Positions 1 to 64,000 of a DNA stretch of 64,000 bases are shown piece by piece; position 1 is the first letter of the stretch, and each line of letters starts with the position of its first letter. The stretch lies in the IMG/VR virus record IMGVR_UViG_3300046787_000286, positions 124,001 to 188,000 of that record. The stretch is one strand, 5' to 3'. The notes under the pieces are model-generated. The model had not been told where the DNA came from and made no database searches. It was given only the letters and a program-made list of their open reading frames with translations. The translations under genes and the position numbers were made by a program.

Positions 1-1
1 A

Positions 2-1729
2 ATCAAAGTGACGCTCAAACGGATGTCCTTTTAGTAAACTAAATGTAGTAAGTAGTTTACCTTTTATTTGTCCGGTAAGGCCGCCTCCGGTATACTTGCC
101 AACTTGAATACTACCGCGTGTGCTTACTGCACCTTTGTTACGTCCACCCGCTCTAGTCTCATAGTATGAGTAAAGCATTGTTGGGCCATACTCCATTGGG
201 TCGTGTGGAACAAAGCGGGCTTTGATTGTTGTCTTTACAACGTTTTCTACACAGTCGAAGTCTTTGGCTACAATTTGTTTTACTTGTTCAATGAATTCGG
301 GCCATGGAATAAACTTACGTGATCCACCACCTTCATCCGGAACAAATTCGGTTAAGTGGGCTTCGTTCATTTTACCATCACTACTAAATCCATAATATTT
401 CGCTACATCTTGTAAATCACTAGGACGGTACTTGTTGAGAAAGTCTGATATTAAATCGTGGATGTGTCCGGAGTTCCCTGCTTGGTCTAATGCACCGGGC
501 AAAGGTATTTCACCATATTTCCATCTAATATGCACACCACCAGGACTGTCTATGTACCAACGTCTTCCGTCCCAGTCTAAACCAAATTTATCTACTGTTA
601 CTTTTAGTTGTATGTCTTTGGCCGGAGTACCTGGCACAGTCTCGCACCATATGTCAAATTGATTGTTGCGTAGATATCTTGATTTGTATGGCTTGCCGAA
701 GTTTGGCGGCACATATCTGTCTCCATCATCGCCATTACCTGGAGCGAACTCGTTTAGTTGGTCAGCTAGTTGTTCTTCACTCCAGCCAATGTAGCTATCA
801 CTATCATCGTCGCCGATACGCATAACATACGCACCGCCTTCCTCGCTTTCAAGCTCGCCAATTTCCCAACCGACTTTGGCTAAGGCTTGTTCTACTCGAC
901 GTTGTGTAGCTACATCTGGGGCAGAATACCACATTTTAGCAAATCGAAGTAACACATCTTCGGGGTCATTTTCTCTGTCGTTACCACTGCCGGGTGCAAA
1001 TTCGTTTAGTTCTTCATCTTCAGTCATGCTAAAGTCCTTCTTCATGAAGTCCTTGGTTCTAGACACTGCTGGCTGTATTTTTTTAAGTTTAGGTGGCTTG
1101 CTTCTAAACATCACAGAACCTAGCATATTACTTTCGTCTAGCGTGGTACCCATGGCTGCGTCTAGCATTTTAACAACAGTAGCAGCAAGTTTAGGATTTA
1201 TTTGTGTTTTTGGGTACAAACTCATTACAAGAGCTGTCTTACGTCTAGTATCCAATGTGGGCCATGCTGTGCGTATTTCTGTAGCACTAGTCATACCAGG
1301 ACCAAACTCCACTGTGGGCAAGTAAGCCATGTAAGCATGCTTATTCATCGGAGCAAGTTCATCTTGTCCTTCATAAGGTTGCAAGTATGCAGGGTTGCCA
1401 TCTTTTTTAACGCCGCCTGCTTGTGGTGGTTTGTTTGCGTCCTTTTCCGAACGTACAAAAATTAATTGGGTGGTTTCGGGATCAAAGTGATCTGTAACTT
1501 CTCGTGCTTGAAACGGTGACTTAACTTGTATGAATTTACCAGGATTAACGCCTGCTAGTTTAGCAAGTTTTTCTTTAACAGCAAACGGGAATGGTCTAGC
1601 GGATGTGTCGTTGGTTGCAGCCACATAGACATCTGCGCCGGGGAAAGCATCTTGTGCTTGTTGGTATAGTGCGTAATGGCCAGCGTGGAACGGATGAAAT
1701 CCGCCTGGCATGATAATAACTTGCTTCAT
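2..1729 (-). CDS. HxGH nucleotidyltransferase-domain protein with C-terminal modules (polyprotein-like); runs off the left edge
   Basis: Absent from ORF track (no stop in window). Manual translation MKQVIIMPGGFHPFHAGHYALYQQAQDAFPGADVYVAATND...; later in-frame junctions TLDE, ELNE-FAPG, QLNE-FAPG, HLTE-FVPD; TAAATA 6 nt upstream of ATG. Confidence 0.8.
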   Translation of the reverse strand, partial: MKQVIIMPGGFHPFHAGHYALYQQAQDAFPGADVYVAATNDTSARPFPFAVKEKLAKLAGVNPGKFIQVKSPFQAREVTDHFDPETTQLIFVRSEKDANKPPQAGGVKKDGNPAYLQPYEGQDELAPMNKHAYMAYLPTVEFGPGMTSATEIRTAWPTLDTRRKTALVMSLYPKTQINPKLAATVVKMLDAAMGTTLDESNMLGSVMFRSKPPKLKKIQPAVSRTKDFMKKDFSMTEDEELNEFAPGSGNDRENDPEDVLLRFAKMWYSAPDVATQRRVEQALAKVGWEIGELESEEGGAYVMRIGDDDSDSYIGWSEEQLADQLNEFAPGNGDDGDRYVPPNFGKPYKSRYLRNNQFDIWCETVPGTPAKDIQLKVTVDKFGLDWDGRRWYIDSPGGVHIRWKYGEIPLPGALDQAGNSGHIHDLISDFLNKYRPSDLQDVAKYYGFSSDGKMNEAHLTEFVPDEGGGSRKFIPWPEFIEQVKQIVAKDFDCVENVVKTTIKARFVPHDPMEYGPTMLYSYYETRAGGRNKGAVSTRGSIQVGKYTGGGLTGQIKGKLLTTFSLLKGHPFERHFD

Positions 1730-1757
1730 AGCAAGTATTTAGTTTACATGGTTTCTA

Positions 1758-2123
1758 TTAGTACACGACTGTGATTGAATCAATTTGCCCGGCACTAAAG
1801 TCTGTAATTTTAACACGCAGCCAAGTATAGTTGCCAGTTAGTGACACAGGGTAAACACCTGACACAATAGTAGATGCATCGCCGAATGTGTTTACATCTA
1901 CCCAGTTTGCTACTTCCCAGTTTTGATCAAGCGTGGCTTGAACAGTAATCACACCCTGGAATCCAGTGATGCGTTGATAAACTGTTTGTATTGCACCCTG
2001 ACCGCGATAGTAGCCCACTCCTTTGACACCGTCAGAGTCAAAGTCTGTACTGGAGCCATCGTAGTTGCCCGAAGGAACTCCGTATTGAGTTAGTCCTAAA
2101 ATGGTCAAAGTATTAACTGACAT
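1758..2123 (-). CDS. hypothetical beta-rich protein, possibly virion structural
   Basis: 121 aa ORF rich in G/T/S/V, downstream of a late TAAATA box. Confidence 0.6.
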   Translation of the reverse strand: MSVNTLTILGLTQYGVPSGNYDGSSTDFDSDGVKGVGYYRGQGAIQTVYQRITGFQGVITVQATLDQNWEVANWVDVNTFGDASTIVSGVYPVSLTGNYTWLRVKITDFSAGQIDSITVVY

Positions 2124-2311
2124 TATGCTCTCACAACTTCCACAACAATACCTTGTCCTAGCAACTCTTCTGCAACTGATTGCAGCGCATCACAGATGTC
2201 ATTGGTAGCCATAAGATCGCCAGTGCTGCTGTTTGCAACAGCATCAACTTCTTTGTCCTTGATCAGTTTTGAGAGTTTGATCACAACTGCTTCTTCGTAT
2301 ATTTTTGCCAT
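2123..2311 (-). CDS. small hypothetical protein
   Basis: 62 aa, TAAATA 7 nt upstream, coupled to next gene. Confidence 0.7.
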   Translation of the reverse strand: MAKIYEEAVVIKLSKLIKDKEVDAVANSSTGDLMATNDICDALQSVAEELLGQGIVVEVVRA

Positions 2312-2317
2312 AGTGTA

Positions 2318-3001
2318 TTATTTAGCCACGATCTGCTTGGTCTGCCGTGTGATATTAGGCACAACCATGTTCAGGAACAACAGCTCGCCGTCATTGTTGT
2401 GATCAATGAAGAAGTGGGCATGTGTCCAGTTTATCCACCAATTCTTAGTAGGAGTGTTGACCCAGTCTTTTAATCCCGGGCCCATACGTACATTCTCACG
2501 TGCCTTCAAGTATTCAACTAGTGTATTACGTTGGGAATCGTCGATTGCTTTGGATCTAAAATAAGTCCTATGAGTCCATTTTGGATCGTATAACGCAATT
2601 GTGCCCACTGGGCAAATTTGATGTGCTTCCTGTATTTGTATCTTGTCAAGAGTTGGCAAGTAATACAGTGTTTTTACTAAATCAAAGTCATTGGTATAAA
2701 CATACCCACGATCATAGGAAACTACAAACTTTAGTTGCTCTTTGTGACGAACTAATAAGCGACACAACTCCTCAAGGTTCTGTTGCATTCCTGAATCAAT
2801 CCGATGCATTTGAAAGCTGCCGCCGTAAAGCTGTTTGTGTTCTGTCCGCCAGCGATTACGCTCCTGTACTAATTTATCGATCTTATCAGGGTTCAGTCCC
2901 CTGATAATCCCGAGCTCGCGCAAATCAAATCTAACACTGTATCTGTATTTCCCGAAGAAAGGTTGATTGGTTTCCACGGGTTTTACTTTAAGGTTGGACA
3001 A
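2318..3001 (-). CDS. hypothetical protein
   Basis: 227 aa ORF overlapping clpA stop. Confidence 0.75.
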   Translation of the reverse strand: MSNLKVKPVETNQPFFGKYRYSVRFDLRELGIIRGLNPDKIDKLVQERNRWRTEHKQLYGGSFQMHRIDSGMQQNLEELCRLLVRHKEQLKFVVSYDRGYVYTNDFDLVKTLYYLPTLDKIQIQEAHQICPVGTIALYDPKWTHRTYFRSKAIDDSQRNTLVEYLKARENVRMGPGLKDWVNTPTKNWWINWTHAHFFIDHNNDGELLFLNMVVPNITRQTKQIVAK

Positions 3002-5231
3002 TTGTCAAACCCTCGACGGAAGTTTCTACAGTTTCAAACGCAATATTGTCACCGTCTAAGTTAGCAACTACAGAGCAATCACGCAGGTTATCAAACAAGA
3101 TCTTCTTTGATAATGGCACACGGATCAACTCATCAATCTTGCGTGACAGTGGACGAGCACCCATCAGCGGATCGTAACCCTTGTCTGCTAGATAGTCAAC
3201 AACACTTTCGCTCAGTGTGAGTTTGATGTTCTTGGTGTTCAAGCTAGTTTGCAGTTCATCCACAAACTTAACAACAATCTTCTTGATAGCAAGTTTATCC
3301 AACTTGCCAAACTTACAGATCTTGTCAATACGGTTACGCAGTTCTGGACGGAAGAACTCTTTGAGAGCTTTGTCATCTTCGCCTGTTTTCTCTTGCCCAC
3401 CAAAACCAATGTTTAGACGTTCACTATCCTTGGCACCCAAGTTTGATGTCATGATAATGATTGTGTTCTTACAGCTCACAGTCTTACCATTTGAACTTGT
3501 GATGCGACCTTCGTCTAGCATTTGCAAGAAGATGTTGACCACATCAGGATGTGCTTTTTCAACTTCGTCAAACAACATAACAGCATAAGGGTTCTTGGTC
3601 AAGTCACTGATCAACTTGCCACCGCCTACGTTACCGTCTTCAAATCCCACATAGCCCGGAGGAGCACCAATCAAGCTACTAACTGTGTGACGCTCTTGAT
3701 ACTCACTCATATCGTAGCGTAACAGTGTCATGTCCAGATTATCTGCCAACAACTTAGCAAGTTCTGTTTTACCTGTACCTGTTGGGCCCAGGAACAAGAA
3801 GCTAGCAATAGGTTTCTTGTCGTTACCGATACCTGAATAGTTAATGTAAACACGTTCCAGCACTGTGTCCACAGCAGAGTCTTGTCCGTAGAGCTTTTGC
3901 TTGATGTTAGTTTCGAGCTCCGCAATGTTAGCAGAGCGCTCGTTTTGCAACTTGTCTAACGGAATACCCAAGATCTTGCTAACTTGCTCTTCGATCATGC
4001 TCTTGGTAACGGAAACGTTGCCTTGGTCCTTAACACGTTGTCTAGCACACGCACCATCGATGAGATCGATTGACTTATCGGGATTCTTTCGATCATGAAT
4101 ATATCGGCCCGATAGTTCCACTGCGGCGGTGATAGCTTCAGTTTCGATGAGGACATTATGAAAAGTTTCGAGTCGGGGAGAGAGCCCAATGAGAATCTGT
4201 TCTGTTGTACTAGGAGTTGGCTCATCAATGGCCACGCGATGGAACCTACGCATAAGGGCTCGATCTTTCTCAAAGCTCTCGTAATATTCTTCCCATGTAG
4301 TAGATGCAACAACTTTTAGGTTTCCTTTGGTAATTGCTGGCTTGAGCATGTTGGCAAAGTCTAACGAACTGTTATTGCCTGCACCTGCACCTTGCATGGT
4401 GTGAGCTTCGTCGATGAACAAGATGCAGTTTTTCTTTGCTTCCAACGCACCGATCACAGCACGGAACTTTTCTTCAAACTCGCCGCGATATTTAGATCCT
4501 GCAAGCAATGCAGAAATCTCAAGACTCCACACCTCGTGATTCTTCAAGAACTCAGGTACATTGTTATTGTTTACTTCTTGCGCAAGACCTTCAATGATAG
4601 CAGTTTTACCAACACCAGGATCGCCTACCATAAGCACGTTTGCTTTAAAACGTCGAGCCAACACAGTGATCATTTCTTCTAGCTCTTTGCTTCGACCGAT
4701 CATGGGCTCTAATCGATTTTCTTTAGCTAGTTTGGTTAAGTTAGTGCAGTGCTCACTCAAGATCTCACTTGCTTGATCTGGGCTCAACTTTTGAGCTTCT
4801 TCGTGTGCATAATGCTTTTGCCAGAATGCCACAAACTCACGGCTCTTGACACCGTACTTGAGCAAGAAATATTGTGCATGACTATTGTGTTCGGCCATGA
4901 TAGCCAAGTACAAGTCGATAGTAGTTAATGTAGTTCGGCCGGTAAAGGATACTTGTGTAAATGCGCGATTAATAACACGCACTAGAGCCTCAGTCTTCTT
5001 GGGCTTTGTAATGTCCATTTTAACTAGATTAACCAAGCTATCCAGGTAAGCACCAAGCTCTGATTCAAACTGCTCACTTGCTACGCCAAATTTATCTAGG
5101 CATTTTCTAAACGGGGCATGTTGTAGCATAGCCATTAACAAATGCTCTGTAAGCATGTATTCATGATTGCGAACATGCGCTAATTTAATAGCTGAGTCGA
5201 TGATTTGTTCAATTTCGGGATTGTTTTGCAT
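2988..5231 (-). CDS. clpA: ClpA-type AAA+ unfoldase
   Basis: Clp N-domain (EHLLMAML), Walker A GDPGVGKT and GPTGTGKT, Walker B LFIDEAH and LFDEVEKAH, IGF ClpP-docking loop, no ClpB middle domain. Confidence 0.93.
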   Translation of the reverse strand: MQNNPEIEQIIDSAIKLAHVRNHEYMLTEHLLMAMLQHAPFRKCLDKFGVASEQFESELGAYLDSLVNLVKMDITKPKKTEALVRVINRAFTQVSFTGRTTLTTIDLYLAIMAEHNSHAQYFLLKYGVKSREFVAFWQKHYAHEEAQKLSPDQASEILSEHCTNLTKLAKENRLEPMIGRSKELEEMITVLARRFKANVLMVGDPGVGKTAIIEGLAQEVNNNNVPEFLKNHEVWSLEISALLAGSKYRGEFEEKFRAVIGALEAKKNCILFIDEAHTMQGAGAGNNSSLDFANMLKPAITKGNLKVVASTTWEEYYESFEKDRALMRRFHRVAIDEPTPSTTEQILIGLSPRLETFHNVLIETEAITAAVELSGRYIHDRKNPDKSIDLIDGACARQRVKDQGNVSVTKSMIEEQVSKILGIPLDKLQNERSANIAELETNIKQKLYGQDSAVDTVLERVYINYSGIGNDKKPIASFLFLGPTGTGKTELAKLLADNLDMTLLRYDMSEYQERHTVSSLIGAPPGYVGFEDGNVGGGKLISDLTKNPYAVMLFDEVEKAHPDVVNIFLQMLDEGRITSSNGKTVSCKNTIIIMTSNLGAKDSERLNIGFGGQEKTGEDDKALKEFFRPELRNRIDKICKFGKLDKLAIKKIVVKFVDELQTSLNTKNIKLTLSESVVDYLADKGYDPLMGARPLSRKIDELIRVPLSKKILFDNLRDCSVVANLDGDNIAFETVETSVEGLTIVQP

Positions 5232-5280
5232 ATTTTCCAGTTTGAAAGTTATGTGTTAATTATACGCTACCCTGAAATAT

Positions 5281-6069
5281 TTAGCGACCTGTTTGTTGCC
5301 GAATTAGTGCTAATAGATCTTCGGGTATGTTTCGGGGAATTTCTGCTTGTAATCGAATCATCATGTCCCCGGGATTTCGGGATCGATCCGGTAAACCTCG
5401 CCCGCGACAACGAAGGATTTGACCTGGTTGTGTCATTGGCGGAATGGCAACGTTTAGTTCACGATTTAGGATATCCTTGACCATGATGTCACCACCTGCA
5501 ATCATGGTCCAAATATCAACCTTTTGGTCAGTGTACAGGTTGTACCCATCGCGTTGCCATTTTGGATTTGGGTGAATTCTAAATGTGACCACTAGATCTA
5601 CACCACCAGGTGCTAGCCCCGGGTACATTACCGACGCACCATCTTCTACGCCAGGCGGGATATCAATTTCTACAATTTGACTACCGGAATGACTGCCCAC
5701 ACTAACAGTTCGTTTTCCACCGGAAGCTACATCACTTAACTGAATCCATAAACTCATTCTAGCCTGGGCAGGCCGTCGTTGTTGGTTATGATTAAACTGT
5801 GCCCCAAACATGTTGAAGATGTTGTCAAAGTCAAATGGTTGCCCACCTGCTTGACGGAAACCAAATTGACCAAAGTCGGGACGCGGAGTATCGTGTGCTG
5901 CACGTTGCTCTGGGTCACTCAGTACACGATATGCTTCTTCAAGCTCTTGGAATTTGGCCGTGTCGCCGCCTTTGTCCGGATGAAATTTTGATGCCAGCCG
6001 TCTATACGCCTGCTTTATTTGTTCCGGAGTTGCAGACTTATCAACCCCAAGTGTTTCATAGTATTTCAT
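5281..6069 (-). CDS. dnaJ: DnaJ/CbpA-type J-domain chaperone lacking the zinc finger
   Basis: YYETLGV...HPDKGG J domain, G/F-rich linker, DnaJ C-terminal domain. Confidence 0.92.
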
Positions 6070-6680
6070 TTACTTTTACAATTATCAAAGTGGAATCGTT
6101 TCATATTGCTATTGCCACCTGTTTTCTGACAATGCGGACATTCTACTATCTTTTGTAGGCACGGCTTACCTATTTTAGCTAATGAGATTTTCTTACCTGT
6201 TTCCTTAGAAACTATTCTACCTTTATTTGACAAGGAGTTTTTTAATTTACTTTCCTCGCTTTGCGGCTTGCCTATTTTACCTTTTTTTGATCTAGAGATG
6301 TTTTTGTTATGTTCTGAACTGTTAGGTCCTTTTTGCCTACCCTTTAACGTAGCCGACCGCTTTGCATTGCTTTCCGGCGAATGTATTATTTTTGCCCCCG
6401 ATGATCCTTCCCCGCCGTCGGTCAGATTTCGTAGTATTCCAGTGTTGGTATTAATTCTTCCCCACCATTTTATTAATCTTCGTTCTAATGCTAGTGCTCC
6501 TATTTCGGACAAATTTTGTTCTAGCACAACAATGTATTTTCTATCCGTTGGAATACGTATTCCATGTTTTTCGTATAGTCTTCTTCCTTTGCCTTTACCT
6601 ATATAGTAAGGTGAACCTGCACACCCATTCTTAGAGCTTTGGCTCCTGATGTAAGCATAGACGTAATAACCTTTTAACAT
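6066..6680 (-). mobile_element. free-standing GIY-YIG-like homing endonuclease with NUMOD3-like repeats
   Basis: YYVYAYIR...PYYIGKG, NLTDGGEG, HSPESNAKRS/SEEHNKNIS-type repeats, C-terminal CPHC...MKRFHFDNC; start moved to ATG 5 nt after TAAATA. Confidence 0.8.
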
Positions 6681-6729
6681 AAAGTTATTTATCAAACTTA
6701 CCTTAGTCAGGGTGATGTTGGCAATGTAA

Positions 6730-7059
6730 TTATACTACTTGACCATGGGTTTCTACAAATTTTTTGAGTGCTCGGGATCTAGCAATGAGTAAACGAATCT
6801 TGACATAGTCACTTAGTTCATCTGATTCGTTGGGCTCTAGTTTAAAACGATAACGACGTTGCGGCATTATGTCTTCGTCGTCTACTGCGTCCCAGGGATC
6901 AACTCCAGCAAAGTTAATAGCAGTGTATCTGTGCGGGTTGCTACGAAGTAGTTTGGGCTTTTTAATTGTGGCTGTGTGTTTAGCGTCACTCACAGGCGAT
7001 GGTTTGGCCAGAGCCGAAAAAGATAAAGCAACAAAAAGGATAGCAACAATTATTCGCAT
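6730..7059 (-). CDS. hypothetical secreted protein
   Basis: N-terminal signal peptide MRIIVAILFVALSFSALA. Confidence 0.7.
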   Translation of the reverse strand: MRIIVAILFVALSFSALAKPSPVSDAKHTATIKKPKLLRSNPHRYTAINFAGVDPWDAVDDEDIMPQRRYRFKLEPNESDELSDYVKIRLLIARSRALKKFVETHGQVV

Positions 7060-7095
7060 AGTATATACAACGCCTTAGCCCAGGGTTACGCTGAC

Positions 7096-7120
7096 AAAAA
7101 AAGGCTCCGAAGAGCCTTTT
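7096..7120 (-). terminator. intrinsic terminator with cUUCGg loop
   Basis: ggctc-TTCG-gagcc hairpin followed by a T run on the minus strand. Confidence 0.85.
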
Positions 7121-7138
7121 GTTTTGCCAAATGAATAT

Positions 7139-7357
7139 TTATTTCTTTGGAGGAATTTCAGTTCCTTCGTGCTTTTTGTGAATCTTGATAATCTTACATG
7201 CTTGGCGCACAGAGCCATCTTTATTTTTAGCAGGCTTGCCATCCTTGCCAACCACGTCTTTACAAACTGTTTTGGTTGTTTTGGCTACTGGTGGTTCTTC
7301 TGCAGATGCTGTAATACACAGTGTTGCAAGTGATAGTGCGATTAATAATTGTTTCAT
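7139..7357 (-). CDS. small secreted Lys-rich protein
   Basis: MKQLLIALSLATLCITASA signal peptide; start corrected using upstream AAGGA RBS. Confidence 0.7.
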   Translation of the reverse strand: MKQLLIALSLATLCITASAEEPPVAKTTKTVCKDVVGKDGKPAKNKDGSVRQACKIIKIHKKHEGTEIPPKK

Positions 7358-7367
7358 TTTGTTTCCT

Positions 7368-7952
7368 TTAAATTTCTGGGTGATCGGGTTGTGCAGGACC
7401 TGGTTTGCCTGATGCACTTGTTGTTACCGCTGCGAACGCTGGCGTTGCAGGTGCGCTTCCAAAGCTGCTTGGAGCAGGGCTGATTGGCGCTGCTGATCCG
7501 AATCCTGGCGCACTAGGTGCTGCACTTGGTGTGCTAGCGCCGAAGTTCCCTGCTGGCGCAGAAACGCTAGGTGCTGGTTGTTGAGTGATTGACGATTGGC
7601 CATTTGCTGCTCCTAAGTCTGGGCTGGGCAAACCTGCTGGGGTTGCAGCTTGTCCTGCTAGTTTTTCTTGTGTTCTACCGTAAGCTGATACGCCTAACAC
7701 AGCACACATTGATACATGGAATAATCCGCCACCTTGTAGTGTAATAGGCACCCATTGACGGAATGCATCATTTGATGCTTGTTCTTCCCAGAACTGAACT
7801 ACTGTAAACATAATTGGGAAGATAGCAAAGTCTGACAAACAGCAGGTAATGTACATAAATGCTGCGCACGGACGCCAGTATTTTTGCATCCATTCGCCCT
7901 TGGTCATTGTTTCCACTGCCTGAGGTTTTTCTTTTTTCTTGTTATTAAACAC
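7368..7952 (-). CDS. 3TM holin-like membrane protein with Pro/Ala-rich tail
   Basis: WRP motif, hydrophobic segments, LGVSAYGRTQEK, as in GTA-type 3TM holins. Confidence 0.65.
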   Translation of the reverse strand: MFNNKKKEKPQAVETMTKGEWMQKYWRPCAAFMYITCCLSDFAIFPIMFTVVQFWEEQASNDAFRQWVPITLQGGGLFHVSMCAVLGVSAYGRTQEKLAGQAATPAGLPSPDLGAANGQSSITQQPAPSVSAPAGNFGASTPSAAPSAPGFGSAAPISPAPSSFGSAPATPAFAAVTTSASGKPGPAQPDHPEI

Positions 7953-8143
7953 GGAGACTCCTTTGTTGTTATTATTATGTGAGTATTTACCGTTTTAGAG
8001 TTTTAGATTGATCCACTTGGTTACAATTGCAACAACTAAAAAAATCAGCGTAGTAATAGCAGCCGATAATAAATTAAGCATTATTGCAGCAAACCATACC
8101 CCATTAGCTAAAAAGCTATTTAAAAATCTTCTAATCATTATTG

Positions 8144-8926
8144 TTATCGTCCTGTATACTGTTTGGGTAATGCTGCAATTCTACGTTGTTCTTCAGTCAT
8201 TGGTATCCACCCGTCTCCAAGGTGTGGATACTTTCGTATTCTATCTTCTACTACCAAAGCAAATGAAAGTCCTACACTTGCTGCCATTACTAGCCCAGTT
8301 ATACCCAGTGCTATTTCCACTCTGAGTCTTTCTAGGCGACGCCGTCTTCTAGCACGGGTAGCTTGTTGGTTGTCCATTTGGCGAGCAATAAGCACACGTT
8401 GAGTTTCTCCCATGTGTTTCATCATTGCTTCTACTTCTGTGTATAGTGCGCCCAGTTCCGGAGGCGATTGATACACCATTAGTTCACGCAAGTCTACACT
8501 CATCTGTTCTAGTTGCTTGCGCATTAGCACACGCTGTAGAGCACGTTTACCGAGACTTGCATCTCCAGTGTAAACTTCTTCTTCTGCACGACGTTCTTCT
8601 TCATCAAACACAGCCATGCACTTGTAGAAGTTGTCGTAGTACTCGCCCAGGTGATCGCCAATTTCTCTGTAGATGCCATCGTGCTGGCCTTCGTTGGCTT
8701 TTTTGTTTAGTTCCTTAACACGATTCTTTTCTTCAATGAACTGTTGCTTGGCTTCTATAGACGCAGGTTTTTCTGGAGGATGCAGCTTTTTAAACTGTTC
8801 GTCCATGTCTTTAAGGACGTCCTTGACCTCCCCGGCCGCGCCCTTGATATCTTTATATAACTTACAGCCAGCTTTTACGGCGTTGACCGCACCGTTCGCT
8901 AGCGCAAACAGCGTTAATGGATCCAT
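8144..8926 (-). CDS. coiled-coil membrane-anchored protein
   Basis: MDPLTLFALA N-terminus, helical body, C-terminal TM segment. Confidence 0.7.
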   Translation of the reverse strand: MDPLTLFALANGAVNAVKAGCKLYKDIKGAAGEVKDVLKDMDEQFKKLHPPEKPASIEAKQQFIEEKNRVKELNKKANEGQHDGIYREIGDHLGEYYDNFYKCMAVFDEEERRAEEEVYTGDASLGKRALQRVLMRKQLEQMSVDLRELMVYQSPPELGALYTEVEAMMKHMGETQRVLIARQMDNQQATRARRRRRLERLRVEIALGITGLVMAASVGLSFALVVEDRIRKYPHLGDGWIPMTEEQRRIAALPKQYTGR

Positions 8927-9016
8927 ATTCTTCTTCTTATTCTAGGATCGCTTTCGTGAAAAAGCCCCGTATTATTTACAGGGCCTTTGCGTTAGATTAA
9001 ACTGTCGCTTAATAAA

Positions 9017-9553
9017 TTAGAACCACAACCAAATACCTTGACTTAGTAACAGCACACCGATCACAGCTACTACTTCTGATACCTTGTACATTGTGTTATT
9101 CACAGCAATGATACTTGCAGATAACAAAACAATAGCAAGTTGGAATGCCATACTAGCAAATGTTAGCCATGGTGAATGCTTTGCAGCCTCGTCACGAGCT
9201 GCTTCAAACGCTTGTGCTTTTGCTAGTAACTCTTTCTTGCCTTCGCCTGACTTTGGGTCGCTTTCGTAACGCTCAATCTTGGCTTCTAGTTTTTCCGCAC
9301 GAGCCTTGTCACCTTTGGATCGAGCATCTTCCAGTTGACCTTCTGCAATAGAACCTTTGATACTCTTTGCTTGGAAGAAAGCGTATGTATCAGTTGCCTT
9401 TAACATATTCTTCATAACAGCGCCTGAGTGCGAGTTTGCAAAGTATGTAGTAATACCCATGAACAATGCCATGACTACAATTACCAAACCAGCTTTGTCT
9501 TTGATTTGTGCTTCACGTTCTGAACGTGTGAGGGGTTTCTTTTCTTCTGCCAT
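9017..9553 (-). CDS. membrane protein (DUF4337-like)
   Basis: TM - YAFFQAKSIK - coiled coil - two TM segments; GGAGG RBS. Confidence 0.7.
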   Translation of the reverse strand: MAEEKKPLTRSEREAQIKDKAGLVIVVMALFMGITTYFANSHSGAVMKNMLKATDTYAFFQAKSIKGSIAEGQLEDARSKGDKARAEKLEAKIERYESDPKSGEGKKELLAKAQAFEAARDEAAKHSPWLTFASMAFQLAIVLLSASIIAVNNTMYKVSEVVAVIGVLLLSQGIWLWF

Positions 9554-9574
9554 TGTGGCCTCCTTGTGAATTAT

Positions 9575-10561
9575 TTAACCGCGTTCTGGAAAATAGTCTA
9601 CAATACTACTTTGCCTGCGTATGTCTACTGTAATGCAGTGCATGCCGCCGTCCCAAAATCCACGACAACGGAATGGTACCCAATGCACTGTGATACCGCG
9701 TTCACTTAGTGTCTGCTCTAGTGCCCCATTATAGCCCAGCATCATTACAGTGGATTCGTTTATTACCAAACAGTTTAGTTCGAAGAATGTTTCTGTGTAA
9801 TCGCCTACCCAGTCTTGAGCATGCTTGATAACATGCTCGTTGAAACTGCGATTTAATTCAACGCCTTCTGCATAAAACTTACCATTGTATTCCCCGCCTA
9901 CAGGGGGTGTAGTTCTGTGATTCCAGTATGTGGATTCACTTAAAAAGATACATTCCCATCCTGGAAAATTACGTTCGTACCCATCATAGTAATGGTTAGC
10001 AATGATCAGTCCTGGCTTGAGAATAGCAAAGCAGCCGTCCATGTGGCCGCCATTCTTTTCCCAGGTGATTCTGTAGTCTTTAAAAAGATTTAAATTGAGC
10101 TCTGGTGCGTCAAATATATCAGTATCAATAACAATATCTTTGCCTAGTCGCACAACATTGGCGCCATTGATAACGTGATTTGCACCAGGTGCAGTTTGTT
10201 TGTTGTATAACGCTAACGTGCTACGCCACGCTGCGCCTGCGTTGTATGGCGTTAGTAATGTGTTGCCCACTGTTAGAAATGTATCTCTAGGACATATCTC
10301 AGGCTTAGTTAACACACCATTTGAGTCAACAAAATCATTTATGTTGAGGTATTCCGGACGGCGTACTGTGATACCAAATGATTCTAATTTGCTTTGTATT
10401 ACAGCCAGGTCCTGTTTTGTTATTTCAGTTATTTTATAAAATACATCACGCACAGCAGGATCTAAATGATCGTACCAGGAACTGGGGTATACATCTCCAA
10501 GCCAGACTTCTTCCAGTTGACTCCATGAATTGTGACTGTTAATCAATACAGGTCTTTCCAT
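9575..10561 (-). CDS. amidinotransferase (pentein fold; glycine/inosamine amidinotransferase-like)
   Basis: NSHNSWSQLEEVWLG, CPRD, HMDG, GGMHCITVDIRR motifs. Confidence 0.85.
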   Translation of the reverse strand: MERPVLINSHNSWSQLEEVWLGDVYPSSWYDHLDPAVRDVFYKITEITKQDLAVIQSKLESFGITVRRPEYLNINDFVDSNGVLTKPEICPRDTFLTVGNTLLTPYNAGAAWRSTLALYNKQTAPGANHVINGANVVRLGKDIVIDTDIFDAPELNLNLFKDYRITWEKNGGHMDGCFAILKPGLIIANHYYDGYERNFPGWECIFLSESTYWNHRTTPPVGGEYNGKFYAEGVELNRSFNEHVIKHAQDWVGDYTETFFELNCLVINESTVMMLGYNGALEQTLSERGITVHWVPFRCRGFWDGGMHCITVDIRRQSSIVDYFPERG

Positions 10562-11760
10562 TTATCTACTAGGTAGTTCTTTAGATCCACTGGGGTCTTT
10601 ATGTTGTTTTGGCGCATGAAGTTGTTGATCTTTGCAGCACTAGCGTAGTCTGCATTACCGGGCTTGCGGGCATTGCTTAGATCAACGCCTAACCCGTCGT
10701 CTTCATTTCTATAGCCCTGTCCGTACACTATAAGACTCTTTAGTTTGCGCTGAGCCGACGGAGTTAGTTCTGTCTTGGCTTTTTTATAGATCAATTCCAG
10801 CCAGTCTTCCAAATAGTTACGACTCGGACTAAATGATCTGCGAACCGGCTGCGCACCTTTTAGCAACTCGCCTGCTTGAGCTGGGCTAACTGCTTTTCTT
10901 TTATCCTGTAGTTTCCAAGCTGTTTCGTCTGTGTATAAGAACGCAGGAATACCTTGTTTCTTTGCTGATAGTAATACTGTGCGCACTTCTGGTGAACGAT
11001 TTTCCATTTGTTCTTTTAACAGCACATGAACTTCTCGAATGCTTTCTGCATTAGCAGGGATAGCAGGAGTTCGACTATACACACGGTCTTCTGCTTCTCT
11101 AGAACGTGTGCCATCTGAGTGCAGCCATGAACGATTCCAATAATCAATGGGCCTTGTTTTGTAGTTGTTGTTTAGCCAAGAGCCATTCAACACAAACATC
11201 GCAGCTGAACTGCCCACATAACGATTATGGTAGTCCCCTACTCGTGTTCTTGTGGTGCTTAGGAAATAAGGATAGCCAGGAATCTCATAGTCCTTTTCAG
11301 CTTGTGTTCCTGTAGAGCTTGCTAGTAGAAACTCTCCAGAAGTTAGGATACGTGCTGCTGCTGCGGTATTTGTATAGTGATACAAAATAGCCGACGCTGC
11401 TTCTGTTAATTGTTCTTCTTCCCACACACGTTCTTCACCGCGATGCTTGTCCCAGAAATTCGATCCAGCATCAGTTTGGTCAAAACTTCTGTTGATACGG
11501 TACCCGTGAGTTTTTACGAAATCATACATCACTCGAGCAACACCTTGCCCACGATACTGGTCTTTGATAAACAAATCTTGCGCTTCTAAATCATACATGT
11601 CAGTTACTTCGAAAGTAACATGGCCGATCTCTCTACGGCCAGATGGGTCATACACAGTTACAATGACTTCGTCATCGCCCTCGACTATTCTGAATCTAAG
11701 CCCACTAAACTCTTCAGTGGGTTGCTCTTTATATTCTACAATGAATTCTGCTGCTCTCAT
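10543..11760 (-). CDS. putative head-packaged protein: leader + GNAT acetyltransferase + ADP-ribosyltransferase-like domain
   Basis: Start MRAAEFIVE 5 nt after TAAATA; GNAT motif A YRGQGVA; linker EEQLTE; ART-like LYHYT...FLSTTR...EAEDRV. Confidence 0.7.
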   Translation of the reverse strand: MRAAEFIVEYKEQPTEEFSGLRFRIVEGDDEVIVTVYDPSGRREIGHVTFEVTDMYDLEAQDLFIKDQYRGQGVARVMYDFVKTHGYRINRSFDQTDAGSNFWDKHRGEERVWEEEQLTEAASAILYHYTNTAAAARILTSGEFLLASSTGTQAEKDYEIPGYPYFLSTTRTRVGDYHNRYVGSSAAMFVLNGSWLNNNYKTRPIDYWNRSWLHSDGTRSREAEDRVYSRTPAIPANAESIREVHVLLKEQMENRSPEVRTVLLSAKKQGIPAFLYTDETAWKLQDKRKAVSPAQAGELLKGAQPVRRSFSPSRNYLEDWLELIYKKAKTELTPSAQRKLKSLIVYGQGYRNEDDGLGVDLSNARKPGNADYASAAKINNFMRQNNIKTPVDLKNYLVDKWKDLY

Positions 11761-11768
11761 ATTAATAT

Positions 11769-12263
11769 TTAATTGCTTTGATAAGTTGCACCATAGCCAA
11801 CCCAAGCAGGTGCGGTGTATCCTTGGGGATATGCTTGAAGATGTTGTATAGTACGATGCCAACCTTCAATCAAGTCATACCCATTATTTAATTTAGCAAC
11901 AATAATAGGTTCTTCACTTACACCGGTTTGTTGAATCATTTTTAATTGCTGTGCGTGACGTTCTGCATCTTTTGGTACTTTATATGGATTAGCCAAACCG
12001 CCTTCGCGACTGTGAATCATTTGTTGTGTTTTGGGTGTAAAAATGTCTAGTGTGATAGGTAGCTTTTGTAAACGCCATTGTACTTGACCAAAGTCTTGTT
12101 TATTTCTTTTTAGAAAATCATCTAGTTCAGCTTGGCTTCTAATACCTTTTGCTTGTTGGTATAAAAAGTCTTTTAACACGTAATCAGGCCAGGTGGGAAA
12201 CTGTTGCTTGACATAAGCAAATAATGATCCCCTGGACTCTGTTAGGAATTCTTGTGCTCTCAT
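11769..12263 (-). CDS. putative head-packaged ParB/Srx-like domain protein
   Basis: Leader MRAQEFLTE; PIIV...YDLIEGWHR ParB-N motif. Confidence 0.7.
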   Translation of the reverse strand: MRAQEFLTESRGSLFAYVKQQFPTWPDYVLKDFLYQQAKGIRSQAELDDFLKRNKQDFGQVQWRLQKLPITLDIFTPKTQQMIHSREGGLANPYKVPKDAERHAQQLKMIQQTGVSEEPIIVAKLNNGYDLIEGWHRTIQHLQAYPQGYTAPAWVGYGATYQSN

Positions 12264-12264
12264 A

Positions 12265-12882
12265 TTACAACACCCAAGGATCGTTAATTACAGGCGTGCC
12301 ATTGGCTCGCATCATGATGTTGCCATCGTGCAAATCCCAGGCGTAGCCAGCACGGTCGCCTATAGCTTCAAGTTTCCGAGCAGTCTTTAAAAATTGTGTG
12401 ATACCCTCTACACCAAATTGCTTTATTAATTTGGCGTAGGTGTTGGGGTTTGTTTCTTGAACATGTCTAAGAGTAGTCTTTATTGAATCGTAGTCTATTA
12501 CGTCTGACACCATGCCCGATAACACAGTACCTACTGAACCTGAATCCTTTAGCGGCTCTGTGCGAATCATTAGATAGCGATGTTTTTCATCGTCGTCCCA
12601 GGGATGCCAAAAGAAACTTTCGTGTCCATAAAATCTTGGCAAGAACGGATTTGATTGATTCTTCTCGCAGAACTTGTACCATCTAAAGAACATTTTATGA
12701 TCTTGGCTGAACTGAGCTGTTTCGCCTGTGCCAAATATCTTTAAGACATGCCCTGTACCGGGTTCCATAAATGCAGTTTGGTCCACGCCTTGACCTAGGT
12801 ACTTGTAGCCTTTCTTTTTCAAGGCATTGATTACAGACTGGTCTGTTTCAGAATATTCGTCTAAAAATTCGTGAGATCTCAT
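12265..12882 (-). CDS. putative head-packaged protein-kinase-like enzyme
   Basis: Leader MRSHEFLDE; LGQG glycine loop, VLKIF, DLHDGNIM catalytic loop, INDP. Confidence 0.75.
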   Translation of the reverse strand: MRSHEFLDEYSETDQSVINALKKKGYKYLGQGVDQTAFMEPGTGHVLKIFGTGETAQFSQDHKMFFRWYKFCEKNQSNPFLPRFYGHESFFWHPWDDDEKHRYLMIRTEPLKDSGSVGTVLSGMVSDVIDYDSIKTTLRHVQETNPNTYAKLIKQFGVEGITQFLKTARKLEAIGDRAGYAWDLHDGNIMMRANGTPVINDPWVL

Positions 12883-13184
12883 TTCACACCTTCGAATATT
12901 CTTTTCTGTATCGCATACCATTCCTGCCACTGATCTACTTTTACAGCACATTCGTAATAGGTTGAATAGTTTGTAACTACTGTAGACGTTAGTCCACTTA
13001 GCTTCACGTCATTGGGGACGGTTTGTAGTTGTGGGCACTCACCTAGTCCTAGTCTAGGAGCATCAGGAAACTTTGCTGAGACAGGAACAGTTGTAGAACA
13101 ACCAGTAATAGCAAGTATTACCATGATAACTAGTGCAAAAATAATTACACTAGATACAATTTGTTGATCCTGTTGATTTTTCAT
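12879..13184 (-). CDS. lipoprotein, o-spanin (Rz1)-like
   Basis: Lipobox ITGC, Pro-rich periplasmic part with two further Cys; near i-spanin and endolysin. Confidence 0.65.
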   Translation of the reverse strand: MKNQQDQQIVSSVIIFALVIMVILAITGCSTTVPVSAKFPDAPRLGLGECPQLQTVPNDVKLSGLTSTVVTNYSTYYECAVKVDQWQEWYAIQKRIFEGVK

Positions 13185-13185
13185 A

Positions 13186-15126
13186 TTAGCAGTTCCAACG
13201 TCTACGTGCTTTACAAATTGCTTTGTCTGGAGTTTTAGCACATGAAATATTGTGCATGTTCATTTGACCTTTGGAGCGTGAGCAGTAGCTCTTTCTGCGT
13301 TTGCTTGCTTTAGAGCCCTTCTTTAGTTTAGAAGGCTTGGTAGTAACTGCTGTTTGCAGCTTTGATCCAGGATTTGCTCTGCGATATGCTTTTACAGCCT
13401 TGCGACTCATGCCGTCTGTTCTGTCACTCTTGTTGGCTTTTTGCCAGTCTTCGTTCAACTGAGAAGTCACGGCAAACACATACAGTTCATCGTGTGATAA
13501 AGATTCTAAATCTTCCCAAATCATTTCGGGATCTACGCCATTATGATCTGCAATTCGGTTAATAGAAGATTCAATTAAATCAAATTCTTCCGTTAATTCA
13601 GGATCTATACCTTGTGCTTTTTCGCTTTGTAGATAATCCCATACTGTCACAAGATAATCTTCAGCCAGGCTGATCTTTTCTTGACACCATTCAGGCAAGT
13701 TATCGCGATCGTCGATCACTTGTTGCAAGCCTTCTACAGCATTCTTTAGTGTGTGCAAGCTGCCGTGTGCCATGCCTGCTTCGTCATCGTACTCGGCATT
13801 GTAGTCTTCTGCTGCGCCTTGCTCTGTGATCCCACCGTCGCTGTCAAATCTTGGCTGAGTTCTTCCTGCCTGACCGCCTTGGGTCATATTACGCCCATTG
13901 CTTGGTATTCTTTTGGGTCCAATGGCTGGCGGCGATTTAAACGCACGGTTGCTTAGTTTAACAGTAGTACGACCTGGCACAGTGCGATCTATTGCAAGCC
14001 CAGTTTTTGGATCATGGGCAGCTCGCGCATAAAATGCAAGCTCGTCTCTAGTAAATCCGTCTTTTTCTTGGTGTGGCTCTGCTAGTGCCGCTAATTGATC
14101 TTTAATTCGTTGGCGTTCTGTGCTATTGTTAGTTGCGTGTAATTGCTTTTGCAACAGATGTCTCTGGTATATACGCTCATGCTCTTCATCATCGTCGTTT
14201 AAGCCTTCCGCCACACCTTCTTTAGTCTTTAAGCGTTTGAGAACAGCCATGTTCTCAGGCTTGCTCATGGTTTTCTTCAATGCGTCCAGCGCACGATCCT
14301 GTATGGCTTTGCTAGTCATCATACTATCTGGACCAATATGAATGTCTGGACCATTACTTGTATTGTGCTTGTCTCTTGACCCGTATGTGCTATGTCTCTT
14401 ACGATTGCTACCGTCACGTCCTGCACCGTCGCCGTCCATTTCTTTGATCTTATTGCCTTGTTGGTCAATGCCCGAGTTTGGTGGAAGATATACCTGCTTA
14501 CATGGCATGCATACTTGAACAGCATGTCCCTGGTACTTGCCACCTTGTAAGTCTCCGCCGCACTTGGGGCATGTGTGCATGTGGGAAATATCGCCGCGAT
14601 GCTTCTTTGGAAACTGTACAACTTCGCCTTCCTCTACAGATTCTTTTGGAACACAGTTATTAACTCGCACCCCACCCTTGACTTTGGTCTTGGGATTGCC
14701 AATTTTTTTGTTGTCCCAGCAAGCAGGATCCAAGCGAACTTTTTCTTCCGCTACACCTTGCTCAATGATGTCACCGCGAGCTTTAGCAACTTTAAACAAT
14801 GCAAACAAACTATCCCAGTCATGGGTGTTATTCATTTTGTCTTTGTATAGCTGTTGCTTTTCTGGTTTAATCTTAGCTAGGAACTTGTGCTTCATGCTGT
14901 GATTAGACGGAAATCCTGAGTAGTCATTGCCCAAATCTTTTACAGTGTAATCAAAGCCTTCGTCAATTGTTTTTAACTGACTGCGCAACTGATCTGCCAT
15001 TTTTAAATGATGATCACGTTTGATATCTTTGCTCTGCTTGGCAGCTTTTTCGTGAGCAGTAATTTGTGCCCATAATGCGTTTTGTTTACGCTGGTCTTTG
15101 TCTTCGTTGATTTCGTCGAATCTCAT
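13186..15126 (-). CDS. multi-module polyprotein-like putative internal head protein (646 aa)
   Basis: Start MRFDEINE; about 9 dissimilar modules separated by IDE, QGVAE, SVEE, IKE, EGVAE, QGAAE, LTE, LNE. Confidence 0.75.
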   Translation of the reverse strand: MRFDEINEDKDQRKQNALWAQITAHEKAAKQSKDIKRDHHLKMADQLRSQLKTIDEGFDYTVKDLGNDYSGFPSNHSMKHKFLAKIKPEKQQLYKDKMNNTHDWDSLFALFKVAKARGDIIEQGVAEEKVRLDPACWDNKKIGNPKTKVKGGVRVNNCVPKESVEEGEVVQFPKKHRGDISHMHTCPKCGGDLQGGKYQGHAVQVCMPCKQVYLPPNSGIDQQGNKIKEMDGDGAGRDGSNRKRHSTYGSRDKHNTSNGPDIHIGPDSMMTSKAIQDRALDALKKTMSKPENMAVLKRLKTKEGVAEGLNDDDEEHERIYQRHLLQKQLHATNNSTERQRIKDQLAALAEPHQEKDGFTRDELAFYARAAHDPKTGLAIDRTVPGRTTVKLSNRAFKSPPAIGPKRIPSNGRNMTQGGQAGRTQPRFDSDGGITEQGAAEDYNAEYDDEAGMAHGSLHTLKNAVEGLQQVIDDRDNLPEWCQEKISLAEDYLVTVWDYLQSEKAQGIDPELTEEFDLIESSINRIADHNGVDPEMIWEDLESLSHDELYVFAVTSQLNEDWQKANKSDRTDGMSRKAVKAYRRANPGSKLQTAVTTKPSKLKKGSKASKRRKSYCSRSKGQMNMHNISCAKTPDKAICKARRRWNC

Positions 15127-15584
15127 TTCAGTTCCTTGTTCTCTGCCGCAGCATTGTGTGCCTTTACTACTGCACCGGGTATAACACAACTGTTGTCATA
15201 TCGGGCAACTTCTCGATCCACATATTGTTTAATTATGACACCTTTTTCTCGGATAATCTTAATCTTTTCTTTTCCCTTAGCAGCCAGTTGTTCGTTAGCT
15301 GCTTGTGATTGTTGTTCAGCCAGTGCTACTCGAGCTTCCATTTCACGCACACGTTCACGCCAGGACATTTCTGAACTATATCCACCTTGGAAATAAACGC
15401 CCGATAAAAGAACTACTACAGATACTACCTGTGCAATCTTTATGTGCGGTGCCAGTGTGGGAATTAATCTGATCACATGCTTTAGTAAAAAGCAAGTTAA
15501 CACAGTGGCTAGTATACCTGCAATGAGAACTGCATCTACTACAAATGCTAGAAAAGAGTCAGGAAGTAGATGCAGAATAAACAT
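15123..15584 (-). CDS. i-spanin (Rz)-like inner membrane protein
   Basis: N-terminal TM helices, coiled coil, late Cys; directly downstream of endolysin. Confidence 0.65.
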   Translation of the reverse strand: MFILHLLPDSFLAFVVDAVLIAGILATVLTCFLLKHVIRLIPTLAPHIKIAQVVSVVVLLSGVYFQGGYSSEMSWRERVREMEARVALAEQQSQAANEQLAAKGKEKIKIIREKGVIIKQYVDREVARYDNSCVIPGAVVKAHNAAAENKELK

Positions 15585-15587
15585 TGA

Positions 15588-16202
15588 TTATGCTCCGAAT
15601 ACGTGTAAGGCGTGTTCGTAGTGCTTGATACGATCTTCTAAACCAATGTAGCCACCATTGATGACTTTGGTCATTGTTTTGATATCGCCTGCGTCGGCCC
15701 ACTTGTTTAGATTGTTTGTTTCCCAGAACCAGCAGCCTGATTGCACAGCGCCTTCAAATGTTCCCAGGTATTCACTTACTTCTTCCACGGCTGTTTCGAT
15801 AGAGTCAGCAAAGTTTTGATAGTTGTTTTTGCCTGTTAGCTGAATCAATCCACGTCCGCAGTAGCGATAGCCGTCACCTGACTCTTCGGGACCATTGCCC
15901 ATTCTATTGGCATACACTCTGTTAGCAATCTTTTCGCCTTTGTTGGCGTACTGTGCAGCCGTAGCATCGTCGGGGAAATACTTGGGGAATACTTTTCTTA
16001 AACTAGCTGCTTTGTAGTTTAGGTTTTCTTTCAAGAACACATAGTTGCCTGATTCGTGTGCAGTTTGTGCAATAAAAGCTGCCACACGCTGCGGTGTATC
16101 AATTTCGTATTCTGGAAGAATTTCGTTTAGGGCATGTACCCAGTAATCTAAGTAAGCGTTTTTGCCAATACAGCTTTGTAGTTGTTCTTTTGTGATGTTC
16201 AT
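15588..16202 (-). CDS. GH19 family endolysin
   Basis: AAFIAQTAHES, ENLNY, YCGRGLIQLTGKNNY, TKVINGGYIGLEDR. Confidence 0.92.
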   Translation of the reverse strand: MNITKEQLQSCIGKNAYLDYWVHALNEILPEYEIDTPQRVAAFIAQTAHESGNYVFLKENLNYKAASLRKVFPKYFPDDATAAQYANKGEKIANRVYANRMGNGPEESGDGYRYCGRGLIQLTGKNNYQNFADSIETAVEEVSEYLGTFEGAVQSGCWFWETNNLNKWADAGDIKTMTKVINGGYIGLEDRIKHYEHALHVFGA

Positions 16203-16237
16203 TGGGGCTCCTGATAATAATTGTTATCGGGTATTTA

Positions 16238-17023
16238 TTAATATTTCACCCCAATTTGGTCTAGTAGCTGCACTGGATGTAGTTGTATCCAATGCTCAAT
16301 GAGATTCGTCTGTGCTGTATTAACTGTGGGTATTAGATTTTTATCAACAAGTATGCTGCCACGACTATTAACCAGTTCTTGCAATGAAACACACTCGTCG
16401 GCAGCATTGATTAAATCAAATGTATGATTCAACACAGGAGTTTTTTGATATATTGTTGTATCATTGGCAACAATATAATCCTGCCAGGAATTACACCCAA
16501 CAAAGGATTGTGTGTATGGGTCCAGCAGTAGTTCTTGTTGTATACCCTGTGGTAGTGTGTTGATATGTCTAGGACTGCTACACCGTGGCCAATCTGGCGC
16601 TTTAACAGCGGTGTAGTGACTGTTCCACAGTGCCAAAAAGTGTCTATTGAGCCCAAATTGTGTACGGTTGTAATACCAGTGAGCATTTTTATATTGAGCT
16701 AGTGTGAGCTGACTGTTGACATCACTGTACAGCATGATCTTTTTAGCAGATCTCTGTGTGAATTCTTCCAAGTTGGGGTCGCAATAAAAGTAAATCTTAT
16801 TTGCAGAATTATCACACCCGCTGGTTTTATTATTATCGGGCCAGTATTCAGTGTGCTTCCACTCAGTGTGATTTTTGATATTCCATTGATTGGCTATTGC
16901 AGTTGGGATATCAACAGGCTTGACAAATTCTGCATGATACTGTTGGGTCAACAGCAGCAAATGAAATAATAAAAATCCACCACATGCTGGGGAATACCCC
17001 AAGGTGATGTCATTTTGTATCAT
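16238..17023 (-). CDS. hypothetical protein, possibly a degenerate sulfotransferase-like fold
   Basis: ORF at end of modification operon; YSPACGGFLL loop, YTAVKAPDWP motif. Confidence 0.55.
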   Translation of the reverse strand: MIQNDITLGYSPACGGFLLFHLLLLTQQYHAEFVKPVDIPTAIANQWNIKNHTEWKHTEYWPDNNKTSGCDNSANKIYFYCDPNLEEFTQRSAKKIMLYSDVNSQLTLAQYKNAHWYYNRTQFGLNRHFLALWNSHYTAVKAPDWPRCSSPRHINTLPQGIQQELLLDPYTQSFVGCNSWQDYIVANDTTIYQKTPVLNHTFDLINAADECVSLQELVNSRGSILVDKNLIPTVNTAQTNLIEHWIQLHPVQLLDQIGVKY

Positions 17024-17222
17024 TTCTTCCCCACTGTATATAATTCCACACACGCTCGTGGCCAAAGTAAAGAACTGTGTTAAACGTCAATTGAATTAGT
17101 GCAATAGTGCTGCTTATTGCAAAATCTCCTAGTATAGCATAGCTAATAGCAAATGTAGCCCCAGATCCGCACACACGCCAGCTTACTGTTTTGGCTATGC
17201 TTCTAGCAGTGGTTTCACTCAT
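17010..17222 (-). CDS. DUF2061-like small membrane protein
   Basis: RSIAKTVSWR...YFGHERVWNYIQWG. Confidence 0.8.
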   Translation of the reverse strand: MSETTARSIAKTVSWRVCGSGATFAISYAILGDFAISSTIALIQLTFNTVLYFGHERVWNYIQWGRNDTK

Positions 17223-17650
17223 TTGGAATCCAGGATAGTTTGTGCCACTAGCTCGCACCAGTAAGGCGCTTGTTGTGTTGTGATTCTAAAGTCCCAGTGG
17301 TCCGGCTGAACAAACATAGCATTGGTATCTTCGTAACGCCCGGCCGGGATAGTATCTACCCACACAGTCCAGTCTGCATGAAAGTTTGTGCGCATTTCGG
17401 GCAGTGGACAAACAAAGTCGCAGATAACATAGTCCATATCAGTCATTGCATCTGCTAGTTCACGCATTCTGTGTGACTGTCGTATGCGCCCTTCGTAACT
17501 GAAATCCCAGTCATTGTACTTTTCCCGCACAATATCAGCATTGAGCCAGCCTATCTTTTGATTGGCGTTTTGCAGTCGCTCTAGAACATACTGTGCCAGG
17601 TATGTTTTTCCAGCGCCTGGCAGTCCCATTACTAATATTCGTTGTGTCAT
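17219..17650 (-). CDS. adenylylsulfate (APS) kinase-like P-loop kinase
   Basis: GLPGAGKT, WLNADIVR, DFSYEGRIRQ, CDFVCP resemble CysC. Confidence 0.8.
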   Translation of the reverse strand: MTQRILVMGLPGAGKTYLAQYVLERLQNANQKIGWLNADIVREKYNDWDFSYEGRIRQSHRMRELADAMTDMDYVICDFVCPLPEMRTNFHADWTVWVDTIPAGRYEDTNAMFVQPDHWDFRITTQQAPYWCELVAQTILDSK

Positions 17651-18267
17651 TTCTTTTTCCGACTTGCGTGTTTAGTCACAGCATCTAATGGTTGTTCTGC
17701 CACTGAGTGAAAATACTTGGCGTTGGTATCTTCTTTTAGTATTTCATCAATTAAAGGATTGTTATAATCGATGGGGAATTCTAAATCTTTTTCCACTCTT
17801 TGTAGATACTGGCGCCCATATAAATGCAACAGTTCGTAACTTAAAAAGGTAGGCATTGCAAACTCTGAATATGCTGCTGTTGCTTGATCTAACGTAACAC
17901 CGCCGCGCACACGAGTTTCTTGATAATTGAGAATATTACGATCACGCCCTAGCACTGCGAATTTAACTCTGTGTCCTAGGTTCTGCACACCTGTTACAAA
18001 TGCTTTGAAATCAGGCACTGTAGGCGTGCCGTTATTCATGTAAGGCACACTCATTGAGGTAACGTGCCAGTCACTTACGCCCCACGGAGCAGACTTTAGA
18101 TCAGCAGGGTTTTGCCAGTAGTGTGCCCAAGGCTCTTCATCGTGGCCGATCCAGTAGTCAGAGTTTAAAGCACGCCAACCTAGAACTTGACGATGCAAAG
18201 CAAATATCTTGCTCCATAAATGATTTCCGGAACCTTGGGGACCTGTGAGAATTAATAGTGTTTTCAT
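17647..18267 (-). CDS. sulfotransferase-fold protein
   Basis: ILTGPQGSGNHLWS loop, AVLGRD, FLSYELL. Confidence 0.6.
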   Translation of the reverse strand: MKTLLILTGPQGSGNHLWSKIFALHRQVLGWRALNSDYWIGHDEEPWAHYWQNPADLKSAPWGVSDWHVTSMSVPYMNNGTPTVPDFKAFVTGVQNLGHRVKFAVLGRDRNILNYQETRVRGGVTLDQATAAYSEFAMPTFLSYELLHLYGRQYLQRVEKDLEFPIDYNNPLIDEILKEDTNAKYFHSVAEQPLDAVTKHASRKKK

Positions 18268-18920
18268 TATCTATAATTTAGCCACTGTATAAACTGTTCG
18301 GTTTTTTCTGTGCGAATTCCTGTTAATTGAAATGTTACTCTGGGATCATATCCTGCATTGGCTGTGCAGTGCGGAATATTCTGCCAATCAAATGTAGTAA
18401 TTTCTCCTGCACGCCATTGATTGTGATGATAATTTCCATATTCCCAAAACTGTCCAGGTTGCCAGTCTGTCAATTGAATCATTATTCGCATGACTGAGTC
18501 AGGATCTTCAGGAGCCCATTTGTACAGCTTGTCAATGTGCAAGTTCCATAACTCCCCGGGCAACTGCACATGTATACGATTCATACAGTTCTCTAGCCCA
18601 AAGCTGTCGGACAGCTTTTGCAATGAGTTTGGGATCTGCCAGTTTAGATGTGTAATAAGCATGTCAGTAGGGATTCCTACTCTGCTCATGTCGTATTCTT
18701 CAGCAGCTAATTCGTCAGGAGGTGCTTCGATTCCTTCACCTTTGTATCCACGTGTGGCCCAGGTAGCAGGTTTAGCGTTTGCAATAATGCCAGGCAAGTC
18801 TGCTTCCCAGTTAGGAGTAACATGCCCTAGATACTGTACCACATCCATTGGATTGTCTTTTCTACCTGAATTAAAGTGATAATCACTTTGTGCTCGCAAT
18901 GTTTCCCAATTTGATTTCAT
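18267..18920 (-). CDS. 2OG-Fe(II) dioxygenase (Asp/Asn beta-hydroxylase-like)
   Basis: LHID...PHCTAN...RVTFQLTG (HxD...H...R jelly-roll motif). Confidence 0.8.
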   Translation of the reverse strand: MKSNWETLRAQSDYHFNSGRKDNPMDVVQYLGHVTPNWEADLPGIIANAKPATWATRGYKGEGIEAPPDELAAEEYDMSRVGIPTDMLITHLNWQIPNSLQKLSDSFGLENCMNRIHVQLPGELWNLHIDKLYKWAPEDPDSVMRIMIQLTDWQPGQFWEYGNYHHNQWRAGEITTFDWQNIPHCTANAGYDPRVTFQLTGIRTEKTEQFIQWLNYR

Positions 18921-19549
18921 ATTACAGTTACCTTTATGTCGCTTTTGTTGTAGTTTTGTCTATATTCGCTGCCAGGGTATTGAATCCCAAGTGCATCGCA
19001 TAACTCTAGGTTGTTGCTTGGATGTTTTCTTGTGGATTTATAGTCCCAGATGGCATTTTGAATACTTTGATTTTGCCGATGTATAATTCCAGCCATGGTC
19101 TTGAAGTCTTGAAAATACTCGTGATAGTCCGGGTATGTGATATCAAAGTGCCCGCACTTTACCCACCAACCCAAGCAAGCATCATCGCCGCGATGTACCA
19201 TAACAACAGGAGTTTCAGGAAAGAGTTCTTTGAGATAGTGGATGTGATTTGAGAATACATGGCTTTTAATAATTCGTATACCTTGCGGTTCCGCAGATTG
19301 AAATGGTACAGCAAAGATGTTCTCCAGTTGTGCTTTGTTTAGCGTGGTTAAATCTTCGGGCAGTGAGCTGATCATTCCTGGGTCAAAATAAGCACCCAAA
19401 TGCATTAGTTCTCTTGTGCCCGAAGCGTCGTGATAATATGTCCACTCGTCCCTATAGTCCGAGCGGTCAATGTCCGACGAGTAATAAATGTTTTTCACAA
19501 CCGAGCTCCATTTAGAGCCCGGTGCGCCTGCTACAAAGACGTATTTCAT
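18917..19549 (-). CDS. sulfotransferase-fold protein
   Basis: VFVAGAPGSKWS, IIKSH, LKELFPETPVVMVHR. Confidence 0.65.
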   Translation of the reverse strand: MKYVFVAGAPGSKWSSVVKNIYYSSDIDRSDYRDEWTYYHDASGTRELMHLGAYFDPGMISSLPEDLTTLNKAQLENIFAVPFQSAEPQGIRIIKSHVFSNHIHYLKELFPETPVVMVHRGDDACLGWWVKCGHFDITYPDYHEYFQDFKTMAGIIHRQNQSIQNAIWDYKSTRKHPSNNLELCDALGIQYPGSEYRQNYNKSDIKVTVI

Positions 19550-20523
19550 TCTTTTGTCAAGTCAATTTTAGATAGCACAGGAATAAATGCAGCACGTAGC
19601 TCTGTCATGTGCTTGTACAAGCCTGCAGGAGTTAGTTCATCTTCTGCGTAGAAAATAACGTTGGCATCTGTGTATTCTTTATACTCAGGTGAACGAACTG
19701 CTGCTGCAAATTCCTTTTGATACCATGCTACAATATCTTTGTTAGTGCCTGGCGGCAATTGAATTGACCATGCAGCATACACGTTAATACCTGGAGCCAC
19801 AGTGTTTAGCAACGGAACCCGGGGAAACTGCGACATCTTTTGTGTGCCTGTAAACCCAATTGGCTTTACTTTACCTGCGTCGATCAGTGCCTTGGCAACT
19901 GCAATAGGCATGATACCAAATTCTGTGCCTACCTTGCCATCGTAGCTGGCAACTGATTGCACAGCTGGCATAGGACCGTTAAACTTAATGGGCTTTACTT
20001 GATCTCGATTACCACGGCCTTTTTCCATTAGGTATTCAAATGCAGTGCGATGTGCGCCACCGCCGATTGCTACATTAATAGGACTGGTTGCAGTGCGAAT
20101 TAAACGCACAAATTGTTCGGGTGTGTTAACATCGCTTTTGACTGATGCGACCAGCACCAAGGGTGATTTGCCCATGGTTAGTACATCTACGAAACTATCA
20201 AATTGGTATTTCTTTAAATTCTTTTCCCAAATATCATTTGTTACGTAGCTTGACATGTGCGATGGCAAGTTAATAGTGTGCCCATCATTAACTGCTTCTA
20301 GGAATTTATTATTGGCAATAACAGAGTCAGCTCCGGGAATGTTTTGCACAACATACACAAAGTTGGGGTTCTTTTTTTGCACAATTTCTGCTAGTTTTCT
20401 AAAGGCCATTTCATTGCCTGCACCGGGTGTGTTGCCAATGTACACAGTTACAGGCTTAGTGGGCTCCCAGGCAAATGCCAGCACAGGTACAAGCAGTGCA
20501 GCGATTAATAATTTTTTGATCAT
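19546..20523 (-). CDS. Bug/TctC tripartite tricarboxylate transporter substrate-binding protein
   Basis: Signal peptide, WEPTKPVTVYIGNTPGAG, VVQNIPGA, DGHT, GKVKPIG, FPRVP; 325 aa; AAGGAG RBS. Confidence 0.88.
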   Translation of the reverse strand: MIKKLLIAALLVPVLAFAWEPTKPVTVYIGNTPGAGNEMAFRKLAEIVQKKNPNFVYVVQNIPGADSVIANNKFLEAVNDGHTINLPSHMSSYVTNDIWEKNLKKYQFDSFVDVLTMGKSPLVLVASVKSDVNTPEQFVRLIRTATSPINVAIGGGAHRTAFEYLMEKGRGNRDQVKPIKFNGPMPAVQSVASYDGKVGTEFGIMPIAVAKALIDAGKVKPIGFTGTQKMSQFPRVPLLNTVAPGINVYAAWSIQLPPGTNKDIVAWYQKEFAAAVRSPEYKEYTDANVIFYAEDELTPAGLYKHMTELRAAFIPVLSKIDLTKE

Positions 20524-20577
20524 CGTTTAGTCTCCTTAAATAGTATTGAAAATCTAACGTATATATCAAAATTTCCT

Positions 20578-21297
20578 ATGAACACCAAAATTTTTAACCT
20601 TTTAACAAAAAATTTGCAGACTGCATTTAATTTGCCCAAGTATGCGAATATTTCTATCACGCCAGACACTGTGGTGCAGGACCTGCCCTGGACCCCTGCA
20701 CGTTATAGAAAGTTCAAAGACGCTGTGGAAGCAGAACTCAGCTTGCCCTGTGACTATGTGGGCTCACTGGCTTCTATAACACACGATCTAAGCGAGCGCT
20801 ACATACATAGATTCTTTGGGGAAATATGGAAACCCAGAACAAATGATTATGATTACACAGGTTGGCAATTAACAGATGAAATTAACGCTCTCAATCCTCG
20901 CAGTGTTCTTGATGTTGGCTGTGGCTATCATCCTTTTAAAGGTCGTATTCATAATCTTGTGGGCATTGATCCTTATAACAATTGTGCCGATTACATGGTT
21001 GATATTTTGGATTATGTTGGTAGTCATGATGTTGTTATTGCTCTAGGATCAATTAACTTTAATGATCGTGCAGAAATAGAATCACGCTTTGCAAAATGCG
21101 TAGATGTATTGGATAAAGGTGGGAAATTTTATCTACGTGCCAACCCTGGTATCACGCACAAAACAGGGCCGTATGTGGAAATCTTTAACTGGACGTTTGA
21201 AGTAGTTAAGGAATTTGGGGACAAATATAATTTACAGTTGGATACCTTTAAAAAGGACGCCAACGATAGATTGTATTTTGTTTACACCAAGTTGTAA
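20578..21297 (+). CDS. class I SAM-dependent methyltransferase with N-terminal ACP-like helical domain
   Basis: VLDVGCG motif I, GIDP, DVVIALGSINF, LDKGG; divergent from the Bug operon. Confidence 0.8.
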   Translation: MNTKIFNLLTKNLQTAFNLPKYANISITPDTVVQDLPWTPARYRKFKDAVEAELSLPCDYVGSLASITHDLSERYIHRFFGEIWKPRTNDYDYTGWQLTDEINALNPRSVLDVGCGYHPFKGRIHNLVGIDPYNNCADYMVDILDYVGSHDVVIALGSINFNDRAEIESRFAKCVDVLDKGGKFYLRANPGITHKTGPYVEIFNWTFEVVKEFGDKYNLQLDTFKKDANDRLYFVYTKL

Positions 21298-21944
21298 CTA
21301 TCAATTAGTCGGAATGCTGCATCGTGTGCAGCTTCTAAAGGATGCAGGGTCTGACTAATCTCAAACCCATTTTCTTTGCTCCACTCCAGTAGGTTTTTAT
21401 TGTCAAAGCGTGTCATGTAAGGTTCGCAATAGCCTTGCAGTGCTGACACAGCAGGAGTAGTATTCCATCTAGCATCAAACATTAGATCGTCCATGTAAGT
21501 CATAATAAACTTGTTGCCCGACGCCTTTAACGAATCTATTGCAGTTTTGACATTGATCAAGCTGGTGATTTTATCCCGCAATTCGCTATGATAATGTTTG
21601 TAGTATGTTTCGGCAGCAGGATCTGTATCAACTGGCATTACTGTTTGCCAAGGTGATCTCCACAACTTGTGTTCTTCTGTTGTGGTAAAACTAAACCTAT
21701 CAATCCAGCTCCAGCCTATTACATATACAGCTGGTTCTACATCAGTTAATTGACTCAACACACGCTCAGTAATTTCTAAATTACCAGCCCCGGGGCGGGC
21801 ATAGCATGTGTAATCCCAGTTGTGTTGTTTGGCCAACAGTGCAGGCCATGTGTAGTTGCTGTATGTGGCCTTGGCCAAATATCTACTGTCATCGTGTAAA
21901 TCAGTTCCGAAAATGAAACTGCATCCAAAACTCTTTAATTTCAT
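21282..21944 (-). CDS. SGNH-like hydrolase/acyltransferase
   Basis: FGCSF block I, ARPGAGN, VIGWSWIDR, C-terminal HPLEAAH. Confidence 0.7.
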   Translation of the reverse strand: MKLKSFGCSFIFGTDLHDDSRYLAKATYSNYTWPALLAKQHNWDYTCYARPGAGNLEITERVLSQLTDVEPAVYVIGWSWIDRFSFTTTEEHKLWRSPWQTVMPVDTDPAAETYYKHYHSELRDKITSLINVKTAIDSLKASGNKFIMTYMDDLMFDARWNTTPAVSALQGYCEPYMTRFDNKNLLEWSKENGFEISQTLHPLEAAHDAAFRLIDSYNLV

Positions 21945-21965
21945 AACGAAATTACTTAGCGAGTT

Positions 21966-22595
21966 TTAGTGACCGTTGTTATGTAACCAGGCGCCTTTGT
22001 TAAAGCTGTTGCTCCAGCTTGCTGCATCTGCTCCGCCTTTGCGTTGGCTCCATTCGTAGCCTGCACGGTGTCCTGAACAGTCCTTGGTGCATTGCGAACC
22101 GCGGAATGTTAGTTCGTTTAATTGTGATTCATCTAGTTCATTGCCACTAAACGCAACAACATCATACGGGCCCCATGGATTGCCAGTGCGGCTGTCAATA
22201 TCATTACCAGCATCGTCGTAATCACTATATTCGTAATGATCATCGCTTTGAATCTCTACACCGTCAAAATTAGCATTGTAGCCAATGCTGTATTTGCGTA
22301 CTTTGCCGTCGCCACAATGAATACCACGCTCTAAGATGCGTTCTATATCTTCTTGGCTTTTGATGCCTGCATGTAGATCGCCTGTGTTAAATGTATCATT
22401 ATACCAAGCTGATGCTAGTGCTTTTAAATAGTTCCCGCCGGAACTGCTGCCACCTGGGGAAAATTCCGTTAAATCTTCATTCTTTTTGCGTCCAGCACAG
22501 TGAGCTTTTTGACTAAAGCCTTTGGGACTGGCACAATTGATAGAGCGCTTGTATTTTGCACTCCACTCTTCTGAAATGAATTCCGTTGCTCGCAT
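21966..22595 (-). CDS. three-module polyprotein-like putative internal head protein
   Basis: Leader MRATEFISE; junctions DLTE-FSPG and QLNE-LTFR. Confidence 0.7.
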   Translation of the reverse strand: MRATEFISEEWSAKYKRSINCASPKGFSQKAHCAGRKKNEDLTEFSPGGSSSGGNYLKALASAWYNDTFNTGDLHAGIKSQEDIERILERGIHCGDGKVRKYSIGYNANFDGVEIQSDDHYEYSDYDDAGNDIDSRTGNPWGPYDVVAFSGNELDESQLNELTFRGSQCTKDCSGHRAGYEWSQRKGGADAASWSNSFNKGAWLHNNGH

Positions 22596-23167
22596 TAGAT
22601 AATTCCTGCGGCGCTTTGTAGCGTTTTCATTACATTGTCGCGCTCGTAAATTTGTTTGGTTTCTAAGCCTGCTGCAATACGCATTTCGTTCATGTCGGCT
22701 TCAAACTTCTTGCGATATTCTTTGGGGCTTAGTGGCACAATGCTATCAAATGTGTCACGAGAGAACGGATAGGACTTGTCACGATAGTGCATGGTCCAGT
22801 CGTCTTGCTTAAACTCTGTTAGGGTGCTGAGATCGTCTAGTAGCATTTCAACGTGGCCGCCGGCTGTGCTTCGTCTACGCATTTCGATATAAACTAGATA
22901 ACGATTGGGCTTGATCTCACCAGGTGATTTGTCTGCATCTAGCACAAAGTCATAGCCTTTTTCGAACCAGTTCATTAGGTCTTTTGCAGCTTGGTTATCA
23001 CGTACAAAAAAGCTCAGGGTAATGATATCGTCATCATCGCCCATTTTGGAACTGAATTCATCCACGTGAATAGTAGGCTTCATTAGCCCGTCTAGGTCCT
23101 TGTATTCCAAGCTCTCAAATAGCGGGAATGGCAGGAGGCTGGGCTGATTGTTGTTGTGCTTGTTCAT
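22595..23167 (-). CDS. hypothetical late protein
   Basis: 190 aa, in late operon; LFE site near N-terminus; start uncertain. Confidence 0.7.
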   Translation of the reverse strand: MNKHNNNQPSLLPFPLFESLEYKDLDGLMKPTIHVDEFSSKMGDDDDIITLSFFVRDNQAAKDLMNWFEKGYDFVLDADKSPGEIKPNRYLVYIEMRRRSTAGGHVEMLLDDLSTLTEFKQDDWTMHYRDKSYPFSRDTFDSIVPLSPKEYRKKFEADMNEMRIAAGLETKQIYERDNVMKTLQSAAGII

Positions 23168-23696
23168 CTTGTTGATACTCTTCTTTATCTAAATCTTGTT
23201 CGTATGCATCATCTAAGTCTGCTAGGTCAATGTCTTGATCTTCTAGTTCGATAGAACCAGTACGAATGTCGCTCATAAATGCTTTGGGAATAGTAATCTC
23301 TACTAGCCACACAGGTTTTTCGATAATTTTAGCTTTGTGTGTGCCAGGTGCGTAGTCAGAAGGGTCTTCGATCTTGACTGGGATTTTCATCTTTACTCGT
23401 TTGTAAAGCACATCGCAATCAAACGGTAACAAACGTCGTCCGCCACGTGGATCGGGCATGAGTTTTTCAGGCCACATAAATGTGCAGCTTACTTTGTACT
23501 TGCCAATTTCTGGCCCGGCTACTAGCTCGCCTAGTTCCCAGTTTTTAAATGCATACACATCTAGTTCGTCGAGCACACGCTCAAAGTCTAGTAAGGTAAG
23601 CAAACTACCTTCGCTCAAATAAATGTCGCGAATGTTGTCTGCTACTTGCCAGTAGTCAGAATGATCTTTAAAAAGTTCTTTGTCTCGTAGTCCCAT
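23115..23696 (-). CDS. hypothetical late protein with acidic tail
   Basis: 193 aa, TAAATA 5 nt upstream. Confidence 0.75.
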   Translation of the reverse strand: MGLRDKELFKDHSDYWQVADNIRDIYLSEGSLLTLLDFERVLDELDVYAFKNWELGELVAGPEIGKYKVSCTFMWPEKLMPDPRGGRRLLPFDCDVLYKRVKMKIPVKIEDPSDYAPGTHKAKIIEKPVWLVEITIPKAFMSDIRTGSIELEDQDIDLADLDDAYEQDLDKEEYQQDEQAQQQSAQPPAIPAI

Positions 23697-23734
23697 GTTA
23701 TTATTTAGCCAAGTGCGGGCATAGCGTGAGCAAA

Positions 23735-23760
23735 GAAAAACCCACCGAAGTGGGCAAAAA
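23735..23760 (-). terminator. intrinsic terminator with cUUCGg loop
   Basis: cccac-TTCG-gtggg followed by a T run. Confidence 0.8.
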
Positions 23761-23771
23761 TCTATTAGACA

Positions 23772-24008
23772 TTATACCGTGTGATGTTTTTGTATTAGTG
23801 CATCCACTTGTGGACCCGATAAGGTCACCCATATAATTTTGTTGTCTAACTCTGCATCATACCCTTGCTTCTGTAAAGCATCAACGAATGCGGGTTTGTT
23901 AATAGCACTCTGGGTTAGATAGTCTTCTTGTTTAATAGCATTTGCGATCTCCCAGAACCAGTTTTGTCCCCATGTAGTTCGTTTGTTTTCAAAAAAGTTT
24001 ATTTTCAT
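23772..24008 (-). CDS. hypothetical protein
   Basis: ATGA-coupled to upstream gene. Confidence 0.6.
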   Translation of the reverse strand: MKINFFENKRTTWGQNWFWEIANAIKQEDYLTQSAINKPAFVDALQKQGYDAELDNKIIWVTLSGPQVDALIQKHHTV

Positions 24009-24511
24009 TTCGTTTCTTCTAAAAAATAGTATCCTTTGACACCGTCTTTTTTCCACTTACTAAACTTCTTGTAGGCGTTTTTTAATAAGCCTTTCTCTTC
24101 TACATATCTAGCAGCTTCTGCTATGCTCGTAAACACACCATACTCGCCTGCGTGAAAAGGTCTATCACGTTTAGCTAACCCTGCTTTGTGTGCAGCCTCC
24201 CAATTTGGGTCGCCGGGCTTATTTGTCGTAGTGGCCTTTAGCGATGCTTTATGGGCGTCAGACTTTGGTTTACCTTTATGATTTTGACTATGTTTGGCCT
24301 TGACTTCAGGACGAGAATTTACTTCTGCTTGGTAAGTATTATCCCTGTTAGCAATACCAGCGTGAAGTTTTTCGTAGTATTCGTCATCACGTTCAGCGGC
24401 AATTTGTTTTACTTTATCACTGCGGACTTTTTTATCGTGATCTGTCAGAACAGGACTATAATGCTTATTAAGATCCCACCCGCTAGGTAGATTACTTTTG
24501 AAGTTTGTCAT
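24005..24511 (-). CDS. NUMOD3/NUMOD1-like DNA-binding protein
   Basis: KGKPKSDAHKASL, FTSIAEAARY motifs; no nuclease motif seen. Confidence 0.55.
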   Translation of the reverse strand: MTNFKSNLPSGWDLNKHYSPVLTDHDKKVRSDKVKQIAAERDDEYYEKLHAGIANRDNTYQAEVNSRPEVKAKHSQNHKGKPKSDAHKASLKATTTNKPGDPNWEAAHKAGLAKRDRPFHAGEYGVFTSIAEAARYVEEKGLLKNAYKKFSKWKKDGVKGYYFLEETK

Positions 24512-25397
24512 CTTTAACCTCAATGGAGTTAGCAATCAAACTCATCTGTATCCACTTGTCTGGGAAGCGATATCTGTTATGTGCTACTTTGGTAGCAAAC
24601 CGTGGAGTAATGCCAACTAATTTTGGATAATATTCTTCAAAGAAGTTTAACACATCCTGGATAACTTCTTCGTCATATCCATCTTTTTTACTTCGGCAGT
24701 TTTCCGCTAGCATACCTTTTTCTTGGATAAGATACCTAGTCCATAGATATTTGTCTTTTTTGTTCCAGTCTAAGATACCTGGAGTGAACCGACCACCTTC
24801 TCCAACTAATGCACCAAAGTGTCTTGCCGTCGATGGTTTCTTCAGTAGGTCTTCGGGACGATCGTTAGTGATCCAAATAATATTACCCCAATATTCAAAT
24901 TTTGAATCTATTTTATTTTCGATCATCATTTTATTCGGTGCAGCTTTGATCCAGGCAACTTCTCGGGGCTTGTATGTATTTTCTGTCGCTGCTTTTAGTA
25001 AGGCAATAATACCTTTTGCTTCAGATCCACCTTTAGTAAGGTCCACATCGTCTAGCACCAACACACGATGTTTTTGACGATTAAACCAAAGCAATCCATA
25101 AAAGCCTGCGGCACTAATATCAGCACCTTTGAGATACTCTACACTTGCCCCGGCATCGGTTAGTGCTTTAGTTACCATTTCTGTTTTGCCAATGCCAGGT
25201 GGCCCAAAAACAGCAAGTCCTTTGGATCCGTCTAAATCGCTGGCAAAGTTAGCAGTGATGTCGTAGATATTATCCATTTCAATCTGAAGGCGATCGATAT
25301 GGGCCTGCTCGGCGGCCTGCTCGGCCTCAAATTTCTTCTGGGGTGATGCGTATTCCAGATCGGAATCACGAGAGATAGATCGTAGTACTGTGGTCAT
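24492..25397 (-). CDS. AAA-type P-loop ATPase
   Basis: GPPGIGKT, VLVLDDVD, IIWITN; AGGAGG RBS. Confidence 0.85.
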   Translation of the reverse strand: MTTVLRSISRDSDLEYASPQKKFEAEQAAEQAHIDRLQIEMDNIYDITANFASDLDGSKGLAVFGPPGIGKTEMVTKALTDAGASVEYLKGADISAAGFYGLLWFNRQKHRVLVLDDVDLTKGGSEAKGIIALLKAATENTYKPREVAWIKAAPNKMMIENKIDSKFEYWGNIIWITNDRPEDLLKKPSTARHFGALVGEGGRFTPGILDWNKKDKYLWTRYLIQEKGMLAENCRSKKDGYDEEVIQDVLNFFEEYYPKLVGITPRFATKVAHNRYRFPDKWIQMSLIANSIEVKDDKLQK

Positions 25398-25478
25398 TTC
25401 AACCTCCTTAAAAGTTTACTAACAATGTTTAAGAGCTTTTGTATTAGGCCCAAAGACCTAATCTCTTATTATGCTAAT

Positions 25479-25507
25479 AGTATAGCATCGTCGTGAATGA
25501 TAGTCAA
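25479..25507 (-). promoter_or_regulatory. sigma70-type promoter
   Basis: TTGACT-N17-TATACT. Confidence 0.7.
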
Positions 25508-25651
25508 GTCTCAGTTTTACCAAACTTTTCTAGCAAAGCCAAATACTTAGTCCGTAGAAACAAGAAATCAACACCCATAGAATATCTTGTTGCTGGAGTC
25601 TAAATACTTGCGACAGAGGCATCTGTCAATCTCATGAAACGGAGTTAACAC

Positions 25652-26395
25652 TTGAGTAGAAACCGCGCTTTAAAAGCACAACAAACCCAAAGTCGTCGCA
25701 TGCCAGTAGAAACAGACAACAACGTCCTACAATTCCAAACCCGCAAAGTCGCAAATAAACCTGTAGACTTGATTCCTCGTTCGAAGAATCAGGAGAGTTT
25801 GGTATTGGCTCTACGAGATGCTTCGCAGCACATAGTAATCACAGCAGGCCCTGCAGGAACAGGTAAAACGTACCTGGCAATGCAAGCCGCTGTCAAAGCA
25901 CTTAAAGAAGGAGATTGTGATAGAATTATCTTGACACGCCCAGCGGTTGGTGTGGAAGGAGAGCAACATGGATTCTTACCCGGAAACCTTGTTGCAAAAA
26001 TGGAGCCCTGGACTAGACCATTGCTAGACGTATTACGTGAGTATTATCGTCCGCAAGAAATTGCAGCAATGATCGAAGATCAAGTAATAGAGATAGCACC
26101 TCTAGCATTCATGCGTGGAAGAACTTTCAAACACTCATGGATTATCGCTGATGAAATGCAAAACGCCACACCAGCACAAGTAAAAATGCTAATGACAAGA
26201 ATCGGATCAAACAGCAAGATCATTATCACCGGAGACGTGGAGCAGGCCGATCGCCAAAATGGCGACAATGGCTTAATGGACCTCTGCGAAAGGTTGCAGA
26301 AGGGAGGTGTTAATGGAATTGCTGTGTGCCACTTAGATGGCCGTGATATTCAGCGGCACAAGATCATTGGATCTGTGTTAAAGTTGTATCAGTAA
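25652..26395 (+). CDS. phoH: PhoH family ATPase
   Basis: GPAGTGKT, LTRPAV, GFLPG, FMRGRTF, DEMQN, TGDVEQAD; TTG start with GGAG RBS. Confidence 0.95.
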   Translation: MSRNRALKAQQTQSRRMPVETDNNVLQFQTRKVANKPVDLIPRSKNQESLVLALRDASQHIVITAGPAGTGKTYLAMQAAVKALKEGDCDRIILTRPAVGVEGEQHGFLPGNLVAKMEPWTRPLLDVLREYYRPQEIAAMIEDQVIEIAPLAFMRGRTFKHSWIIADEMQNATPAQVKMLMTRIGSNSKIIITGDVEQADRQNGDNGLMDLCERLQKGGVNGIAVCHLDGRDIQRHKIIGSVLKLYQ

Positions 26396-26966
26396 TTAAG
26401 TCATAGGCTTCGCGCCAATTTTTGACTACCGGATACGGGCACTCATGATTCATGTTGTGCCCGTGTTCCATTAATACGCTCCGTAAACCCATTGCATGGC
26501 CAACATCGGCATTTTCGGGCTTGTCCTCAAACCACCAACATCCTGATCCTGCATACTCTTCTAGTGCATAGTTCTTGTCTGCACCGGTATCCAAGCACAC
26601 AATTTTCTCAAATGCAGTAGCACCAAACAACTTGTTCAAGTTCATTTCACGCAGACGTTGTGCATTAATATCTCGGCTCAGACTTGTGATACAGTGAAAC
26701 ACATAGCCATGCTCTTCATGCAAGCGTTTGATGTAATACATTGCATCACGGTGCGGGGGAAGAAATCCAATTGCAGCTGATTCGTTAAACATACGGATCA
26801 GCTTCTTGGCCTGTGGTTTGTCGATGTTGTAACGTTCGCCAATATCGTAGATGAATTGGCCGCCTTCTATTTTAGAGAAGCCGTGCTCTTCCATCCAAAT
26901 AGCAAACGCATACTCCCAATTCAAACACACTCCGTCCGCGTCTACTAAGATTAATTTATTTTTCAT
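26364..26966 (-). CDS. HAD-family 5'(3')-deoxyribonucleotidase-like phosphatase
   Basis: ILVDADGV, CITS, FEDKPEN motifs. Confidence 0.8.
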   Translation of the reverse strand: MKNKLILVDADGVCLNWEYAFAIWMEEHGFSKIEGGQFIYDIGERYNIDKPQAKKLIRMFNESAAIGFLPPHRDAMYYIKRLHEEHGYVFHCITSLSRDINAQRLREMNLNKLFGATAFEKIVCLDTGADKNYALEEYAGSGCWWFEDKPENADVGHAMGLRSVLMEHGHNMNHECPYPVVKNWREAYDLITDTTLTQIQ

Positions 26967-27234
26967 TTTTTTCCAAGTTAACTTCGTAACCGTTTTCGTT
27001 AAACAATCGAGTGATAATGTTTTCGTAGTGTTGCATATAGTAAGCAACAATAGTATCAAAGTTCTTGACTACATCCAATCCGCTCATTGAGGCTTTGGTT
27101 ACTTCTAGCTTTTTAAAGTCCAAAATAACATTGGCAGTTTGGATGTCACGTGTTTTTAGATTTTTTGACACAGCCATTGCTTCGTCGATTTGACCGTTGG
27201 CTTTTTTATAATAAGTGATTACTAGATATCTCAT
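26956..27234 (-). CDS. hypothetical protein
   Basis: 92 aa coupled ORF. Confidence 0.7.
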   Translation of the reverse strand: MRYLVITYYKKANGQIDEAMAVSKNLKTRDIQTANVILDFKKLEVTKASMSGLDVVKNFDTIVAYYMQHYENIITRLFNENGYEVNLEKNEK

Positions 27235-28154
27235 TGTAGTTGGCTCAATTCAATTAATGTTGCACTAAGGTTGATCTCGGGGTCTGCAACCATAGTATTG
27301 TTTACTAAACCATTGCGAATAATCACAATAGCTTGGTCTTGTTGTTCAGTTGTTTTACCAAACAAGTTCACGTTGTCGTACATCCAACGGAACACATCTT
27401 CTGCTTCTTCGGGACTTGCGCTTTGGCACAATAACTTGCGAGCTTCTAGCACACGACCATGCTTGAACAAGTCCACACAGTCCAGTTTCCAGTCACGAGT
27501 GCTTCGGTCAGCTTCACTGGGAGGTACTAGTTTGTTACTCTGAGAGTTAAGTTGAATCAAATTCAAACACTTGCGCAAGTCTGGATAAGTTGCTTTGACA
27601 TAACTGTCTAGTGTATCTAAGTCAAACTCCACGCCTTCTGTTACTAACACAGTAGCAGCTCTAGCAGTAAATTCTGTTTGATCTGTTTTGGTAATGTGAA
27701 AGCCTTGACAACGTGAATGCAATGGCGGGATAATCTTGTTGGGATAGTTACAAGTTAGAATAAAACGCACACTCTGACTGTAGTCTTCCATCAAGTTACG
27801 CATGGCAGGCTGAACTGAGTTAGGGTTTAGATAGTCAGCTTCGTCAATCAGCACAACCTTGAACTTGCCAAACGGCATGGTTTGACAGAAGCTAATCAGC
27901 TTGTCTACCCATTCAATCTTGCGACCTTCTTTGGATCCGTTAGCAAACATGATATCATATTCGTCTACGCCCAATTCATTGATCAGCATCTTGGCAAGAG
28001 TTGTCTTGCCTGTGCCTGGCGATCCTGACAACAACAAATGCGGAATTGATCCGTCCTTGATCCAGCTTTGTACTTGATCTCTCTGTGCTTCGTCTACAAA
28101 CACATAACCGTCTACTGTGTTAGGACGGTACTTTTCTACCCATAATTCTTTCAT
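27231..28154 (-). CDS. sliding clamp loader ATPase subunit (T4 gp44/RFC-like)
   Basis: LWVEKYRP, GSPGTGKT, LIDEAD, SRC motif. Confidence 0.93.
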   Translation of the reverse strand: MKELWVEKYRPNTVDGYVFVDEAQRDQVQSWIKDGSIPHLLLSGSPGTGKTTLAKMLINELGVDEYDIMFANGSKEGRKIEWVDKLISFCQTMPFGKFKVVLIDEADYLNPNSVQPAMRNLMEDYSQSVRFILTCNYPNKIIPPLHSRCQGFHITKTDQTEFTARAATVLVTEGVEFDLDTLDSYVKATYPDLRKCLNLIQLNSQSNKLVPPSEADRSTRDWKLDCVDLFKHGRVLEARKLLCQSASPEEAEDVFRWMYDNVNLFGKTTEQQDQAIVIIRNGLVNNTMVADPEINLSATLIELSQLQ

Positions 28155-28402
28155 TGGTATCTGCTTCCTGGTTGTCCGGGGTCATTACTTCCGGTGCATG
28201 CTAAGTTATGATTAGTTGATTTGGGGCAACGCTTGTTGCCGCAATCTGGACACACAATAAACGTGGTGTAAGTTTTTTTCCACCCGTGTTCATCTGTAAT
28301 CTTGTTTAAACAATTATAACACCAACAGGTGTAATTGTTAACCTGCTGTGTTGCCAGATTGCTCTGTCCGATTAAATTCTTCCAAACGCTTTTGATATTC
28401 AT
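28151..28402 (-). CDS. small Cys-rich zinc-finger protein
   Basis: CWCYNC, CPDCGNKRCPK. Confidence 0.7.
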   Translation of the reverse strand: MNIKSVWKNLIGQSNLATQQVNNYTCWCYNCLNKITDEHGWKKTYTTFIVCPDCGNKRCPKSTNHNLACTGSNDPGQPGSRYQ

Positions 28403-28565
28403 CTTCTGTTAATCCGTGCCAACCAATACACTTGCCTGTTGGGCTGCGTCCGCAACCGCACTTGCCAAAATCTTCACCGTTGTCTTTTGTTCTTGGTGTC
28501 ATACGACTCTTTCTATTCATTCTTTCCAAACTATTACTAAATTCTTCTTTACTCATCTTCGTCAT
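28338..28565 (-). CDS. small Cys/His protein resembling a CDGSH-type metal-binding motif
   Basis: CGCGRSPTGKCIGWH. Confidence 0.55.
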   Translation of the reverse strand: MTKMSKEEFSNSLERMNRKSRMTPRTKDNGEDFGKCGCGRSPTGKCIGWHGLTEDEYQKRLEEFNRTEQSGNTAG

Positions 28566-28845
28566 CTATTACTTCTTCTAGCTCTTCGAAACCTTCGCAA
28601 TTGTGAAGATTGTATTCTATGTTGCCTACACGCCAACTCTCTGTCCATACGTGCTGATTGTTTGATTGCTCTCCGGGCCCTAATAAACGTAGCATGGTTA
28701 ACACTTGCTCACGTTCTTCGCCCTGAAGTGATCTACGCTTTTTAAGTAGTCCTAGCCCTTTTAAAAATCTTCTAGCTGTTTCGGGATCTTTTGTTACGTC
28801 TCTGGCAACGGCTCGAATCTGCTCTAAGTATTCTGCATGAGTCAT
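28549..28845 (-). CDS. hypothetical protein
   Basis: coupled ORF in gene string. Confidence 0.65.
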   Translation of the reverse strand: MTHAEYLEQIRAVARDVTKDPETARRFLKGLGLLKKRRSLQGEEREQVLTMLRLLGPGEQSNNQHVWTESWRVGNIEYNLHNCEGFEELEEVIDDEDE

Positions 28846-28846
28846 T

Positions 28847-29083
28847 TTATTCTTCGTATGCAGGGTTAGGGAATTCTAATTCAAACACATGCCATTTGGG
28901 CTTGGAGTTTCCTGATGTGGTATCTTTCAACAACTCTAGTGTACGGTTGTGTTCGGCTTCGTGCAAGGTGGAGTAAAATCCAACGCCGAGCGTTGCACCT
29001 ACTCCGCCGTAGCTAAATGTCAACCCAGTTTGCTTGACCAGTTGATACACTTTTAGTGTTTTAGGTGCCTTGATTGGTTCCAC
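28847..29083 (-). CDS. hypothetical protein
   Basis: coupled ORF in gene string. Confidence 0.65.
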   Translation of the reverse strand: MEPIKAPKTLKVYQLVKQTGLTFSYGGVGATLGVGFYSTLHEAEHNRTLELLKDTTSGNSKPKWHVFELEFPNPAYEE

Positions 29084-29552
29084 GTAACAGTTCCTTTTCT
29101 ACTTCGGCAGCAACCACACGCTTGCGAAGGCTTGAGCTGGAGAATGAGTGATCCCTGCCATTGAAAATAATTTCAATGCCGCGCTGCTTACATTCCCACA
29201 TTCCAGAGAAATCTTTATCTGCGTATTCTATTCCAAGCACACGAACATCCAAGGGCAGGATTAGCAGAAGGTCAACAAGATCTTGTTCTGTTTGATACAC
29301 AACAACTTCATCAACATAACGGCATGCGGAAAGCTGTATTTGTCGCTCAACAATAGATTGTATAGGGCGATTTTTAGTGTCAGGACGATCGATAGTTGGG
29401 TCTGTCTGGAGCCCACAGATGAGGTAGTCACAGTGATTCTTGGCTTCCGAGAGCATAGCAATGTGGCCCGCGTGGAGCATGTCAAAGGTTGAGAAAGTGA
29501 TGCCAATTCGTTTACCTTCTGACTTGAGTTTTTTAATGTGATTAAAAATCAT
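29061..29552 (-). CDS. cytidylyltransferase (TagD/RfaE-like)
   Basis: FSTFDMLHAGH, CRYVDEV, SSSSLRKR. Confidence 0.88.
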   Translation of the reverse strand: MIFNHIKKLKSEGKRIGITFSTFDMLHAGHIAMLSEAKNHCDYLICGLQTDPTIDRPDTKNRPIQSIVERQIQLSACRYVDEVVVYQTEQDLVDLLLILPLDVRVLGIEYADKDFSGMWECKQRGIEIIFNGRDHSFSSSSLRKRVVAAEVEKELLRGTNQGT

Positions 29553-29758
29553 AGGCTGAATTCACTTAGTGCTGCTTTGATGTTGGCAAGATCACTTGGC
29601 TCTAGGCACAAGTCAAAATGCACACGCTCATCTTCGGGATGTTTAGATCCATCATATGTAGTAGTGATTCGCAAATGAGTTAAGCCAGCTACAGCCTCAA
29701 CTGGTTTGATTTCCAGAAATGTGTTCATGCCGCCAGTGGTACTAATTAGTTTTTTCAT
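29549..29758 (-). CDS. hypothetical protein
   Basis: coupled ORF. Confidence 0.6.
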   Translation of the reverse strand: MKKLISTTGGMNTFLEIKPVEAVAGLTHLRITTTYDGSKHPEDERVHFDLCLEPSDLANIKAALSEFSL

Positions 29759-29987
29759 TTAGTCTTTTCCAAACAAGTTGTTTATCAAGTTGATCTATAA
29801 ACTCTTGTTCACCTTCAAACGTTGGTGAACCTCTTAGGAGTTCGTCTAACTGATATTTTACTATAAGCAAGTCTTGTTTGCAATGCCATTGGGTAAATCC
29901 GTCATTGTAATAGTTGTTCATGTTTGCCGAACAGGCAGAGAGTTGACGTTGAATGTCTCCAACGTCCCATCGCTTTTGGAAACCCAT
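29742..29987 (-). CDS. hypothetical protein
   Basis: coupled ORF. Confidence 0.65.
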   Translation of the reverse strand: MGFQKRWDVGDIQRQLSACSANMNNYYNDGFTQWHCKQDLLIVKYQLDELLRGSPTFEGEQEFIDQLDKQLVWKRLNEKTN

Positions 29988-29990
29988 TTG

Positions 29991-30368
29991 TTAGCCCGAA
30001 ACTGCGTTGGACATGGTGTCATCCACGCCCGGCTCTTCATCAGAAACTAGCAAAATGTCCTTGTGATCAATACGGCGAATAGTGTGTTCACCGGATTCGT
30101 CTTCTATTTCTACACCACGAGTCCATCGACCGTGTGCAACACAGATCCACTGACCTGTTTTGATTTCACTTTGGTCAGGGCCCACTGCATAAACTTGTGC
30201 CCAGCGTGGGCGAATACCGCCTGCTTTACCGTTGTCGTTGAGCATGATAATCCCCGAGCTTAGTTGACGCCCAGTAAAGTTCATATCCTTGACAATCACA
30301 TGATCGTTCAGTGGCTTGAATTGTTTCTTTTCAAATCGATGTGGTGCAAATGCAAGTTTTTGGGTCAT
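29991..30368 (-). CDS. groES: GroES-like co-chaperonin
   Basis: KPLNDHVIV, SSGIIM mobile loop, VYAVGP, IDHKDILLV. Confidence 0.8.
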   Translation of the reverse strand: MTQKLAFAPHRFEKKQFKPLNDHVIVKDMNFTGRQLSSGIIMLNDNGKAGGIRPRWAQVYAVGPDQSEIKTGQWICVAHGRWTRGVEIEDESGEHTIRRIDHKDILLVSDEEPGVDDTMSNAVSG

Positions 30369-30369
30369 A

Positions 30370-30795
30370 TTAAATCTTTTTCACTCCTGCGGATTTAGCA
30401 GCTTGTTTAGGTGGGGTTAGTTTAGTTTGTTGAACTGTTTTGGCTTTGGCGATGGCAGCAGCAAGGCCACCTTGTAATGCCGGTGCTTCTTCTTTGACAA
30501 AATCATTATCGTCAGGCAAATCAGTAAATGTATCCATTGGATCTACTGGCATTTCAACTTCTTGAGATTTAGTTGATTTTGTAACCTGTGGTTTGCTAGA
30601 CACATTAGTGTGCTTTTTATTTTGTCGTTTGATCTGTTGAGTCTTTTTGTCAATAACTTTGTTGGCGCTGTTTAATTTGTCACCTTTGGCATTAACATGC
30701 ATATTGCCAACTGCTCGCACGCCTTCGTTTTGAAGCATCAAGGCTCCCATATCAACAACTTTGCCCATTGCTGTTCGGTATTGTTTTCTAGTCAT
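30370..30795 (-). CDS. hypothetical late protein
   Basis: TAAATA and AGGAG upstream. Confidence 0.7.
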   Translation of the reverse strand: MTRKQYRTAMGKVVDMGALMLQNEGVRAVGNMHVNAKGDKLNSANKVIDKKTQQIKRQNKKHTNVSSKPQVTKSTKSQEVEMPVDPMDTFTDLPDDNDFVKEEAPALQGGLAAAIAKAKTVQQTKLTPPKQAAKSAGVKKI

Positions 30796-30815
30796 AATTT
30801 TCTCCTGTGTGGTAT

Positions 30816-31334
30816 TTAACGCAAGAACTCGTGTGGGTCTAAATCATAGAACATACTGTCAATGCGGTGTACTCCTAGCAAGTATAACACATAACTGGCT
30901 ACACTAGAGCCACGACCTACACCCCAGATAACATTATTTTCTTTTAGTACGTTAACCAAATAGTGCAGATAACGTAGTAAATTAAATAAGTCTCGTTCTT
31001 GATACAATAGTAGTTCTTCGCCTACCCGTTGTAGTTCTGCATCGGTTTTGCAAAGACCTAGAATGTGTTCTGCAATATCTAGGTCTTGGTATTGTTGTGG
31101 CATTTTCCAATTGTTTTGGCAACGGTGGTCAAAGTCTTCAGTTGAGCCCGACTCTGCCAATTCATTGTAACGAATAAACAACGGAACGTCTTCAATGATC
31201 GACACTGCAACTTCTAGATCTACAGTTTGATCTACAATTACATCTTTTAGTGCGGTAATGTCTCTGCCTTGCATTAGAAGATTACATAGGTCTTCCTCGG
31301 CAAAGATCATCTCACCATTAGTGTTTTGTCTCAT
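30816..31334 (-). CDS. dnaE: DNA polymerase III alpha (family C) fragment
   Basis: RVGEEL, GVGRGSSVASYVLYLLGVHRID; ends before the catalytic PDxD motif. Confidence 0.8.
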   Translation of the reverse strand: MRQNTNGEMIFAEEDLCNLLMQGRDITALKDVIVDQTVDLEVAVSIIEDVPLFIRYNELAESGSTEDFDHRCQNNWKMPQQYQDLDIAEHILGLCKTDAELQRVGEELLLYQERDLFNLLRYLHYLVNVLKENNVIWGVGRGSSVASYVLYLLGVHRIDSMFYDLDPHEFLR

Positions 31335-31938
31335 TCTCAGTATGTCCAAAATTAGCAAATACAACTTGGCCTAAGTCAGTTGTAACTTCTGCATGTGTCC
31401 AGCCTAATTCCTGATCTTCCCAATCTGTGTTGGCGCCAATAGATACAACATTTTCGGCACCCTCGTCGTCATCAAACTCAATGTTGCTATGAGAAAGGGT
31501 AGCATCATGCCACCAGCCTGTTTCGGGAAATAACTCAGTGTGTTCAGTCTCGTTGTGGAAGTATTCAATCCCATCGCCGGCTTCGCTACTCATTACTAGT
31601 TCAGTAATTTTCATTCTACCTTCCATGATGGCATTGAGCTTGTGGTATAGCATGATACAAACAACTTGATCAACTGGCTCTTCGGGCAATGTTGTAACAT
31701 TCAACCCAACGTCGGCAAATGCTTCTGCTCGCTCTACATCTGCTTGATTAATAAACACAGTGCTATGAAGTTCGTTAATCAAGAAATACTTAACACGATC
31801 GAGCGCAATGTTTTGATCTTGCGGGTCCAGAGTCTGTGTTAGAAAGTTAAGAGCTAACGTATAGTTGGTCATCATTAACTCATCGTCAAACCATACGGCG
31901 GCTGGAAAAGTAATATTGTATCGTAGTCTAACGTTCAT
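31318..31938 (-). CDS. hypothetical protein
   Basis: 206 aa acidic ORF. Confidence 0.75.
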   Translation of the reverse strand: MNVRLRYNITFPAAVWFDDELMMTNYTLALNFLTQTLDPQDQNIALDRVKYFLINELHSTVFINQADVERAEAFADVGLNVTTLPEEPVDQVVCIMLYHKLNAIMEGRMKITELVMSSEAGDGIEYFHNETEHTELFPETGWWHDATLSHSNIEFDDDEGAENVVSIGANTDWEDQELGWTHAEVTTDLGQVVFANFGHTENETKH

Positions 31939-32177
31939 TGTATGTTAATCTTATCGTTAAGATTTTTGCCAAGATCTTTGTTAGCAGCTTGGTAAATTTC
32001 TTGTAGTCGTTGGGAATGTTTTGCTTGATAACTTTCGATAGCCATTCTAATTTGATTGCAGAGATGGCCATTGCCCATGCTCTGGGCAATTCGAAGTTTG
32101 TTGTTTAGTTCAGAGATTTTAGCCCCCAACTCGTCAATTTTAAGTTCGTCGAGATTGGGGATTAGAGGATGTTCCAT
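31935..32177 (-). CDS. small coiled-coil protein
   Basis: 80 aa; TTGACA-N17-TAAACT 6 nt upstream. Confidence 0.7.
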   Translation of the reverse strand: MEHPLIPNLDELKIDELGAKISELNNKLRIAQSMGNGHLCNQIRMAIESYQAKHSQRLQEIYQAANKDLGKNLNDKINIQ

Positions 32178-32221
32178 GTATATAGTTTATAACATACACG
32201 AGATGTTGTCAATGCTTTTGG

Positions 32222-33136
32222 TTAGGCAAGTGTTGGGAATGTATCGCTTACACCTGGGCCAACACCAGTAACAAACCACTTTGAGTTAATATACATTAGG
32301 GTTGCAGTTTGACCAAACTCAGTAAATGTCACTGTACCTGTGCCCGAAGATTTCCAGCCAGCGTTTGTTACTGTAACAATTCGTGTGTCGCTTGAGTTGC
32401 CTTCGGCATAATACGCTAGCACTTTTACTTGACCGTTTACGCCAGCGGCTAGAGTGTTAGTTTCACCTGTGCCAGCTGTGGTAAAGTATTCGGTAGTCAG
32501 TGCCAAGTTAGATGCACCTGACGCTGCAATAGTTGCTGAACTGTTGTTAAATGGTGCAAGTTCTTTGTTTGATTCTACCACTGTAATAGTTGTGCCACCA
32601 TCGCTAGTGATGAATTGGAACAGATATGTTCCAGTAGCAGCAAAAGTAATTACGTTAGTTGACGTATTAAGACCTTGAATACCTTGAGCATTTACGCTAA
32701 CGGCCGAAGGTAATGTCAGTGTGTAACTTGTGCTAGCTACTCCGACTTGAACATACACAATACCCACTGTGCCAGCAGCTGGGAAATTACTAAATCCCAA
32801 GCTAACCGATGCACCAGTTGTTAGTGTATGAAAATGCCCTAGTGCATAGTTAATAGTTTGGCTACCGCTAACAGTGCCAAGTGCAACTCTAGAAAGTCCA
32901 AAGTCTGCTATAACACCATTGTATACCAAACTACCGAGCATGTTGTTGTCTAAAGTAGTTCCGGCAAGTGCTGCCTTGAGAATTGCGTTTGATTGCAAAT
33001 CTGTAATTTCGTCAGATGCATACTGGAAATTGGTTTTTGTGTTTGTGAAATTATCACGGAACCCTTGTGAGTTATTGTCCTGCCCTGCTACTGGGTAGGT
33101 TCCGTCGATGTTATTCGGGTTAATATTACTTGTCAT
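32222..33136 (-). CDS. virion structural protein (baseplate/tail-associated)
   Basis: T/G/S/N-rich beta composition, N-terminal YPVAGQDNNSQGFRDNF, in structural operon. Confidence 0.7.
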   Translation of the reverse strand: MTSNINPNNIDGTYPVAGQDNNSQGFRDNFTNTKTNFQYASDEITDLQSNAILKAALAGTTLDNNMLGSLVYNGVIADFGLSRVALGTVSGSQTINYALGHFHTLTTGASVSLGFSNFPAAGTVGIVYVQVGVASTSYTLTLPSAVSVNAQGIQGLNTSTNVITFAATGTYLFQFITSDGGTTITVVESNKELAPFNNSSATIAASGASNLALTTEYFTTAGTGETNTLAAGVNGQVKVLAYYAEGNSSDTRIVTVTNAGWKSSGTGTVTFTEFGQTATLMYINSKWFVTGVGPGVSDTFPTLA

Positions 33137-33139
33137 AGT

Positions 33140-36013
33140 TTATCCTAAAATTGTTTGTTTGGGAAATACAAGATATTTATCGTATATCTGTGTATTGGTA
33201 TACATATCTACCGGCGCAATGAATCTCACGCTTTGGCCGTCGAACGTTGTTTCATCTTCGCCGACTACTTCTATATCCCAGGTAGCCCCAGAACCTGTAC
33301 CAGTAACGTTTGTGCCGGCTATGTTGTAATAGACATTGCCTACACTAAACATCGGTGCAGTTCCTTGGCAAAATACTTGCTCAATAGTTCCGTTTGTGTC
33401 AACTACTGCCACAGTTAATGTTATATCGTTTAGCGTATTAGTGCCGCCCACTTGCGATCCGTTGATGCGAATGACATCACCAACTGCATATCCTGTTCCG
33501 CCGACAAATACAAAACTTGAATCATTTGGCACAGGTAATTGATAGTGTGCATTGTAATCGAATGTGGTTTCTGCAGGGGTCGGTTCCCAGGCACCAGTAC
33601 TGCTGTCAGCAATCGGATCCCAATTCTTGCTGAGCAAGCGGTCTAACTCATATCTATCAACTTCAAAATCAATTAGGTTCAAACGCTCACCAAACTTGGT
33701 TTTGATATAATAAGCTATCTGATCGCCTTTGCCTGGCTTGGCATAAGCTAATACCCAAGAAGGAGTGAACCCGAGCACTTTTCCGTCGGCTTGTTTTGAT
33801 GTCATCCACAATGGTAATACATCGTCGACTTCGCCAACTGTATCAATAACTTGATCTCTCATGTTGATCAGGCTGTTTGGGTAAACTACAGATACTTCTG
33901 TAGAATCATCTTCGTTAATCGGGTATGGCAACGTAACTTGCTTGCTAACGCTTTCGCCTTCGTTGTTTAATAAATTGTCAATCACACGGCTGTAAATTAC
34001 TTCGTAAATCACTACGCCTGCTGTGTTGCGAGCTTGGGCAACACTAACTTCGCCTAGTGTTAGATTTTTCCAGTAATGATTTTCATACAGGCTGCTAACA
34101 TATTCGTCGTATGTGGCTGCTGTTAATCCAAACGCATGATCATAAACAACTTTTGTAGCTCTTCCAAAATTTGGATCGGTGGGGCGATACAATAAGTCAG
34201 GCTGGAATATGTCTGCATTCTGTAATAAATCTTGTATTAACGCACGATCATTTTCTGGTGGCATTGCCTCAATGTAAAGATTATCGTAAGGCTCGTTATA
34301 CAAGCGTTTTACTGTGACACTAAATTCTTTAGATACATTTACCAATCCATTTGAACTAAATGCTCGAACTGTGAACACATGGGTCATGTCAAATGTTGTT
34401 TCAGTGTCTTGTCCTGTGATTGACAAGTCGTTCATGGTAACGTCGAATGTTGTTGTGCCTAAGTCCAGTGCAAATGTATCAAAGCTCACACGACCTGCAA
34501 TATCGCCCGAAGGCAATAACGCTAATCCTTGTGGCAAACTTGATGTACTTCCGTTTAGCAATTCATATTGCAACGGAATACCGGCTGTGTTATAAGCAGC
34601 GACATATAGTGTGCTGGTTGCGCCATTAACAATAGTGCCCAAATCTGCGTCAACTAGCCAGGTAATTTCTGTATCAACTGCACCAATGATTGACAGGCTG
34701 TAGCTATATTCGTTGCTAATCAGCGGATCAATGTCTTTGCTAATTCTAACACTAAATGTATATTCACGTTCGGTTAATCCCAAGTTTGGAATATATCCGT
34801 ATAACCATCCAGAGTTTTGATCTAGTGTGAGCCCAGGGATGCCCGAACTGTCGCCTGCATCGTATATCAATTCAAAATCAACTTGGTCGCCGTCAAGGTC
34901 GAGCCCGATGAATTGATAAGCGAACCAGTTGTCATTTCTAACTGTGCCAATTGTTCCTTCGGGGTTGGTAATAATTGGTGGGCGAATTGGTGTTACGTCT
35001 GCTGTGACAAAAGTGTTGTCAGCAGTGATATCTGTAGTATCTGCACTCAAGCTATCCTTGCTGTAAACGTAGATACTAAAGGTTCGTAAATCACTATATA
35101 CCCCGTCAGAGATTTCCAATGTAAATTCGTAATTGGAATTGTAACTCATGGTGCTAAAGTCGAAACTATATTCGTCGTAACCTTGCCCATCGCGGCCAAA
35201 CCCAGCTTCTGCATCGTTTGATGCAAGTGGTGTAATGAACCCTGAAATTAACCCCGTGCTCGATATACCAAGACCTTTGGGTAAAGTTCCACCTACTAGT
35301 TTAACAACTACTTCGGCATTGGGGTCCACATCAGTATATTCAATTTGTAAACCTGCAACTAAACTGCCGTCGTAGTATTGTGCAATTTGCCCACTAGGTG
35401 TGGTAAACTCAGGAGGATTAGGTCCTGTAACAGTTAATGTAAATGTTCTATCACGGATTTGATCTACAACGTAATTGCTGCCGACATATTTTTTTGTATA
35501 AGCTCTAACAGTAAACTTGCTAGTTACGTCTACTGCAACTTGTGTAGGGACGCCCTGAATACTTGCAACAGCTTTTGGTGTGCCGATAATTAACCCGTTA
35601 TCAGCTACTTGAATTCCAGAAGGAAGCTGACCAGCTTGTAGATTAAAAAGAATGTGCTGTTTAAATTCTGCAGGCATTGTGCCCGATGCAGTTGTTAGCG
35701 TAATTGGGGTAGTTGTAAATTCTGATGTTGTAATGGAAAATTGTGTGCTGTTGTACACATCCAGCACAAAGTATCTTGTTAGGGCACTTATGCCACCGTA
35801 CACTAACCCGGTGGTTCCGCCAAACATTACGTTTAGCCCAGGGTAAATATTTGCTGTACTATCACACGTGATTCTGTTTGTAGTACCGCTTGTGGCTGTG
35901 CAAGTTACATTAGCTACAACAGGTGTGTCGGCCAACATGGCCAGCTGATAAAACACCCCTTCCGGGATGCTACCTAAAGTGCCTGCGGGCGTGATCCAGA
36001 CCGGTTGCGACAT
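33140..36013 (-). CDS. large baseplate-associated protein with Ig-like repeats
   Basis: 957 aa; repeated GxLPxGL...GxISG Ig-like units. Confidence 0.7.
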   Translation of the reverse strand: MSQPVWITPAGTLGSIPEGVFYQLAMLADTPVVANVTCTATSGTTNRITCDSTANIYPGLNVMFGGTTGLVYGGISALTRYFVLDVYNSTQFSITTSEFTTTPITLTTASGTMPAEFKQHILFNLQAGQLPSGIQVADNGLIIGTPKAVASIQGVPTQVAVDVTSKFTVRAYTKKYVGSNYVVDQIRDRTFTLTVTGPNPPEFTTPSGQIAQYYDGSLVAGLQIEYTDVDPNAEVVVKLVGGTLPKGLGISSTGLISGFITPLASNDAEAGFGRDGQGYDEYSFDFSTMSYNSNYEFTLEISDGVYSDLRTFSIYVYSKDSLSADTTDITADNTFVTADVTPIRPPIITNPEGTIGTVRNDNWFAYQFIGLDLDGDQVDFELIYDAGDSSGIPGLTLDQNSGWLYGYIPNLGLTEREYTFSVRISKDIDPLISNEYSYSLSIIGAVDTEITWLVDADLGTIVNGATSTLYVAAYNTAGIPLQYELLNGSTSSLPQGLALLPSGDIAGRVSFDTFALDLGTTTFDVTMNDLSITGQDTETTFDMTHVFTVRAFSSNGLVNVSKEFSVTVKRLYNEPYDNLYIEAMPPENDRALIQDLLQNADIFQPDLLYRPTDPNFGRATKVVYDHAFGLTAATYDEYVSSLYENHYWKNLTLGEVSVAQARNTAGVVIYEVIYSRVIDNLLNNEGESVSKQVTLPYPINEDDSTEVSVVYPNSLINMRDQVIDTVGEVDDVLPLWMTSKQADGKVLGFTPSWVLAYAKPGKGDQIAYYIKTKFGERLNLIDFEVDRYELDRLLSKNWDPIADSSTGAWEPTPAETTFDYNAHYQLPVPNDSSFVFVGGTGYAVGDVIRINGSQVGGTNTLNDITLTVAVVDTNGTIEQVFCQGTAPMFSVGNVYYNIAGTNVTGTGSGATWDIEVVGEDETTFDGQSVRFIAPVDMYTNTQIYDKYLVFPKQTILG

Positions 36014-36016
36014 GAT

Positions 36017-36283
36017 TTACCAAGGTGTGGTGTCAAACGCCACACGTCTCCAAATTTCAGTTGATGTATCGTAGTTCGACAAACATACGTACAAATACTG
36101 ATCATCAAACGCAATCATTCCTGCTGCGTCGCCGTTGGTTCCGGCAGGGCTAGCAGGTGGTGCTTCTTGAACTCGGCTGTAAAGTTCGGCGAAATTGTCG
36201 TTACATTTAATGTAGGCTGTGCGTATTGCATCGCCTTGCCCGTCATTTGGGGTAGTTCCTACATTGATTACTTGTAATGTCAT
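36017..36283 (-). CDS. mini fibre/baseplate-anchor protein
   Basis: INVGTTPNDGQGDAIRTAYIKCNDNF matches the N-terminus of the 59542 fibre. Confidence 0.7.
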   Translation of the reverse strand: MTLQVINVGTTPNDGQGDAIRTAYIKCNDNFAELYSRVQEAPPASPAGTNGDAAGMIAFDDQYLYVCLSNYDTSTEIWRRVAFDTTPW

Positions 36284-36329
36284 TATTGAATCCTCTGGCA
36301 AGTATTTACCAGAAATTCAAAAGGACAAG

Positions 36330-36872
36330 TTACAGACGTTCGTTGCAAACGTCCCAGTTGATAATTTTCCAGATATTATCTAGGTACTTTTCTTTATCGC
36401 TTTGGTAGTCTAGCGCCCAGGCATGCTCCCACCAGTCTACTAGCACTGCAATATCTGTGCGAACTTGGTGATTTGGGATTGTTTTGATAGCACCACTAGT
36501 GCTCAAGTAGACCCACCCGGAACCTTGGATTTTCATTGCTTCTTCTTTGAACGCAATCTTGAAATCTTCGTAGGTTTTAAAGTGCTCTTCGATTAGCGTG
36601 AGTATTGCACCACGGGGTTTGTTTGCGCCCTTAGGAGCCCTAAGCTGAGGGAAGAACTTATTGTGTAAAAAACTGCCAGCACGATTAAAATTCGCATTAC
36701 CTTCTCCTGCGTTATAACGTTTTGCATAGCCCTTGGCTAGATGCTCATAGTGATAGTCAATTGTTTCTGCGCTCATTACAGGGTCAAGGTCTTTGACACC
36801 GTAGGGCAGGGGAGTGGTTTCCAGTTTTGCTGGACGGGTACTTGCTTCGATTAAGTCAATTTGTTCACGCAT
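36330..36872 (-). CDS. sod: Fe/Mn superoxide dismutase
   Basis: LPYGVKDLDP, HYEH, LHNKFF, QGSGWVYL, DWWEHAWALDY. Confidence 0.9.
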   Translation of the reverse strand: MREQIDLIEASTRPAKLETTPLPYGVKDLDPVMSAETIDYHYEHLAKGYAKRYNAGEGNANFNRAGSFLHNKFFPQLRAPKGANKPRGAILTLIEEHFKTYEDFKIAFKEEAMKIQGSGWVYLSTSGAIKTIPNHQVRTDIAVLVDWWEHAWALDYQSDKEKYLDNIWKIINWDVCNERL

Positions 36873-36879
36873 CTAATAT

Positions 36880-37098
36880 TTAGCGTCTACGTGTAATACG
36901 CCCTTTAGTAAGGTCGTAAGGTGAAAATTCTAGCTCAACTCGATCGCCCAAAAGGACTTTAATGTTGTGTTTTCTCATGCGGCCCGATAAGTGGGCTAAC
37001 ACCAATGTTTCTACGTTATCTAATTTTACACGAAACATAGTAGCGGGTAGCACCTCAAGGATCTTGCCCTCCATGTTAATAATATCTTCTTTTGCCAT
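36880..37098 (-). CDS. infA: translation initiation factor IF-1
   Basis: [11 protein letters not shown]...AHLSGRMR...[21 protein letters not shown]. Confidence 0.95.
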
Positions 37099-37104
37099 AA
37101 GCAA

Positions 37105-37482
37105 TTACTTAGTCTCAAAAGAGATAGAAGCTCCGACTTTTTGCAGTCGATCAAAGCGGAAACTGCGCCACTCGTTTTTGTCTAAATCGAATACACGGAT
37201 ACTTTCGGGATCCGGTGCTTTACGCTGTTTGCTTTCCTTTACAATCCCGTCCACTGGACCAGTTGGCACAGGAGGTGGCGGCAGTTTGTCGGGATTTAGT
37301 GTGCAACGCATTTCGCGCACAGTGCCATCTGCTTTTGTAAATTCTACATTTACTTCAGTAACGTGCAACAAACTCTTTACCCAGTCCCGGATAATAACTT
37401 TGTTCACATCATCAGCTTCCTGATAGCTAGTACCAGGTTTGTTTTTAAGAATACGAAATACTTCTTGTTGTTCCCATGTCAT
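37105..37482 (-). CDS. WYL-like/SH3 beta-barrel protein
   Basis: VEFTKADGTVREMRCT...FDLDKNEWRSFRFD. Confidence 0.7.
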   Translation of the reverse strand: MTWEQQEVFRILKNKPGTSYQEADDVNKVIIRDWVKSLLHVTEVNVEFTKADGTVREMRCTLNPDKLPPPPVPTGPVDGIVKESKQRKAPDPESIRVFDLDKNEWRSFRFDRLQKVGASISFETK

Positions 37483-37495
37483 GATATTTTTCCTT

Positions 37496-37963
37496 TTAAC
37501 TAATACGATTCATTGCTGCCCACATGTCAATCTGCTCTTTGAGTTTGTCATTTTGCTTTTTGACTTGATTAATTTCTTCTTGAGCTTGTTGCACTTTGGC
37601 AGTGGCACTTTTCTTTTCCTGCCACACTTCTTGCACAAAGTCCATGATACTTCGAGTTTTAAGTTCGTTGTATTTGTCTTCGAGCTCGTGGTGATCGTCT
37701 TGCAACCAGCTAAGGGTTGATTGAACTTCCTCAAGATCACCACGAAGCTTTTGAATGTAGTCCCCTGGATACATACTCTGCCAGTCAGTTTCGAACTGCC
37801 AGGTATGTGGGTCCATGCCTGCTGCTTCGAGATCAGTGATTAGACCACCGCGAGTGTTTGATAAAAAGTTAACTAGTCTACGTATTACCGGATCTTCTGA
37901 GTGGAGATCCAGATAGTGCAGTAGCTCAAAATCTGTCATTGAGTTATAGTTCACATCAGCCAC
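37496..37963 (-). CDS. coiled-coil protein
   Basis: heptad-rich C-terminus; start estimated at a GTG. Confidence 0.65.
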   Translation of the reverse strand: MADVNYNSMTDFELLHYLDLHSEDPVIRRLVNFLSNTRGGLITDLEAAGMDPHTWQFETDWQSMYPGDYIQKLRGDLEEVQSTLSWLQDDHHELEDKYNELKTRSIMDFVQEVWQEKKSATAKVQQAQEEINQVKKQNDKLKEQIDMWAAMNRIS

Positions 37964-38348
37964 GGCGCATCTTTGAAATTTCGATTGCTTCTTCGTCACT
38001 GAACACAGGCACAGCGTTTGACTTGTGCATGGTTGCAATGCCTTTTACTTTGGTACCAGTGTATACTTTTGGTGCTGCCATTGTAGCGTTACCACCTGTA
38101 TTCACACTTGGGATATGATGCGTGTTGCTACGACCAACCGGTGTGGTCAGTTTGTATTGCAACGGTTCGGCTTTCATAGCACGGCTACGGCGCTTTTCGT
38201 CAGCATCCACTTCCCACTTCTTTTGCAGTTCTTTCCAGGCAGCATCAAGCTCACGTGCTTTCTTTGCTTCTTCTGCATTACGGAATTTAACTTTGCCCTT
38301 GCGCTTGCCGTTGTAGCTCAAGCTAGGGTGATGTAAGTGCATGCTCAT
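37956..38348 (-). CDS. basic hypothetical phage protein
   Basis: C-terminal GIATMHKSNAVPVF. Confidence 0.7.
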   Translation of the reverse strand: MSMHLHHPSLSYNGKRKGKVKFRNAEEAKKARELDAAWKELQKKWEVDADEKRRSRAMKAEPLQYKLTTPVGRSNTHHIPSVNTGGNATMAAPKVYTGTKVKGIATMHKSNAVPVFSDEEAIEISKMRRG

Positions 38349-38581
38349 TGTAGTGTGCGAGGTTCGTTGTTGAGTGTTTGTTTGAGGATCTCGATTTCCT
38401 CTTCAGAGAGATTGTCCCAGTCAACTGGCTTGCTCGCGGCTTCAAGTTCTTCAGGGCTCATGTTACTAAACATGTCCATGATTTCTGCCATCATCTGATC
38501 AAGCTCTTCTTGCGTTCCATCAAAATGATCAAACGCACCAGGTGCAAATTCTATTTCTAACGGTTTTTTAGTATCAGTCAT
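38345..38581 (-). CDS. small acidic protein
   Basis: coupled ORF. Confidence 0.7.
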   Translation of the reverse strand: MTDTKKPLEIEFAPGAFDHFDGTQEELDQMMAEIMDMFSNMSPEELEAASKPVDWDNLSEEEIEILKQTLNNEPRTLQ

Positions 38582-38802
38582 TTCTTCATTAACTCCCAGG
38601 TGTATTCTTCGTTACGTAAGTTAGCAACAGGCTGGACCCAACCCTTGGCAATAGCAAAGTTAACCTTGTCACGTATCTCGGCAGGGCATTGTTCCAAGAT
38701 CTCAACATGAGCTCGTGGAACAACACTGATACCGTCGGGACAAAACATAAAGTTATCTTGTCCGCGGTATATAGAAACATACGATCGATTTTGCTTGAAC
38801 AT
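38578..38802 (-). CDS. hypothetical protein
   Basis: ATG 6 nt after TATAAT. Confidence 0.7.
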   Translation of the reverse strand: MFKQNRSYVSIYRGQDNFMFCPDGISVVPRAHVEILEQCPAEIRDKVNFAIAKGWVQPVANLRNEEYTWELMKK

Positions 38803-38808
38803 GAGTGT

Positions 38809-38837
38809 ATTATAGCAGATTAGGATTTATTGGTCAA
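38809..38837 (-). promoter_or_regulatory. sigma70-type early promoter
   Basis: TTGACC-N17-TATAAT with extended -10 TG. Confidence 0.85.
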
Positions 38838-39226
38838 TAGTAAGACAATGCCTCTAGCGGCTCGCCTTTAAGGATCATCCAAGTTTCTTGCTCTTCGGAA
38901 AAGACAAGATCCCGCTCTACTAAAAATTTTCGGCGGTCGTCGTCTCTCATTTTCATCCAAGCATTAACCTTTTCATAACTGCCCTTGGCTGATACGGGCA
39001 TGCAGTTAAGCATCCATTTGGATAGATCTTTGAGAGATTGAACTGCGTTAGCAGGATGACTATGAATGATTGCCATAGCATCACCAGCATACCATCCTTT
39101 AAAGAAGCTACCGGGCTCAATCCCAAACACTAGGTAGTTATACATAGGATCTGCAAAGTCTTTGGCCACACGCCAATGGGCCATTGACTTCCGTAAACGG
39201 TGTTCACTGTATGTTGATAGCTTCAT
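38834..39226 (-). CDS. hypothetical protein
   Basis: GGAGG RBS, 130 aa. Confidence 0.7.
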   Translation of the reverse strand: MKLSTYSEHRLRKSMAHWRVAKDFADPMYNYLVFGIEPGSFFKGWYAGDAMAIIHSHPANAVQSLKDLSKWMLNCMPVSAKGSYEKVNAWMKMRDDDRRKFLVERDLVFSEEQETWMILKGEPLEALSYY

Positions 39227-39237
39227 GCTACCTCCGA

Positions 39238-39747
39238 TTAGTCGTTGAACAGTTTCACTAGTTCTTGTGCTAGGGCGTTGTTGCCCAGCACAGGGCTGAG
39301 TGCGGAATGTTCGTCTCGGTACATGTTGTATAAACCCATTTTCTTTTCTGCTTTAGAAGCACTTGCATTCGAAAGACGGTCTGCTGACTTCACAAAGTCT
39401 GCACCCGGAGTACGAGCAATTTTTTCAATTACATTGGACATTTTTTCAGCACGGTCGCTGCCGTGTGCTGTTACAGCCCAAACCATGTCTGCTACATTAG
39501 TGCCGAACATTTTGCGGATGTCGTCAATTGTGACTTCCGGGCTGTCTTCTACTGTGTCGTGCAACCAGGCAGCGGCAATAATTTCAGGGTCGTCGGTGAT
39601 TTGCTTCACACGGCGCACCACATCTTCCAAGTGAACTGAGTATGGCTGCTCGCCATACTTTTGATCTTTGTGTGCGGCACGAGCAACAAGCTCGGCGCGA
39701 TGGACTAGACTGTTACCAATAGTTGCGTTTACTTCGTTAATTTTCAT
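39238..39747 (-). CDS. HD-domain hydrolase (SpoT/Mesh1-like small alarmone hydrolase)
   Basis: AHKDQ...PYSVHL, AAWLHDTVED, VKSADRLSN. Confidence 0.85.
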   Translation of the reverse strand: MKINEVNATIGNSLVHRAELVARAAHKDQKYGEQPYSVHLEDVVRRVKQITDDPEIIAAAWLHDTVEDSPEVTIDDIRKMFGTNVADMVWAVTAHGSDRAEKMSNVIEKIARTPGADFVKSADRLSNASASKAEKKMGLYNMYRDEHSALSPVLGNNALAQELVKLFND

Positions 39748-39775
39748 GGTGCCCTTTTTTTTACTCTATGTACAT

Positions 39776-39804
39776 ATTATAGCAAAAGGGCAATAATTGG
39801 TCAA
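39776..39804 (-). promoter_or_regulatory. sigma70-type early promoter
   Basis: TTGACC-N17-TATAAT. Confidence 0.85.
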
Positions 39805-39814
39805 CCAGTAAAAA

Positions 39815-39832
39815 GTAGTACTCAAGTATTAC
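39815..39832. promoter_or_regulatory. 18-bp palindromic operator-like site
   Basis: GTAGTACT-CA-AGTATTAC; related copies at 49900 and 52273. Confidence 0.55.
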
Positions 39833-40167
39833 AGTTGATCGGGCCAGTCACGGAACAGTGCATGCTGGATATCCCCTGCTACAAACTGGTTGAACGACTT
39901 GTGTTTTGTTTCGAGCTCGCCTTCTAGTGGTGCAACACGTTTGAACGCAGAGTCCATTTGCGCCATGTCCTTGAATTCCATGAGTATCATCCATTCAGGC
40001 ATGTCAGCAATCGAACGGAATCCCATTTTGCATCTTGTGATACGATAGCTTTCCATACGACCTTCGGATACCAAATGATCAAAGAATCCCTTCATGCCAT
40101 TTACCCACTCGAGGTCAGAAATGTCGCCTTGTTTATTTGCCCAAATTGTATAAATGTCCATTAGCAA
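39829..40167 (-). CDS. dimeric alpha/beta-barrel-like protein (DUF6614-like)
   Basis: YRITRCKMGF...PEWMILMEF...MDSAF. Confidence 0.6.
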   Translation of the reverse strand: MLMDIYTIWANKQGDISDLEWVNGMKGFFDHLVSEGRMESYRITRCKMGFRSIADMPEWMILMEFKDMAQMDSAFKRVAPLEGELETKHKSFNQFVAGDIQHALFRDWPDQL

Positions 40168-40589
40168 GGTCCCAGTAGTTCGTAGCCGTCAAATTGTGCT
40201 TTGTAGTTGGCACTTTCGCCCAGGTACAAATACTTGTATCCTGATGATTTGTAATATGCACACTCATGTTCCAAGCTACGGCGACCTAGTTCCAGACTAG
40301 GGGTCTGATAGTCCCATGCAAATTGCATGCTCTCTACGTTGTATTCATCCCAGCGACGACATAAACTCCATGCAACAATTTGATCGTTGTGATAGTAAAT
40401 GTGAATATCGTTTGCTTTGTCTTGAAACTGACTCAAGAAAAGTGGCATCACACTCATAAATTGTTTGTGAGCACAATACTGCCTATAAATCTGCTCAAAC
40501 GGTTCTACACTAGATGCCCAGGTCCATCTAGCTGTTTCAGGGTACTCATTATAGTTTGTATGAGCTAGTTTAATTCTACAAAATTTCAT
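40161..40589 (-). CDS. ATE1/Bpt aminoacyl-tRNA-protein transferase C-terminal-like GNAT domain
   Basis: FAWDY...LGRRSLEHEC...GYKYLYLG...YKAQF. Confidence 0.65.
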   Translation of the reverse strand: MKFCRIKLAHTNYNEYPETARWTWASSVEPFEQIYRQYCAHKQFMSVMPLFLSQFQDKANDIHIYYHNDQIVAWSLCRRWDEYNVESMQFAWDYQTPSLELGRRSLEHECAYYKSSGYKYLYLGESANYKAQFDGYELLGPC

Positions 40590-41083
40590 TTTTCATAACG
40601 CCAAGTAACTACATCGTCTAGAGACTTTTGATCCCATGTATCATAGTAGCCTTGCGATTTTAATTTGTCTGCGGCATTATTTAACTTGCTTAATTTCTGA
40701 ATTACTAAAAGCCCGCACAAACCAAAATTCATGTTTACTCGGTTAACATACTCTGGCGCATCGGGATGGTCTTCGAGTATAACATAGTTTATGGGTATTA
40801 GTGTTTGATTCATGTTACTAACCCATTCCTGCAAGGATACTGGATCAATTGTGCGGTGATCAAAACACACTACTACAACATCTTTATGTTCTAGCATGCT
40901 AATACTTTCACGAATTACATCTGAGAATTCAAACACTTCGCAAAATATTGTACTGATCATGTCAGACAGTCTTGCAGCTCGAGCATACGGACAAGGTGCC
41001 CAGTTGGCCAGATCAGGATGTTCGACTTCTACAAACTCGATCATCCATTGATCAAGTTCTGCCTTGATTTTTACTTGGTCCAT
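40586..41083 (-). CDS. DUF1415-like protein
   Basis: WMIEFVE...PCPYAR, DHPD, LLVIQ. Confidence 0.55.
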   Translation of the reverse strand: MDQVKIKAELDQWMIEFVEVEHPDLANWAPCPYARAARLSDMISTIFCEVFEFSDVIRESISMLEHKDVVVVCFDHRTIDPVSLQEWVSNMNQTLIPINYVILEDHPDAPEYVNRVNMNFGLCGLLVIQKLSKLNNAADKLKSQGYYDTWDQKSLDDVVTWRYEK

Positions 41084-41397
41084 TACTTAAACAATATCAA
41101 TGCCATGCAACTAGCTTGTAGAATAAACCCAATACCGATTGTAATAATGTTAAGCATGTCTTTGAGTACAACTGCTCGCATAAACAACAAAATCAACCCA
41201 CCCCAGAGAAACAGGATCATGTCTAGGCCAGGAGTCTTGTCGCTTAGACCCGACATCAGTGCTAGGAAGCTAGGCAGTGTTGCACAATGCAACACAATTG
41301 CTGATAGCCATCCCAGTGTGTCTGCTGAAAGTTTAGCAAGGCTGTCTGTAAGGAATTCACGGATAGCAATAATTGTCATTGGAAATTTAAAAGGCAT
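41083..41397 (-). CDS. small multi-TM membrane protein
   Basis: three hydrophobic helices. Confidence 0.7.
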   Translation of the reverse strand: MPFKFPMTIIAIREFLTDSLAKLSADTLGWLSAIVLHCATLPSFLALMSGLSDKTPGLDMILFLWGGLILLFMRAVVLKDMLNIITIGIGFILQASCMALILFK

Positions 41398-41399
41398 TG

Positions 41400-41972
41400 T
41401 TATGCTCCGTAAAAAATGTGACGACCAATTTTATCAATCTTGGGCTTTTTCCAACCTGGACTGACATAATCCGCATGGTAAAATAATGCTTCTTTAAGTC
41501 CCGGCAGTCGGAAGTTTTCTAGCAAAACTTTTTTAGCCACTTCCTCAGACTCTCGCCATAGTGGTGTATGCACTGGACGAACTTTATGTGTAGTTTCGCA
41601 TACCCAGCTAAACTGACAGATCAGTTTTTCATATATAACATTCTTTTGATAAACAACTCCGCACACTGAATCAGCAAAGCGGCCGGATTCAACTCGGTTC
41701 ATTGTTACCTGGGCTACAGCTACTTTGCCTTCGAATGATTCCGATGCAGCTTCCCAATAAATGTTTCGTGTCAAGCAATCAAGTTGCTTGATTTTCTCTG
41801 TTGTACTGACATAACCCGCGGGCATGCTTTCGATGTCAGAACGAAGATCGTTGAGTTTGTGGTTACTAACAGCAATAACTGCTAGTGCCACTAACCAAAG
41901 TCCGGCAGCTTTTAATGCTCGCGAACTCCACGTTGTAATTTGATTATTAATGTAGTTTACTTGTGCTTTCAT
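41400..41972 (-). CDS. SleB/Hydrolase_2 cell wall hydrolase
   Basis: CLTRNIYWEA, VAVAQVTMNRV, CQFSW, FYHADYVSPGW, IGRHIFY. Confidence 0.9.
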   Translation of the reverse strand: MKAQVNYINNQITTWSSRALKAAGLWLVALAVIAVSNHKLNDLRSDIESMPAGYVSTTEKIKQLDCLTRNIYWEAASESFEGKVAVAQVTMNRVESGRFADSVCGVVYQKNVIYEKLICQFSWVCETTHKVRPVHTPLWRESEEVAKKVLLENFRLPGLKEALFYHADYVSPGWKKPKIDKIGRHIFYGA

Positions 41973-42052
41973 GGTAGTTTTACTTACTCAATTGGACTAC
42001 GAACCAGTGAGTTACTGGTTCAAACGAATGCTTTTTGTCGTTATGTTAGCCG

Positions 42053-42445
42053 TTAACGGTTATCTTTGTCTTGAGCTTGAAGTTTGTTCCAAGTTTCAAG
42101 TTTATCCTTGATTCGTTGTTCCAACTCACGATATTGGTTGCCCAACTCCCGGAGTTCTTCCCACTCAGATTCAAGTTTGTGATTTACCGTTAAGAGATTG
42201 ATGCGCTCTTCGATGCGCTTTAACATTGTTACAAGGCTCTCGCCGTTGATCTCAATGTCGGCACCCTCGCCCTGCAAACTTATTTTACCTGATGGATTTA
42301 CATTGAGTGGCGAGCTAATTCTATAGTCGACTCCAGAGGTAACCCAAGGCGATGCCATTGTGTATGATGTGCTTGACGCAGAACCTATTGTTAGATTAGC
42401 GTCAAGACTTGAGAGCGATACTGTTGGTGATACAGTATAAGTCAT
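42053..42445 (-). CDS. hypothetical protein
   Basis: S/T-rich N-terminus, coiled-coil C-terminus. Confidence 0.7.
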   Translation of the reverse strand: MTYTVSPTVSLSSLDANLTIGSASSTSYTMASPWVTSGVDYRISSPLNVNPSGKISLQGEGADIEINGESLVTMLKRIEERINLLTVNHKLESEWEELRELGNQYRELEQRIKDKLETWNKLQAQDKDNR

Positions 42446-42646
42446 TTACTTTGCAGCCAATGCCTCTTTTTCAGCAGTGATTTCTTTGCGGCGTTCTTTA
42501 ATGCCCTTGCTCATTTCTTGAAGAGCTTTGCGAGCGCGAGCTGCCGATGCCTTTACACCTTTTGCTGTAAACTTTTCGTTTTCGGCAATGTATGTTTCGT
42601 AAGCGGTAACAATTTGTTCGTGTTGTGTAGGTGTTGGTGATGTCAT
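42446..42646 (-). CDS. Hc1-like small basic helical protein
   Basis: ENEKFTAKGVKASAARARKALQEM; AAGGAG RBS. Confidence 0.7.
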   Translation of the reverse strand: MTSPTPTQHEQIVTAYETYIAENEKFTAKGVKASAARARKALQEMSKGIKERRKEITAEKEALAAK

Positions 42647-42672
42647 AATATTCTCCTTGATAGACAAAAGTA

Positions 42673-42700
42673 ATTATAACACTTTCCGCACACTTGTCAA
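42673..42700 (-). promoter_or_regulatory. sigma70-type promoter
   Basis: TTGACA-N16-TATAAT. Confidence 0.7.
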
Positions 42701-42706
42701 ATTTCT

Positions 42707-42949
42707 TTAGTCCAGATAGATATGACGTCTGCTCCAGGTGTCCCAGATCGTGACGTTACTCCAGCTTCCATTCCAAGTTACTTGAAAAAGATTTAGGCTG
42801 TTCTGACTATAAAGACTCATCTTGTTGTTGGCCAAATGAACGTCCTGCTTGTTCTTGGTTGCCCAATTTTTTAGTAGTGCGTTGGCTTGTGAGTCTCGAA
42901 GAATTATAATATACAGGGCTTCGCCTGACTTCGAATGGTATGTACTCAT
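42707..42949 (-). CDS. hypothetical protein
   Basis: 80 aa; TAAGTA box upstream. Confidence 0.6.
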   Translation of the reverse strand: MSTYHSKSGEALYIIILRDSQANALLKNWATKNKQDVHLANNKMSLYSQNSLNLFQVTWNGSWSNVTIWDTWSRRHIYLD

Positions 42950-42988
42950 TGTTTTTATTTTACTTAGCACACTCAATTAAAAAGGCCA

Positions 42989-43013
42989 AAAGAAAAGCGG
43001 CCGAAGCCGCTTT
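42989..43013 (-). terminator. intrinsic terminator with cUUCGg loop
   Basis: gcggc-TTCG-gccgc followed by a T-rich run. Confidence 0.85.
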
Positions 43014-43033
43014 GTAGAAGAAGCACAAGCTGA

Positions 43034-43378
43034 TTAGGCTTTTGCGGCCTCGAGCACTTGCTCGGCAGTAACTTCTTTCTTGGCAGGCTTGGATGCCTTG
43101 ACCTTGACTTCGCCCTTCTTAGCGAGCTTGGCTTTTTCTGCCAACTTGTTGGCAACAGCAAAACCTGCATCACCTTCGGTGATACCTTGCTCTGTTAGAT
43201 ACTGGAGACATTCCAGCTTGGTCATTGCATGTGGCAACTCAACCAAGTTAATATCAGTGCAACCTGCTTTGTTGAGGATCTTAATACGAGCTACCAGGTC
43301 GTTTGCAAAACGTGCCTTAACGGTGCCATCGGAGTTTTTAGCGGTACCAGCCACGGTAAAAGTTTTTTCTGCTGTCAT
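43034..43378 (-). CDS. Lys/Ala-rich protein, possibly DNA-binding
   Basis: 114 aa with own promoter and terminator. Confidence 0.75.
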   Translation of the reverse strand: MTAEKTFTVAGTAKNSDGTVKARFANDLVARIKILNKAGCTDINLVELPHAMTKLECLQYLTEQGITEGDAGFAVANKLAEKAKLAKKGEVKVKASKPAKKEVTAEQVLEAAKA

Positions 43379-43446
43379 TTTGTGTTGCCTTAAAAGTTGA
43401 TTTAGAGAGTTAAAAAATGTTTTGCATTACTGCTCAACATATCAAT

Positions 43447-43475
43447 ATTATAGCAAAAGATGATATTTAGGTCAA
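43447..43475 (-). promoter_or_regulatory. sigma70-type early promoter
   Basis: TTGACC-N17-TATAAT. Confidence 0.85.
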
Positions 43476-43512
43476 CCATTTTCTGCAATAATTTTGATTT
43501 GGTTTGCCCGTT

Positions 43513-43641
43513 TTACTGGGCGAGTTCTTTGCTTTGCGTTTGGATCGTTTGGACACCTTTGTCCATAATGCGAGCAATTCCTGAGAAGCCCACGGTAGTG
43601 ACTACTACACCTAAAACAAACCCAATAACTAGATTACGCAT
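43513..43641 (-). CDS. 42-aa single-TM peptide (not in ORF track)
   Basis: MRNLVIGFVLGVVVTTVGFSGIARIMDKGVQTIQTQSKELAQ; AAGGA RBS; promoter TTGACG-N17-TATAAT at 43672-43700. Confidence 0.7.
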   Translation of the reverse strand: MRNLVIGFVLGVVVTTVGFSGIARIMDKGVQTIQTQSKELAQ

Positions 43642-43735
43642 TCGATTTCCTTTTGCAGTTTTGATAAGTTAATTATACCAGATTTAGGGTTTTTCGTCAA
43701 CCGTTTTTGTATAGAAAAAAGTTAGTACTTAACAC

Positions 43736-45262
43736 TTACTTGTTGATCAGGTGTCGCACAGCTTCTAATTCAGGAATGTAGTCACCAAGTTGACTGTTTC
43801 TGGCTGCGTCCAATTTATCATTGAATTCAAAAAACTTACGCAACTTCTCTACATCAAAGGTAGGATTTGTTTTGTAATACTCGTACATAGAATCAATTGC
43901 GCTCTTGTTAGATTTGCCATCGCTCATGTACATATTGGTTTTCATACACCTAGACAAACTGTCTAACGCCATCTCAACATTGGGATGGATAAACGGGCTT
44001 TGATGTTCGACATAATTTATCTGTACGTACACCGAAGTGTCTGGCAATTCTCGATCTAAAAATTCATAAAGCAAATGTAAGTTCGTAACATTGTAAATTC
44101 CTGGAACACAGTTGATAGATATACGATGCCCATGGCTTTTTAATAATTTTATATTTTTAATAATAGTATCAAAGTTACTGCCCCAACGCCAATAATCGTT
44201 CACACGCCCGTATCCGTCTAAACTTATGCTGAAATTTACTACAGAAAAGTGATTGCACAGATTTAAAAAGCGTTGACTAATTTTTTGTCCGTTTGTGCCA
44301 AACGTGAGTTCAAAATCTGTTTTGTTTGCTGCTATACATCTTTCCATGAAAGTGAGAACTTCCGGGATAACAGTTGGATCGCCACCGGTCAAGTATATCC
44401 GTGACAATGGTGACAATGTATTGATGTCGATCCTATCAATATTGGAATATTGGTACTGCTCGGTATCATTTACCCACTTACTAAAAGTGATGTTGTGCTG
44501 TTTAAATTCAGCTTCAATCCGATGACTGTATGCTGGACGGCAACCTCTGCACATTAGATTGCACTTGTTGCTCAGTCGCAATTCATATAGATAAGGATGA
44601 GTAATCTTGTCGAGATCCTCAAACGATTGGATGTTTAATTTATTAATCCAATCCCGAGTTTCAAATTGCCGATAGCTCTCAATACCTTTATCTTCGTATT
44701 CTTCGTAGCAAAACCCGCAGTGCTCAGGTATGCGTTCTCCTGCTAACATTTTTTGTCTAATAGCCTGATAATCAGGATTGGTCTTCCAGTCAACAATTTT
44801 ATCAGGGGTTGTTACATTTGCCCTGGCTCTGGGACAAAGGCGTGTGGTGCCATTTTCCTCAGTGAAATTTATCCATGGGTAAATGCAAAAACTTTTATTC
44901 TCGGTTGTTAGTTTGTCAATTGAGTGAGCAGCTAGCACATTGGCATTGTCTTTGTATACTACATCATAGCCGCGTTGGTCAATCTCTTCCATGATCTTTA
45001 TAGTACTCAACAATGGCTTCCAATTAGTCCATTGACTAATCGGCTGATCTAATAGAACAATTTGATCAAAGTAATCAGCCAACTTGACTATAGCGCCAAA
45101 CGGTATGTCTAAAACAGTAGTATGATAAAATCCATCATGGGCAGGCACAAAGTCTGCCTGACTAATAAGACCGTGATTAATTGTGTTATGCGTTGCGGCC
45201 AACACACTTACACGACGATCGGTATCTTCATCGTTGTTTCCTAAATATAAAACTTTGTTCAT
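43736..45262 (-). CDS. radical SAM protein with N-terminal twitch/SPASM-like Cys cluster
   Basis: CNLMCRGC, LTGGDP, TNG, SISLDG; FCIYPW...CGFC. Confidence 0.88.
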   Translation of the reverse strand: MNKVLYLGNNDEDTDRRVSVLAATHNTINHGLISQADFVPAHDGFYHTTVLDIPFGAIVKLADYFDQIVLLDQPISQWTNWKPLLSTIKIMEEIDQRGYDVVYKDNANVLAAHSIDKLTTENKSFCIYPWINFTEENGTTRLCPRARANVTTPDKIVDWKTNPDYQAIRQKMLAGERIPEHCGFCYEEYEDKGIESYRQFETRDWINKLNIQSFEDLDKITHPYLYELRLSNKCNLMCRGCRPAYSHRIEAEFKQHNITFSKWVNDTEQYQYSNIDRIDINTLSPLSRIYLTGGDPTVIPEVLTFMERCIAANKTDFELTFGTNGQKISQRFLNLCNHFSVVNFSISLDGYGRVNDYWRWGSNFDTIIKNIKLLKSHGHRISINCVPGIYNVTNLHLLYEFLDRELPDTSVYVQINYVEHQSPFIHPNVEMALDSLSRCMKTNMYMSDGKSNKSAIDSMYEYYKTNPTFDVEKLRKFFEFNDKLDAARNSQLGDYIPELEAVRHLINK

Positions 45263-46041
45263 TAAATAATGCTTACGCGATTGAGTTGGGTTTTGCCATC
45301 TTTGTGAGATTTAACAGTTCCTATAACTGTATGTTTCGACCCATTTGATAGCTCTGGGCGATAACTGAAAAATACAGCATGGTTGTCAGGGGTGATTGCA
45401 GTTACAAAATTTACGTTCCAGTTTTTACTAAACACGGTTTGGATAACTTCGATATCCAGTTTAATTTTGTCGCCTATGTTGCTGATGTATTTACCTGTGG
45501 TCTCTGCAAGCCGGTCTTGAACAGTCTCGCGAGTTTTTGCTCTAAAGAAGGAGTTGGGCAAGGCAGCGATTACAGCAAGTTCGTAACGATGTCCCACTGA
45601 GTAGAATTTGTCCTTTACAGCAAGACATTTCTGTGCCGCTGAGTCAAATTCAGTGAGTTGGCTTTTAAGGGCACGGAACGTCAAGTCATTGTTTAGCCAG
45701 CGCCGAAGCTCTTCGCCGGTTTCAACATCGCCTACTGTGAGCCGGTCAGGATTTTGTAAAAACTCCAACATAACATCTCGATTTCGAAGTTGCACACTTA
45801 ACACCCGCCCAGGATTTTCAGGATCTGCAATAGGTTTAGTTTCTTTTCGATATTCGCCGTTTACACGGTGCGCGGCACAGGCTGCGGCCCACACATCGCT
45901 TACAGAGTAGCCAACTTGATGTACAGGATGTGAGGTTTTACGGAAACCATAACGTTGTGGCTCCTCATCATAGTCATCGGCATGGCCCATGCGTCGAACT
46001 TCTTCGCTTGTCATATTTGATACGTCAACAAAACCAGGCAT
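45262..46041 (-). CDS. hypothetical protein with probable C-terminal OB fold
   Basis: C-terminal GTVKSH...TQLNRV. Confidence 0.65.
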   Translation of the reverse strand: MPGFVDVSNMTSEEVRRMGHADDYDEEPQRYGFRKTSHPVHQVGYSVSDVWAAACAAHRVNGEYRKETKPIADPENPGRVLSVQLRNRDVMLEFLQNPDRLTVGDVETGEELRRWLNNDLTFRALKSQLTEFDSAAQKCLAVKDKFYSVGHRYELAVIAALPNSFFRAKTRETVQDRLAETTGKYISNIGDKIKLDIEVIQTVFSKNWNVNFVTAITPDNHAVFFSYRPELSNGSKHTVIGTVKSHKDGKTQLNRVSII

Positions 46042-46050
46042 AACGATTCC

Positions 46051-46404
46051 TTAGACCAGCACAGAGGACATGTTGCTGGAGTAGCTAGCAATGAAATTTT
46101 CGCCAACATCCAGGCTCACATAAGTGTCGCCTTGCATGCCTTGCTCAGAGTAGCCAACATCGCTATCGTCAAGGCCCATGGCAGTCAACAATTCTTTCAA
46201 GTCTTTTTCAAATTGACGATCTGTATAAATCAATCCGTCTTTGTTTACGTCCCAAGACTTGGTGTCAAAGTAAACACGGAGTTCGCCAAAGTCTTGCTCG
46301 TCATTAACATACGCTAGGTTAATGCCAGTGACCTTAACGTCCTTGGCAACTTCTGACCAGTAGCCGCATCCGTTTGTGGACAAAATTGCAGTGACTTTAC
46401 GCAT
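46051..46404 (-). CDS. hypothetical early protein
   Basis: AAGGAG RBS, directly after promoter cassette. Confidence 0.75.
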   Translation of the reverse strand: MRKVTAILSTNGCGYWSEVAKDVKVTGINLAYVNDEQDFGELRVYFDTKSWDVNKDGLIYTDRQFEKDLKELLTAMGLDDSDVGYSEQGMQGDTYVSLDVGENFIASYSSNMSSVLV

Positions 46405-46405
46405 T

Positions 46406-46513
46406 CGAACTCCTTTTGTTTCTGTATGTGTATATTATAGCAAATTGGGCAATTCTGGTCAACCAAAAAAATACCCTGCCAACTAGCAGGGTTTTGTAAC
46501 ACTTTGGGTTTAA
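46406..46513 (-). repeat. operator-terminator-promoter-RBS cassette, copy 1
   Basis: Near-identical to 49540-49601 and 49829-49917; TTGACC-N17-TATAAT at 46434-46462; ccctgc/gcaggg hairpin. Confidence 0.85.
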
Positions 46514-46881
46514 TCTGTAAACTGCTGATTTTGCAGTTGTTGCCCTAGACTCTTTTGGGTTTTGATGTTGGCGTTGTTGCCTGTGCCCGAGTCCTTGTGA
46601 CTAAAAATACCATACAAATTAAACACAGTTGGATCTCTACCGCTGAGTGTGTAAAACACCGAAAGGTCTTGTGTTAGGTGAGCATGCTTGATACCGGGCA
46701 CAGCTCTACCTAATGGGCCAGCTGATACCATTTGAGTATCACTTTTGCCAAACTGCTGGATTGGATTGTTAGTTTTAGTACCAACAAAATCTGCAAACTT
46801 TGCAGCCAGTCCCGGAACTGCCTGAGTCTTTTCAGCATAAGTTTTTTTAAACAACGGGCTCATCATGAACCGAACACTCAC
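46510..46881 (-). CDS. YafQ/RelE-like mRNA interferase
   Basis: SPLFKKTY, KHAHLTQDLSVFY, LYGIFSH; GTG start overlapping upstream TGA, GGAG RBS. Confidence 0.65.
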   Translation of the reverse strand: MSVRFMMSPLFKKTYAEKTQAVPGLAAKFADFVGTKTNNPIQQFGKSDTQMVSAGPLGRAVPGIKHAHLTQDLSVFYTLSGRDPTVFNLYGIFSHKDSGTGNNANIKTQKSLGQQLQNQQFTD

Positions 46882-47051
46882 TTTAGACTCTCCAGTAATT
46901 GTTCGCCTGTCATGGGCTCGCTCCATTCATTGGCTTGATGGGTGCGAACTACCTTAACTAAATCTTCAGTTAGGTAGCCGGTGTTGTTTTCAGCATCAAT
47001 GCTTTCAAACAATGCTCGATCAGATGGTTGTTGGACTTCGTTAATACGCAT
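46878..47051 (-). CDS. 57-aa acidic protein, putative antitoxin with capsid-targeting-like leader (not in ORF track)
   Basis: MRINEVQQPSDRALFESIDAENNTGYLTEDLVKVVRTHQANEWSEPMTGEQLLESLK; TAAATA 4 nt upstream; GTGA overlap with the toxin gene. Confidence 0.7.
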   Translation of the reverse strand: MRINEVQQPSDRALFESIDAENNTGYLTEDLVKVVRTHQANEWSEPMTGEQLLESLK

Positions 47052-47054
47052 CAG

Positions 47055-47456
47055 TTATTTACTCTTTTTGGCTGCTTTGTTTTCTGCGTCTGAGGACTTT
47101 AGCACACGCATCATTTCTGCTTGCTCAATTTCCTTTTTAACTTTGGCTTGGTATGCACGAACTTTAACTTCGCACTTTTCACGCTTGTTCTTGTCGGACA
47201 CTTTGATCAAGAAGTCGTAGTCACGTGCCCACTTTACACCAGCCAGCCATTGCTGGAGCTCTGTAATAGAACCGTTGAACAACATAGCATCTCGTGCGTA
47301 GGCAGGCAGTTCTTCGTCCTGGGGGAACACAGCTACAGTATCGCCGAATTTGCCGTCGCCCCAGCTGCCATGCTTGTCGTAGCCCCAACGCATGCCCAAG
47401 TCATGCAGTTGCTTTTCCAAGGCTTGGATTTTGAGAATTAGTGCATATCCGCTCAC
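47055..47456 (-). CDS. hypothetical protein
   Basis: coupled ORF. Confidence 0.7.
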   Translation of the reverse strand: MSGYALILKIQALEKQLHDLGMRWGYDKHGSWGDGKFGDTVAVFPQDEELPAYARDAMLFNGSITELQQWLAGVKWARDYDFLIKVSDKNKREKCEVKVRAYQAKVKKEIEQAEMMRVLKSSDAENKAAKKSK

Positions 47457-47680
47457 GACAACAAATCTTTCATAATATTGATCCCCTCTGGTGGCAAGTT
47501 AACCAGGAGATACATCATTTGCGATTCTTCAACAACCACTTCTTCGTCGGGCCCGTTGGGATTAGATGCAATCTTTTCGTTGATAAACTTTGCCTGTACA
47601 CTTTCTTCACCAAAGAAGATGTTGCACAGTTTCAAGTAACTGCCCAGGGTAGAGGGCTGACCGGTGCTGAGAGTAATCAT
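47453..47680 (-). CDS. hypothetical protein
   Basis: coupled ORF. Confidence 0.65.
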   Translation of the reverse strand: MITLSTGQPSTLGSYLKLCNIFFGEESVQAKFINEKIASNPNGPDEEVVVEESQMMYLLVNLPPEGINIMKDLLS

Positions 47681-47988
47681 AATGTTTCCTTGTATTCAGG
47701 GTGAGAGGATTTGGCTTTTTCTGCACGCCAAGATTCTTGTTGTTCTTCATATTCACGAGTGGTACGAGCAATCGTTAGTTCCACCCAGAGCCATGTGCCA
47801 GATGCAACGATAAGCATCACTGCCAGGCTCTGCAAGAAAAAGTGAGCCATAAGGTACACTACTGTGCCTAACACAGCAAGACCTACTACCGTTGCGGTTG
47901 CTACTTTGACTGCCATGATTGCAAAAAATACAATACCGTGCCCAATTTCTTTGAGTGCAAGTTTCAAATCCTGTTTGGTAAATGTCAT
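47677..47988 (-). CDS. membrane protein
   Basis: two to three TM segments. Confidence 0.65.
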   Translation of the reverse strand: MTFTKQDLKLALKEIGHGIVFFAIMAVKVATATVVGLAVLGTVVYLMAHFFLQSLAVMLIVASGTWLWVELTIARTTREYEEQQESWRAEKAKSSHPEYKETL

Positions 47989-48176
47989 TCTGTGTAGTCC
48001 TTTTTCAATGCTGTCCACGTTGCATTGTGCTGTTCTGCGATGTAATGTTGTGCCACTTTGAGCATAAACACAGCATGTTCATAACTTACTGGTATCACAA
48101 CTTTATCGCCGCACTCGATTTCTTTAAGAAGCTCAAGACGTTCCCAATCAGTATGAGGGAGCATTATTTGCCCCAC
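47985..48176 (-). CDS. hypothetical protein
   Basis: coupled ORF. Confidence 0.6.
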   Translation of the reverse strand: MGQIMLPHTDWERLELLKEIECGDKVVIPVSYEHAVFMLKVAQHYIAEQHNATWTALKKDYTE

Positions 48177-48400
48177 AACAGTAAAAAGCGCCAGATTACG
48201 ATTTCATACATGGTCTGACCCTTCATGTTACGCACTTTACCAAAGTGCAAGTAGTCAGTCTTTTCATTTTCACGATCTGTAATATGCGTCCAACAATCGT
48301 TGGCCCAGTTTACTGAAAACAAGTAACCAAACAGGGTAAAGTACTTGGGTTCGTTAGGACATGGATATGTTTTGAAATATTCTCTTGCTCGTTCACTCAT
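48164..48400 (-). CDS. hypothetical protein
   Basis: coupled ORF. Confidence 0.6.
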   Translation of the reverse strand: MSERAREYFKTYPCPNEPKYFTLFGYLFSVNWANDCWTHITDRENEKTDYLHFGKVRNMKGQTMYEIVIWRFLLLWGK

Positions 48401-48630
48401 TCTTCAACTCCGAAATGTTTTAAAATATCAATACCAGCCCAAGAGCGACCTGAATTGTAATCTGAAGTATCACCATCTTCTTTTTGCACGGCGACTCGGA
48501 AACATTCTTTCACAATCAACTCGGCGAACTTTTCCATTAATTCGTGAAGTTGTTTGGCTTCTTCCATCTTAAATGTGTAGCCTATATCTTTATTAGCCTT
48601 ATTAGCAAGGGATAGAATTTGTTCGTTCAT
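48397..48630 (-). CDS. hypothetical phage protein
   Basis: EKFAELIVKEC...ILKHFGVEE. Confidence 0.7.
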   Translation of the reverse strand: MNEQILSLANKANKDIGYTFKMEEAKQLHELMEKFAELIVKECFRVAVQKEDGDTSDYNSGRSWAGIDILKHFGVEE

Positions 48631-48854
48631 TTTTGTTGCAGTAAAAAAGCAGTTAAATCCGGGCCTTCAACTTTTACAAGTTGCGAACCTTCTTGAAGCA
48701 GGGTTTGCCATTTGTGCTCTCCCCAGCGAATACGAGCTTTGCCCGACTCAGTGAATGCGTAGATCTTTGCCAGGCGGAGTCGGCGATAGTGTTGTTCCAT
48801 AAACACCACATGGTCGTCAATTTCTAGCGGGCGGAGCAAATAGTCTTTGGTCAT
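48627..48854 (-). CDS. hypothetical protein
   Basis: coupled ORF. Confidence 0.65.
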   Translation of the reverse strand: MTKDYLLRPLEIDDHVVFMEQHYRRLRLAKIYAFTESGKARIRWGEHKWQTLLQEGSQLVKVEGPDLTAFLLQQK

Positions 48855-49324
48855 TCTGCAGCCACCGACATTTCATTTTGCTCAATCACTTCGTCGGCAA
48901 GTGCTTCTGCCAACAGCACCAACTTGCCACCCAGCTTGTCATCGGAACCGTATGTAGTGCCCACATACCACTCACCGTCTTTCATGATGTAGTAATACTC
49001 GGCACCGCAGTCATCACATAGATTGATGAACTCTTCAAAAGTAGAAGTTGTTTTCCACTCAGTGCCAGTCTCGCCACGATCGCGACCGTAAAAAACACAG
49101 ATGTCTTCTGCTGGCTTTTCAAATGAGTGCTCAACACCTTCTGCAACAAGCACATCAGGACGCAGGCTACTCAAGTCACCTAGTGCCACAAGGAAGTTGG
49201 CTTTGGTGCTGTCGTAGTGCTCTAACAAGAGACGACCGTTAAAGTCCAAATAACCATCCCAGTGACAATAAACACTTTTGCAGTTGCTACCGTGCATAAC
49301 GCCAATACGTGAACGAGTTCCCAT
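48851..49324 (-). CDS. conserved-looking phage early protein
   Basis: MGTRSRIG...YCHWDGY; AAGGAG RBS fixes the start. Confidence 0.75.
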   Translation of the reverse strand: MGTRSRIGVMHGSNCKSVYCHWDGYLDFNGRLLLEHYDSTKANFLVALGDLSSLRPDVLVAEGVEHSFEKPAEDICVFYGRDRGETGTEWKTTSTFEEFINLCDDCGAEYYYIMKDGEWYVGTTYGSDDKLGGKLVLLAEALADEVIEQNEMSVAAE

Positions 49325-49334
49325 GTTTTTCTCC

Positions 49335-49538
49335 TTAAGCAGTAAAGTCGTAAGCAAATTCGTCGCCCACTTTGCTTGGGCTAACTTTGAAGTCGTATTC
49401 TTTGCAGAGCATAGAGAACACTCGGCGAGCTTGTTTTTCTTCCGCCTGGACAAACAATGTACCTTGGAAGAAATATGCTTGTGTGCCAGTTTTAAGAACA
49501 GTTGCAACCTTGTCGAGCACTACTTTTTCAAACGCCAT
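49335..49538 (-). CDS. small early protein
   Basis: MAFEKVVLDK after cassette RBS. Confidence 0.7.
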   Translation of the reverse strand: MAFEKVVLDKVATVLKTGTQAYFFQGTLFVQAEEKQARRVFSMLCKEYDFKVSPSKVGDEFAYDFTA

Positions 49539-49539
49539 T

Positions 49540-49601
49540 TCAAACTCCTTTTGTTTCTTTATGTGTATATTATAGCAAATCGGGCAATTTTGGTCAACCA
49601 A
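49540..49601 (-). repeat. promoter-RBS cassette, copy 2
   Basis: about 60 bp nearly identical to 46406-46467; TTGACC-N17-TATAAT at 49569-49597. Confidence 0.85.
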
Positions 49602-49830
49602 ATGCTTTAACTAATCCTGTGAGTCCAAGTCCCAAGGCCACAAGATTCACTGCCATTTGTGGTTTATTTGCAACACGAACAGTCCATGTCAGGAACAATA
49701 TTGTGCCTACAAAAAATGCAAGAATATTGTAAGGATAGGCTGCAGGTCCCACAGCGTTGAGACTGTGCCCTGCTATGATAAACACAGCACCGGCCCACTG
49801 TAAAATTTCGTTTGTATCTAATTTCTTCAT
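49594..49830 (-). CDS. small multi-TM membrane protein
   Basis: MKKLDTNE, ATG 6 nt after TATAAT. Confidence 0.7.
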   Translation of the reverse strand: MKKLDTNEILQWAGAVFIIAGHSLNAVGPAAYPYNILAFFVGTILFLTWTVRVANKPQMAVNLVALGLGLTGLVKAFG

Positions 49831-49917
49831 GTGTATATTATAGCAAATCGGGCAATTTTGGTCAACCAAAAAAATACCCCGCATTTCTGCAGGGTTAATG
49901 TAACACTTGAGTATTAC
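49829..49917 (-). repeat. operator-terminator-promoter cassette, copy 3
   Basis: promoter 49837-49865, hairpin 49876-49895, palindrome GTAACACT-TG-AGTATTAC at 49900-49917. Confidence 0.85.
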
Positions 49918-50123
49918 TTTTTAAACTCGTGTTCCACGTAGTACTTGACTAGGCTTTGCTGGCACATAGTAATCAAGTCACCGTGGGAGTCCGGCACAAT
50001 GAAACGATATGGGCATCGTCCCCAAGTGCCATGTTTTGTAAATTGCGAATACCAACGTCGATGTTCTTTGTTGGCAGGATCAAATACTGTCCAGGGACGG
50101 GCTTTGAAATGCAATACGCTCAT
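49914..50123 (-). CDS. hypothetical protein
   Basis: AAGGAG RBS, 69 aa. Confidence 0.7.
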   Translation of the reverse strand: MSVLHFKARPWTVFDPANKEHRRWYSQFTKHGTWGRCPYRFIVPDSHGDLITMCQQSLVKYYVEHEFKK

Positions 50124-50131
50124 GCTACTCC

Positions 50132-50692
50132 TTAGTTGATTACAAGATGTTTAAAATATTCAAAATGTTGTTCTAGTGTCCATGTTTCTGGGTCAATGGC
50201 GGTACCGTCATGTGTTTCAAACTTGGCCTCAAACACTTGACTGTATCGACGGAATGGCAACCACATGTCTGGTGTATGACTTGCCCAACCTGCTTCCTTG
50301 AGTTGTGCATGTTTTGCACGGCTCAATTTCACCGTAGGAGCGTTCAGTGCTTGCTCTACAGAGATAACACCGGCCAACAAAAGGTCACGGATACGTGCGG
50401 CAGGAATTAGATGCTCAAAATCTGTTTCTGCGTCTGCACCTTGCTCATGATAGTGAGCGCCCATGCTGTCACGTTGCTTGATGCAGTACTCGTGATATCG
50501 ACGAAGTTTTTCGTCAATGTCGTTGCGAAGCTCTCGCAACAGTTGCTGATCATTGCGCACAGCCTTGTATTCATCAACCAAGCGAGTTAGATGATTGGTA
50601 CAGTGTTGAGACACAGTTTTGTATGTAGCAGTACTGCGTTGAGTCTTGCCGTACACAGGAGCAGTAAATTGTTGGAGAGATTCTTTTAACAT
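50132..50692 (-). CDS. hypothetical protein with EHxxP (His-Me nuclease-like) motif
   Basis: TDFEHLIP...PFRRY. Confidence 0.55.
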   Translation of the reverse strand: MLKESLQQFTAPVYGKTQRSTATYKTVSQHCTNHLTRLVDEYKAVRNDQQLLRELRNDIDEKLRRYHEYCIKQRDSMGAHYHEQGADAETDFEHLIPAARIRDLLLAGVISVEQALNAPTVKLSRAKHAQLKEAGWASHTPDMWLPFRRYSQVFEAKFETHDGTAIDPETWTLEQHFEYFKHLVIN

Positions 50693-51108
50693 TAGATAAC
50701 CTCAAAAAGATTTGGGTCCAGGTCAACAACATTTGAATAACGATTGTGTTGATGCCCACTGTCTACTGTTACACGAGCATGGCATACTCGGCACAAACAT
50801 TCAATGTTACTAGGATCAGTATTCATCTTATTGCCATCAATGTGATTCACGTCAATTTGAGAAGGATGAGTAATTGTAGTAGTGCAAGCAAATCCATGAT
50901 GCGTGTCTCGATTCTCGCAACCACGCTTTAATTTCCAAGCATCAAACTCTGCTTTACGAGCTCCTCGATGGTCAGGGCAAGCCTGCATCCATTTAAAGCC
51001 GGGTCCTCCGTGGTTTAACTTAGAATACTTTTTATGGTAAGATACAAGATTATTGCATCCATCCATGACACATTTTGGTGCCCAGTTCTTTGAAATAGTT
51101 GCCTTCAT
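50692..51108 (-). CDS. HNH endonuclease
   Basis: DVNHIDGNKMNTDPSNIECLCRVCH plus zinc-binding Cys. Confidence 0.85.
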   Translation of the reverse strand: MKATISKNWAPKCVMDGCNNLVSYHKKYSKLNHGGPGFKWMQACPDHRGARKAEFDAWKLKRGCENRDTHHGFACTTTITHPSQIDVNHIDGNKMNTDPSNIECLCRVCHARVTVDSGHQHNRYSNVVDLDPNLFEVI

Positions 51109-51109
51109 G

Positions 51110-52156
51110 TTACGCCTCAGGGAAAAGACCGTCTGCAATATTGCCAGCCTCGACACCCATTTTAGCACCTTCGCCGTGGTAGGGCAAGTTCAATGAGCCA
51201 CCGTTGCGTAAATGCAACTCACGCAAGAAGTTTGCCATTGCGCTGGGCGCTGACCAAGTTGCACCTGGGTTCACGTGTTCCCACTGTACTTTGGCTTTGG
51301 CGTGGATCAAGGCACTTGACTTGAATGTGGGCTTGATGCTTTCCAGCAAAGTCTTCATCCAACCTGCAGGCAGTTTTTCGTTGGGGTTTGTGCTAGAGAT
51401 GCGGTGCAACTCATACAAGCCAATAAAACAACCCTGATCAATTTCTTCTTGCAGTGGGAAAGTGTCTTTGATTGCGCTGAGAATGTTGAACAGCACTGTG
51501 CCGCTTTCGTCTACTTCGATGCCTTTTTGTGCATACTTAAAGTGACTCATAAAGTAGTCATTGTCGCCACGCAGGTTGTCACTAGCACGAGAGCCTTTGT
51601 CTTGTAAGTCAATGCCGCAAGCATCAAATTGATCTTGCATTGTGCGAGCACGAACGTTTTTAATGTCACGGCTACCGTTTTTATAGCGCACCAGAGCATT
51701 ACGATGCAAATCGCCAGGGCCTAAGCGTTTGACGCCGGTGTCGTTGAGCATTTCGAATGCATAACTTGCAAAGTTAGGGTCGTTAGTTTCCACCACAGCA
51801 CAAGGAACTTCCGCAAAGCCCAGGATAGCCGAGGCAATAGTACGATGTTGACCATCATATGTATCCGTTTGCTTTTTACCGTTCAGGCGGCATGCGCTTA
51901 CAGGTGAGCAGATACGTGGATCCCACTTTTTCATGATGTTGATAATATGCTTGTGCAATACATCACGTTGAACTTCGTAGTCAATACTCAGTTCATCAAT
52001 AGGAACCATTGCAGTATTAGGGAAGGCAAACTTGCTGGCTTTGGCTGCTGCTCGCCATGTATCGAGTTCTTTTTGTGTCACACCATAGTGTGCTTTGAGC
52101 TGGGCTTCAACTTCGCGAGCCACATCAATGAGTTTACGAGTAAGGCGTTTTGCCAT
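51110..52156 (-). CDS. ParB-like DGQHR domain protein
   Basis: LSIDYEVQR, YDGQHRTIA. Confidence 0.75.
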   Translation of the reverse strand: MAKRLTRKLIDVAREVEAQLKAHYGVTQKELDTWRAAAKASKFAFPNTAMVPIDELSIDYEVQRDVLHKHIINIMKKWDPRICSPVSACRLNGKKQTDTYDGQHRTIASAILGFAEVPCAVVETNDPNFASYAFEMLNDTGVKRLGPGDLHRNALVRYKNGSRDIKNVRARTMQDQFDACGIDLQDKGSRASDNLRGDNDYFMSHFKYAQKGIEVDESGTVLFNILSAIKDTFPLQEEIDQGCFIGLYELHRISSTNPNEKLPAGWMKTLLESIKPTFKSSALIHAKAKVQWEHVNPGATWSAPSAMANFLRELHLRNGGSLNLPYHGEGAKMGVEAGNIADGLFPEA

Positions 52157-52232
52157 GATAATTTCCTTTTAAATGATGCACAATGCATCGGGTTGTAAGC
52201 TGCCTAGTACCATACTTGGCTTGCTTATGAGT

Positions 52233-52261
52233 ATTATATAGCAAATACCCTATGCTGTCAA
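52233..52261 (-). promoter_or_regulatory. consensus sigma70 promoter
   Basis: TTGACA-N17-TATAAT; palindrome GTAGTACT-AT-CGTATTAC at 52273-52290. Confidence 0.85.
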
Positions 52262-52278
52262 CCTCTAAATGTGTAGTA

Positions 52279-52641
52279 CTATCGTATTACACGTTCAGTA
52301 GTTTCTCTGTGGCTCACATACATGTGGCCAATACGTCGAATTGTGTCTGCGGCATTTTGCGGGTCTGCTTCGAACATATCACGTATGTGATCTTCGCTGA
52401 TACCCGGTGTGGCAGTAATGATGTAGATTTCGTAGTTGCGTTGAGGATTGAAACGTGCTCGCAGTTCCCACATGTTGATGTTAGGCATTGCTGGTGGCTC
52501 AACCCCTTTTAGCAGTGCAAAGGTGGTGTCAGCAGGGTCGGGACATCGTGCCACGGCTTCAAGTCCGTTGCAGTCCCACATGATAGCGAACATGCCATTG
52601 CGGCGATCTTCTGCTTCTTCGTCGTCCCAGTCTTCAATCAT
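52279..52641 (-). CDS. hypothetical protein
   Basis: MIEDWDDEE start, ATGA-coupled. Confidence 0.7.
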   Translation of the reverse strand: MIEDWDDEEAEDRRNGMFAIMWDCNGLEAVARCPDPADTTFALLKGVEPPAMPNINMWELRARFNPQRNYEIYIITATPGISEDHIRDMFEADPQNAADTIRRIGHMYVSHRETTERVIR

Positions 52642-52802
52642 TTTGGAACTCCAACTGCTACACAATGTTGATCTCGCGGTAATGATTTTTCACAATGTTT
52701 AATTGCCTGCCGATACTTTTCAGCATCGGCAAACGGCATGGTGTGTAGTATAGAACAGATAAAGAATCCCAACACAATGCACCACATGTTGTCTTTTGTC
52801 AT
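52638..52802 (-). CDS. 54-aa membrane-anchored peptide (not in ORF track)
   Basis: MTKDNMWCIVLGFFICSILH...CEKSLPRDQHC; fills the gap with ATGA overlaps on both sides. Confidence 0.65.
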   Translation of the reverse strand: MTKDNMWCIVLGFFICSILHTMPFADAEKYRQAIKHCEKSLPRDQHCVAVGVPK

Positions 52803-53023
52803 AACATGAACTTTTTCAATACTAAATTGGCTTCAGTAAGGTCTGAATCTTCAAGTGCATCCAACAATTCTTGTTCCTGGATTATGTTTAGCAGTCGTGC
52901 GGCTTGAATGAGCTCAATTGCATACTTGATGTCGTCGCTGGGAAGGCTCATGGCCCAGGCGTCAAACTCCTGGTCCGAAAGACTCATGATAAAGTTTAGT
53001 TGATCTTGATCATACGGGTTCAT
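52799..53023 (-). CDS. small acidic early protein
   Basis: AAGGAG RBS after promoter. Confidence 0.7.
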   Translation of the reverse strand: MNPYDQDQLNFIMSLSDQEFDAWAMSLPSDDIKYAIELIQAARLLNIIQEQELLDALEDSDLTEANLVLKKFML

Positions 53024-53049
53024 TGCTACACTCCTTAGAACATAGCCAT

Positions 53050-53078
53050 ATTATAGCAAATGATTAATTAATGGTCAA
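53050..53078 (-). promoter_or_regulatory. sigma70-type early promoter
   Basis: TTGACC-N17-TATAAT. Confidence 0.85.
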
Positions 53079-53314
53079 CCGCCCCATTTTAGCAGAAAAG
53101 CACAGTAATCACGCTCGTTGTCGAAGTAAAATAGGTAGCGACCATCTGCGTGATCCGAACTAACTTGTATCAATTGCCAACGCCATTCGCCTTGCATTTC
53201 TGATTCCTTGCACCAGGCGATCACTGAGTCCAGGCCGCCAAATGGTTGATGGATTTCGACTGCATGTTTAAAACTATCTTTTGCTCTTACAACTAGGTTG
53301 TCTAAAACATTCAT
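53075..53314 (-). CDS. small protein of the FxL[KR]W-ending family
   Basis: ends DYCAFLLKWGG. Confidence 0.7.
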   Translation of the reverse strand: MNVLDNLVVRAKDSFKHAVEIHQPFGGLDSVIAWCKESEMQGEWRWQLIQVSSDHADGRYLFYFDNERDYCAFLLKWGG

Positions 53315-54135
53315 AAGTTAGGGGTTAGTTCCATTTCTGGTAGCTGGTTATCTATAACATGATTATACATAACCTTCTCAACTGTGCGTATACGGTCTTG
53401 TTTTGTTTGGGACCCTAATACCACAATAATGTATTGTTGTTGCTTTTGTTCAACTACTAATCCCAAACAAAAACCTGCTCGAGACGTGAATCCAGTTTTG
53501 CTCACAACAATGTTATCAAACTCAAACAGCAACGGAGAATTTGTATTTTTTAAATTTACAGTTCTAACACGTTTTTTAAATTGAGCTTCAACAGCCACTT
53601 GCTTGCGTGTGGTTACTTCTTGAATAATCCAATATCCTGAAGCAGTTTCCATCATGCTAACAACTTCTGTTGCTGTACTTATATTGTTAGCACTGAGGCC
53701 AGTAGGATCTTCGAATCGAGTGTTCTTCATGCCCCATTCACGGGCTTGTTGATTCATTGCTGCAATAAACGCAGATCTCCCGCCTGGGTAATCGTTTGCT
53801 AGTGTTTCAGCCGCAGCATTGTCCGATCTAACCAGCATGGCTTGTAGCAGTTGCCAGCGATTATAAGTTTGTTTGGGCAAATGACTGCCCACACGACCAT
53901 CTAACTTTAACCTGCGTTGTAGATTTTTATCGTAGTCCAACGCAACCATTGCGGTCATAATTTTAGTCACTGATGCAATTGGGCGAACTGCATCTTTGTT
54001 ATGCGAGTATTCAATACGATCTTTTGCCGAATTGTAAACAATTACACTGGGTTCTGCTTTTTGAACTCGAGGTTTTGCTACTGCTGTGCCTGCTACTAAA
54101 ATTAGTGTTATGAAGAAATATTTTATTATGCCCAT
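53311..54135 (-). CDS. peptidase S11 D-Ala-D-Ala endo/carboxypeptidase (PBP7-like)
   Basis: signal peptide, SVTK (SxxK), SDN, KTG. Confidence 0.9.
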   Translation of the reverse strand: MGIIKYFFITLILVAGTAVAKPRVQKAEPSVIVYNSAKDRIEYSHNKDAVRPIASVTKIMTAMVALDYDKNLQRRLKLDGRVGSHLPKQTYNRWQLLQAMLVRSDNAAAETLANDYPGGRSAFIAAMNQQAREWGMKNTRFEDPTGLSANNISTATEVVSMMETASGYWIIQEVTTRKQVAVEAQFKKRVRTVNLKNTNSPLLFEFDNIVVSKTGFTSRAGFCLGLVVEQKQQQYIIVVLGSQTKQDRIRTVEKVMYNHVIDNQLPEMELTPNL

Positions 54136-54353
54136 TTTAACCTGTAAAAACTAGCCATAGCTGGATCTGCAAACTCAAATATAACTTGGCTATCAGATTC
54201 CGGGGTCGAGCTAAAACTATCGCTGTATTTAACGGGCTGAAATCTCCATGTATAATCCTGATCTACTACTAGACCTGTCCGATCCAGATCTATCTTTAAT
54301 GCAATAGCTTCAGCAGCGGATAGTTTAGTAATAGTAAGAGAGTTCAGTGTCAA
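54126..54353 (-). CDS. small protein of the FxL[KR]W-ending family
   Basis: ends MASFYRLKWA; start estimated at a TTG. Confidence 0.55.
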   Translation of the reverse strand: MTLNSLTITKLSAAEAIALKIDLDRTGLVVDQDYTWRFQPVKYSDSFSSTPESDSQVIFEFADPAMASFYRLKWA

Positions 54354-54741
54354 AATCTTGTACCAAATGATCAAACGGTTGATTGAAATATCTATACACA
54401 GAACGAATGTCATCCACATAACACTTGCTAGGGTTGCCTTCGCGAAAGGATGCCATTTCGTAAAAGAAAAACTTTTGCTTGCTTTGGCGCATTTGGCGCT
54501 TGGTGTAGTAAGATGGAAAACCTTCAAACGAATCCAGTGAGCGCTCGCATTCAGGAGTAATATCCCACAGGATTCCCCAAACAGATTCGCCAGGGCTAGG
54601 CTCCACTGTTGCATGAGAGTAGAACTTTAGTTTCCAGCCTTGCAAAACAAACGGGCGTGGATTAGTGGCACCAGGGCAACGGCGTGCCATGCTAGCTTGA
54701 CTCATATTTGCCCCGTAGGCAAAATACAATTTCTTGGTCAT
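54325..54741 (-). CDS. gamma-glutamylcyclotransferase (AIG2-like) fold protein
   Basis: LYFAYGANM, VWGILWDI, LDSFEG. Confidence 0.85.
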   Translation of the reverse strand: MTKKLYFAYGANMSQASMARRCPGATNPRPFVLQGWKLKFYSHATVEPSPGESVWGILWDITPECERSLDSFEGFPSYYTKRQMRQSKQKFFFYEMASFREGNPSKCYVDDIRSVYRYFNQPFDHLVQDFDTELSYYY

Positions 54742-55433
54742 ACTAATCTTAAATTTCCCAGTTGTATGTAATTGAATCCTCGACGACCTTGCATGCCTTT
54801 GTAGTAAGCAGTGGCTGTGAATTCTCTAGGTGTTGTTAATACACTTTCTACTAGTGATCGTAATACGTCGTCGGACTTGGCTACCAGCTTGTAAAGATAT
54901 GGGGATCCTTCTTGCTTTAACCAGTAATAGTAATACTCGCCGTTGCGACGACTTCGCAACATTCTTTTATGCAAAGAGAACACACCCCGGAGTTCTTTGT
55001 TTACTGATACTTCCACGCTTTTGAATTCTGATACCATTTGATCAAGTGCAAGATCTTCTTCGTACAAATACGGTAGTCGATGCAACAAACCAATATCGTC
55101 TTTGGTATACTCGTGACAGCCTGTGGCAATAGCATAGAGCTTTTGTCTAAATGTTGTTTTAATTCCTGTGCCTTTAAGTGCAGCAAAGGTCATTTGACCA
55201 GCGTAGTATTTTCTCAACTCATTGGCACGAACTCTATCTTCATCTTGTGCAGTTGTGTTCTCCAAGTCGGTCCAGCGAATTCCTGTGTGCAACCAAATAC
55301 GATAACTGGCCATTGCCAGTGCCACTGGATCGTCGGGCAGTTTCAGCGGCACTGATTCAGGCTTGGGTCGGTTTGCTAACCAAGCTCCAAAGTCAAACTC
55401 GTCGTTAGATTCTATAATATTCACAGTTGTCAT
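54738..55433 (-). CDS. hypothetical protein
   Basis: 231 aa ORF. Confidence 0.7.
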   Translation of the reverse strand: MTTVNIIESNDEFDFGAWLANRPKPESVPLKLPDDPVALAMASYRIWLHTGIRWTDLENTTAQDEDRVRANELRKYYAGQMTFAALKGTGIKTTFRQKLYAIATGCHEYTKDDIGLLHRLPYLYEEDLALDQMVSEFKSVEVSVNKELRGVFSLHKRMLRSRRNGEYYYYWLKQEGSPYLYKLVAKSDDVLRSLVESVLTTPREFTATAYYKGMQGRRGFNYIQLGNLRLV

Positions 55434-55477
55434 GTTAATCCCATAGTCCTTTATACGTTAAAATCATAAATAAAAGT

Positions 55478-56047
55478 ATGATACCATACACATACTTGAT
55501 CGGTTGGAGTAAAGAAAATAAATTTTATTACGGAGCGAGATGGGCAAAAAATTGCCACCCCTCTGATCTGTGGAAAACATACTTTACCTCTTCAACACAT
55601 GTTAAAAAATATCGCAATCTCTACGGTGATCCTGATATTATTCAAATTAGAAAAACATTTAGTGACGTCGATCAGTGCAGAATTTATGAGCAAAAAACTC
55701 TACGTCGAATTAATGTATTATACAATAATAAATGGTTAAACAAGAACATAAACGGAAGATTCCTTCCGTATGGTCCTCAAACAGAAGAACACAAAGCTGC
55801 GAGATCGATTGCCCTTAAAGGCCATGCACCAACATTCACTAGAAAACATTCAGCAGAATCCTTAGAAAAAATGCGTTTAGCTCAACTTGGAAAACCTAAG
55901 TCTGCGGAGCATATCCTTGCTATGCGTAGCCGTCCTCAAGATACTGCGAAACTTGTTTGTCCACATTGTGGTAAAGAAGGCGATTATAAGAATATGAAAC
56001 GTTGGCATATGGACAGGTGCAAACATCAATCCCAGAGGCCGGAATAA
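55478..56047 (+). mobile_element. free-standing GIY-YIG (Seg-like) homing endonuclease
   Basis: YTYLIGW...FYYGAR, YFTSS, NUMOD3 RKHSAESLEKM, CPHC...MKRWHMDRC; opposite strand to neighbours, own TAAATA. Confidence 0.8.
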
Positions 56048-56652
56048 TATTTTCCGAACAATCGATATCCGTTTGCCTTACGTGCAGTGTGGGCATCTAG
56101 ACCTGCACGATCAACTTTCATCTGGTTAATTTGTTGATTGAGACTGGCACCAGATTGAACTCCGGAATGATCGTAAAACTGAGCATCATCGTCGTCTTTG
56201 AGTTTTTGTTCAAATGCCCAGATCATTTCGTCCATGATCCAGTTCCAGCGATCATGCACAGTTTCGTCATCGTAATTGTTGTGAGGACCAGGTGCCACCT
56301 TGGGGTGCAGATGTTCAGGAGTATCTTCAAGGTCTGTCATGGGACTGCCATGTTTGGTAGCCTTGAGCTGCTTTAGCATAGGCACAATAATATGTGCCAG
56401 GGTATGATCCATGCTCCATGTGTCGTGGTAGTCGACCTTGACATATCTGAGGGGAGGATGAATCCAATCCAAGAAGTCACGCAACTTTTCACAAACAGGC
56501 GCTAAACGAAGGGCCCACTTTTCAATCCAGGGATCATCTTCAAAACTTTCATTATCGTCGTCACGCGGAATCACTCGCCAAAAACACACACGCTGAAGGA
56601 TAGTGTATGGCGAGATCCAGTGGTCGCGATAAGGTGATAGATATACTTTCAT
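56026..56652 (-). CDS. hypothetical phage protein
   Basis: DTWSMDHTLA...LFGKYYSGLWD. Confidence 0.75.
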   Translation of the reverse strand: MKVYLSPYRDHWISPYTILQRVCFWRVIPRDDDNESFEDDPWIEKWALRLAPVCEKLRDFLDWIHPPLRYVKVDYHDTWSMDHTLAHIIVPMLKQLKATKHGSPMTDLEDTPEHLHPKVAPGPHNNYDDETVHDRWNWIMDEMIWAFEQKLKDDDDAQFYDHSGVQSGASLNQQINQMKVDRAGLDAHTARKANGYRLFGKYYSGLWD

Positions 56653-56888
56653 TTTACAGGTTGCATGCTTTCTGTTGTATAGTCAAGGAAATCGCCAGCT
56701 TCACTGCGGATAAAAGCAGCATGTGGATCGATAATTACTACTTCGCAATCGTGGTTGGTAATTTCGTAATCTGTAAACGAATGATCCTTGGACCCTTCGT
56801 GATATACACGAAACCAAATCTCGTTGTCAAGCCCGCGAATTAAAAATCCTCGTTGTCCGATTGCGAGAGCTTCTTCCGTATTTCCCAT
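56649..56888 (-). CDS. hypothetical protein
   Basis: GGAG RBS, 79 aa. Confidence 0.6.
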   Translation of the reverse strand: MGNTEEALAIGQRGFLIRGLDNEIWFRVYHEGSKDHSFTDYEITNHDCEVVIIDPHAAFIRSEAGDFLDYTTESMQPVK

Positions 56889-57028
56889 GTACCGTCTCCT
56901 CTGTCATACCATTCTAAATTATCGCCAGGTTTCCAGCCCACTTCGTCTAGCATTTCCTGGGGAAAGGGAAGAATTAAATCTTCGCCTTCCTCTTCGATCA
57001 TTACACTCCATGTTTTGACTTTTGTCAT
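56840..57028 (-). CDS. AbrB/MazE-like DNA-binding protein
   Basis: LILPFPQEMLDEVGWKPGDNLEW. Confidence 0.7.
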   Translation of the reverse strand: MTKVKTWSVMIEEEGEDLILPFPQEMLDEVGWKPGDNLEWYDRGDGTWEIRKKLSQSDNEDF

Positions 57029-57909
57029 ACTTCCACCGTTAGCAGTTCAAAGTCAATAGCACGTTGTTCATGTCCAGTGTAGCCACGTGGGTTGCAAACA
57101 ACTCGAGTTTCCCCAACCATATAATCAAACACATGATGAGTATGGCCGTGTGTCCACAATTTAATTTGCGGGTGATCCACAATAAACTCGTCTAGGTCTG
57201 AACTATATCCGCCGTTCATGATAGTGTCATCGGCATACATTGGATGTGTTGACTGCTTGCTGGGTGAGTGATGGCCGCACACAACAAACTTTTGATCAAA
57301 CTTGCCTTCAACAATTTGCTGAATATAGCCCTTCATCTTTACATGCTCTTCAAACGCATCCTCGGGCTGAAACTTAGCTGTACGAGTTTTAAAGATTGGC
57401 TTTTCACGATTGTCGACACCGTTGATTTGTTCGTAAGCCTTGTAGTTTACAACACGGTTAGAGTTTTCGACAACACGGAAATCGTTCATCATAGCTTTCA
57501 TATGATATAAAGTTAACGTGTCACCGTTGTTCATGTCAGTCCACAATGTGCCACCGATAAACGTAACATCATCGATAACTTTGACTTCCTTTTCCAACAC
57601 GTACACATTCTTCAAGTAGCCAAGCACATCCTTCAAGTGTGTTTCTGTCTTGGCAAAGTCGCCGTTGTAGTGTTCGTGGTTGCCCATCACGTAGATAACA
57701 TGTGGGAACAGGGCAGAGCAGCGTTGCATAAAATCATGGTAACGATTACTACGATACTCTGTGCCCATTACGCCGTAAGGGTCACGCTGTGTTATATCTC
57801 TAGCAACAAGAATGTCGCCTGATAAAATTAAAACGTCTGCTTGATCGGTGTTGTTGATTTCTAAGTCGCCAAACTCAAGATGCAGATCCGATGCTATTGC
57901 TATTTTCAC
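57025..57909 (-). CDS. calcineurin-like metallophosphoesterase
   Basis: SDLH, GD, GNHE, HH, HGHTH, NPRGY. Confidence 0.92.
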   Translation of the reverse strand: MKIAIASDLHLEFGDLEINNTDQADVLILSGDILVARDITQRDPYGVMGTEYRSNRYHDFMQRCSALFPHVIYVMGNHEHYNGDFAKTETHLKDVLGYLKNVYVLEKEVKVIDDVTFIGGTLWTDMNNGDTLTLYHMKAMMNDFRVVENSNRVVNYKAYEQINGVDNREKPIFKTRTAKFQPEDAFEEHVKMKGYIQQIVEGKFDQKFVVCGHHSPSKQSTHPMYADDTIMNGGYSSDLDEFIVDHPQIKLWTHGHTHHVFDYMVGETRVVCNPRGYTGHEQRAIDFELLTVEV

Positions 57910-58294
57910 GATTGTCTTTCAGTTGTTGTCGCAGTACTGCTAATGCAGCCTCGTCGCCGGAATTAAAAAATGCGTTGAGTCCCGGGAAACGTTGTTGAAA
58001 CTGATCAGTAAGTTCTTTTACATCTGATCCTTGACAAACAAATTGGTTTGTATTGCTATTATAGCAGTAATACAAATTGTTTTCAACCTCTACGGTTAGT
58101 GGGATAATCTTGTCCGAAGCAAGTGCTTGTTCTTTGGACACCGAAGTTGTGGTTTTTCCAGACTCATCTGCTAATGCTTCTTCTAGCAACACTCGAAGAC
58201 GCTCTGCCCACCGGCGAACAAAGATCGCCATGACCCAAACAGCAACGACCATTCCAACTACAAATGCCAAAAACAATTCGCCCCATCCAAACAT
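57875..58294 (-). CDS. membrane-anchored hypothetical protein
   Basis: N-terminal TM segment. Confidence 0.7.
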   Translation of the reverse strand: MFGWGELFLAFVVGMVVAVWVMAIFVRRWAERLRVLLEEALADESGKTTTSVSKEQALASDKIIPLTVEVENNLYYCYNSNTNQFVCQGSDVKELTDQFQQRFPGLNAFFNSGDEAALAVLRQQLKDNRENSNSIGSAS

Positions 58295-58295
58295 A

Positions 58296-58586
58296 TTAAC
58301 CTCGCATTGCTTCTAAAGTGATCAACTTGCCCAACTCGCGCTCAAAATCCCGATCATCTGGGATAAGGTAAACTTGATTGTTACTGCGGTCACTTTTACG
58401 ATCGTATTTACGAAACGTTACAATACGCCCGCCGTGTGCCGAGTGAACTTGGATATTGAGTCCATCGCCCCAGTCACTTTCGGGTGACATACTGACTTTG
58501 GCACTTGACATGCTTCGATCATATAGTTCAGGCTCATTACCGATGTCACGCATCTTTTTAAACAAATAACGCCAAATAAACTTCAT
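58296..58586 (-). CDS. hypothetical protein
   Basis: ATGA-coupled. Confidence 0.65.
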   Translation of the reverse strand: MKFIWRYLFKKMRDIGNEPELYDRSMSSAKVSMSPESDWGDGLNIQVHSAHGGRIVTFRKYDRKSDRSNNQVYLIPDDRDFERELGKLITLEAMRG

Positions 58587-59047
58587 ACTTTTGCCTTTCG
58601 ATTTTTTAAATAATCTTCCCACTGCACCCACTTGTTTTTAACAAGGAATCCCCAGTCACGTTGTTTAGCGCCTGGCATGAACAAGGTCCAGCATGTTACT
58701 TCGGGGTCGAGCTCAATACGGTGGAGGCTTTTCGCCCCAGCCATCCGGAAGCTGCCCGGACCGCACCACCGAGCAATCTCGCCAATTTTCTTTCCATCGC
58801 TCCCAAACTGCGGAGTCCATTCATAGTAGCCACCTTTTAAAATAAGTGTAGCAAAGGGCCAGGGATGATCGTGTAAGTCATCAACATCTGATTTCAAAAA
58901 CTTGTGCAGGAACACGTTAAACGGAAAGTTCTCTCGATCTTTAAGAAACAAGTAGTACCGTTCCAGATATGGTTCATTGTCTACACGGTCATAAACAATG
59001 CGTTTACGCCCACGGGCTTCCAAAAACTTTAGAAATTTTGAGAACAT
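58583..59047 (-). CDS. cupin-fold protein
   Basis: LHDHPW, GGYYE, LHRIEL. Confidence 0.75.
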   Translation of the reverse strand: MFSKFLKFLEARGRKRIVYDRVDNEPYLERYYLFLKDRENFPFNVFLHKFLKSDVDDLHDHPWPFATLILKGGYYEWTPQFGSDGKKIGEIARWCGPGSFRMAGAKSLHRIELDPEVTCWTLFMPGAKQRDWGFLVKNKWVQWEDYLKNRKAKV

Positions 59048-59067
59048 GCTAACTCCTTTACACCTGT

Positions 59068-59096
59068 ATTATACAGGGTTTTTATTTGCTGGTCAA
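59068..59096 (-). promoter_or_regulatory. sigma70-type promoter
   Basis: TTGACC-N17-TATAAT. Confidence 0.8.
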
Positions 59097-59100
59097 GAGA

Positions 59101-59121
59101 AACCCGCCACTTGGGCGGGTT
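59101..59121 (-). terminator. hairpin, probable terminator
   Basis: aacccgcc-acttg-ggcgggtt inverted repeat. Confidence 0.65.
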
Positions 59122-59146
59122 AATACTTTGGGTTGACCTAAGTAAC

Positions 59147-59428
59147 TTAGACCAAGCCCATTGCCAAAGCGCGATAGCCTGCGGCGATCAACTTGCGTGA
59201 TGGCTTGCCAATTTGGTACTCGGTGACCTTGACACCGTTGCCTGCAACGCGGCTGTTGGAGTAAACGCAGAAACCAGCAGCGCGAACGCGACTGACTTCA
59301 GCACTCAAGTTACCAACGCCGAAACGCTTTTTGGCTTCAGATGGGGTTAAAGTTTCGCCATTGTGCAAGGCTGTAAAGACTTTAAAAGTTTTGGATTTAG
59401 GATTAAAACGCATAATATTACCTTTCAT
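59147..59428 (-). CDS. winged-HTH DNA-binding protein
   Basis: LTPSEAKKRFGVGNLSAEVSRVRAAG; promoter TTGCAT-N17-TACAAT at 59461-59489. Confidence 0.7.
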   Translation of the reverse strand: MKGNIMRFNPKSKTFKVFTALHNGETLTPSEAKKRFGVGNLSAEVSRVRAAGFCVYSNSRVAGNGVKVTEYQIGKPSRKLIAAGYRALAMGLV

Positions 59429-59541
59429 GTAAGTTAGCTGTTTGCGTACAGCATATGACTATTGTATGCGAGTATAACACAAAATGCAACGGCTTTTGGA
59501 TGCAGTTTAGCCATAAATAACAAAAAAGGTAGAGTTCTCAC

Positions 59542-62500
59542 ATGGCAAACCAAATTAACATTGATATCGGTGCAGCAGCAAATGACGGCACAGGCGATCC
59601 GTTACGCACCGCGTTTAATTACGTAAACAACAACTTTTCTAACGTTTGGAATACAGGATTACCTAACTCAAACGTTCAATTTTCTGACAATAGAATTTTA
59701 ACAGTTAACACCAACGCTAACTTGGTGTTGGCACCTAATGGCATTGGCAAAGTTGCATCCAACGTTGATATTGTGCCTAACACAGCTAATGTATTTGCGC
59801 TAGGTGGGGCAAGTCGTCGTTGGAACACAGTTTACGGACAGTATTTAGATTTATCGCACAATGCAGTTATTGGCGGGAATTTAGTTGTTACAGGTAACTT
59901 ATCAGCAGGGAATATCAGTTACACATCTAATGTATTTGTTGGCGACCTAGAAGGATCAGTGTTCGACGGTGCTAGTTCGATTGTGTTGGATGTAATTGAC
60001 AGTACCATTTACGTAGACAACTATCGTTATGCAAATGGCGTTCCTGTTTCTTTTGGCGGCAATTATAGCAATGCAAACGTGGCAGCATATTTGCCAACTT
60101 ACACTGGCAATCTCAGTGCTAATAATATCACAGCTGGCAATGTGTTCACTGCACAGACAGTAACAGCAAATGATGCATACATTAACACTGGCACCTTTGC
60201 CGGGGATGAGAATACCGGAGACGCTGCAATGTACGTTGGATCGCCAACGTTTACTAACCTGGGCTCAGATATCATGGCCCAGTTTACAGGCAACGTAACA
60301 ACCTACGCTCAAATCAACTTGCAGAACTGGAGTAATGCTGCCACTGCATCCGGCGATTACATTTTAACAGCAGACAACGGCAACGACTCTACTCACTTCC
60401 TGGATATGGGTATAACCAGTTCTACCTGGGACGGTACACAAACAAACGTCTTAACCGGTCTCAATCCAAACAACGGTTACTTGTATGTACAAGATGGCAA
60501 CTTAACACTGGGCACAAGAGCAGGCAACGTAAGTTATAGCTGGAAGTTTGATACCACAGGCAACTTAACTGTGGCCGGAAACGTTATCCCCACAGGCAAC
60601 AACACACAGAGTTTAGGTAGTGCAACCCAGCAATGGAATGACTTGTATTTGTCCAATGCTACAATTTACATGAACTCTGTGCCGATCAGTTTGACTGCCG
60701 ACAATGTGCTCACAGTCAATGGTGCAGATGTTGTAACAACCAACAGTGAAGGACAGGCAAACATTGGTAACCTTGACATCAACGGCACTGTTATTCAAAT
60801 TGCAGAAGGTGCTTCAGAAACTCTAATCAATATTACTCCTAGTGGACCTACCGCAGGTTGGGCATATTTACAACTTCCCACAAATGGCACTGCAAATACA
60901 GCCAACACACGCTTGCATAACGATGCCGGCAATATAGAATTTGGTACAGGAGATTTTTCAACAGGTAGCACCAACTATACTTGGACATTTAACAACACCG
61001 GAACCTTGGTTTTTCCTGCCAACCCTAATGGTCAAATCTATGGTGGCCAAGACAACGATTTTATCATCACCACCTCCAATGCCAATGCTGCCACATACTA
61101 TTTTACTTTCAGTCAGTTAGGCGATCTCACAGTTCCTATCAATCTCAATGTGTCGGGCAATGTCTATACAAATGATATTGTAGGAGCAGGAGCTGGCAAC
61201 ATCACAATCACAGCTAACACACAGTCATGGTTATTTGATGACACTGGCATGTTGACTTTGCCCAGCGAGGGTCAGATTAGATCTGTGGCCAACACTGGCA
61301 TGAGACTCAGTGCTGGTGCCAGCGATGTCACTGGCTTGTTGTTAAACAACACTGGCGATGCTGAACTCTATGCTAATGCCAATGTATCCGTATACACTGA
61401 CTCTGGAAACACCGGCTGGACGTTTGACACTGCTGGTAATCTAACACTTCCTGGTAACGCTGGTGCAAACAATGCAAGCATTTCAGCAACAGTCAATGGT
61501 AGTATTCTAGGCCTAAACAGTCAGGCTAATGGTTCAGTAAGATTGAGAGCATATGGCAGTGCTGCCAACCTGGTTGCTGGCATGGCTGTGTTTGGTGAAG
61601 ACGGTGAAGTTGATCGTGTTCAAATCAGCACTTATAACCCTGGCATTGATGATAACAACGCTTGGGTATTTAACACTAGTGGCGATTTAACCACGCCAGA
61701 TGGTAACATATTCTTTGGCACAGGCGCTAATAGTGCTGTTATTGTGCCAGCAGGTAATTCTGTTAAAATAGCCGCAGATCGCGGAAATACTTCAAAAAAT
61801 TATATTGATATAACCAGCAGTGGAATAACCATTGATGCACTAGGTGGTTCCACTGCTGACATTAGAATAAGAGCCGCAGATGATATTTTTGTGCAAGGCG
61901 GGGACAAAACAAGTGCTCCGGGACAACGCGGTGGTGATATCAATATTGATGGTGGCCAAGGTGGCCCAGACAATGGTGTCAATGCAGGCGACGGCGGCGA
62001 CATTGCCATTCAAGGTGGCCTGGGCGGCGAGATATTAGCAGGTGGATCAGGCGACGGCGGCGATGTGACACTGCTTGGTGGTACAGGTAGCACCGCCAAC
62101 GTTGCTAATTTACTAGGGGCAGGCCGCGGCGGCCTGGTGGTGATACAAGGTGGTCAAGGTGGCGATCAAGCAGGCAACACTTCTCTATCAGAGCGCGGCG
62201 GCAACGTTGACATCTACGGCGGCCAAGGCAGTTTTGACTTTGCGAACACTTTGCCAAGTGGTCTTCCAGGCCATGTTAACCTCTATGGTGGCAACTGGGG
62301 ATTTGTCAATGCTCCAAGTGGCAACATCTATCTCAATACCTATGACGGAACAAACTTCAAGACATTGACCTACGATACTGCTGGCAATGTCACAATGGCC
62401 GCTGGTGGTGCATTAAACATGGTGGGATCAAGTTCGGGCATTGTTCAATCGCCAAACAATGATTTGATTGTCACAGTTCAAGATGATGACAATGACGATT

Positions 62501-63546
62501 GGGCATTATACAATCGAATCACTGACACTGGCGCAACATTGGGCGAAACAAGACTACGCCGTGGCGATTTTCGAATTGATTTTCCTGGTGTGTCAAAGAC
62601 CTTTACCTTTGATGATAGTGGTGTACTTAGTTTACCCGGTGATATTGCTTCTAGCACTCAAGGCGGAGATATCAGTCTTTATGCAATCGACGATGGCGAC
62701 AGTGGATCTGCAGAGATAAAAACTATCAGTTTTGCTGGTAGTACGCTAGGTAGTAATGTCAGAGTAACCCAAAGCAACGCCACTATTTCGACCAGTAACG
62801 CTGCATACACCTGGACATTTGATAACACTGGTAATCTAACAGTTCCAGGAAACACCATTGTTTCCACAGCCAATGCCACAGGCGGTCTAGGTGGTAAGAG
62901 CGTAAGCATTACTGCTGGCGCCAGTGACGCAGTTACTTGGAATTCAAACCCAGGTGGCAATGTAAACATCACAGGCGGATACGGCTCGTTTGGCGGCGGC
63001 GGCGGCGGTCCTGGTGGTAATGTTAATATCACAAGTGGTGGTAGTTCAGATAGCCATGCAGGCAATGTAACTATCAATTCCGGCGCTAATGCATGGAACT
63101 TTGATTACACCGGTAATTTAGACGCCCCGGGTAATATTACATCCACTAACTTTGTCGGCAACGGCGCAGCATTGACCAATGTTGCTACACAAGTAACAGG
63201 TTCCTGGACATTAGCCGCAGGGACAAACACTGCAAATATTACAGTTCCGCCAAACGGTACTTACACAATCTGGGTCAATGGAAACATTCCAAACGGTATT
63301 GCAGTATGGAACGCTACTGTAACTATTACCAACAATAACGTGCCAGTAATTGGACAACAATTTGCTTGGAATTATTCTGGTAATGCGTTGGTGATTACTT
63401 CAATTCCATCACAGATCATTGGAACAGCAGGTGCTATTAGTAATGCATCACCGGCTGTTGGCACAACTACCAATGTGTTTGAGTTCAGCATTGACAACAA
63501 CAGTGGTAATAGTCAGACTGTGGACTACGGATGGACTAAACTTTAA
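59542..63546 (+). CDS. long tail fibre / receptor-binding protein
   Basis: 1334 aa, G/N/T-rich; anchor GAAANDGTGDPLRTAF; about 10 W/FxFDxxGxLTxP repeats; GGxVxIxGG repeats; TAAATA upstream. Confidence 0.85.
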   Translation: MANQINIDIGAAANDGTGDPLRTAFNYVNNNFSNVWNTGLPNSNVQFSDNRILTVNTNANLVLAPNGIGKVASNVDIVPNTANVFALGGASRRWNTVYGQYLDLSHNAVIGGNLVVTGNLSAGNISYTSNVFVGDLEGSVFDGASSIVLDVIDSTIYVDNYRYANGVPVSFGGNYSNANVAAYLPTYTGNLSANNITAGNVFTAQTVTANDAYINTGTFAGDENTGDAAMYVGSPTFTNLGSDIMAQFTGNVTTYAQINLQNWSNAATASGDYILTADNGNDSTHFLDMGITSSTWDGTQTNVLTGLNPNNGYLYVQDGNLTLGTRAGNVSYSWKFDTTGNLTVAGNVIPTGNNTQSLGSATQQWNDLYLSNATIYMNSVPISLTADNVLTVNGADVVTTNSEGQANIGNLDINGTVIQIAEGASETLINITPSGPTAGWAYLQLPTNGTANTANTRLHNDAGNIEFGTGDFSTGSTNYTWTFNNTGTLVFPANPNGQIYGGQDNDFIITTSNANAATYYFTFSQLGDLTVPINLNVSGNVYTNDIVGAGAGNITITANTQSWLFDDTGMLTLPSEGQIRSVANTGMRLSAGASDVTGLLLNNTGDAELYANANVSVYTDSGNTGWTFDTAGNLTLPGNAGANNASISATVNGSILGLNSQANGSVRLRAYGSAANLVAGMAVFGEDGEVDRVQISTYNPGIDDNNAWVFNTSGDLTTPDGNIFFGTGANSAVIVPAGNSVKIAADRGNTSKNYIDITSSGITIDALGGSTADIRIRAADDIFVQGGDKTSAPGQRGGDINIDGGQGGPDNGVNAGDGGDIAIQGGLGGEILAGGSGDGGDVTLLGGTGSTANVANLLGAGRGGLVVIQGGQGGDQAGNTSLSERGGNVDIYGGQGSFDFANTLPSGLPGHVNLYGGNWGFVNAPSGNIYLNTYDGTNFKTLTYDTAGNVTMAAGGALNMVGSSSGIVQSPNNDLIVTVQDDDNDDWALYNRITDTGATLGETRLRRGDFRIDFPGVSKTFTFDDSGVLSLPGDIASSTQGGDISLYAIDDGDSGSAEIKTISFAGSTLGSNVRVTQSNATISTSNAAYTWTFDNTGNLTVPGNTIVSTANATGGLGGKSVSITAGASDAVTWNSNPGGNVNITGGYGSFGGGGGGPGGNVNITSGGSSDSHAGNVTINSGANAWNFDYTGNLDAPGNITSTNFVGNGAALTNVATQVTGSWTLAAGTNTANITVPPNGTYTIWVNGNIPNGIAVWNATVTITNNNVPVIGQQFAWNYSGNALVITSIPSQIIGTAGAISNASPAVGTTTNVFEFSIDNNSGNSQTVDYGWTKL

Positions 63547-63767
63547 GCCCACCGTAAGTTAAACCAGGCACGGTCTTGGTCGTTGAGCACTCGCCACACG
63601 TCAAAACCACCAAGTGTGCCTTGGTATTCAATTGTGATGCTATTCTCACCTGCCCACTCATACACTTCTTGACGCTTTGAGTACGGTGTTGCAATATCAC
63701 GAGCATCACTCATGAACACATATCCACGATCGTCACGAGCAAACTCTTTGAGTGCCATTACTGCCAC
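63543..63767 (-). CDS. small protein of the FxL[KR]W-ending family
   Basis: ends DRAWFNLRWA. Confidence 0.7.
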   Translation of the reverse strand: MAVMALKEFARDDRGYVFMSDARDIATPYSKRQEVYEWAGENSITIEYQGTLGGFDVWRVLNDQDRAWFNLRWA

Positions 63768-63985
63768 CTCATTGCAAACACTGCGGCTTTTTTAGAGCAG
63801 TCGAATTTCCACTCTGGATTACCGATCCATCGCGGATCGTGCCATCCGTCGTCTACACAAGGGCCAAAGTTCTTTTGACACCATTCAAACATCTCCATGT
63901 AGTGGTGCCAGTCTCGTGTGGGTACATTAATAATGTATTTCCACTTTCGTCGATCTTTTCTACGTTGATGACTATTCATTTCCAT
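63758..63985 (-). CDS. small protein of the FxL[KR]W-ending family
   Basis: ends KAAVFAMRWQ. Confidence 0.7.
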   Translation of the reverse strand: MEMNSHQRRKDRRKWKYIINVPTRDWHHYMEMFEWCQKNFGPCVDDGWHDPRWIGNPEWKFDCSKKAAVFAMRWQ

Positions 63986-64000
63986 CTCAGCAAGAACATT

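Follow-up and report, generated by a model that had tools for sequence, protein, structure and literature searches.

A jumbo-phage gene encodes nine mutually unrelated mini-proteins in a row, with a hydrophobic-x-Glu motif at the junctions that matches the cut site of the T4-type head protease and an N-terminal leader resembling the T4 capsid-targeting sequence (CTS). The gene lies at 13186–15126 on the minus strand of the window, the 64,000-nucleotide stretch of viral DNA that we analyzed, and encodes a single 646-aa ORF (72 kDa). More than 2,500 relatives carry these modules singly and in other orders, and none is colinear over the full length. We infer that the protein is probably packed into the phage head and cut into pieces there. 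The observation behind the original prediction, a polyprotein of about nine unrelated modules with Glu concentrated at the junctions, is confirmed by this analysis. Its interpretation, that the polyprotein is cut in the capsid into separate effectors and that linker DNA may serve as microhomology for swapping modules, is only partly supported.

The ORF starts with an ATG at 15126 and stops at 13186–13188. A longer TTG start at 15189 is not used by orthologues, which all begin MRF[DN]EI with an ATGA overlap onto the upstream gene. The protein is identical to P0001 of our homologue set, seen on one 214-kb contig, whereas a near-identity DNA search of phage records with the gene found nothing. 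Every feature listed in the original prediction is present. The junction strings are INE (6–8), IDE (54–56), IIEQGVAE (120–127), ESVEE (162–166), IKE (227–229), KEGVAE (302–307), ITEQGAAE (433–440), PELTE (509–513), and QLNE (556–559), and [QE]G[VA]AE occurs three times. The motifs CW..KGG..NCVP and CPKC..CMPC are there, the acidic helical part has a pI of 4.1, and the last 87 aa have a pI of 11.0 with 4 Cys and 0 Glu. The nine segments show no similarity to each other (best pairwise E 0.15).

The leader (aa 1–8, MRFDEINE; 15103–15126) contains the candidate cut sites FDE and INE. Module N1 (aa 9–57; 14956–15102) is a predicted basic helical hairpin (pLDDT 89–96) ending IDE, found in 17 other upstream contexts, all with Glu just before the module. 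Module N2 (aa 58–127; 14746–14955) begins FDYT and comprises three helices plus the linker IIEQGVAE, whose DNA is GGTGTAGCGGAA at 14746–14757; 19 homologous copies lie at positions 1 to 639 of other proteins. Module CW (aa 128–166; 14629–14745) is a basic two-Cys peptide (EKVRLDPACW...NCVP) ending SVEE. It has 115 copies in 253 proteins, 40 of them directly after the N-terminal leader, and is also present in cyanophages DSL-LC02 and B23. Module ZN (aa 167–229; 14440–14628), zinc-ribbon-like beta hairpins ending IKE, has CPKC at 186–189 and CMPC at 206–209 with strands predicted at 192–206 (pLDDT 74–86). Its match to Pfam Zn_ribbon_TFIIB is weak (16.1 bits, E 0.0074, below the cut-off of 22), and all 39 of its upstream contexts have Glu before the module.

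Module M5 (aa 230–307; 14206–14439) combines a disordered basic part with two helices, ends KEGVAE, and has homologues in other proteins; its linker DNA is GGTGTGGCGGAA at 14206–14217. Module M6 (aa 308–440; 13807–14205) is a helical hairpin (311–350, pLDDT 96) with a long disordered tail ending ITEQGAAE, and has only 2–3 homologues (P0164, P0170). Module AH (aa 441–513; 13588–13806), an acidic helical hairpin ending PELTE, is present in 109 of 120 homologues and in cyanophage S-WAM2. Module C2 (aa 514–559; 13450–13587) is an acidic three-helix unit (EFDLIE...) ending QLNE. The final module, D (aa 560–646; 13189–13449), matches Pfam DUF6321 (PF19846) above its gathering score (32.6 bits against 28.5, aa 568–644). 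It is always preceded by hydrophobic-x-Glu in polyproteins and stands alone in other phages. The whole ORF and each of these parts are on the minus strand.

To test whether the modules are independent, a check set out in advance, we searched for homologues of each. The protein had 2,521 hits among similar-length proteins, and aa 1–552 alone hit 2,572 clusters at 50% identity. Each module turns up alone at any position in proteins of 112–1,030 aa, and orders differ between proteins. The boundaries are not just compositional: BLAST alignment ends against 119 homologues pile up at residues 125–129, 166–168, 229, 433–440, 508–513, and 556–559, each within 3 residues of the Glu of a hydrophobic-x-Glu triplet. 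Only about 15% of positions lie that close to such a triplet, so we estimate the chance of six of six at about 1e-5. Structure prediction is consistent with this picture. AlphaFold gave confident islands with a pTM of 0.24 and all junctions in segments with pLDDT below 50, although the N-terminal modules were folded with a shallow alignment because 35 full-length homologues were used after a fragment-anchored MAFFT alignment misplaced the fragments. For the C-terminal block, pTM was 0.29 with dips at both junctions.

We next examined the residues preceding the module starts. Over 465 distinct upstream contexts of the nine modules, P1 is Glu in 376 (81%, background 7.8%) and P3 is I/L/V/M/F in 344 (74%, background 20%). 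Positions P2 and P5–P8 are at most mildly off background, and P4 is enriched in Gly (23%), from the GVAE linker. The rule holds after QGVAE, LNE, IME, and ITE, and after the N-terminal leader. These contexts are not phylogenetically independent, and module starts were first set at the junctions of the original prediction, although the BLAST alignment ends were computed without them. This pattern is the L/I-X-E motif of the T4 gp21 (Peptidase_S77) prohead protease; T4 Alt is cut at ITE-6 and LTE-619. However, the acidic modules contain internal triplets of the same kind (AVE463, LPE477, LAE487, LIE517, IWE536), indicating that the motif alone cannot decide where cutting would happen.

The leader likewise resembles a known signal, by sequence only. 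Of 253 family members, 130 start with this kind of leader, and the consensus M-K/R-(I/A/F)-N-(E/D/Q)-(F/I)-(I/L/V)-(T/N)-E lines up with the T4 CTS MKTYQEFIAE, including the T4 residues mapped as needed for targeting (4 and 7) and for processing (8 and 10, where Asp blocks processing). Most cyanophage versions, in contrast, lack the N-terminal leader. Several neighboring genes on the minus strand also carry it. The gene at 12265–12882 starts MRSHEFLDE and has a kinase-like body, the gene at 11769–12263 starts MRAQEFLTE, and the gene at 10543–11760 starts MRAAEFIVE, followed by a GNAT-like module, the internal junction EQLTE, and a YHYT... module. A further modular gene at 21966–22595 starts MRATEFISE, followed by the WS.KYKRSINC module, with junctions LTE and LNE.

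Comparison with L008, a locus from another phage, showed that leader and junction are interchangeable. In L008 one gene reads leader, GNAT-like, ELDE, kinase-like, and a second gene starts MRALEFLTE before its AATAIVYHY... body. In the window, the GNAT-like part is joined by EQLTE to that same body, and the kinase-like part, equal to the C-terminal half of the fused L008 gene, is a separate gene with its own leader. The same locus also carries different cargo. Between i-spanin and o-spanin, related phages have 384-, 525-, and 646-aa versions that share the leader and the last 210 aa but differ in their internal modules. Phage contigs with stand-alone 95-aa DUF6321 had no leader-bearing ORFs (0 in 13 loci), compared with 1.3 per 10 kb in the window's group, and the stand-alone forms also lack the E-DWQK start. 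DUF6321 works as a lone protein in phages that show no sign of this system.

We then asked whether phages carrying such genes encode a suitable protease. Kyanoviridae, which include cyanophage carriers, encode the Glu-specific S77 enzyme, and PA5oct, the nearest cultured relative by clamp loader (53% identity), encodes gp152, a PF03420 protein (E 5e-24) that is 44% identical to the cyanophage enzyme. Within the 64-kb window, part of a contig at least 214 kb long, tblastn with cyanophage and PA5oct portal, protease, scaffold, and capsid proteins gave no hits. Evidence for virion location comes from relatives only. The DUF6321 homologue S-CREM2 ORF137 and ORF136 are in that phage's virion proteome, ORF137 with only 4 peptides and 4.1% coverage. 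PA5oct gp150, encoded between portal and protease and detected by MS, starts MKINDIITE; it is the only leader-bearing ORF in the 95 kb of that genome examined, too few for an enrichment test to have power.

At the DNA level, GVAE linkers are encoded GGT GTR GCG GAA in 13 of 14 cases, although GCG is the rarest Ala codon. The 12-mer GGTGTRGCGGAA occurs twice in the window, both times in this gene, with 0.00 expected. Such conservation at synonymous sites is what a recombination microhomology would show. Junctions without GVAE (LNE, LTE, IKE, IDE) share no common DNA, however, so microhomology cannot be the whole story of swapping. Scans for expression signals were uninformative: the T4 late promoter TATAAATA had 0 matches in the window against 2.7 expected, a sigma-70 scan was at chance level, and a terminator scan gave 14 sites against 7.9 expected.

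Searches for function assigned none to any module. Pfam found only DUF6321 and the sub-threshold zinc ribbon in the target, and PHROGs returned only unknown-function families. A profile search of the conserved C-terminal block against solved structures gave nothing below E 0.07, and Foldseek of its model against PDB gave nothing below E 1.5. Literature searches on DUF6321, on polyproteins with prohead protease, and on the CTS in cyanophages found no description of this family, within a collection that lacks most subscription journals; no paper in that collection mentions DUF6321.

Taken together, we favor, with moderate confidence, a capsid-internal polyprotein of a jumbo phage with a T4-type head. 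In this view, the protein is made late, in one operon with the lysis genes, and the leader takes it into the scaffolding core of the prohead, as the T4 CTS does. A phage-encoded S77 prohead protease (T4 gp21-type) would then cut after Glu in the sites that end the leader and every module (FDE/INE, IDE, IIE/VAE, VEE, IKE, VAE, ITE/AAE, LTE, and LNE), releasing up to nine small proteins of 4–15 kDa. The basic pieces (N1, N2, CW, ZN, M5, and the very basic DUF6321) would stay with the packaged DNA and enter the host with it, and the acidic helical pair AH-C2 (net charge about -25) would probably neutralize or escort DUF6321 (about +22) before cleavage. New combinations would arise by recombination at or near the junctions, with the conserved 12-nt GVAE linker as one likely crossover site. 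The evidence shows the module structure, the shuffling, the junction and leader motifs, their interchangeability, and the virion presence of one homologue, whereas targeting, cleavage, and ejection are inferred, no cleavage product having been observed for this protein or any relative, and nothing shows that the pieces are effectors.

Two alternatives appear unlikely, to a similar degree. First, the protein could be cut by the head protease as a prohead core or scaffold-type component whose pieces are debris that leaves the head before DNA packaging, as with T4 gp22, gp67, and gp68. T4 core proteins are cut into many fragments that leave the head, the near-universal AH and C2 modules are acidic and helical like scaffold proteins, and PA5oct gp150 is encoded where T4 encodes core proteins. 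However, most modules are basic, Cys- or putatively Zn-containing folded mini-domains conserved at 65–97% identity across many contexts, which is unexpected for disposable scaffold. Differing cargo between close relatives at one locus better suits accessory cargo than an assembly part, and the S-CREM2 homologue is still detected in mature virions. Second, the protein may not be cut and may act as one long beads-on-a-string protein, the Glu-ending linkers being flexible spacers and scars of recombination. The DNA-level conservation of the GVAE linkers and the lack of direct evidence of cleavage fit this view. Yet junctions without GVAE (LNE, IME, LTE, IKE, FNE...) obey the same P1-Glu, P3-hydrophobic rule and share no DNA, the leader ends in the same motif and swaps places with internal junctions, and the motif equals the specificity of the protease these phage groups encode. 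Finally, we reject a RiPP-like precursor of secreted or modified peptides and consider processing by a host or other protease unrelated to the capsid very unlikely, because despite a layout of leader plus repeated recognition sites and a radical-SAM gene in the window (43736–45262), the modules are 39–133 aa, mutually unrelated, and partly folded, that gene is 30 kb away, the gene context is lysis and other leader-bearing genes, and a homologue is in virions.

The closest known systems are the T4 internal proteins IPI, IPII, IPIII, and Alt, CTS-tagged head cargo cut by gp21. They share a short N-terminal tag of the same pattern ending hydrophobic-x-Glu, small and mostly basic products (here predicted), and accessory and variable genes; their phages encode an S77 protease, as do PA5oct and the cyanophage carriers, and T4 Alt is cut at both ends. 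T4 IPs, however, are single-module proteins cut once, whereas this protein joins nine modules with about ten sites, and its family is far larger and combinatorial. Pfam and PHROGs gave no IP or Alt family for the body, so the resemblance is functional and architectural rather than membership by descent. Inner-body and ejection proteins of phiKZ, 201phi2-1, and SPN3US are also head proteins of giant phages cut at several Glu sites by a gp21-related protease, but their motif is S/A-X-E, the cuts mostly trim propeptides rather than separate unrelated modules, and there is no homology. Polyvalent proteins of phages and conjugative elements (Iyer et al. 2017, PMC5512222) also place many unrelated domains in one mosaic polypeptide predicted to be packaged and delivered with the DNA. 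They are built from recognizable enzyme and anti-restriction domains, with any proposed processing by an embedded peptidase; here the modules are tiny and of unknown function, the punctuation matches the head protease's site, and Pfam detected no polyvalent-type domain, membership requiring two or more recognized conflict domains (ART, MPTase, ParB, methylase, helicase...) in one polypeptide. T4 gp22, gp67, and gp68 are cut into several fragments by gp21 and include acidic helical parts, but are essential, conserved assembly proteins that are not mosaic or variable between close relatives. Pfam DUF6321 covers only the last module and has no function.

A more speculative possibility, which we consider unlikely but not excluded, is that these phages run a cassette system at the level of protein modules. 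A dedicated linker DNA (about 12–15 nt, CAA GGT GTG GCG GAA), together with the leader-coding sequence, would act as a recombination site that lets any mini-protein be added to, removed from, or moved between capsid-delivered polyproteins, with the head protease site as universal punctuation that frees each piece. The result would be a fast-evolving, combinatorial arsenal of injected small proteins (for example, anti-defense factors) spread across aquatic jumbo phages and T4-like cyanophages.

If the favored reading holds, the T4 rule of tagging, packing, and cutting has been scaled up in aquatic jumbo phages and cyanophages into large mosaic polyproteins, which also suggests natural tags and cut sites for loading cargo into such capsids. 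It would assign a role to thousands of so-far unexplained phage proteins, including DUF6321. The leader plus the hydrophobic-x-Glu punctuation would also give a simple sequence rule for predicting which phage proteins are carried in the head and delivered to the host, the set where anti-defense and host-takeover factors are usually found.

The gene is a single ORF on the minus strand, with its ATG at 15126 and its stop at 13186-13188, and it encodes a protein of 646 aa. The ATG overlaps the stop of the upstream gene (ATGA), and because orthologues begin at the same Met, a longer ORF with a TTG start is not the real one. The original prediction described a chain of about nine unrelated mini-proteins joined by Glu-rich linkers, and this observation held, with every sequence string it named present in the protein. 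We divide the protein into a leader (aa 1-8) followed by the modules N1 (9-57), N2 (58-127), CW (128-166), ZN (167-229), M5 (230-307), M6 (308-440), AH (441-513), C2 (514-559), and D (560-646). The nine modules show no similarity to one another. Six are basic (pI 8.2-9.6), AH and C2 are acidic (pI 4.1), and D has a pI of 11.0 with four Cys residues and no Glu. Pfam recognizes only D, as DUF6321, together with a sub-threshold zinc ribbon in ZN, and a PHROGs search returned only families of unknown function.

The window comes from a large phage, and the protein was seen on one 214-kb contig. The clamp loader is closest (53% identity) to that of the Pseudomonas jumbo phage PA5oct and its kin. The phage also encodes a 747-aa ClpB/ClpA-like AAA+ protein (window 2988-5231; phrog_4871, E 3e-242). 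In L008, a related contig, a DnaJ homologue sits next to this gene (17680-20760), and a 262-aa ORF occupies the matching position in the window (5281-6069). Two very large ORFs of 957 and 1,334 aa (33140-36013 and 59542-63546) had no PHROG match at E 1e-5. On the minus strand, the order of genes is a GH19 endolysin (15588-16202), an Rz-like i-spanin (15123-15584), the polyprotein gene (13186-15126), and a lipobox (LAITGC) ORF that looks like the o-spanin (12879-13184), followed by three genes whose products start MRSHEFLDE, MRAQEFLTE, and MRAAEFIVE. A cargo gene therefore splits the spanin pair, and the same order is found in two related contigs. A fifth leader-bearing gene lies at 21966-22595. 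Two more ORFs, at 1-1045 (minus strand, running off the window) and 36330-36872, have leader-like starts (MKKDFSMTE...ELNE then FAPGSG, and MREQIDLIE, respectively) and may belong to the same tagged set.

We next examined whether the modules occur independently of one another. A search of similar-length proteins gave 2,521 hits, nearly all of which share aa 440-646, whereas about half share CW and about a tenth share any other part. An exhaustive search with aa 1-552 hit 2,572 clusters at 50% identity, and each module was found alone, at any position, in proteins of 112 to 1,030 aa. The order of modules also differs between proteins: ZN can come before CW, CW can come after D, and D is not always last. 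Full-length colinear homologues folding as one unit had been named beforehand as grounds for rejecting a polyprotein, and no homologue is colinear over the whole length; the best cover two separate blocks, or a weak stretch of 44% identity. Alignment ends on the query pile up at 125-129, 166-168, 229, 433-440, 508-513, and 556-559, which are the junctions originally predicted.

To determine what precedes each module, we anchored on the modules with phmmer and read the upstream residues in 253 family proteins, which gave 465 distinct upstream 10-mers. The residue just before the module (P1) is Glu in 81% of these, against a background of 7.8%, and P3 is I/L/V/M/F in 74%, against a background of 20%. 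P2 and P5-P8 are at most mildly off background, and P4 is enriched in Gly (23%), which comes from the common GVAE linker. These contexts are not independent lineages, and most exceptions appear to be one-residue register shifts of our module starts. The rule holds whether the upstream sequence is QGVAE, LNE, IME, ITE, FNE, or the N-terminal leader itself. In T4-like cyanophage versions, DUF6321 is likewise always preceded by Glu, and almost always by a hydrophobic residue at P3. In contrast, stand-alone DUF6321 proteins of about 95 aa from other phages lack that N-terminal stretch altogether. DUF6321 occurs as such a lone protein of about 93 aa, without a leader and without the DWQK start, in small phages, including Pelagibacter phage HTVC100P (gp24; 2438-2719 of locus L005) and phage DSL-LC04 (2429-2713 of locus L006, just after the capsid and cement genes). 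About 30 more such loci are in IMG/VR, and only two of the four Cys are kept there. The junction motif is the stated specificity of the T4 prohead protease gp21, L/I-X-E, and T4 Alt is cut at ITE-6 and LTE-619. However, the acidic modules contain internal copies of the motif.

Of the 253 family proteins, 130 start with a short tag, and for the 9-residue form the consensus is M, K/R, I/A/F, N, E/D/Q, F/I, I/L/V, T/N, E. The T4 capsid-targeting sequence is MKTYQEFIAE, in which residues 4 and 7 serve targeting and residues 8 and 10 serve processing, with Asp at position 10 blocking processing. With a one-residue offset, the family tag keeps a hydrophobic residue, Phe/Ile, Ile/Leu/Val, and an invariant Glu at those four places. 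In family members a module often begins right after the tag, as in tag then EKVRLDP.CW, tag then NYNGEY (the AH module), and tag then DWQK (DUF6321 alone, 96 aa). Most cyanophage versions, however, lack the leader.

Comparison of related loci suggests that leader and junction are the same thing. Two related contigs, of 341 kb and 178 kb, have the same locus, and between the 153-aa spanin and the 101-aa lipoprotein they carry polyproteins of 384 and 525 aa. These share the leader and the last 210 aa of the window protein but have other internal modules, again joined by GVAE-type linkers. The downstream genes show fusion and fission. The leader-bearing genes (window 10543-12882 and 21966-22595, minus strand; L008 332-1399, 9038-9541, and 11459-13286) form a cluster whose products all start MRxxEF[ILV]xE, and the same domains (GNAT-like, kinase-like, and a YHYT... 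domain) are fused in different pairs in related phages. In L008, one gene reads leader, GNAT-like part, ELDE, kinase-like part, and the next gene starts MRALEFLTE followed by AATAIVYHY... In the window, the GNAT-like part is instead joined through EQLTE to AASAILYHY..., and the kinase-like part is a separate gene that starts MRSHEFLDE. A module's own leader in one phage is thus an internal junction in another, which is hard to explain unless both serve the same purpose. The domain at aa 117-405 of the 405-aa protein of this cluster (window 10543-11410) has homologues in many jumbo phages. Its weak structural neighbours include DarT, PARP, and ART-PolyVal ADP-ribosyltransferases (TM about 0.4, a lead only). 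In T4-like Vibrio phage K566 and in Salicola SCTP-2 it follows a short leader ending in Glu, whereas in Dickeya JA13 it has none.

Cyanophages and PA5oct provide a link to capsids and to the protease. In T4-like cyanophages (Kyanoviridae), the homologues lie between the small and large terminase genes, inside the structural block, and these phages encode the gp21-type protease. In S-CREM2, both genes in that gap were detected in purified virions by mass spectrometry, although coverage of ORF137 (the DUF6321 homologue) was thin, with 4 peptides and 4.1% coverage; ORF136 gave 8 peptides and 24% coverage. T4-like cyanophages also carry a conserved small gene next to the polyprotein (4960-5280 of locus L001 and the matching ORFs in loci L019, L024, L039, L042, L088, and L090). 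Its product starts MKSF.QF[LI]SE, very close to the T4 capsid-targeting sequence, and the virion protein S-CREM2 ORF136 starts MQTFSMFFSE. PA5oct gp152 is a Peptidase_S77 protein (E 5e-24) and is 44% identical to the cyanophage enzyme, but no protease gene was found within the window itself. PA5oct gp150 (2922-3143 of locus L094; MK797984.1 82921-83142) is a 73-aa virion protein found by MS and encoded between portal and protease. It starts MKINDIITE, letter for letter a family leader, whereas its body has no similarity to any module of the window protein. Finally, contigs of the window's type carry 1.3 leader-bearing ORFs per 10 kb, cyanophage loci carry 0.4, and loci with stand-alone DUF6321 carry none.

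The full-length AlphaFold model has a pTM of 0.24 and shows confident islands at 11-56, 75-120, 185-215, 311-350, and 444-555. The pLDDT is below 50 at 58-72, 124-132, 164-180, 229-270, 292-310, 374-443, and 553-571, which covers every junction, although the N-terminal modules were modelled with a shallow alignment. The well-aligned C-terminal block gives a pLDDT of 71 and a pTM of 0.29, with dips at both internal junctions. Judged from pLDDT and pTM alone, this prediction fits beads on a string with exposed linkers.

We also examined the DNA that encodes the linkers. In the window and in seven other contigs, 13 of 14 GVAE linkers are written GGT GTR GCG GAA, even though GCG is otherwise the rarest Ala codon in these genes, at 8-13%. 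The 12-mer occurs twice in the window, both times in this gene, with none expected, and in related loci it falls largely inside polyprotein genes. Conservation at synonymous sites across different flanks supports the original suggestion that the linker DNA matters for recombination. Shared descent of the linkers cannot be excluded, however, and junctions of the LNE, LTE, or IKE type share no DNA.

Taken together, the original interpretation, in which the polyprotein is cut in the capsid into separate effectors and the linker DNA possibly serves as microhomology for adding or swapping modules, is partly supported. The modules, their rearrangement, and the junction and leader motifs are observed directly, whereas late expression, targeting, cleavage, and ejection are inferred. 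In the mechanism we consider more likely than not, the protein is made late, its leader takes it into the prohead core, and the S77 protease cuts it after each junction Glu. The basic pieces would then stay with the DNA and enter the host, as T4 internal proteins do, although no module has a known function. The acidic AH-C2 pair (net charge about -25) sits next to DUF6321 (net about +22) in almost all relatives, and we infer from these charges that it may mask DUF6321 until cleavage. Two alternatives remain possible but appear unlikely, and to a similar degree: the protein could be cut for disposal, in the manner of a scaffold, or it could remain uncut, with the linkers acting as spacers and recombination scars. 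A capsid-independent precursor is very improbable.

We found no description of this family in the literature that could be searched. It resembles phiKZ and SPN3US head proteins in multi-site Glu cleavage, which here is inferred, and it resembles polyvalent proteins in its mosaic multi-domain cargo. It differs from both in the size and anonymity of its modules and in using the head protease's site as punctuation. On the mechanism proposed here, it would work like T4 internal proteins and Alt, which are tagged, packed, and cut after Glu, but it is not related to them in sequence, and it joins about nine cargo units instead of one.

What the first reader, a model, noticed from the sequence alone, without database searches (positions are those of the whole stretch)
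16238..21944. Bug/TctC binding protein heading a sulfotransferase-oxygenase-APS kinase operon
Seen: a tightly coupled run of periplasmic Bug/TctC protein, sulfotransferase-fold protein, 2OG-Fe(II) oxygenase, second sulfotransferase-fold protein, APS kinase-like protein, DUF2061 and an unknown. A divergent methyltransferase and an SGNH-like gene flank it. No TctA/TctB genes are present. Established: APS kinase makes PAPS for sulfotransferases, and Bug proteins bind small carboxylates in betaproteobacteria. Inference: a phage pathway that makes a sulfated/hydroxylated/methylated molecule together with its own receptor (signalling or scavenging), or that decorates host surface or virion glycans. 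Both sulfotransferase loops are non-canonical (GAPGSKWS, GPQGSGNH), so the chemistry may differ.
Basis: partly seen in the sequence, partly recalled or inferred. Interest (0 to 1): 0.75.

Follow-up and report, generated by a model that had tools for sequence, protein, structure and literature searches.

The report
Phage sulfation operon with borrowed transporter part
A large freshwater phage carries a widely conserved operon that pairs an exported organic-acid-binding protein with enzymes that look built to hydroxylate, sulfate and methylate an unknown target; this phage metabolic module has not been studied and its product is unknown.

Summary
The window is part of a 214 kb IMG/VR phage record (about 62% complete) from freshwater.

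- **Gene identities.** On the minus strand lie a signal-peptide TctC/Bug binding protein, S1, OG, S2, K, DUF2061 and an unknown. A methyltransferase is transcribed the other way, and an SGNH-like gene lies beyond it.
  - S1 is a sulfotransferase fold nearest tyrosylprotein sulfotransferases.
  - OG is an aspartyl-beta-hydroxylase-like Fe/2-oxoglutarate oxygenase.
  - S2 is a sulfotransferase fold nearest CurM/OLS.
  - K is a short APS-kinase-like kinase.
- **Conservation.** The core (MT | TctC-S1-OG-S2-K) recurs in many uncultured jumbo-phage contigs. It stays together through rearrangements.
- **New findings.**
  - Most relatives have K fused to an NMNAT-like nucleotidyltransferase, laid out like a PAPS synthase.
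  - Some relatives replace the orphan TctC with TctA, an outer-membrane barrel and a divergent TctC, or add a TRAP binding protein.
  - S1 and OG are fused once and are weakly predicted to bind each other.
  - Five near-complete relatives lack TctA and canonical ATP sulfurylase.
- **Best reading.** Organic-acid uptake through host TctAB is coupled to a PAPS-fed hydroxylate-then-sulfate tailoring line.

The substrate is unknown, and the sulfotransferase P-loops are non-canonical. The closest precedent is the hydroxylase-sulfotransferase-PAPS synthetase neighbourhoods predicted in bacteria in 2010.

The parts
19546..20523 (-). TctC/Bug-family periplasmic solute-binding protein (325 aa) with a Sec signal peptide. 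First gene of the run and an orphan (no TctA/TctB here).
   Evidence: Pfam TctC 7.7e-18. Solved TTT binding proteins match at 3.7e-22. The signal peptide is conserved. It is the most conserved gene of the island, with median identity 79.7%. It falls in 2098 clusters at 90% identity.
18917..19549 (-). S1: sulfotransferase-fold protein (210 aa), nearest tyrosylprotein sulfotransferases. Its P-loop is non-canonical (AGAPGSKWSS).
   Evidence: Model pLDDT 90.2. VIA-align top 7 hits are TPST1/2 at Z 11.5-10.6. AFDB 'sulfotransferase family' clusters match at E 1e-15 with TM 0.82. Pfam Sulfotransfer_3 is weak at 0.004. Invariant residues are listed.
18267..18920 (-). OG: Fe(II)/2-oxoglutarate dioxygenase candidate of the aspartyl/asparaginyl beta-hydroxylase kind (217 aa).
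   Evidence: Invariant H128, D130, H184 and R194. Asp_Arg_Hydrox is the only Pfam family hit among distant members, in 4 of 41 with best E 0.0018. ESM Atlas neighbours carry PF05118, including bacterial sulfotransferase fusions. The C-terminal motif aligns with AtsK. 893 representatives at 50% identity.
17647..18267 (-). S2: second sulfotransferase-fold protein (206 aa), nearest CurM/OLS and TPST. Its P-loop reads GPQGSGNH.
   Evidence: Model pLDDT 91.9. Foldseek PDB top hit is TPST1 at 1.6e-4. VIA-align gives OLS/CurM sulfotransferase domains Z 11.5/11.4 and TPST Z 10.2-10.6. AFDB hits are mostly named sulfotransferase. The nearest ESM Atlas cluster is viral, with 9886 members.
17219..17650 (-). 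K: APS-kinase-like P-loop kinase, short form (143 aa). It lacks the C-terminal nucleotidyltransferase domain that most relatives have.
   Evidence: Pfam APS_kinase 6.6e-10, over the cut-off. phrog_10255 'kinase' 7e-24. Solved APS kinases are the best PDB matches. Long forms of 264-289 aa occur in relatives.
17010..17222 (-). DUF2061 small predicted membrane protein. The likely start, ATG 17222, overlaps the K stop codon (the mechanical ORF starts at GTG 17258). Accessory: it changes position within the module in relatives.
   Evidence: Pfam DUF2061 2e-20. Sequence read. Positions in relatives. Present in 7 of 38 loci.
16238..17023 (-). Unknown protein (about 261 aa from ATG 17023; the mechanical ORF starts at TTG 17065). 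Rare accessory gene.
   Evidence: No Pfam, PHROG, NCBIfam or PADLOC hit. Present in 3 of 38 loci. Start codon read.
20578..21297 (+). MT: probable class-I SAM-dependent methyltransferase (239 aa). It is the only plus-strand gene in this block, divergent from TctC, and its 3' end overlaps SG by 16 nt.
   Evidence: Invariant VLDVGCG and further motifs. Weak CmoB (1e-3) and 1wzn methyltransferase (0.12) hits. Within 5 kb of OG in 37 of 38 loci. Median identity 77.7%.
21282..21944 (-). SG: SGNH/GDSL-like hydrolase candidate (220 aa).
   Evidence: Invariant G-C-S9, G54-N55 and H201/H207. hhalign 89.8% to the relatives' GDSL family, which hits Pfam Lipase_GDSL_2 at 1.9e-6. Present in 15 of 38 loci.
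20524..20577 (.). 54-bp AT-rich spacer between the divergent MT and TctC genes. A Shine-Dalgarno sequence (AAGGAG) lies before TctC.
   Evidence: Sequence read. Promoter-like hits in the region are not above background.

Best explanation
This is an auxiliary metabolic operon of a clade of freshwater jumbo phages, made of two coupled halves.

(1) Uptake. The first gene makes a TTT (TctC/Bug) solute-binding protein that is exported to the host periplasm. The phage has no membrane subunits of its own, so the protein must dock on the host's TctAB permease to pull in an organic acid.

(2) Tailoring in the cytoplasm.
- OG, an AspH-like Fe(II)/2-oxoglutarate dioxygenase, probably works in a complex with S1. 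It installs a hydroxyl group, and S1 (TPST-like) sulfates it.
- S2 (CurM/OLS-like) performs a second sulfation.
- K phosphorylates APS to PAPS, the sulfate donor. In most relatives K is fused to a small nucleotidyltransferase that would make the adenylyl-sulfate. In this phage that step is left to the host.
- The divergent methyltransferase and the SGNH esterase add or remove further groups.

I take the substrate to be the imported carboxylate or a derivative of it.

Shown: the genes, their folds and families, their co-conservation, the orphan status of TctC, and the domain fusions. Inferred: every enzymatic activity, PAPS as the donor, the S1-OG complex (only weakly predicted), and above all the link between the transported molecule and the molecule that is modified.

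Co-conservation and linkage:
- In loci seeded on OG alone, MT is near OG in 37 of 38, S1 in 35, S2 in 31, a TTT part in 32 and K in 20.
- The module keeps together when gene order changes (S1-S2-OG versus S1-OG-S2). It also keeps together when it sits on the other side of the conserved y193/y190 pair and when other genes are inserted.
- S1 and OG are one 433-aa ORF in L061.
- ESM Atlas lists bacterial Sulfotransfer_3 + Asp_Arg_Hydrox fusion clusters as structural neighbours.
- The predicted S1-OG complex scores 0.44 against a best control of 0.01. Two of three runs share 82% of their contacts. The interface covers S1's invariant 123-137 loop and OG 183-190, next to His184.

Transport theme:
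- A subclade replaces TctC with TctA (1e-92), an outer-membrane barrel and a divergent TctC (hhalign 96.8%). Others add a TRAP DctP protein (3.6e-43).
- Five 97-100% complete relatives have no TctA.
- TctC is the most conserved gene of the island, as expected if it must fit a host partner.

PAPS supply:
- K aligns to APS kinases through the P-loop, the (D/N)xD-xx-R motif, the F-S...R...R motif and the F-I/V-x-P motif.
- The long form is an APS-kinase-like domain followed by an HxGH/ISxTxxR nucleotidyltransferase domain. That is the domain order of PAPS synthase.
- No canonical ATP sulfurylase or CysD/CysH family member is present in the five complete relatives.

Precedent:
- Bacterial beta-hydroxylase + sulfotransferase + methyltransferase + PAPS synthetase neighbourhoods have been predicted to hydroxylate and then sulfate (PMC2938197).
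Against: - No activity has been measured.
- Both sulfotransferase P-loops lack the Lys/Arg at the canonical position. S1 is below the Pfam cut-off and S2 has no Pfam hit.
- K covers only the first two thirds of the APS-kinase profile and is far below the NCBIfam CysC cut-offs.
- OG has no significant family hit of its own, and I had no structural model of it.
- A subclade keeps MT, S1, OG and S2 with no TTT gene nearby (L061, L087, L091 and others), so the enzymes do not strictly need a phage TctC.
- K is within 5 kb in only 20 of 38 loci.
- The island is a hot spot for insertions, so transport genes could be independent auxiliary genes. All these phages are related, so part of the synteny is inherited.
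- S1's nearest structures act on proteins, not small molecules.
- The complex prediction is rated 'weak support' by the tool itself.
Confidence: 0.4

Rival explanations
1. The enzymes are a protein or peptide modification system. OG beta-hydroxylates Asp/Asn (or another residue), and S1/S2 O-sulfate Tyr or the new hydroxyl on a phage or host protein, such as a virion fibre or an exported protein. TctC is a separate nutrient-uptake gene, or conceivably the target itself.
For: - S1's seven best structural matches are tyrosylprotein sulfotransferases, about 2 Z units above the kinases. S2 also matches TPST at Z 10.2-10.6.
- OG's only family link is to Asp/Asn beta-hydroxylases.
- The bacterial precedent was predicted to act on collagen-like or tail-collar proteins.
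- Collagen-repeat ORFs exist in 2 of 5 complete relatives, one about 14 kb from the module in each.
Against: - No collagen-like, Gly-rich or tail-collar ORF is found in the 214 kb record.
- There is no tail-collar domain in the five complete relatives, and no collagen repeat in three of them.
- No conserved short precursor ORF lies in the core.
- The module sits among replication and auxiliary genes (PhoH, clamp loader), not structural genes.
Confidence: 0.25
2. There is no common pathway. The region is a hypervariable island where unrelated auxiliary genes (uptake proteins, oxygenases, transferases) accumulate. Their adjacency reflects shared descent and tight phage gene packing.
For: - The island holds many variable inserts: a di-iron protein, a GATase, GDSL esterases, DctP, an outer-membrane barrel and unknowns.
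- Overlapping genes are usual in phages.
- All relatives belong to one clade, with flanking genes 68-77% identical.
- Some phages lack TctC or K.
Against: - MT, S1, OG and S2 stay together through reordering and relocation.
- S1 and OG are fused in L061, fused counterparts exist among the bacterial neighbours, and a complex is predicted.
- An APS-kinase-like gene next to two sulfotransferase folds makes a functional set.
Confidence: 0.15
3. The module remodels the host cell envelope during infection, by hydroxylating, sulfating, methylating or deacylating LPS, a lipid or a polysaccharide. The purpose would be to block superinfection or to stop progeny sticking to debris.
For: - From my own knowledge, the AspH family includes the lipid hydroxylases LpxO and OlsC.
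- SGNH/GDSL esterases and sulfotransferases often act on glycans.
- From my own knowledge, phages are known to alter surface receptors.
Against: - No glycosyltransferase, flippase or lipid-A gene is in the module.
- OG, S1, S2 and K have no signal peptide or membrane segment.
- The closest structures are TPST and CurM/OLS, not carbohydrate sulfotransferases.
Confidence: 0.1
4. S1 and S2 are not sulfotransferases. They would be P-loop kinases or transferases that use another 3'-phospho-ADP-linked or nucleotide donor made by K and the nucleotidyltransferase, in the manner of CoA synthase or NadR.
For: - The P-loops are non-canonical.
- Adenylate and other nucleotide kinases score Z about 9, not far below the sulfotransferases.
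- The nucleotidyltransferase domain is nearest NMN adenylyltransferases (2qjt at 1.6e-5).
- A PP-loop-like protein and a GATase occur in some relatives.
Against: - The top structural and AFDB matches are consistently sulfotransferases.
- S2 lacks the Walker Lys (its loop reads GSGNH). S1's loop is one residue short of a Walker A motif.
- The K domain is nearest APS kinases.
- No phosphoribosyltransferase was seen in the module.
Confidence: 0.08

Closest known systems
Bacterial beta-hydroxylase / sulfotransferase / methyltransferase / PAPS synthetase gene neighbourhoods predicted by Iyer, Aravind and co-workers (Nucleic Acids Res 2010, PMC2938197)
   Same: The same enzyme set: an AspH-family dioxygenase, P-loop sulfotransferases, a methyltransferase and a PAPS-making enzyme. 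The same proposed logic applies: hydroxylate, then sulfate the new hydroxyl. Sulfotransferase-hydroxylase fusions also occur.
   Different: - Here the set sits in a phage and is headed by an exported TTT binding protein.
- No collagen-like or tail-collar protein is co-encoded.
- The methyltransferase is not fused to a PhyH oxygenase.
- The PAPS part is a short APS-kinase-like protein, with or without an NMNAT-like domain, instead of a canonical PAPS synthetase.
- The bacterial systems are themselves only predicted.
Tripartite tricarboxylate transporters (TctABC) and the orphan Bug binding proteins of Betaproteobacteria
   Same: Full-length homology to solved TTT binding proteins such as BugD, Bug27 and the terephthalate-binding protein. 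It has a signal peptide. It is an orphan binding protein without adjacent membrane subunits, as (from my own knowledge) most Bug genes are.
   Different: - It is encoded by a virus, and no close cellular homologue was found. The three hits in the genome collection are phage contigs binned into MAGs.
- The ligand is unknown.
- It is translationally coupled to cytoplasmic tailoring enzymes.
Phage-encoded periplasmic binding proteins used as auxiliary metabolic genes (for example cyanophage PstS); tctA and 2OG-Fe(II) oxygenase listed as putative AMGs on SUP05 viral contigs (PMC4164917)
   Same: A phage supplies one component of a host uptake system to raise nutrient import during infection. A tctA domain hit and a 2OG oxygenase have been listed as putative viral auxiliary genes.
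   Different: The transporter family is different (TTT, not ABC). Here the binding protein is conserved together with a specific enzyme set. I found no paper describing a phage TctC.
PAPS synthase (APS kinase fused to ATP sulfurylase) and CysC
   Same: The K domain aligns to APS kinases through the P-loop and the APS-binding motifs. In relatives it is fused to a nucleotidyltransferase-superfamily domain, in the same N-kinase, C-transferase order as (from my own knowledge) animal PAPS synthase.
   Different: - The transferase domain is only about 125 aa and is nearest NMN adenylyltransferases, not ATP sulfurylase.
- The kinase lacks the C-terminal lid region of CysC and fails the NCBIfam cut-offs.
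- The window's copy has no transferase domain at all.
Tyrosylprotein sulfotransferases (TPST1/2) and the 'activating' sulfotransferase domains of CurM and olefin synthase
   Same: These are the best structural matches of S1 (TPST, Z 11.5) and S2 (OLS/CurM, Z 11.5). About 165 of about 210 residues align.
   Different: - Sequence identity is 12-17%.
- The canonical PRSG(T/S)T loop is replaced by APGSKWS (S1) or PQGSGNH (S2).
- The phage proteins are about 70 residues shorter.
- There is no carrier-protein or thioesterase partner.

Membership tests
TTT solute-binding protein (TctC/Bug, PF03401) | Significant full-length match to the family model and to solved members | tested here: met
   Pfam 65.4 bits against a cut-off of 27. 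The profile matches 11 solved TTT binding proteins at 3.7e-22 to 3.7e-14 over residues of about 20-300.
TTT solute-binding protein (TctC/Bug, PF03401) | Export signal (periplasmic location) | tested here: met
   An N-terminal hydrophobic signal ending AFA|WEP is conserved in 22 aligned homologues. This was judged by reading the sequence; no predictor was run.
TTT solute-binding protein (TctC/Bug, PF03401) | Works with TctA/TctB membrane subunits | tested here: inconclusive
   No TctA in the window's record or in five 97-100% complete relatives. A subclade has TctA next to a divergent TctC. The host partner is unknown.
PAPS-dependent sulfotransferase superfamily (S1, S2) | Sulfotransferase fold | tested here: met
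   S1: TPST at Z 11.5, and AFDB sulfotransferase clusters at E 1e-15 with TM 0.82. S2: OLS/CurM at Z 11.5, TPST at 1.6e-4, and mostly sulfotransferase-named AFDB hits. P-loop kinases are close runners-up.
PAPS-dependent sulfotransferase superfamily (S1, S2) | Canonical 5'-phosphosulfate-binding loop with Lys/Arg (P-K/R-S-G-T/S-T) | tested here: not met
   The invariant loops are A-P-G-S-K-W-S (S1) and P-Q-G-S-G-N-H (S2). S1 has a Lys two positions later. S2 has none in the loop.
PAPS-dependent sulfotransferase superfamily (S1, S2) | 3'-phosphate-binding Arg after the central strand (R-x-x-x-D/N ... S) | tested here: inconclusive
   Invariant R120-x-D-D (S1) and R108-D-x-N...Q116 (S2) lie at the expected place. 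The Ser is replaced. This was judged by motif spacing only, with no ligand model.
PAPS-dependent sulfotransferase superfamily (S1, S2) | Family model match over the curated cut-off | tested here: not met
   S1 hits Sulfotransfer_3 at 17.8 bits against a cut-off of 27. S2 has no hit. Profile searches of the PDB by sequence found nothing.
Fe(II)/2-oxoglutarate dioxygenase, Asp/Asn beta-hydroxylase family (PF05118) | His-x-Asp ... His iron triad and a 2-oxoglutarate-binding Arg | tested here: met
   H128 is invariant. D130, H184 and R194 are at least 90% conserved in a 41-sequence alignment that reaches down to 23% identity. H184 and R194 align with the matching residues of AtsK.
Fe(II)/2-oxoglutarate dioxygenase, Asp/Asn beta-hydroxylase family (PF05118) | Significant match to the family model, or a double-stranded beta-helix fold | tested here: inconclusive
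   The window protein has no Pfam hit. 4 of 41 relatives hit PF05118, best E 0.0018. An ESM Atlas feature hit scores 0.96 with 200 shared features to a PF05118 cluster, and a relative's model gives TM 0.76.
APS kinase (CysC, PF01583) | Family model match and Walker A motif | tested here: met
   39.7 bits against a cut-off of 21.1, with GLPGAGKT as Walker A. The best PDB matches are APS kinases (2yvu at 6.3e-10, PAPSS1).
APS kinase (CysC, PF01583) | Full-length equivalence, including the C-terminal lid, and the D-G-D motif | tested here: not met
   Only profile positions 5-92 of 152 match. NCBIfam apsK scores 32.3 bits against 138.7. The motif reads N-A-D instead of D-G-D, with the second Asp and the following Arg invariant.
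Hydroxylase-sulfotransferase-PAPS synthetase neighbourhoods of Iyer et al. 2010 | Co-encoded beta-hydroxylase, sulfotransferase(s), methyltransferase and a PAPS-making enzyme | tested here: met
   All four are present and co-conserved.
Hydroxylase-sulfotransferase-PAPS synthetase neighbourhoods of Iyer et al. 2010 | Co-encoded collagen-like or tail-collar substrate protein | tested here: not met
   None in the 214 kb record. There is no Collar domain in five complete relatives. Collagen repeats occur in 2 of 5 relatives and are not adjacent to the module.
SGNH/GDSL hydrolase (SG) | Conserved blocks with Ser, Gly, Asn and His | tested here: inconclusive
   Invariant G-C-S9, G54-N55 and H201/H207. 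hhalign gives 89.8% to a family whose representative hits Lipase_GDSL_2 at 28.9 bits, below the cut-off of 32.9. SG itself has no Pfam hit.

The most novel reading that the evidence does not exclude
The phage hijacks the host's TctAB permease with its own binding protein to import a specific organic acid. It converts this acid, by beta-hydroxylation and O-sulfation (with methylation), into a sulfated metabolite not yet described. The donor would come from a minimal, non-canonical PAPS synthase, in which an APS-kinase-like domain is fused to a 125-aa NMNAT-like nucleotidyltransferase acting as ATP sulfurylase. Alternatively, the odd P-loops of S1 and S2 mean that a different 3'-phospho-ADP-linked group is transferred.
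Probability: 0.15. Interest if true: 0.85.

Novelty: new variant of a known kind. Interest (0 to 1): 0.62.

Why it matters
The families are abundant in freshwater viromes. The TctC protein has about 2100 clusters and OG about 2350 clusters at 90% identity, and the ESM Atlas cluster nearest S2 has about 9900 members. None of them has been studied.

If the reading is right, three things follow:
- These jumbo phages reprogramme both organic-acid uptake and sulfur-donor metabolism of their hosts.
- It would be the first case of a virus supplying a TTT binding protein.
- It would give an experimentally tractable version of the hydroxylate-then-sulfate systems that have stayed purely predicted since 2010.

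The kinase-nucleotidyltransferase fusion could be a new, very small route to PAPS. The high conservation of the orphan binding protein offers a handle for finding the still unknown host.

Tried and rejected
**Searches that gave nothing useful**
- Sequence-profile searches of the PDB with S1, S2, OG, MT and SG.
- hhalign found no relation between S1 and S2, or between either and the other P-loop-like island proteins.
- DNA and tblastn searches of deposited phage genomes found no relative of the module.
- The genome-collection scan for a cellular donor of TctC returned only three phage-like contigs binned into Haliscomenobacter and Flavobacterium MAGs. The host stays unknown. The genome search does not draw relatives for a virus record.
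- The 90%-cluster searches listed only close relatives, so they gave no link to named families.
- PADLOC gave no defence-system match beyond generic P-loop similarity.
- No RNA run was listed as holding the TctC gene.
- Literature searches for phage TctC, DUF2061 and phage sulfotransferase/APS kinase found no description of this module.

**Ideas considered and dropped**
- DNA hypermodification cluster: the run contains an exported binding protein and sulfotransferase folds, and none of the usual enzymes.
- NAD salvage (Bug27-like nicotinate uptake plus NMNAT plus GATase/PP-loop): there is no phosphoribosyltransferase, the window lacks the NMNAT-like domain, and the kinase is APS-kinase-like.
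- A second nucleotidyltransferase gene in the window: the 24-aa tblastn hit at 1655-1726 lies in no ORF.
- DUF2061 as a sulfate-assimilation marker: it occurs in only 2 of 81 Bacteroidota genomes, and I did not follow it further.
- Collagen-like substrate: absent from the record and from 3 of 5 complete relatives.

Full report
**What the window is**

The window is bases 124001-188000 of a single 214,006-base IMG/VR virus record. The record is linear and about 62% complete by CheckV. Phage genes surround the finding:
- a GH19 endolysin at 15588-16202 (phrog_181, 5e-75);
- a clamp loader, a ClpA-like ATPase and a radical-SAM protein;
- PhoH at 25652-26395.

Near-identical DNA is held only by freshwater, lake and wetland metagenomes. 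No deposited phage genome resembles the region.

**The observation**

*TctC (19546-20523, minus strand).* This is a clear TTT binding protein.
- It scores 65.4 bits in Pfam against a cut-off of 27.
- A profile of the phage family matches eleven solved TTT binding proteins at 3.7e-22 to 3.7e-14. These include BugD, Bug27 and the terephthalate-binding protein.
- It has a conserved signal peptide ending AFA|WEP.

*K (17219-17650).* K passes the Pfam APS_kinase cut-off, but only on profile positions 5-92 of 152. It is far below the NCBIfam CysC cut-offs. Solved APS kinases are its best PDB matches. The alignments keep four elements:
- the P-loop;
- N-A-D-x-x-R, in place of D-G-D-x-x-R;
- F-S...G-R-x-R;
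- F-V-x-P.

*DUF2061.* The Pfam match is unambiguous (2e-20).

*S1 and S2.* Neither has a usable sequence match. Both give confident AlphaFold models, with pLDDT 90.2 and 91.9.
- For S1, VIA-align puts seven tyrosylprotein sulfotransferase entries on top (Z 11.5-10.6, about 165 residues aligned). OLS/CurM sulfotransferase domains and adenylate kinases follow at about Z 9.
- S1 also has two AFDB clusters named sulfotransferase at E 1e-15 and 5e-14, with TM about 0.8.
- For S2, the OLS and CurM sulfotransferase domains lead (Z 11.5 and 11.4), followed by TPST1/2 (Z 10.2-10.6).
- For S2, Foldseek's best PDB hit is TPST1 at 1.6e-4, and most AFDB hits are named sulfotransferase.

*OG.*
- The pattern H128-x-D130 ... 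H184 ... R194 is kept in a 41-sequence alignment that reaches down to 23% identity.
- The only Pfam family that any relative touches is Asp_Arg_Hydrox, in 4 of 41 members with best E 0.0018.
- The ESM Atlas places it beside PF05118 clusters.
- Its C-terminal W..GD...D....H......R block aligns with the 2-oxoglutarate enzyme AtsK.

*MT and SG.* MT has class-I SAM methyltransferase motifs and only weak hits. SG has SGNH-type invariant residues and an hhalign link (89.8%) to a GDSL-matching family in relatives.

*Gene junctions.* Junctions from TctC to the last gene overlap by 1-14 nt. DUF2061 most likely starts at ATG 17222, overlapping K's stop codon, and the unknown gene at ATG 17023.

**Relatives and co-conservation**

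Two scans of IMG/VR, one seeded on TctC and one on OG, returned 123 loci on contigs up to 524 kb. Mapping the window's proteins onto them shows a recurring core: MT (opposite strand) | TctC - S1 - OG - S2 - K.

To avoid the bias of the TctC-seeded set, I counted only distinct OG-seeded loci with at least 5 kb on both sides (n = 38). The number of loci with each gene within 5 kb of OG is:

| Gene | Loci (of 38) |
|---|---|
| MT | 37 |
| S1 | 35 |
| S2 | 31 |
| TctC | 27 |
| TctA | 5 |
| any TTT part | 32 |
| K | 20 |
| SG | 15 |
| DUF2061 | 7 |
| 275-aa unknown | 3 |

The module stays together through three kinds of change:
- the order varies (S1-S2-OG in some loci);
- it lies on the other side of the conserved y193/y190 pair in others;
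- other genes are inserted.

All these phages are related, with flanking genes at 68-77% median identity. Part of the synteny is therefore inherited, but the rearrangements argue for selection on linkage. TctC is the most conserved gene of the island (median 79.7%). S1 stands at 68.8%, OG at 61.1% and S2 at 57.8%.

The families are abundant:
- TctC has 2098 clusters at 90% identity.
- OG has 2351 clusters at 90% identity and 893 at 50%.
- The ESM Atlas cluster nearest S2 has 9886 members, almost all viral.

**What the relatives add**

1. *A two-domain K.* In most relatives K is 264-289 aa. The same kinase domain is followed by a domain of about 125 aa with GRWQPWHAGH and ISATKIR motifs. This domain gives weak CTP_transf_like hits. 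Its best solved matches are NMN adenylyltransferases (2qjt at 1.6e-5, 1f9a at 0.016). The window's K, and a few others, lack it. A nucleotidyltransferase paired with a kinase of the APS-kinase kind is the logic of PAPS synthase. From my own knowledge, it is also the logic of CoA synthase.
2. *Other transport genes.* In five loci the orphan TctC is replaced by three genes:
   - TctA (Pfam 1e-92);
   - an outer-membrane beta-barrel (1e-9);
   - a 351-aa signal-peptide protein that hhalign relates to TctC (96.8%).

   Other loci carry a TRAP DctP binding protein (3.6e-43).
3. *Other enzyme genes.* The island can also hold the following:
   - a ferritin-like di-iron protein;
   - a class-I glutamine amidotransferase / peptidase C26 protein;
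   - GDSL esterases;
   - further proteins with sulfotransferase-like N-terminal loops;
   - a PP-loop-like protein.
4. *An S1-OG link.* S1 and OG form one 433-aa ORF in L061. The ESM Atlas lists bacterial clusters that fuse Sulfotransfer_3 with Asp_Arg_Hydrox. A complex prediction for S1 + OG scored 0.44 (median of three runs) against 0.01 for the best control. Two runs share 82% of their contacts. The interface joins S1's invariant 123-137 loop to OG 183-190, beside His184. The tool rates this as weak support.
5. *Genes that complete relatives lack.* Five relatives of 338-524 kb are 97-100% complete, two of them with terminal repeats. They have no TctA, no ATP-sulfurylase family member, no PAPS_reduct/CysD family member and no tail-collar domain. 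Collagen repeats occur in two of the five, none adjacent to the module. The window's own record has none of these.

**How it most likely works**

The exported binding protein has no phage membrane partner in most genomes. It is under the strongest constraint in the island. It is swapped for a complete or different uptake set in some relatives. The simplest reading is that it docks on the host TctAB permease to import an organic acid.

The cytoplasmic enzymes form a coherent line:
- an AspH-like dioxygenase makes a hydroxyl group;
- two sulfotransferase-fold proteins sulfate it;
- the APS-kinase-like K supplies PAPS.

APS would come from the fused nucleotidyltransferase, or from the host where that domain is missing, as it is here. 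MT and SG would add or remove further groups.

I commit to the two halves being coupled, meaning that the imported carboxylate or a derivative is the substrate. My confidence in this whole reading is about 0.4. My grounds are that transport parts of several kinds keep being recruited to this one island, and that S2's nearest structures sulfate beta-hydroxy acyl groups.

The evidence shows the identities, folds, linkage and fusions. It does not show any activity, the donor, or the substrate.

**Rivals**

- *Protein or peptide modification.* This is the strongest rival. S1's nearest structures are protein tyrosine sulfotransferases, OG's family is best known for modifying proteins, and the 2010 prediction for the bacterial systems was a protein substrate. 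Against it, no collagen-like, Gly-rich, tail-collar or short precursor gene travels with the module.
- *No common pathway.* The region could be a mere collection of independent auxiliary genes.
- *Envelope remodelling.* The enzymes could alter LPS, lipids or polysaccharides of the host.
- *Non-sulfate chemistry.* The odd P-loops (APGSKWS and PQGSGNH in place of P-K/R-S-G-T-T) could mean that a different group is transferred.

**Comparison with what is known**

The closest described thing is a set of bacterial gene neighbourhoods reported by Iyer et al. (PMC2938197). They combine beta-hydroxylase, sulfotransferase, methyltransferase and PAPS synthetase genes, and were predicted to hydroxylate and then sulfate co-encoded collagen-like or tail-collar proteins. 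The phage module shares the enzyme set but not the substrate genes, and it adds the TTT binding protein.

Phage-borne uptake components are known in principle. A tctA domain hit and a 2OG oxygenase were once listed as putative auxiliary genes on SUP05 viral contigs. I found no description of a phage TctC or of this operon.

I rate it a new variant of a known, but only predicted, kind.

**Limits**

- The host is unknown. The only hits in the genome collection are phage contigs binned into MAGs.
- No transcript data were found.
- The window's record is incomplete, so absences in it are weak evidence. The absences I rely on come from the five near-complete relatives.

Noticed in passing
L105:11276-12079 (and 26 other loci): In most relatives the kinase is a two-domain protein. 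An APS-kinase-like domain is followed by an NMNAT-like nucleotidyltransferase of about 125 aa (HxGH and ISxTxxR motifs). This could be a minimal PAPS-synthase-like enzyme. The window's copy lacks the second domain.
   Followed up: partly
L111:6266-9333 (also L048, L110, L113, L123): A subclade of these phages carries TctA (Pfam 1e-92), a small outer-membrane beta-barrel and a divergent 351-aa TctC in place of the orphan TctC. This is a near-complete virus-encoded uptake system, though no TctB was recognised.
   Followed up: partly
L053:6633-7574 (also L032, L119): A TRAP-transporter DctP solute-binding protein (Pfam 3.6e-43) sits in the same island in some relatives.
   Followed up: no
L061:4695-5996: S1 and OG are one 433-aa ORF in a single contig. 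It may be a genuine fusion or a sequencing artefact. Neighbouring relatives have two genes here.
   Followed up: partly
L124, L125 (Haliscomenobacter MAG) and L126 (Flavobacterium MAG): Contigs in two GTDB species-representative MAGs carry this phage module with its phage flanks (y193, y190, endolysin). They are probably phage contigs binned into bacterial genomes. They may also be a faint hint to the host.
   Followed up: partly
window 20578-21297 (+) and 21282-21944 (-): The methyltransferase is the only plus-strand gene in a long minus-strand block. Its 3' end overlaps the 3' end of the SGNH-like gene by 16 nt. This orientation is kept in all relatives.
   Followed up: no
window 16210-16231: A 9-bp-stem hairpin lies in the 35-nt gap between the unknown 275-aa gene and the endolysin gene. 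It has no T-run on the coding strand.
   Followed up: no
window 25652-26395 (+): A PhoH-like gene (Pfam 2.7e-70), a classic phage auxiliary gene, lies about 4 kb from the module, next to a weak NT5C-like 5'-nucleotidase hit at 26364-27059.
   Followed up: no
window 2988-5231 (-): A 747-aa ClpA/ClpB-like two-AAA ATPase (phrog_4871, 3e-242). It shows nucleotide-level similarity to the Clp-like genes of Pseudomonas, Staphylococcus and Acinetobacter jumbo phages.
   Followed up: no
window 59542-63546 (+) and 33140-36013 (-): Two very long ORFs (1334 and 957 aa) have no PHROG match at 1e-4.
   Followed up: no
window 43736-45262 (-): A 508-aa radical-SAM domain protein (phrog_14086, 1e-17).
   Followed up: no
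G087:C1:337382-338500, 167477-168433, 91145-93202, 77102-78211, 180753-181691; G084:C1:30446-31609: Two complete relatives carry ORFs with long collagen-like repeats: five in G087 and one in G084. In each genome one of them lies about 14 kb from the module. The other three complete relatives have none.
   Followed up: partly
L105:8785-9363 (also L008, L011): An extra, divergent S1-like paralogue (192 aa, 33% identical to S1) is inserted between TctC and S1 in some relatives.
   Followed up: no
window 13186-15189 (-): A 667-aa protein whose last 80 or so residues match DUF6321 and several PHROGs of unknown function. In relatives its length varies widely, and it is flanked by duplicated copies of the 153-aa neighbour.
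   Followed up: no

Follow-up and report, generated by a model that had tools for sequence, protein, structure and literature searches.

Among the described systems closest to the phage gene pair reported here, the DinJ-YafQ module of E. coli K-12, a type II system whose toxin is a ribosome-dependent mRNA interferase, shares with it the antitoxin-first order, the overlapping genes, the acidic partner and the basic RNase, and the catalytic residues of YafQ are H50, H63, D67, H87 and F91 (PMC4652777). The YefM-YoeB and RelBE modules also have this gene order and encode toxins of the same fold class (TM-score on target up to 0.85), while their catalytic residues differ from those of the phage protein and the phage partner is not of the Phd/YefM type. 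PaaA2, a small acidic antitoxin of about 60 aa, is devoid of a DNA-binding domain. In this respect the PaaA2-ParE2 module is similar to the pair, and ParE2 is found among the fold matches of the large phage protein; however, the latter resembles RNases and not ParE, and its partner is, by prediction, a folded rather than a disordered protein. On the phage side, T4 RegB is an early endoribonuclease acting on mRNA, with a reported RelE-like fold and without a partner gene. Fused antitoxin-toxin genes are known in the RelE/ParE superfamily, in which they are cellular and carry YefM, ParD or HigA domains (PMC11980606); the family described below also has a single-polypeptide form, but with a new N-terminal module and in viral genes. 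Phage polyvalent proteins are very large and multidomain, are predicted to be packaged and injected, and often carry BECR RNases, and the PBECR RNase domains occur in phages either solo or inside very large multidomain proteins (PMC5512222); the present family differs from these domains in having a YafQ-like HxH...D...H arrangement and a dedicated partner. Finally, the internal proteins of T4 that are cut by gp21 are unrelated proteins sharing a short leader followed by L/I-x-E, and this capsid targeting sequence is the only feature common to the diverse internal proteins of T-even phages (PMC3012670, PMC9026906).

The window (the whole 64-kb stretch of viral DNA that was analysed) carries the pair on its minus strand, together with the following features:

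46878..47051, minus strand: gene of the partner, a small acidic protein of 57 aa (pI about 4.4), recognised as an ORF and by its homologues
46510..46881, minus strand: gene of the RNase-fold protein (123 aa, basic, pI about 9.9)
46878..46881, minus strand: GTGA overlap, made of the partner stop codon TGA and the RNase start codon GTG
46890..46893, minus strand: GGAG, the RNase gene's Shine-Dalgarno sequence, located 8 nt 5' of the GTG
47055..47456, minus strand: upstream neighbour gene (133 aa), without a family match
47056..47061, minus strand: the 'TAAATA box' of the earlier note, contained in the 3' end of the upstream gene, AGT AAA TAA
46473..46492, minus strand: intrinsic terminator with an 8-bp stem and a T7 tail, 17 nt past the RNase stop codon
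49569..49597, minus strand: sigma-70 promoter, TTGACC-17-TATAAT with TG

Checking of the sequence bore out the elements from which the earlier note had started, namely a 57-aa ORF at 46878-47051 on the minus strand that begins with MRINE and holds eight Glu, four [ILV]xE motifs in its product (INE, LFE, LTE and LLE), and a GTGA overlap with a 123-aa ORF, initiated at GTG 46881, in which a single Glu and an HAHLTQD...SH motif are present. A first-ATG reading of the larger ORF would extend it to 46510-46926 (138 aa); the product is taken as 123 aa because the homologues begin with M-S/T-V-x-F at the position of the window's GTG 46881. As read from the sequence, the GTGA overlap is a signature of translational coupling between the partner and RNase genes. 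Note that the GGAG at 46890-46893 coincides with the Leu-Glu codons of the partner (CTG GAG), which belong to its LLE motif. The neighbour gene at 47055-47456 is separated from the partner ATG by 3 nt only, but it was excluded from the module since it accompanies the pair at only one other locus.

Conservation of the two ORFs indicates that both are genuine genes and not chance ORFs. Indeed, the large protein has 50 relatives (E<=1e-17) in a protein collection clustered at 90%, and the small protein has 24 homologues among the 90% clusters and 181 clusters at 50% identity in an exhaustive search. In IMG/VR, the large protein is encoded at 45 viral loci, several of which lie on contigs of 200-330 kb, and one locus (L002, on a 214-kb contig) matches the window identically across all neighbouring genes. 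The partner gene is found directly 5' of the RNase gene, and mostly overlapping it, in at least 25 of these 45 loci; the flanking genes change from locus to locus while the pair is kept together. Such conservation of adjacent, co-directional small genes as one unit is what type II toxin-antitoxin systems display. Among known phages, tblastn with the RNase matched RsoM2USA alone, a Ralstonia phage of 344 kb in which the pair corresponds to genes 115 and 114, and a search at the DNA level found no similarity. No relative came up when 185,579 genomes of bacteria and archaea were scanned with a pattern, and the RNase family, judged by these searches, looks phage-restricted.

A RelE/YafQ-type fold had been proposed for the larger protein, and this was upheld by AF2 and Foldseek for two family members. 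With the family alignment, AF2 modelled the 123-aa protein with a pLDDT of 94.1 and a pTM of 0.88, and the predicted topology (beta-alpha-alpha-beta-beta-beta, followed by a C-terminal helix) is that of the RelE/ParE (BECR) fold. When compared to the PDB with Foldseek, the model was closest to YafQ and YoeB, with TM-scores on target of 0.72-0.81, and all 36 top matches were toxins of the RelE/ParE superfamily, including Cami1, a ribosome-bound RelE-like RNase; a second family member, 48% identical, yielded the same matches. The best structural match, YafQ, is also low in Glu, but it shares only 15-18% identity with the phage protein, which remains below the Pfam and NCBIfam cut-offs, has an additional C-terminal extension (a 25-aa helix ending in NQxF) and was found only in viral contigs. 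The window protein gave no match to the YafQ family models (Pfam PF15738 and NCBIfam TIGR00053), for which 6 of 33 relatives reached only E>=0.025; as an example, the relative P0050 scored 13.7 bits against a cut-off of 87 with the YafQ family HMM. The sub-threshold matches of a few relatives to YafQ, YoeB and RelE HMMs all lay over the C-terminal half. In addition, sequence and profile searches of the PDB with the RNase returned chance matches only, and Pfam, PHROGs, NCBIfam and PADLOC gave no significant family for either protein. Since no Pfam or NCBIfam threshold is reached and the genome scan gave no bacterial relative, we conclude that the 123-aa protein represents a new, apparently phage-restricted clade of the RelE/ParE superfamily, most like the ribosome-dependent RNases. 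A relationship to RegB was also considered and was rejected because no similarity was detectable.

The active site of the 123-aa protein is plausibly intact, and we infer that the protein is active. In the family alignments, H66, D72 and H95 are invariant and H68 is nearly so, being replaced by K or A in some homologues. A profile alignment to E. coli K-12 YafQ, which is statistically weak (E about 0.01), pairs H68 with H63, D72 with D67 and Y77 with Y72, and H95 is the likely equivalent of H87 according to its position on the last strand and to a partial HMM match. For H50 and F91 of YafQ, this alignment showed no matched counterpart in the 123-aa protein.

In the 57-aa partner, residues M1, L14, E16 and W43 are conserved and E5 nearly so. 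The partner is unrelated to DinJ and has no ribbon-helix-helix DNA-binding domain; family and PDB searches detected no DNA-binding family or structure for it, and the PDB search returned only weak EF-hand-like helix-loop-helix matches. In many relatives, partner and RNase domain are joined in frame as one protein, with several lengths, and such fusions have arisen repeatedly. For one natural fusion (P0042), the partner part was predicted as four short helices (H3-7, H10-21, H28-39 and H49-65, pLDDT 84-96), followed by a linker of low confidence and then the RNase; the overall pTM is 0.67. In contrast to classical antitoxins, which wrap the toxin with disordered tails, the partner is thus modelled as a well-folded helical domain. 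In an exhaustive search, 10 proteins of at least 160 aa were found to begin with the partner module, and in all of them it is followed by the RelE-like domain. Use of the partner as a general adaptor for varied effectors was ruled out, as it is fused to this RNase domain only. Because the two genes are adjacent in at least 25 loci and the fusion is exclusive, we regard partner and RNase as one cognate functional unit, and in this sense the description of the locus as a toxin-antitoxin-like pair, already given by the earlier note, holds.

The surroundings of the pair are early-like, as had been supposed: from 38.8 to 59.1 kb, the coding strand carries eleven near-perfect sigma-70 promoters, and a scan of the 8-26 kb stretch revealed no sigma-70 promoter of equal strength. 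A compact operon of ten genes extends from 49507 to 46510, and the pair makes up its two final cistrons. The promoter at 49597-49569 is the nearest strong one 5' of the pair, no coding-strand promoter scoring >=10/12 being present between the two, and the terminator at 46492-46473 closes the operon, with the next promoter immediately beyond. The late expression that had been deduced from a TAAATA box in front of the small ORF is not supported, since no late promoter was found and the pair ends a sigma-70 operon with its terminator. The hexamer itself lies at the end of the gene at 47055-47456, where it takes in the third base of a Ser codon, a whole Lys codon and the initial TA of the TAA stop codon, and thus cannot be read as a late box. 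The window contains 37 copies of TAAATA where 48 are expected, and the flanks of these sites share no common context; the T4 late consensus TATAAATA has 0 matches in the 64 kb, which leaves the locus without the mark of T4-type late genes. A recurrent gene-end signal TAA-ATA was also considered and dropped, given that ATA follows only 5 of 66 TAA stops.

In type II systems, the antitoxin carries a DNA-binding domain and the operon is autoregulated from its own promoter, and neither feature was observed here. Lacking both a DNA-binding domain in the partner and a dedicated promoter, the pair is not an autoregulated addiction cassette, which also sets it apart from DinJ-YafQ.

Altogether, we propose with moderate confidence that the pair is a phage-specific inhibitor-RNase module of toxin-antitoxin type, with an early function acting in the infected cell. 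We infer the RNase activity, its dependence on the ribosome, an inhibitory action of the partner and a biological role as follows. The 123-aa protein would be a divergent endoribonuclease of RelE/YafQ/YoeB fold whose most likely action is the cleavage of ribosome-bound mRNA, through a His/Asp/His site composed of H68, D72 and H95, plus H66. The partner would be translated first from the shared early transcript, with coupling provided by the GTGA overlap and the internal GGAG, and would most likely bind the RNase, holding or tuning its activity. Binding and inhibition are suggested indirectly by the exclusive fusions and by the charge complementarity of the two proteins (pI 4.4 for the partner vs pI 9.9 for the RNase). 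As for the role, one may guess at the control of host or phage mRNA at takeover, or at a conflict with host defences or other phages. The module would in any case represent a phage-only RNase clade of RelE/YafQ fold with a new kind of partner, which is small, acidic, helical and devoid of a DNA-binding domain. It bears on the handling of host and phage mRNA by lytic jumbo-size phages and on the reuse of toxin-antitoxin parts beyond addiction or defence.

The same fusions allow another reading, which we consider rather unlikely, in which the partner is not an inhibitor but an obligatory subunit of the RNase (adaptor, specificity or folding factor), the two proteins forming a two-subunit enzyme. 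Stable fusions recur in the order partner-RNase, and they are awkward for a simple labile-antitoxin model; moreover, the prediction of the partner as a confident helical domain on a flexible linker, its lack of a DNA-binding domain or of a recognisable antitoxin family, and its weak EF-hand-like matches all fit such a subunit. However, fused antitoxin-toxin genes are documented (PMC11980606), and the acidic/basic complementarity, combined with the coupled antitoxin-first order, corresponds to the classical arrangement for neutralisation, which argues for the inhibitor-RNase module.

The earlier note had gone further and suggested that the prohead protease arms the pair. In a corrected, packaged pro-RNase form of this reading, the partner, or the N-terminal module of the fusions, would be a capsid-targeting and inhibitory pro-piece: the complex would enter the prohead, a T4-type Glu-specific protease would cut the pro-piece at L/I-x-E, and an active ribosome-dependent RNase would be delivered with the DNA into the next host. 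If true, this would be a toxin-antitoxin logic armed by a protease and a new way of toxin control; the injected effector would be of a new class and would stand beside a broader range of leader-tagged effectors injected by phages of this group. We regard it as quite unlikely, and each of the circumstantial points in its favour has an ordinary explanation. The early operon alone does not exclude packaging, because early-type promoters also precede the genes ipI, ipII and ipIII, whose products T4 packages, and no match to TATAAATA is found over 120 nt there.

The asymmetry in Glu content, on which the proposal of selective proteolysis relied, does not carry that weight. Among 85 distinct RNase domains, the number of Glu varies between 1 and 8 (median 4, or 2.9% of residues), so that the window protein stands at the low extreme, and 32% of the homologous RNase domains hold at least one [ILV]xE. 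Furthermore, YafQ of E. coli K-12 (3 Glu in 92 aa, pI 9.5, zero [ILV]xE) and DinJ (pI 5.2, two [ILV]xE) are equally asymmetric, and the asymmetry is therefore a property of this toxin class. Composition-preserving shuffles did show an enrichment of [ILV]xE in the partners (80 observed vs 30 expected) and a modest depletion in the RNase domains (36 vs 52 expected, P=0.007), but these motif counts come from related sequences, and the relatedness inflates both signals. For the window pair alone, the counts are 4 vs 1.7 expected in the partner and 0 vs 0.5 in the RNase. No protease is needed to account for the Glu pattern, given a partner that is acidic and all-helical and an RNase that is basic and rich in beta structure: aliphatic-x-Glu is expected in amphipathic acidic helices and disfavoured in beta strands. 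Note that one of the four motifs of the partner, LLE, is additionally constrained by the Shine-Dalgarno sequence of the downstream gene. In favour of a pro-piece, an [ILV]xE lies 12 residues or less ahead of the RNase domain in 16 of 18 distinct natural fusions.

The N-terminal sequences give arguments of both kinds. Five unrelated proteins of the window start with MR-x-x-E-[FI]-x-x-E, which resembles the targeting sequence of the T4 internal proteins:

10543-11760: MR-x-x-EF-[IL]-x-E leader protein
11769-12263: MR-x-x-EF-[IL]-x-E leader protein
12265-12882: MR-x-x-EF-[IL]-x-E leader protein
21966-22595: MR-x-x-EF-[IL]-x-E leader protein
13186-15126: MRFDEINE leader protein, the fifth case of MR-x-x-E-[FI]-x-x-E

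The window thus holds a set of the T4 kind. Starts of the form M-[KR]-x-x-E-[FVIL] are found in 6 of about 101 called genes of at least 60 aa, against about 0.25 expected, and the 57-aa partner is a seventh case. That these leader-bearing proteins might be paralogues was ruled out, as they are alike over the first 9 residues only. Such T4-like leaders on unrelated proteins offer a handle for predicting the injected proteins of uncultured phages.

The partner starts in every homologue with a related M-[KR]-x-x-E-[VI], which stays at the extreme N-terminus even in fusions with long inserts. However, the targeting leader of T4 ipII and ipIII is about 10 aa long and ends with F-[IL]-x-E (T4 record), whereas the start of the window partner, M-R-I-N-E-V, is followed by QQPSD and has no F-[IL]-x-E core; it thus differs from the capsid-targeting leader of the T4 type, and the T4 internal proteins are themselves not RNase inhibitors. 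Moreover, the leader of the partner remains unchanged across phages whose putative targeting leaders differ (MRAxEF... in the window, MKTFKQFL in RsoM2USA), and it therefore goes with the family of the partner rather than with the scaffold of the phage.

RsoM2USA possesses a gp21-like protease, and its ORF89 and ORF132, which were detected in virions by mass spectrometry (most abundant bands only), start with MKTFKQFL, like T4 IPI. The window proteins show no homology to the RsoM2USA virion proteins, and no prohead protease was seen within the 64-kb window, the structural genes of this phage lying outside it. A last point in favour of packaging comes from loci L010-L012, at which the RNase domain is placed inside a 1475-aa multidomain protein and flanked by LTE and VAE. 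This protein, in the style of the PBECR polyvalent proteins, contains an Amidoligase_2 domain (E 1.6e-5), a weak NTP_transf_2 match, a HELTH stretch (with no profile match for a zincin-like HExxH peptidase domain) and, near its end, the RelE-like domain.

Least probable, and in our opinion improbable, is that the large protein is not an RNase but a ParE-like inhibitor (e.g., of gyrase) or a catalytically dead binder with a RelE fold: ParE toxins do occur among the fold matches (TM-score on target of 0.5-0.67), the C-terminal extension is absent from YafQ, and no counterparts were found for YafQ H50 and F91, but the RNases YafQ and YoeB are the best fold matches and the invariant His/Asp/His constellation aligns with catalytic residues of YafQ.

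Among large environmental phages, the RNase clade is widespread in several forms, i.e. as two genes, as fusions and once in the giant multidomain protein.

Five unrelated proteins of the window share the N-terminus MR-x-x-E-[FI]-x-x-E, which takes the form MR-x-x-EF-[IL]-x-E in four of them, and their similarity is restricted to the first nine residues.

Window proteins whose start falls within the MR-x-x-E-[FI]-x-x-E set
10543-11760, minus strand, leader-bearing protein
11769-12263, minus strand, leader-bearing protein
12265-12882, minus strand, leader-bearing protein
13186-15126, minus strand, leader-bearing protein
21966-22595, minus strand, leader-bearing protein

This leader is closely similar to the capsid targeting sequence of T4 internal proteins together with its L/I-x-E processing site, and the five proteins that bear it are candidates for packaged or injected proteins. 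The highest excess of [ILV]xE among window proteins was displayed by two of them, 13186-15126 and 21966-22595.

Leader-like starts were also present in the Ralstonia phage RsoM2USA, considered here over its 52-101 kb region. Its ORF89 and ORF132, both reported virion proteins, begin with MKTFKQFL, which is almost the T4 IPI leader, and ORF81 begins with MKTFKLFL. ORF87, ORF88, ORF115 (the partner of the RNase in this phage) and ORF116 share another start type, MK[LI]xE, and both start types are intermixed within the cluster formed by ORF86 to ORF90.

In the window, the start type of the 57-aa partner (46878-47051, minus strand) recurs over six residues, as MKINEV, at the N-terminus of a 169-aa HD_4 (RelA/SpoT-type HD) phosphohydrolase (39238-39747, minus strand), whose gene is immediately preceded by a consensus sigma-70 promoter. 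Within residues 17-40 or so of the partner, a conserved N-[ND]-T-G-[FY]-L-T-E-D-L lies between two helices; this stretch gave weak EF-hand matches (calbindin, calmodulin and LETM1 EF-hand, E 0.15-1.3) and does not conform to a canonical calcium-binding loop.

Near-perfect sigma-70 promoters (n = 11) are all located on the minus strand within 38.8-59.1 kb (38800-59100), whereas none scoring at least 11/12 was found in 8-26 kb (8000-26000), where the leader-bearing gene cluster is located; the comparison at this threshold covers these two stretches of the window. The window seems to cover one early region and one region transcribed differently. A cassette of about 70-100 nt also occurs on the minus strand in three near-identical copies. 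It combines a terminator stem-loop with a TTGACC-17-TATAAT promoter, followed in the list of its elements by a conserved leader and AAGGAG, and it recalls the cassettes of promoter and stem-loop known from T4-type phages.

Copies of the promoter cassette
49895-49837, minus strand, near-identical repeat
49597-49569, minus strand, near-identical repeat without the stem-loop
46492-46434, minus strand, near-identical repeat

No tRNA or tmRNA gene was found in the whole 64 kb window (1-64000), and a family search with the 1334-aa ORF at 59542-63546 (plus strand) returned no match. Other genes were assigned as follows.

Other window genes
2988-5231, minus strand, ClpA/ClpB-like double-AAA+ unfoldase
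33140-36013, minus strand, 957-aa protein with an S8-peptidase-like region common to jumbo phages Phosso and Atu_ph07
43736-45262, minus strand, radical SAM protein

In three related viral loci, the RelE-like domain lies inside a 1475-aa protein.

Loci of the 1475-aa protein
L010, 1146-5570
L011, 2104-6531
L012, same protein

This protein also contains an Amidoligase_2 domain, a HELTH stretch and a weak nucleotidyltransferase match, and a short partner-like helix precedes its RelE-like domain. Its gene is followed by those of a 1084-aa DUF6321/DUF5872 protein and a 343-aa protein with an MRAQEF start.
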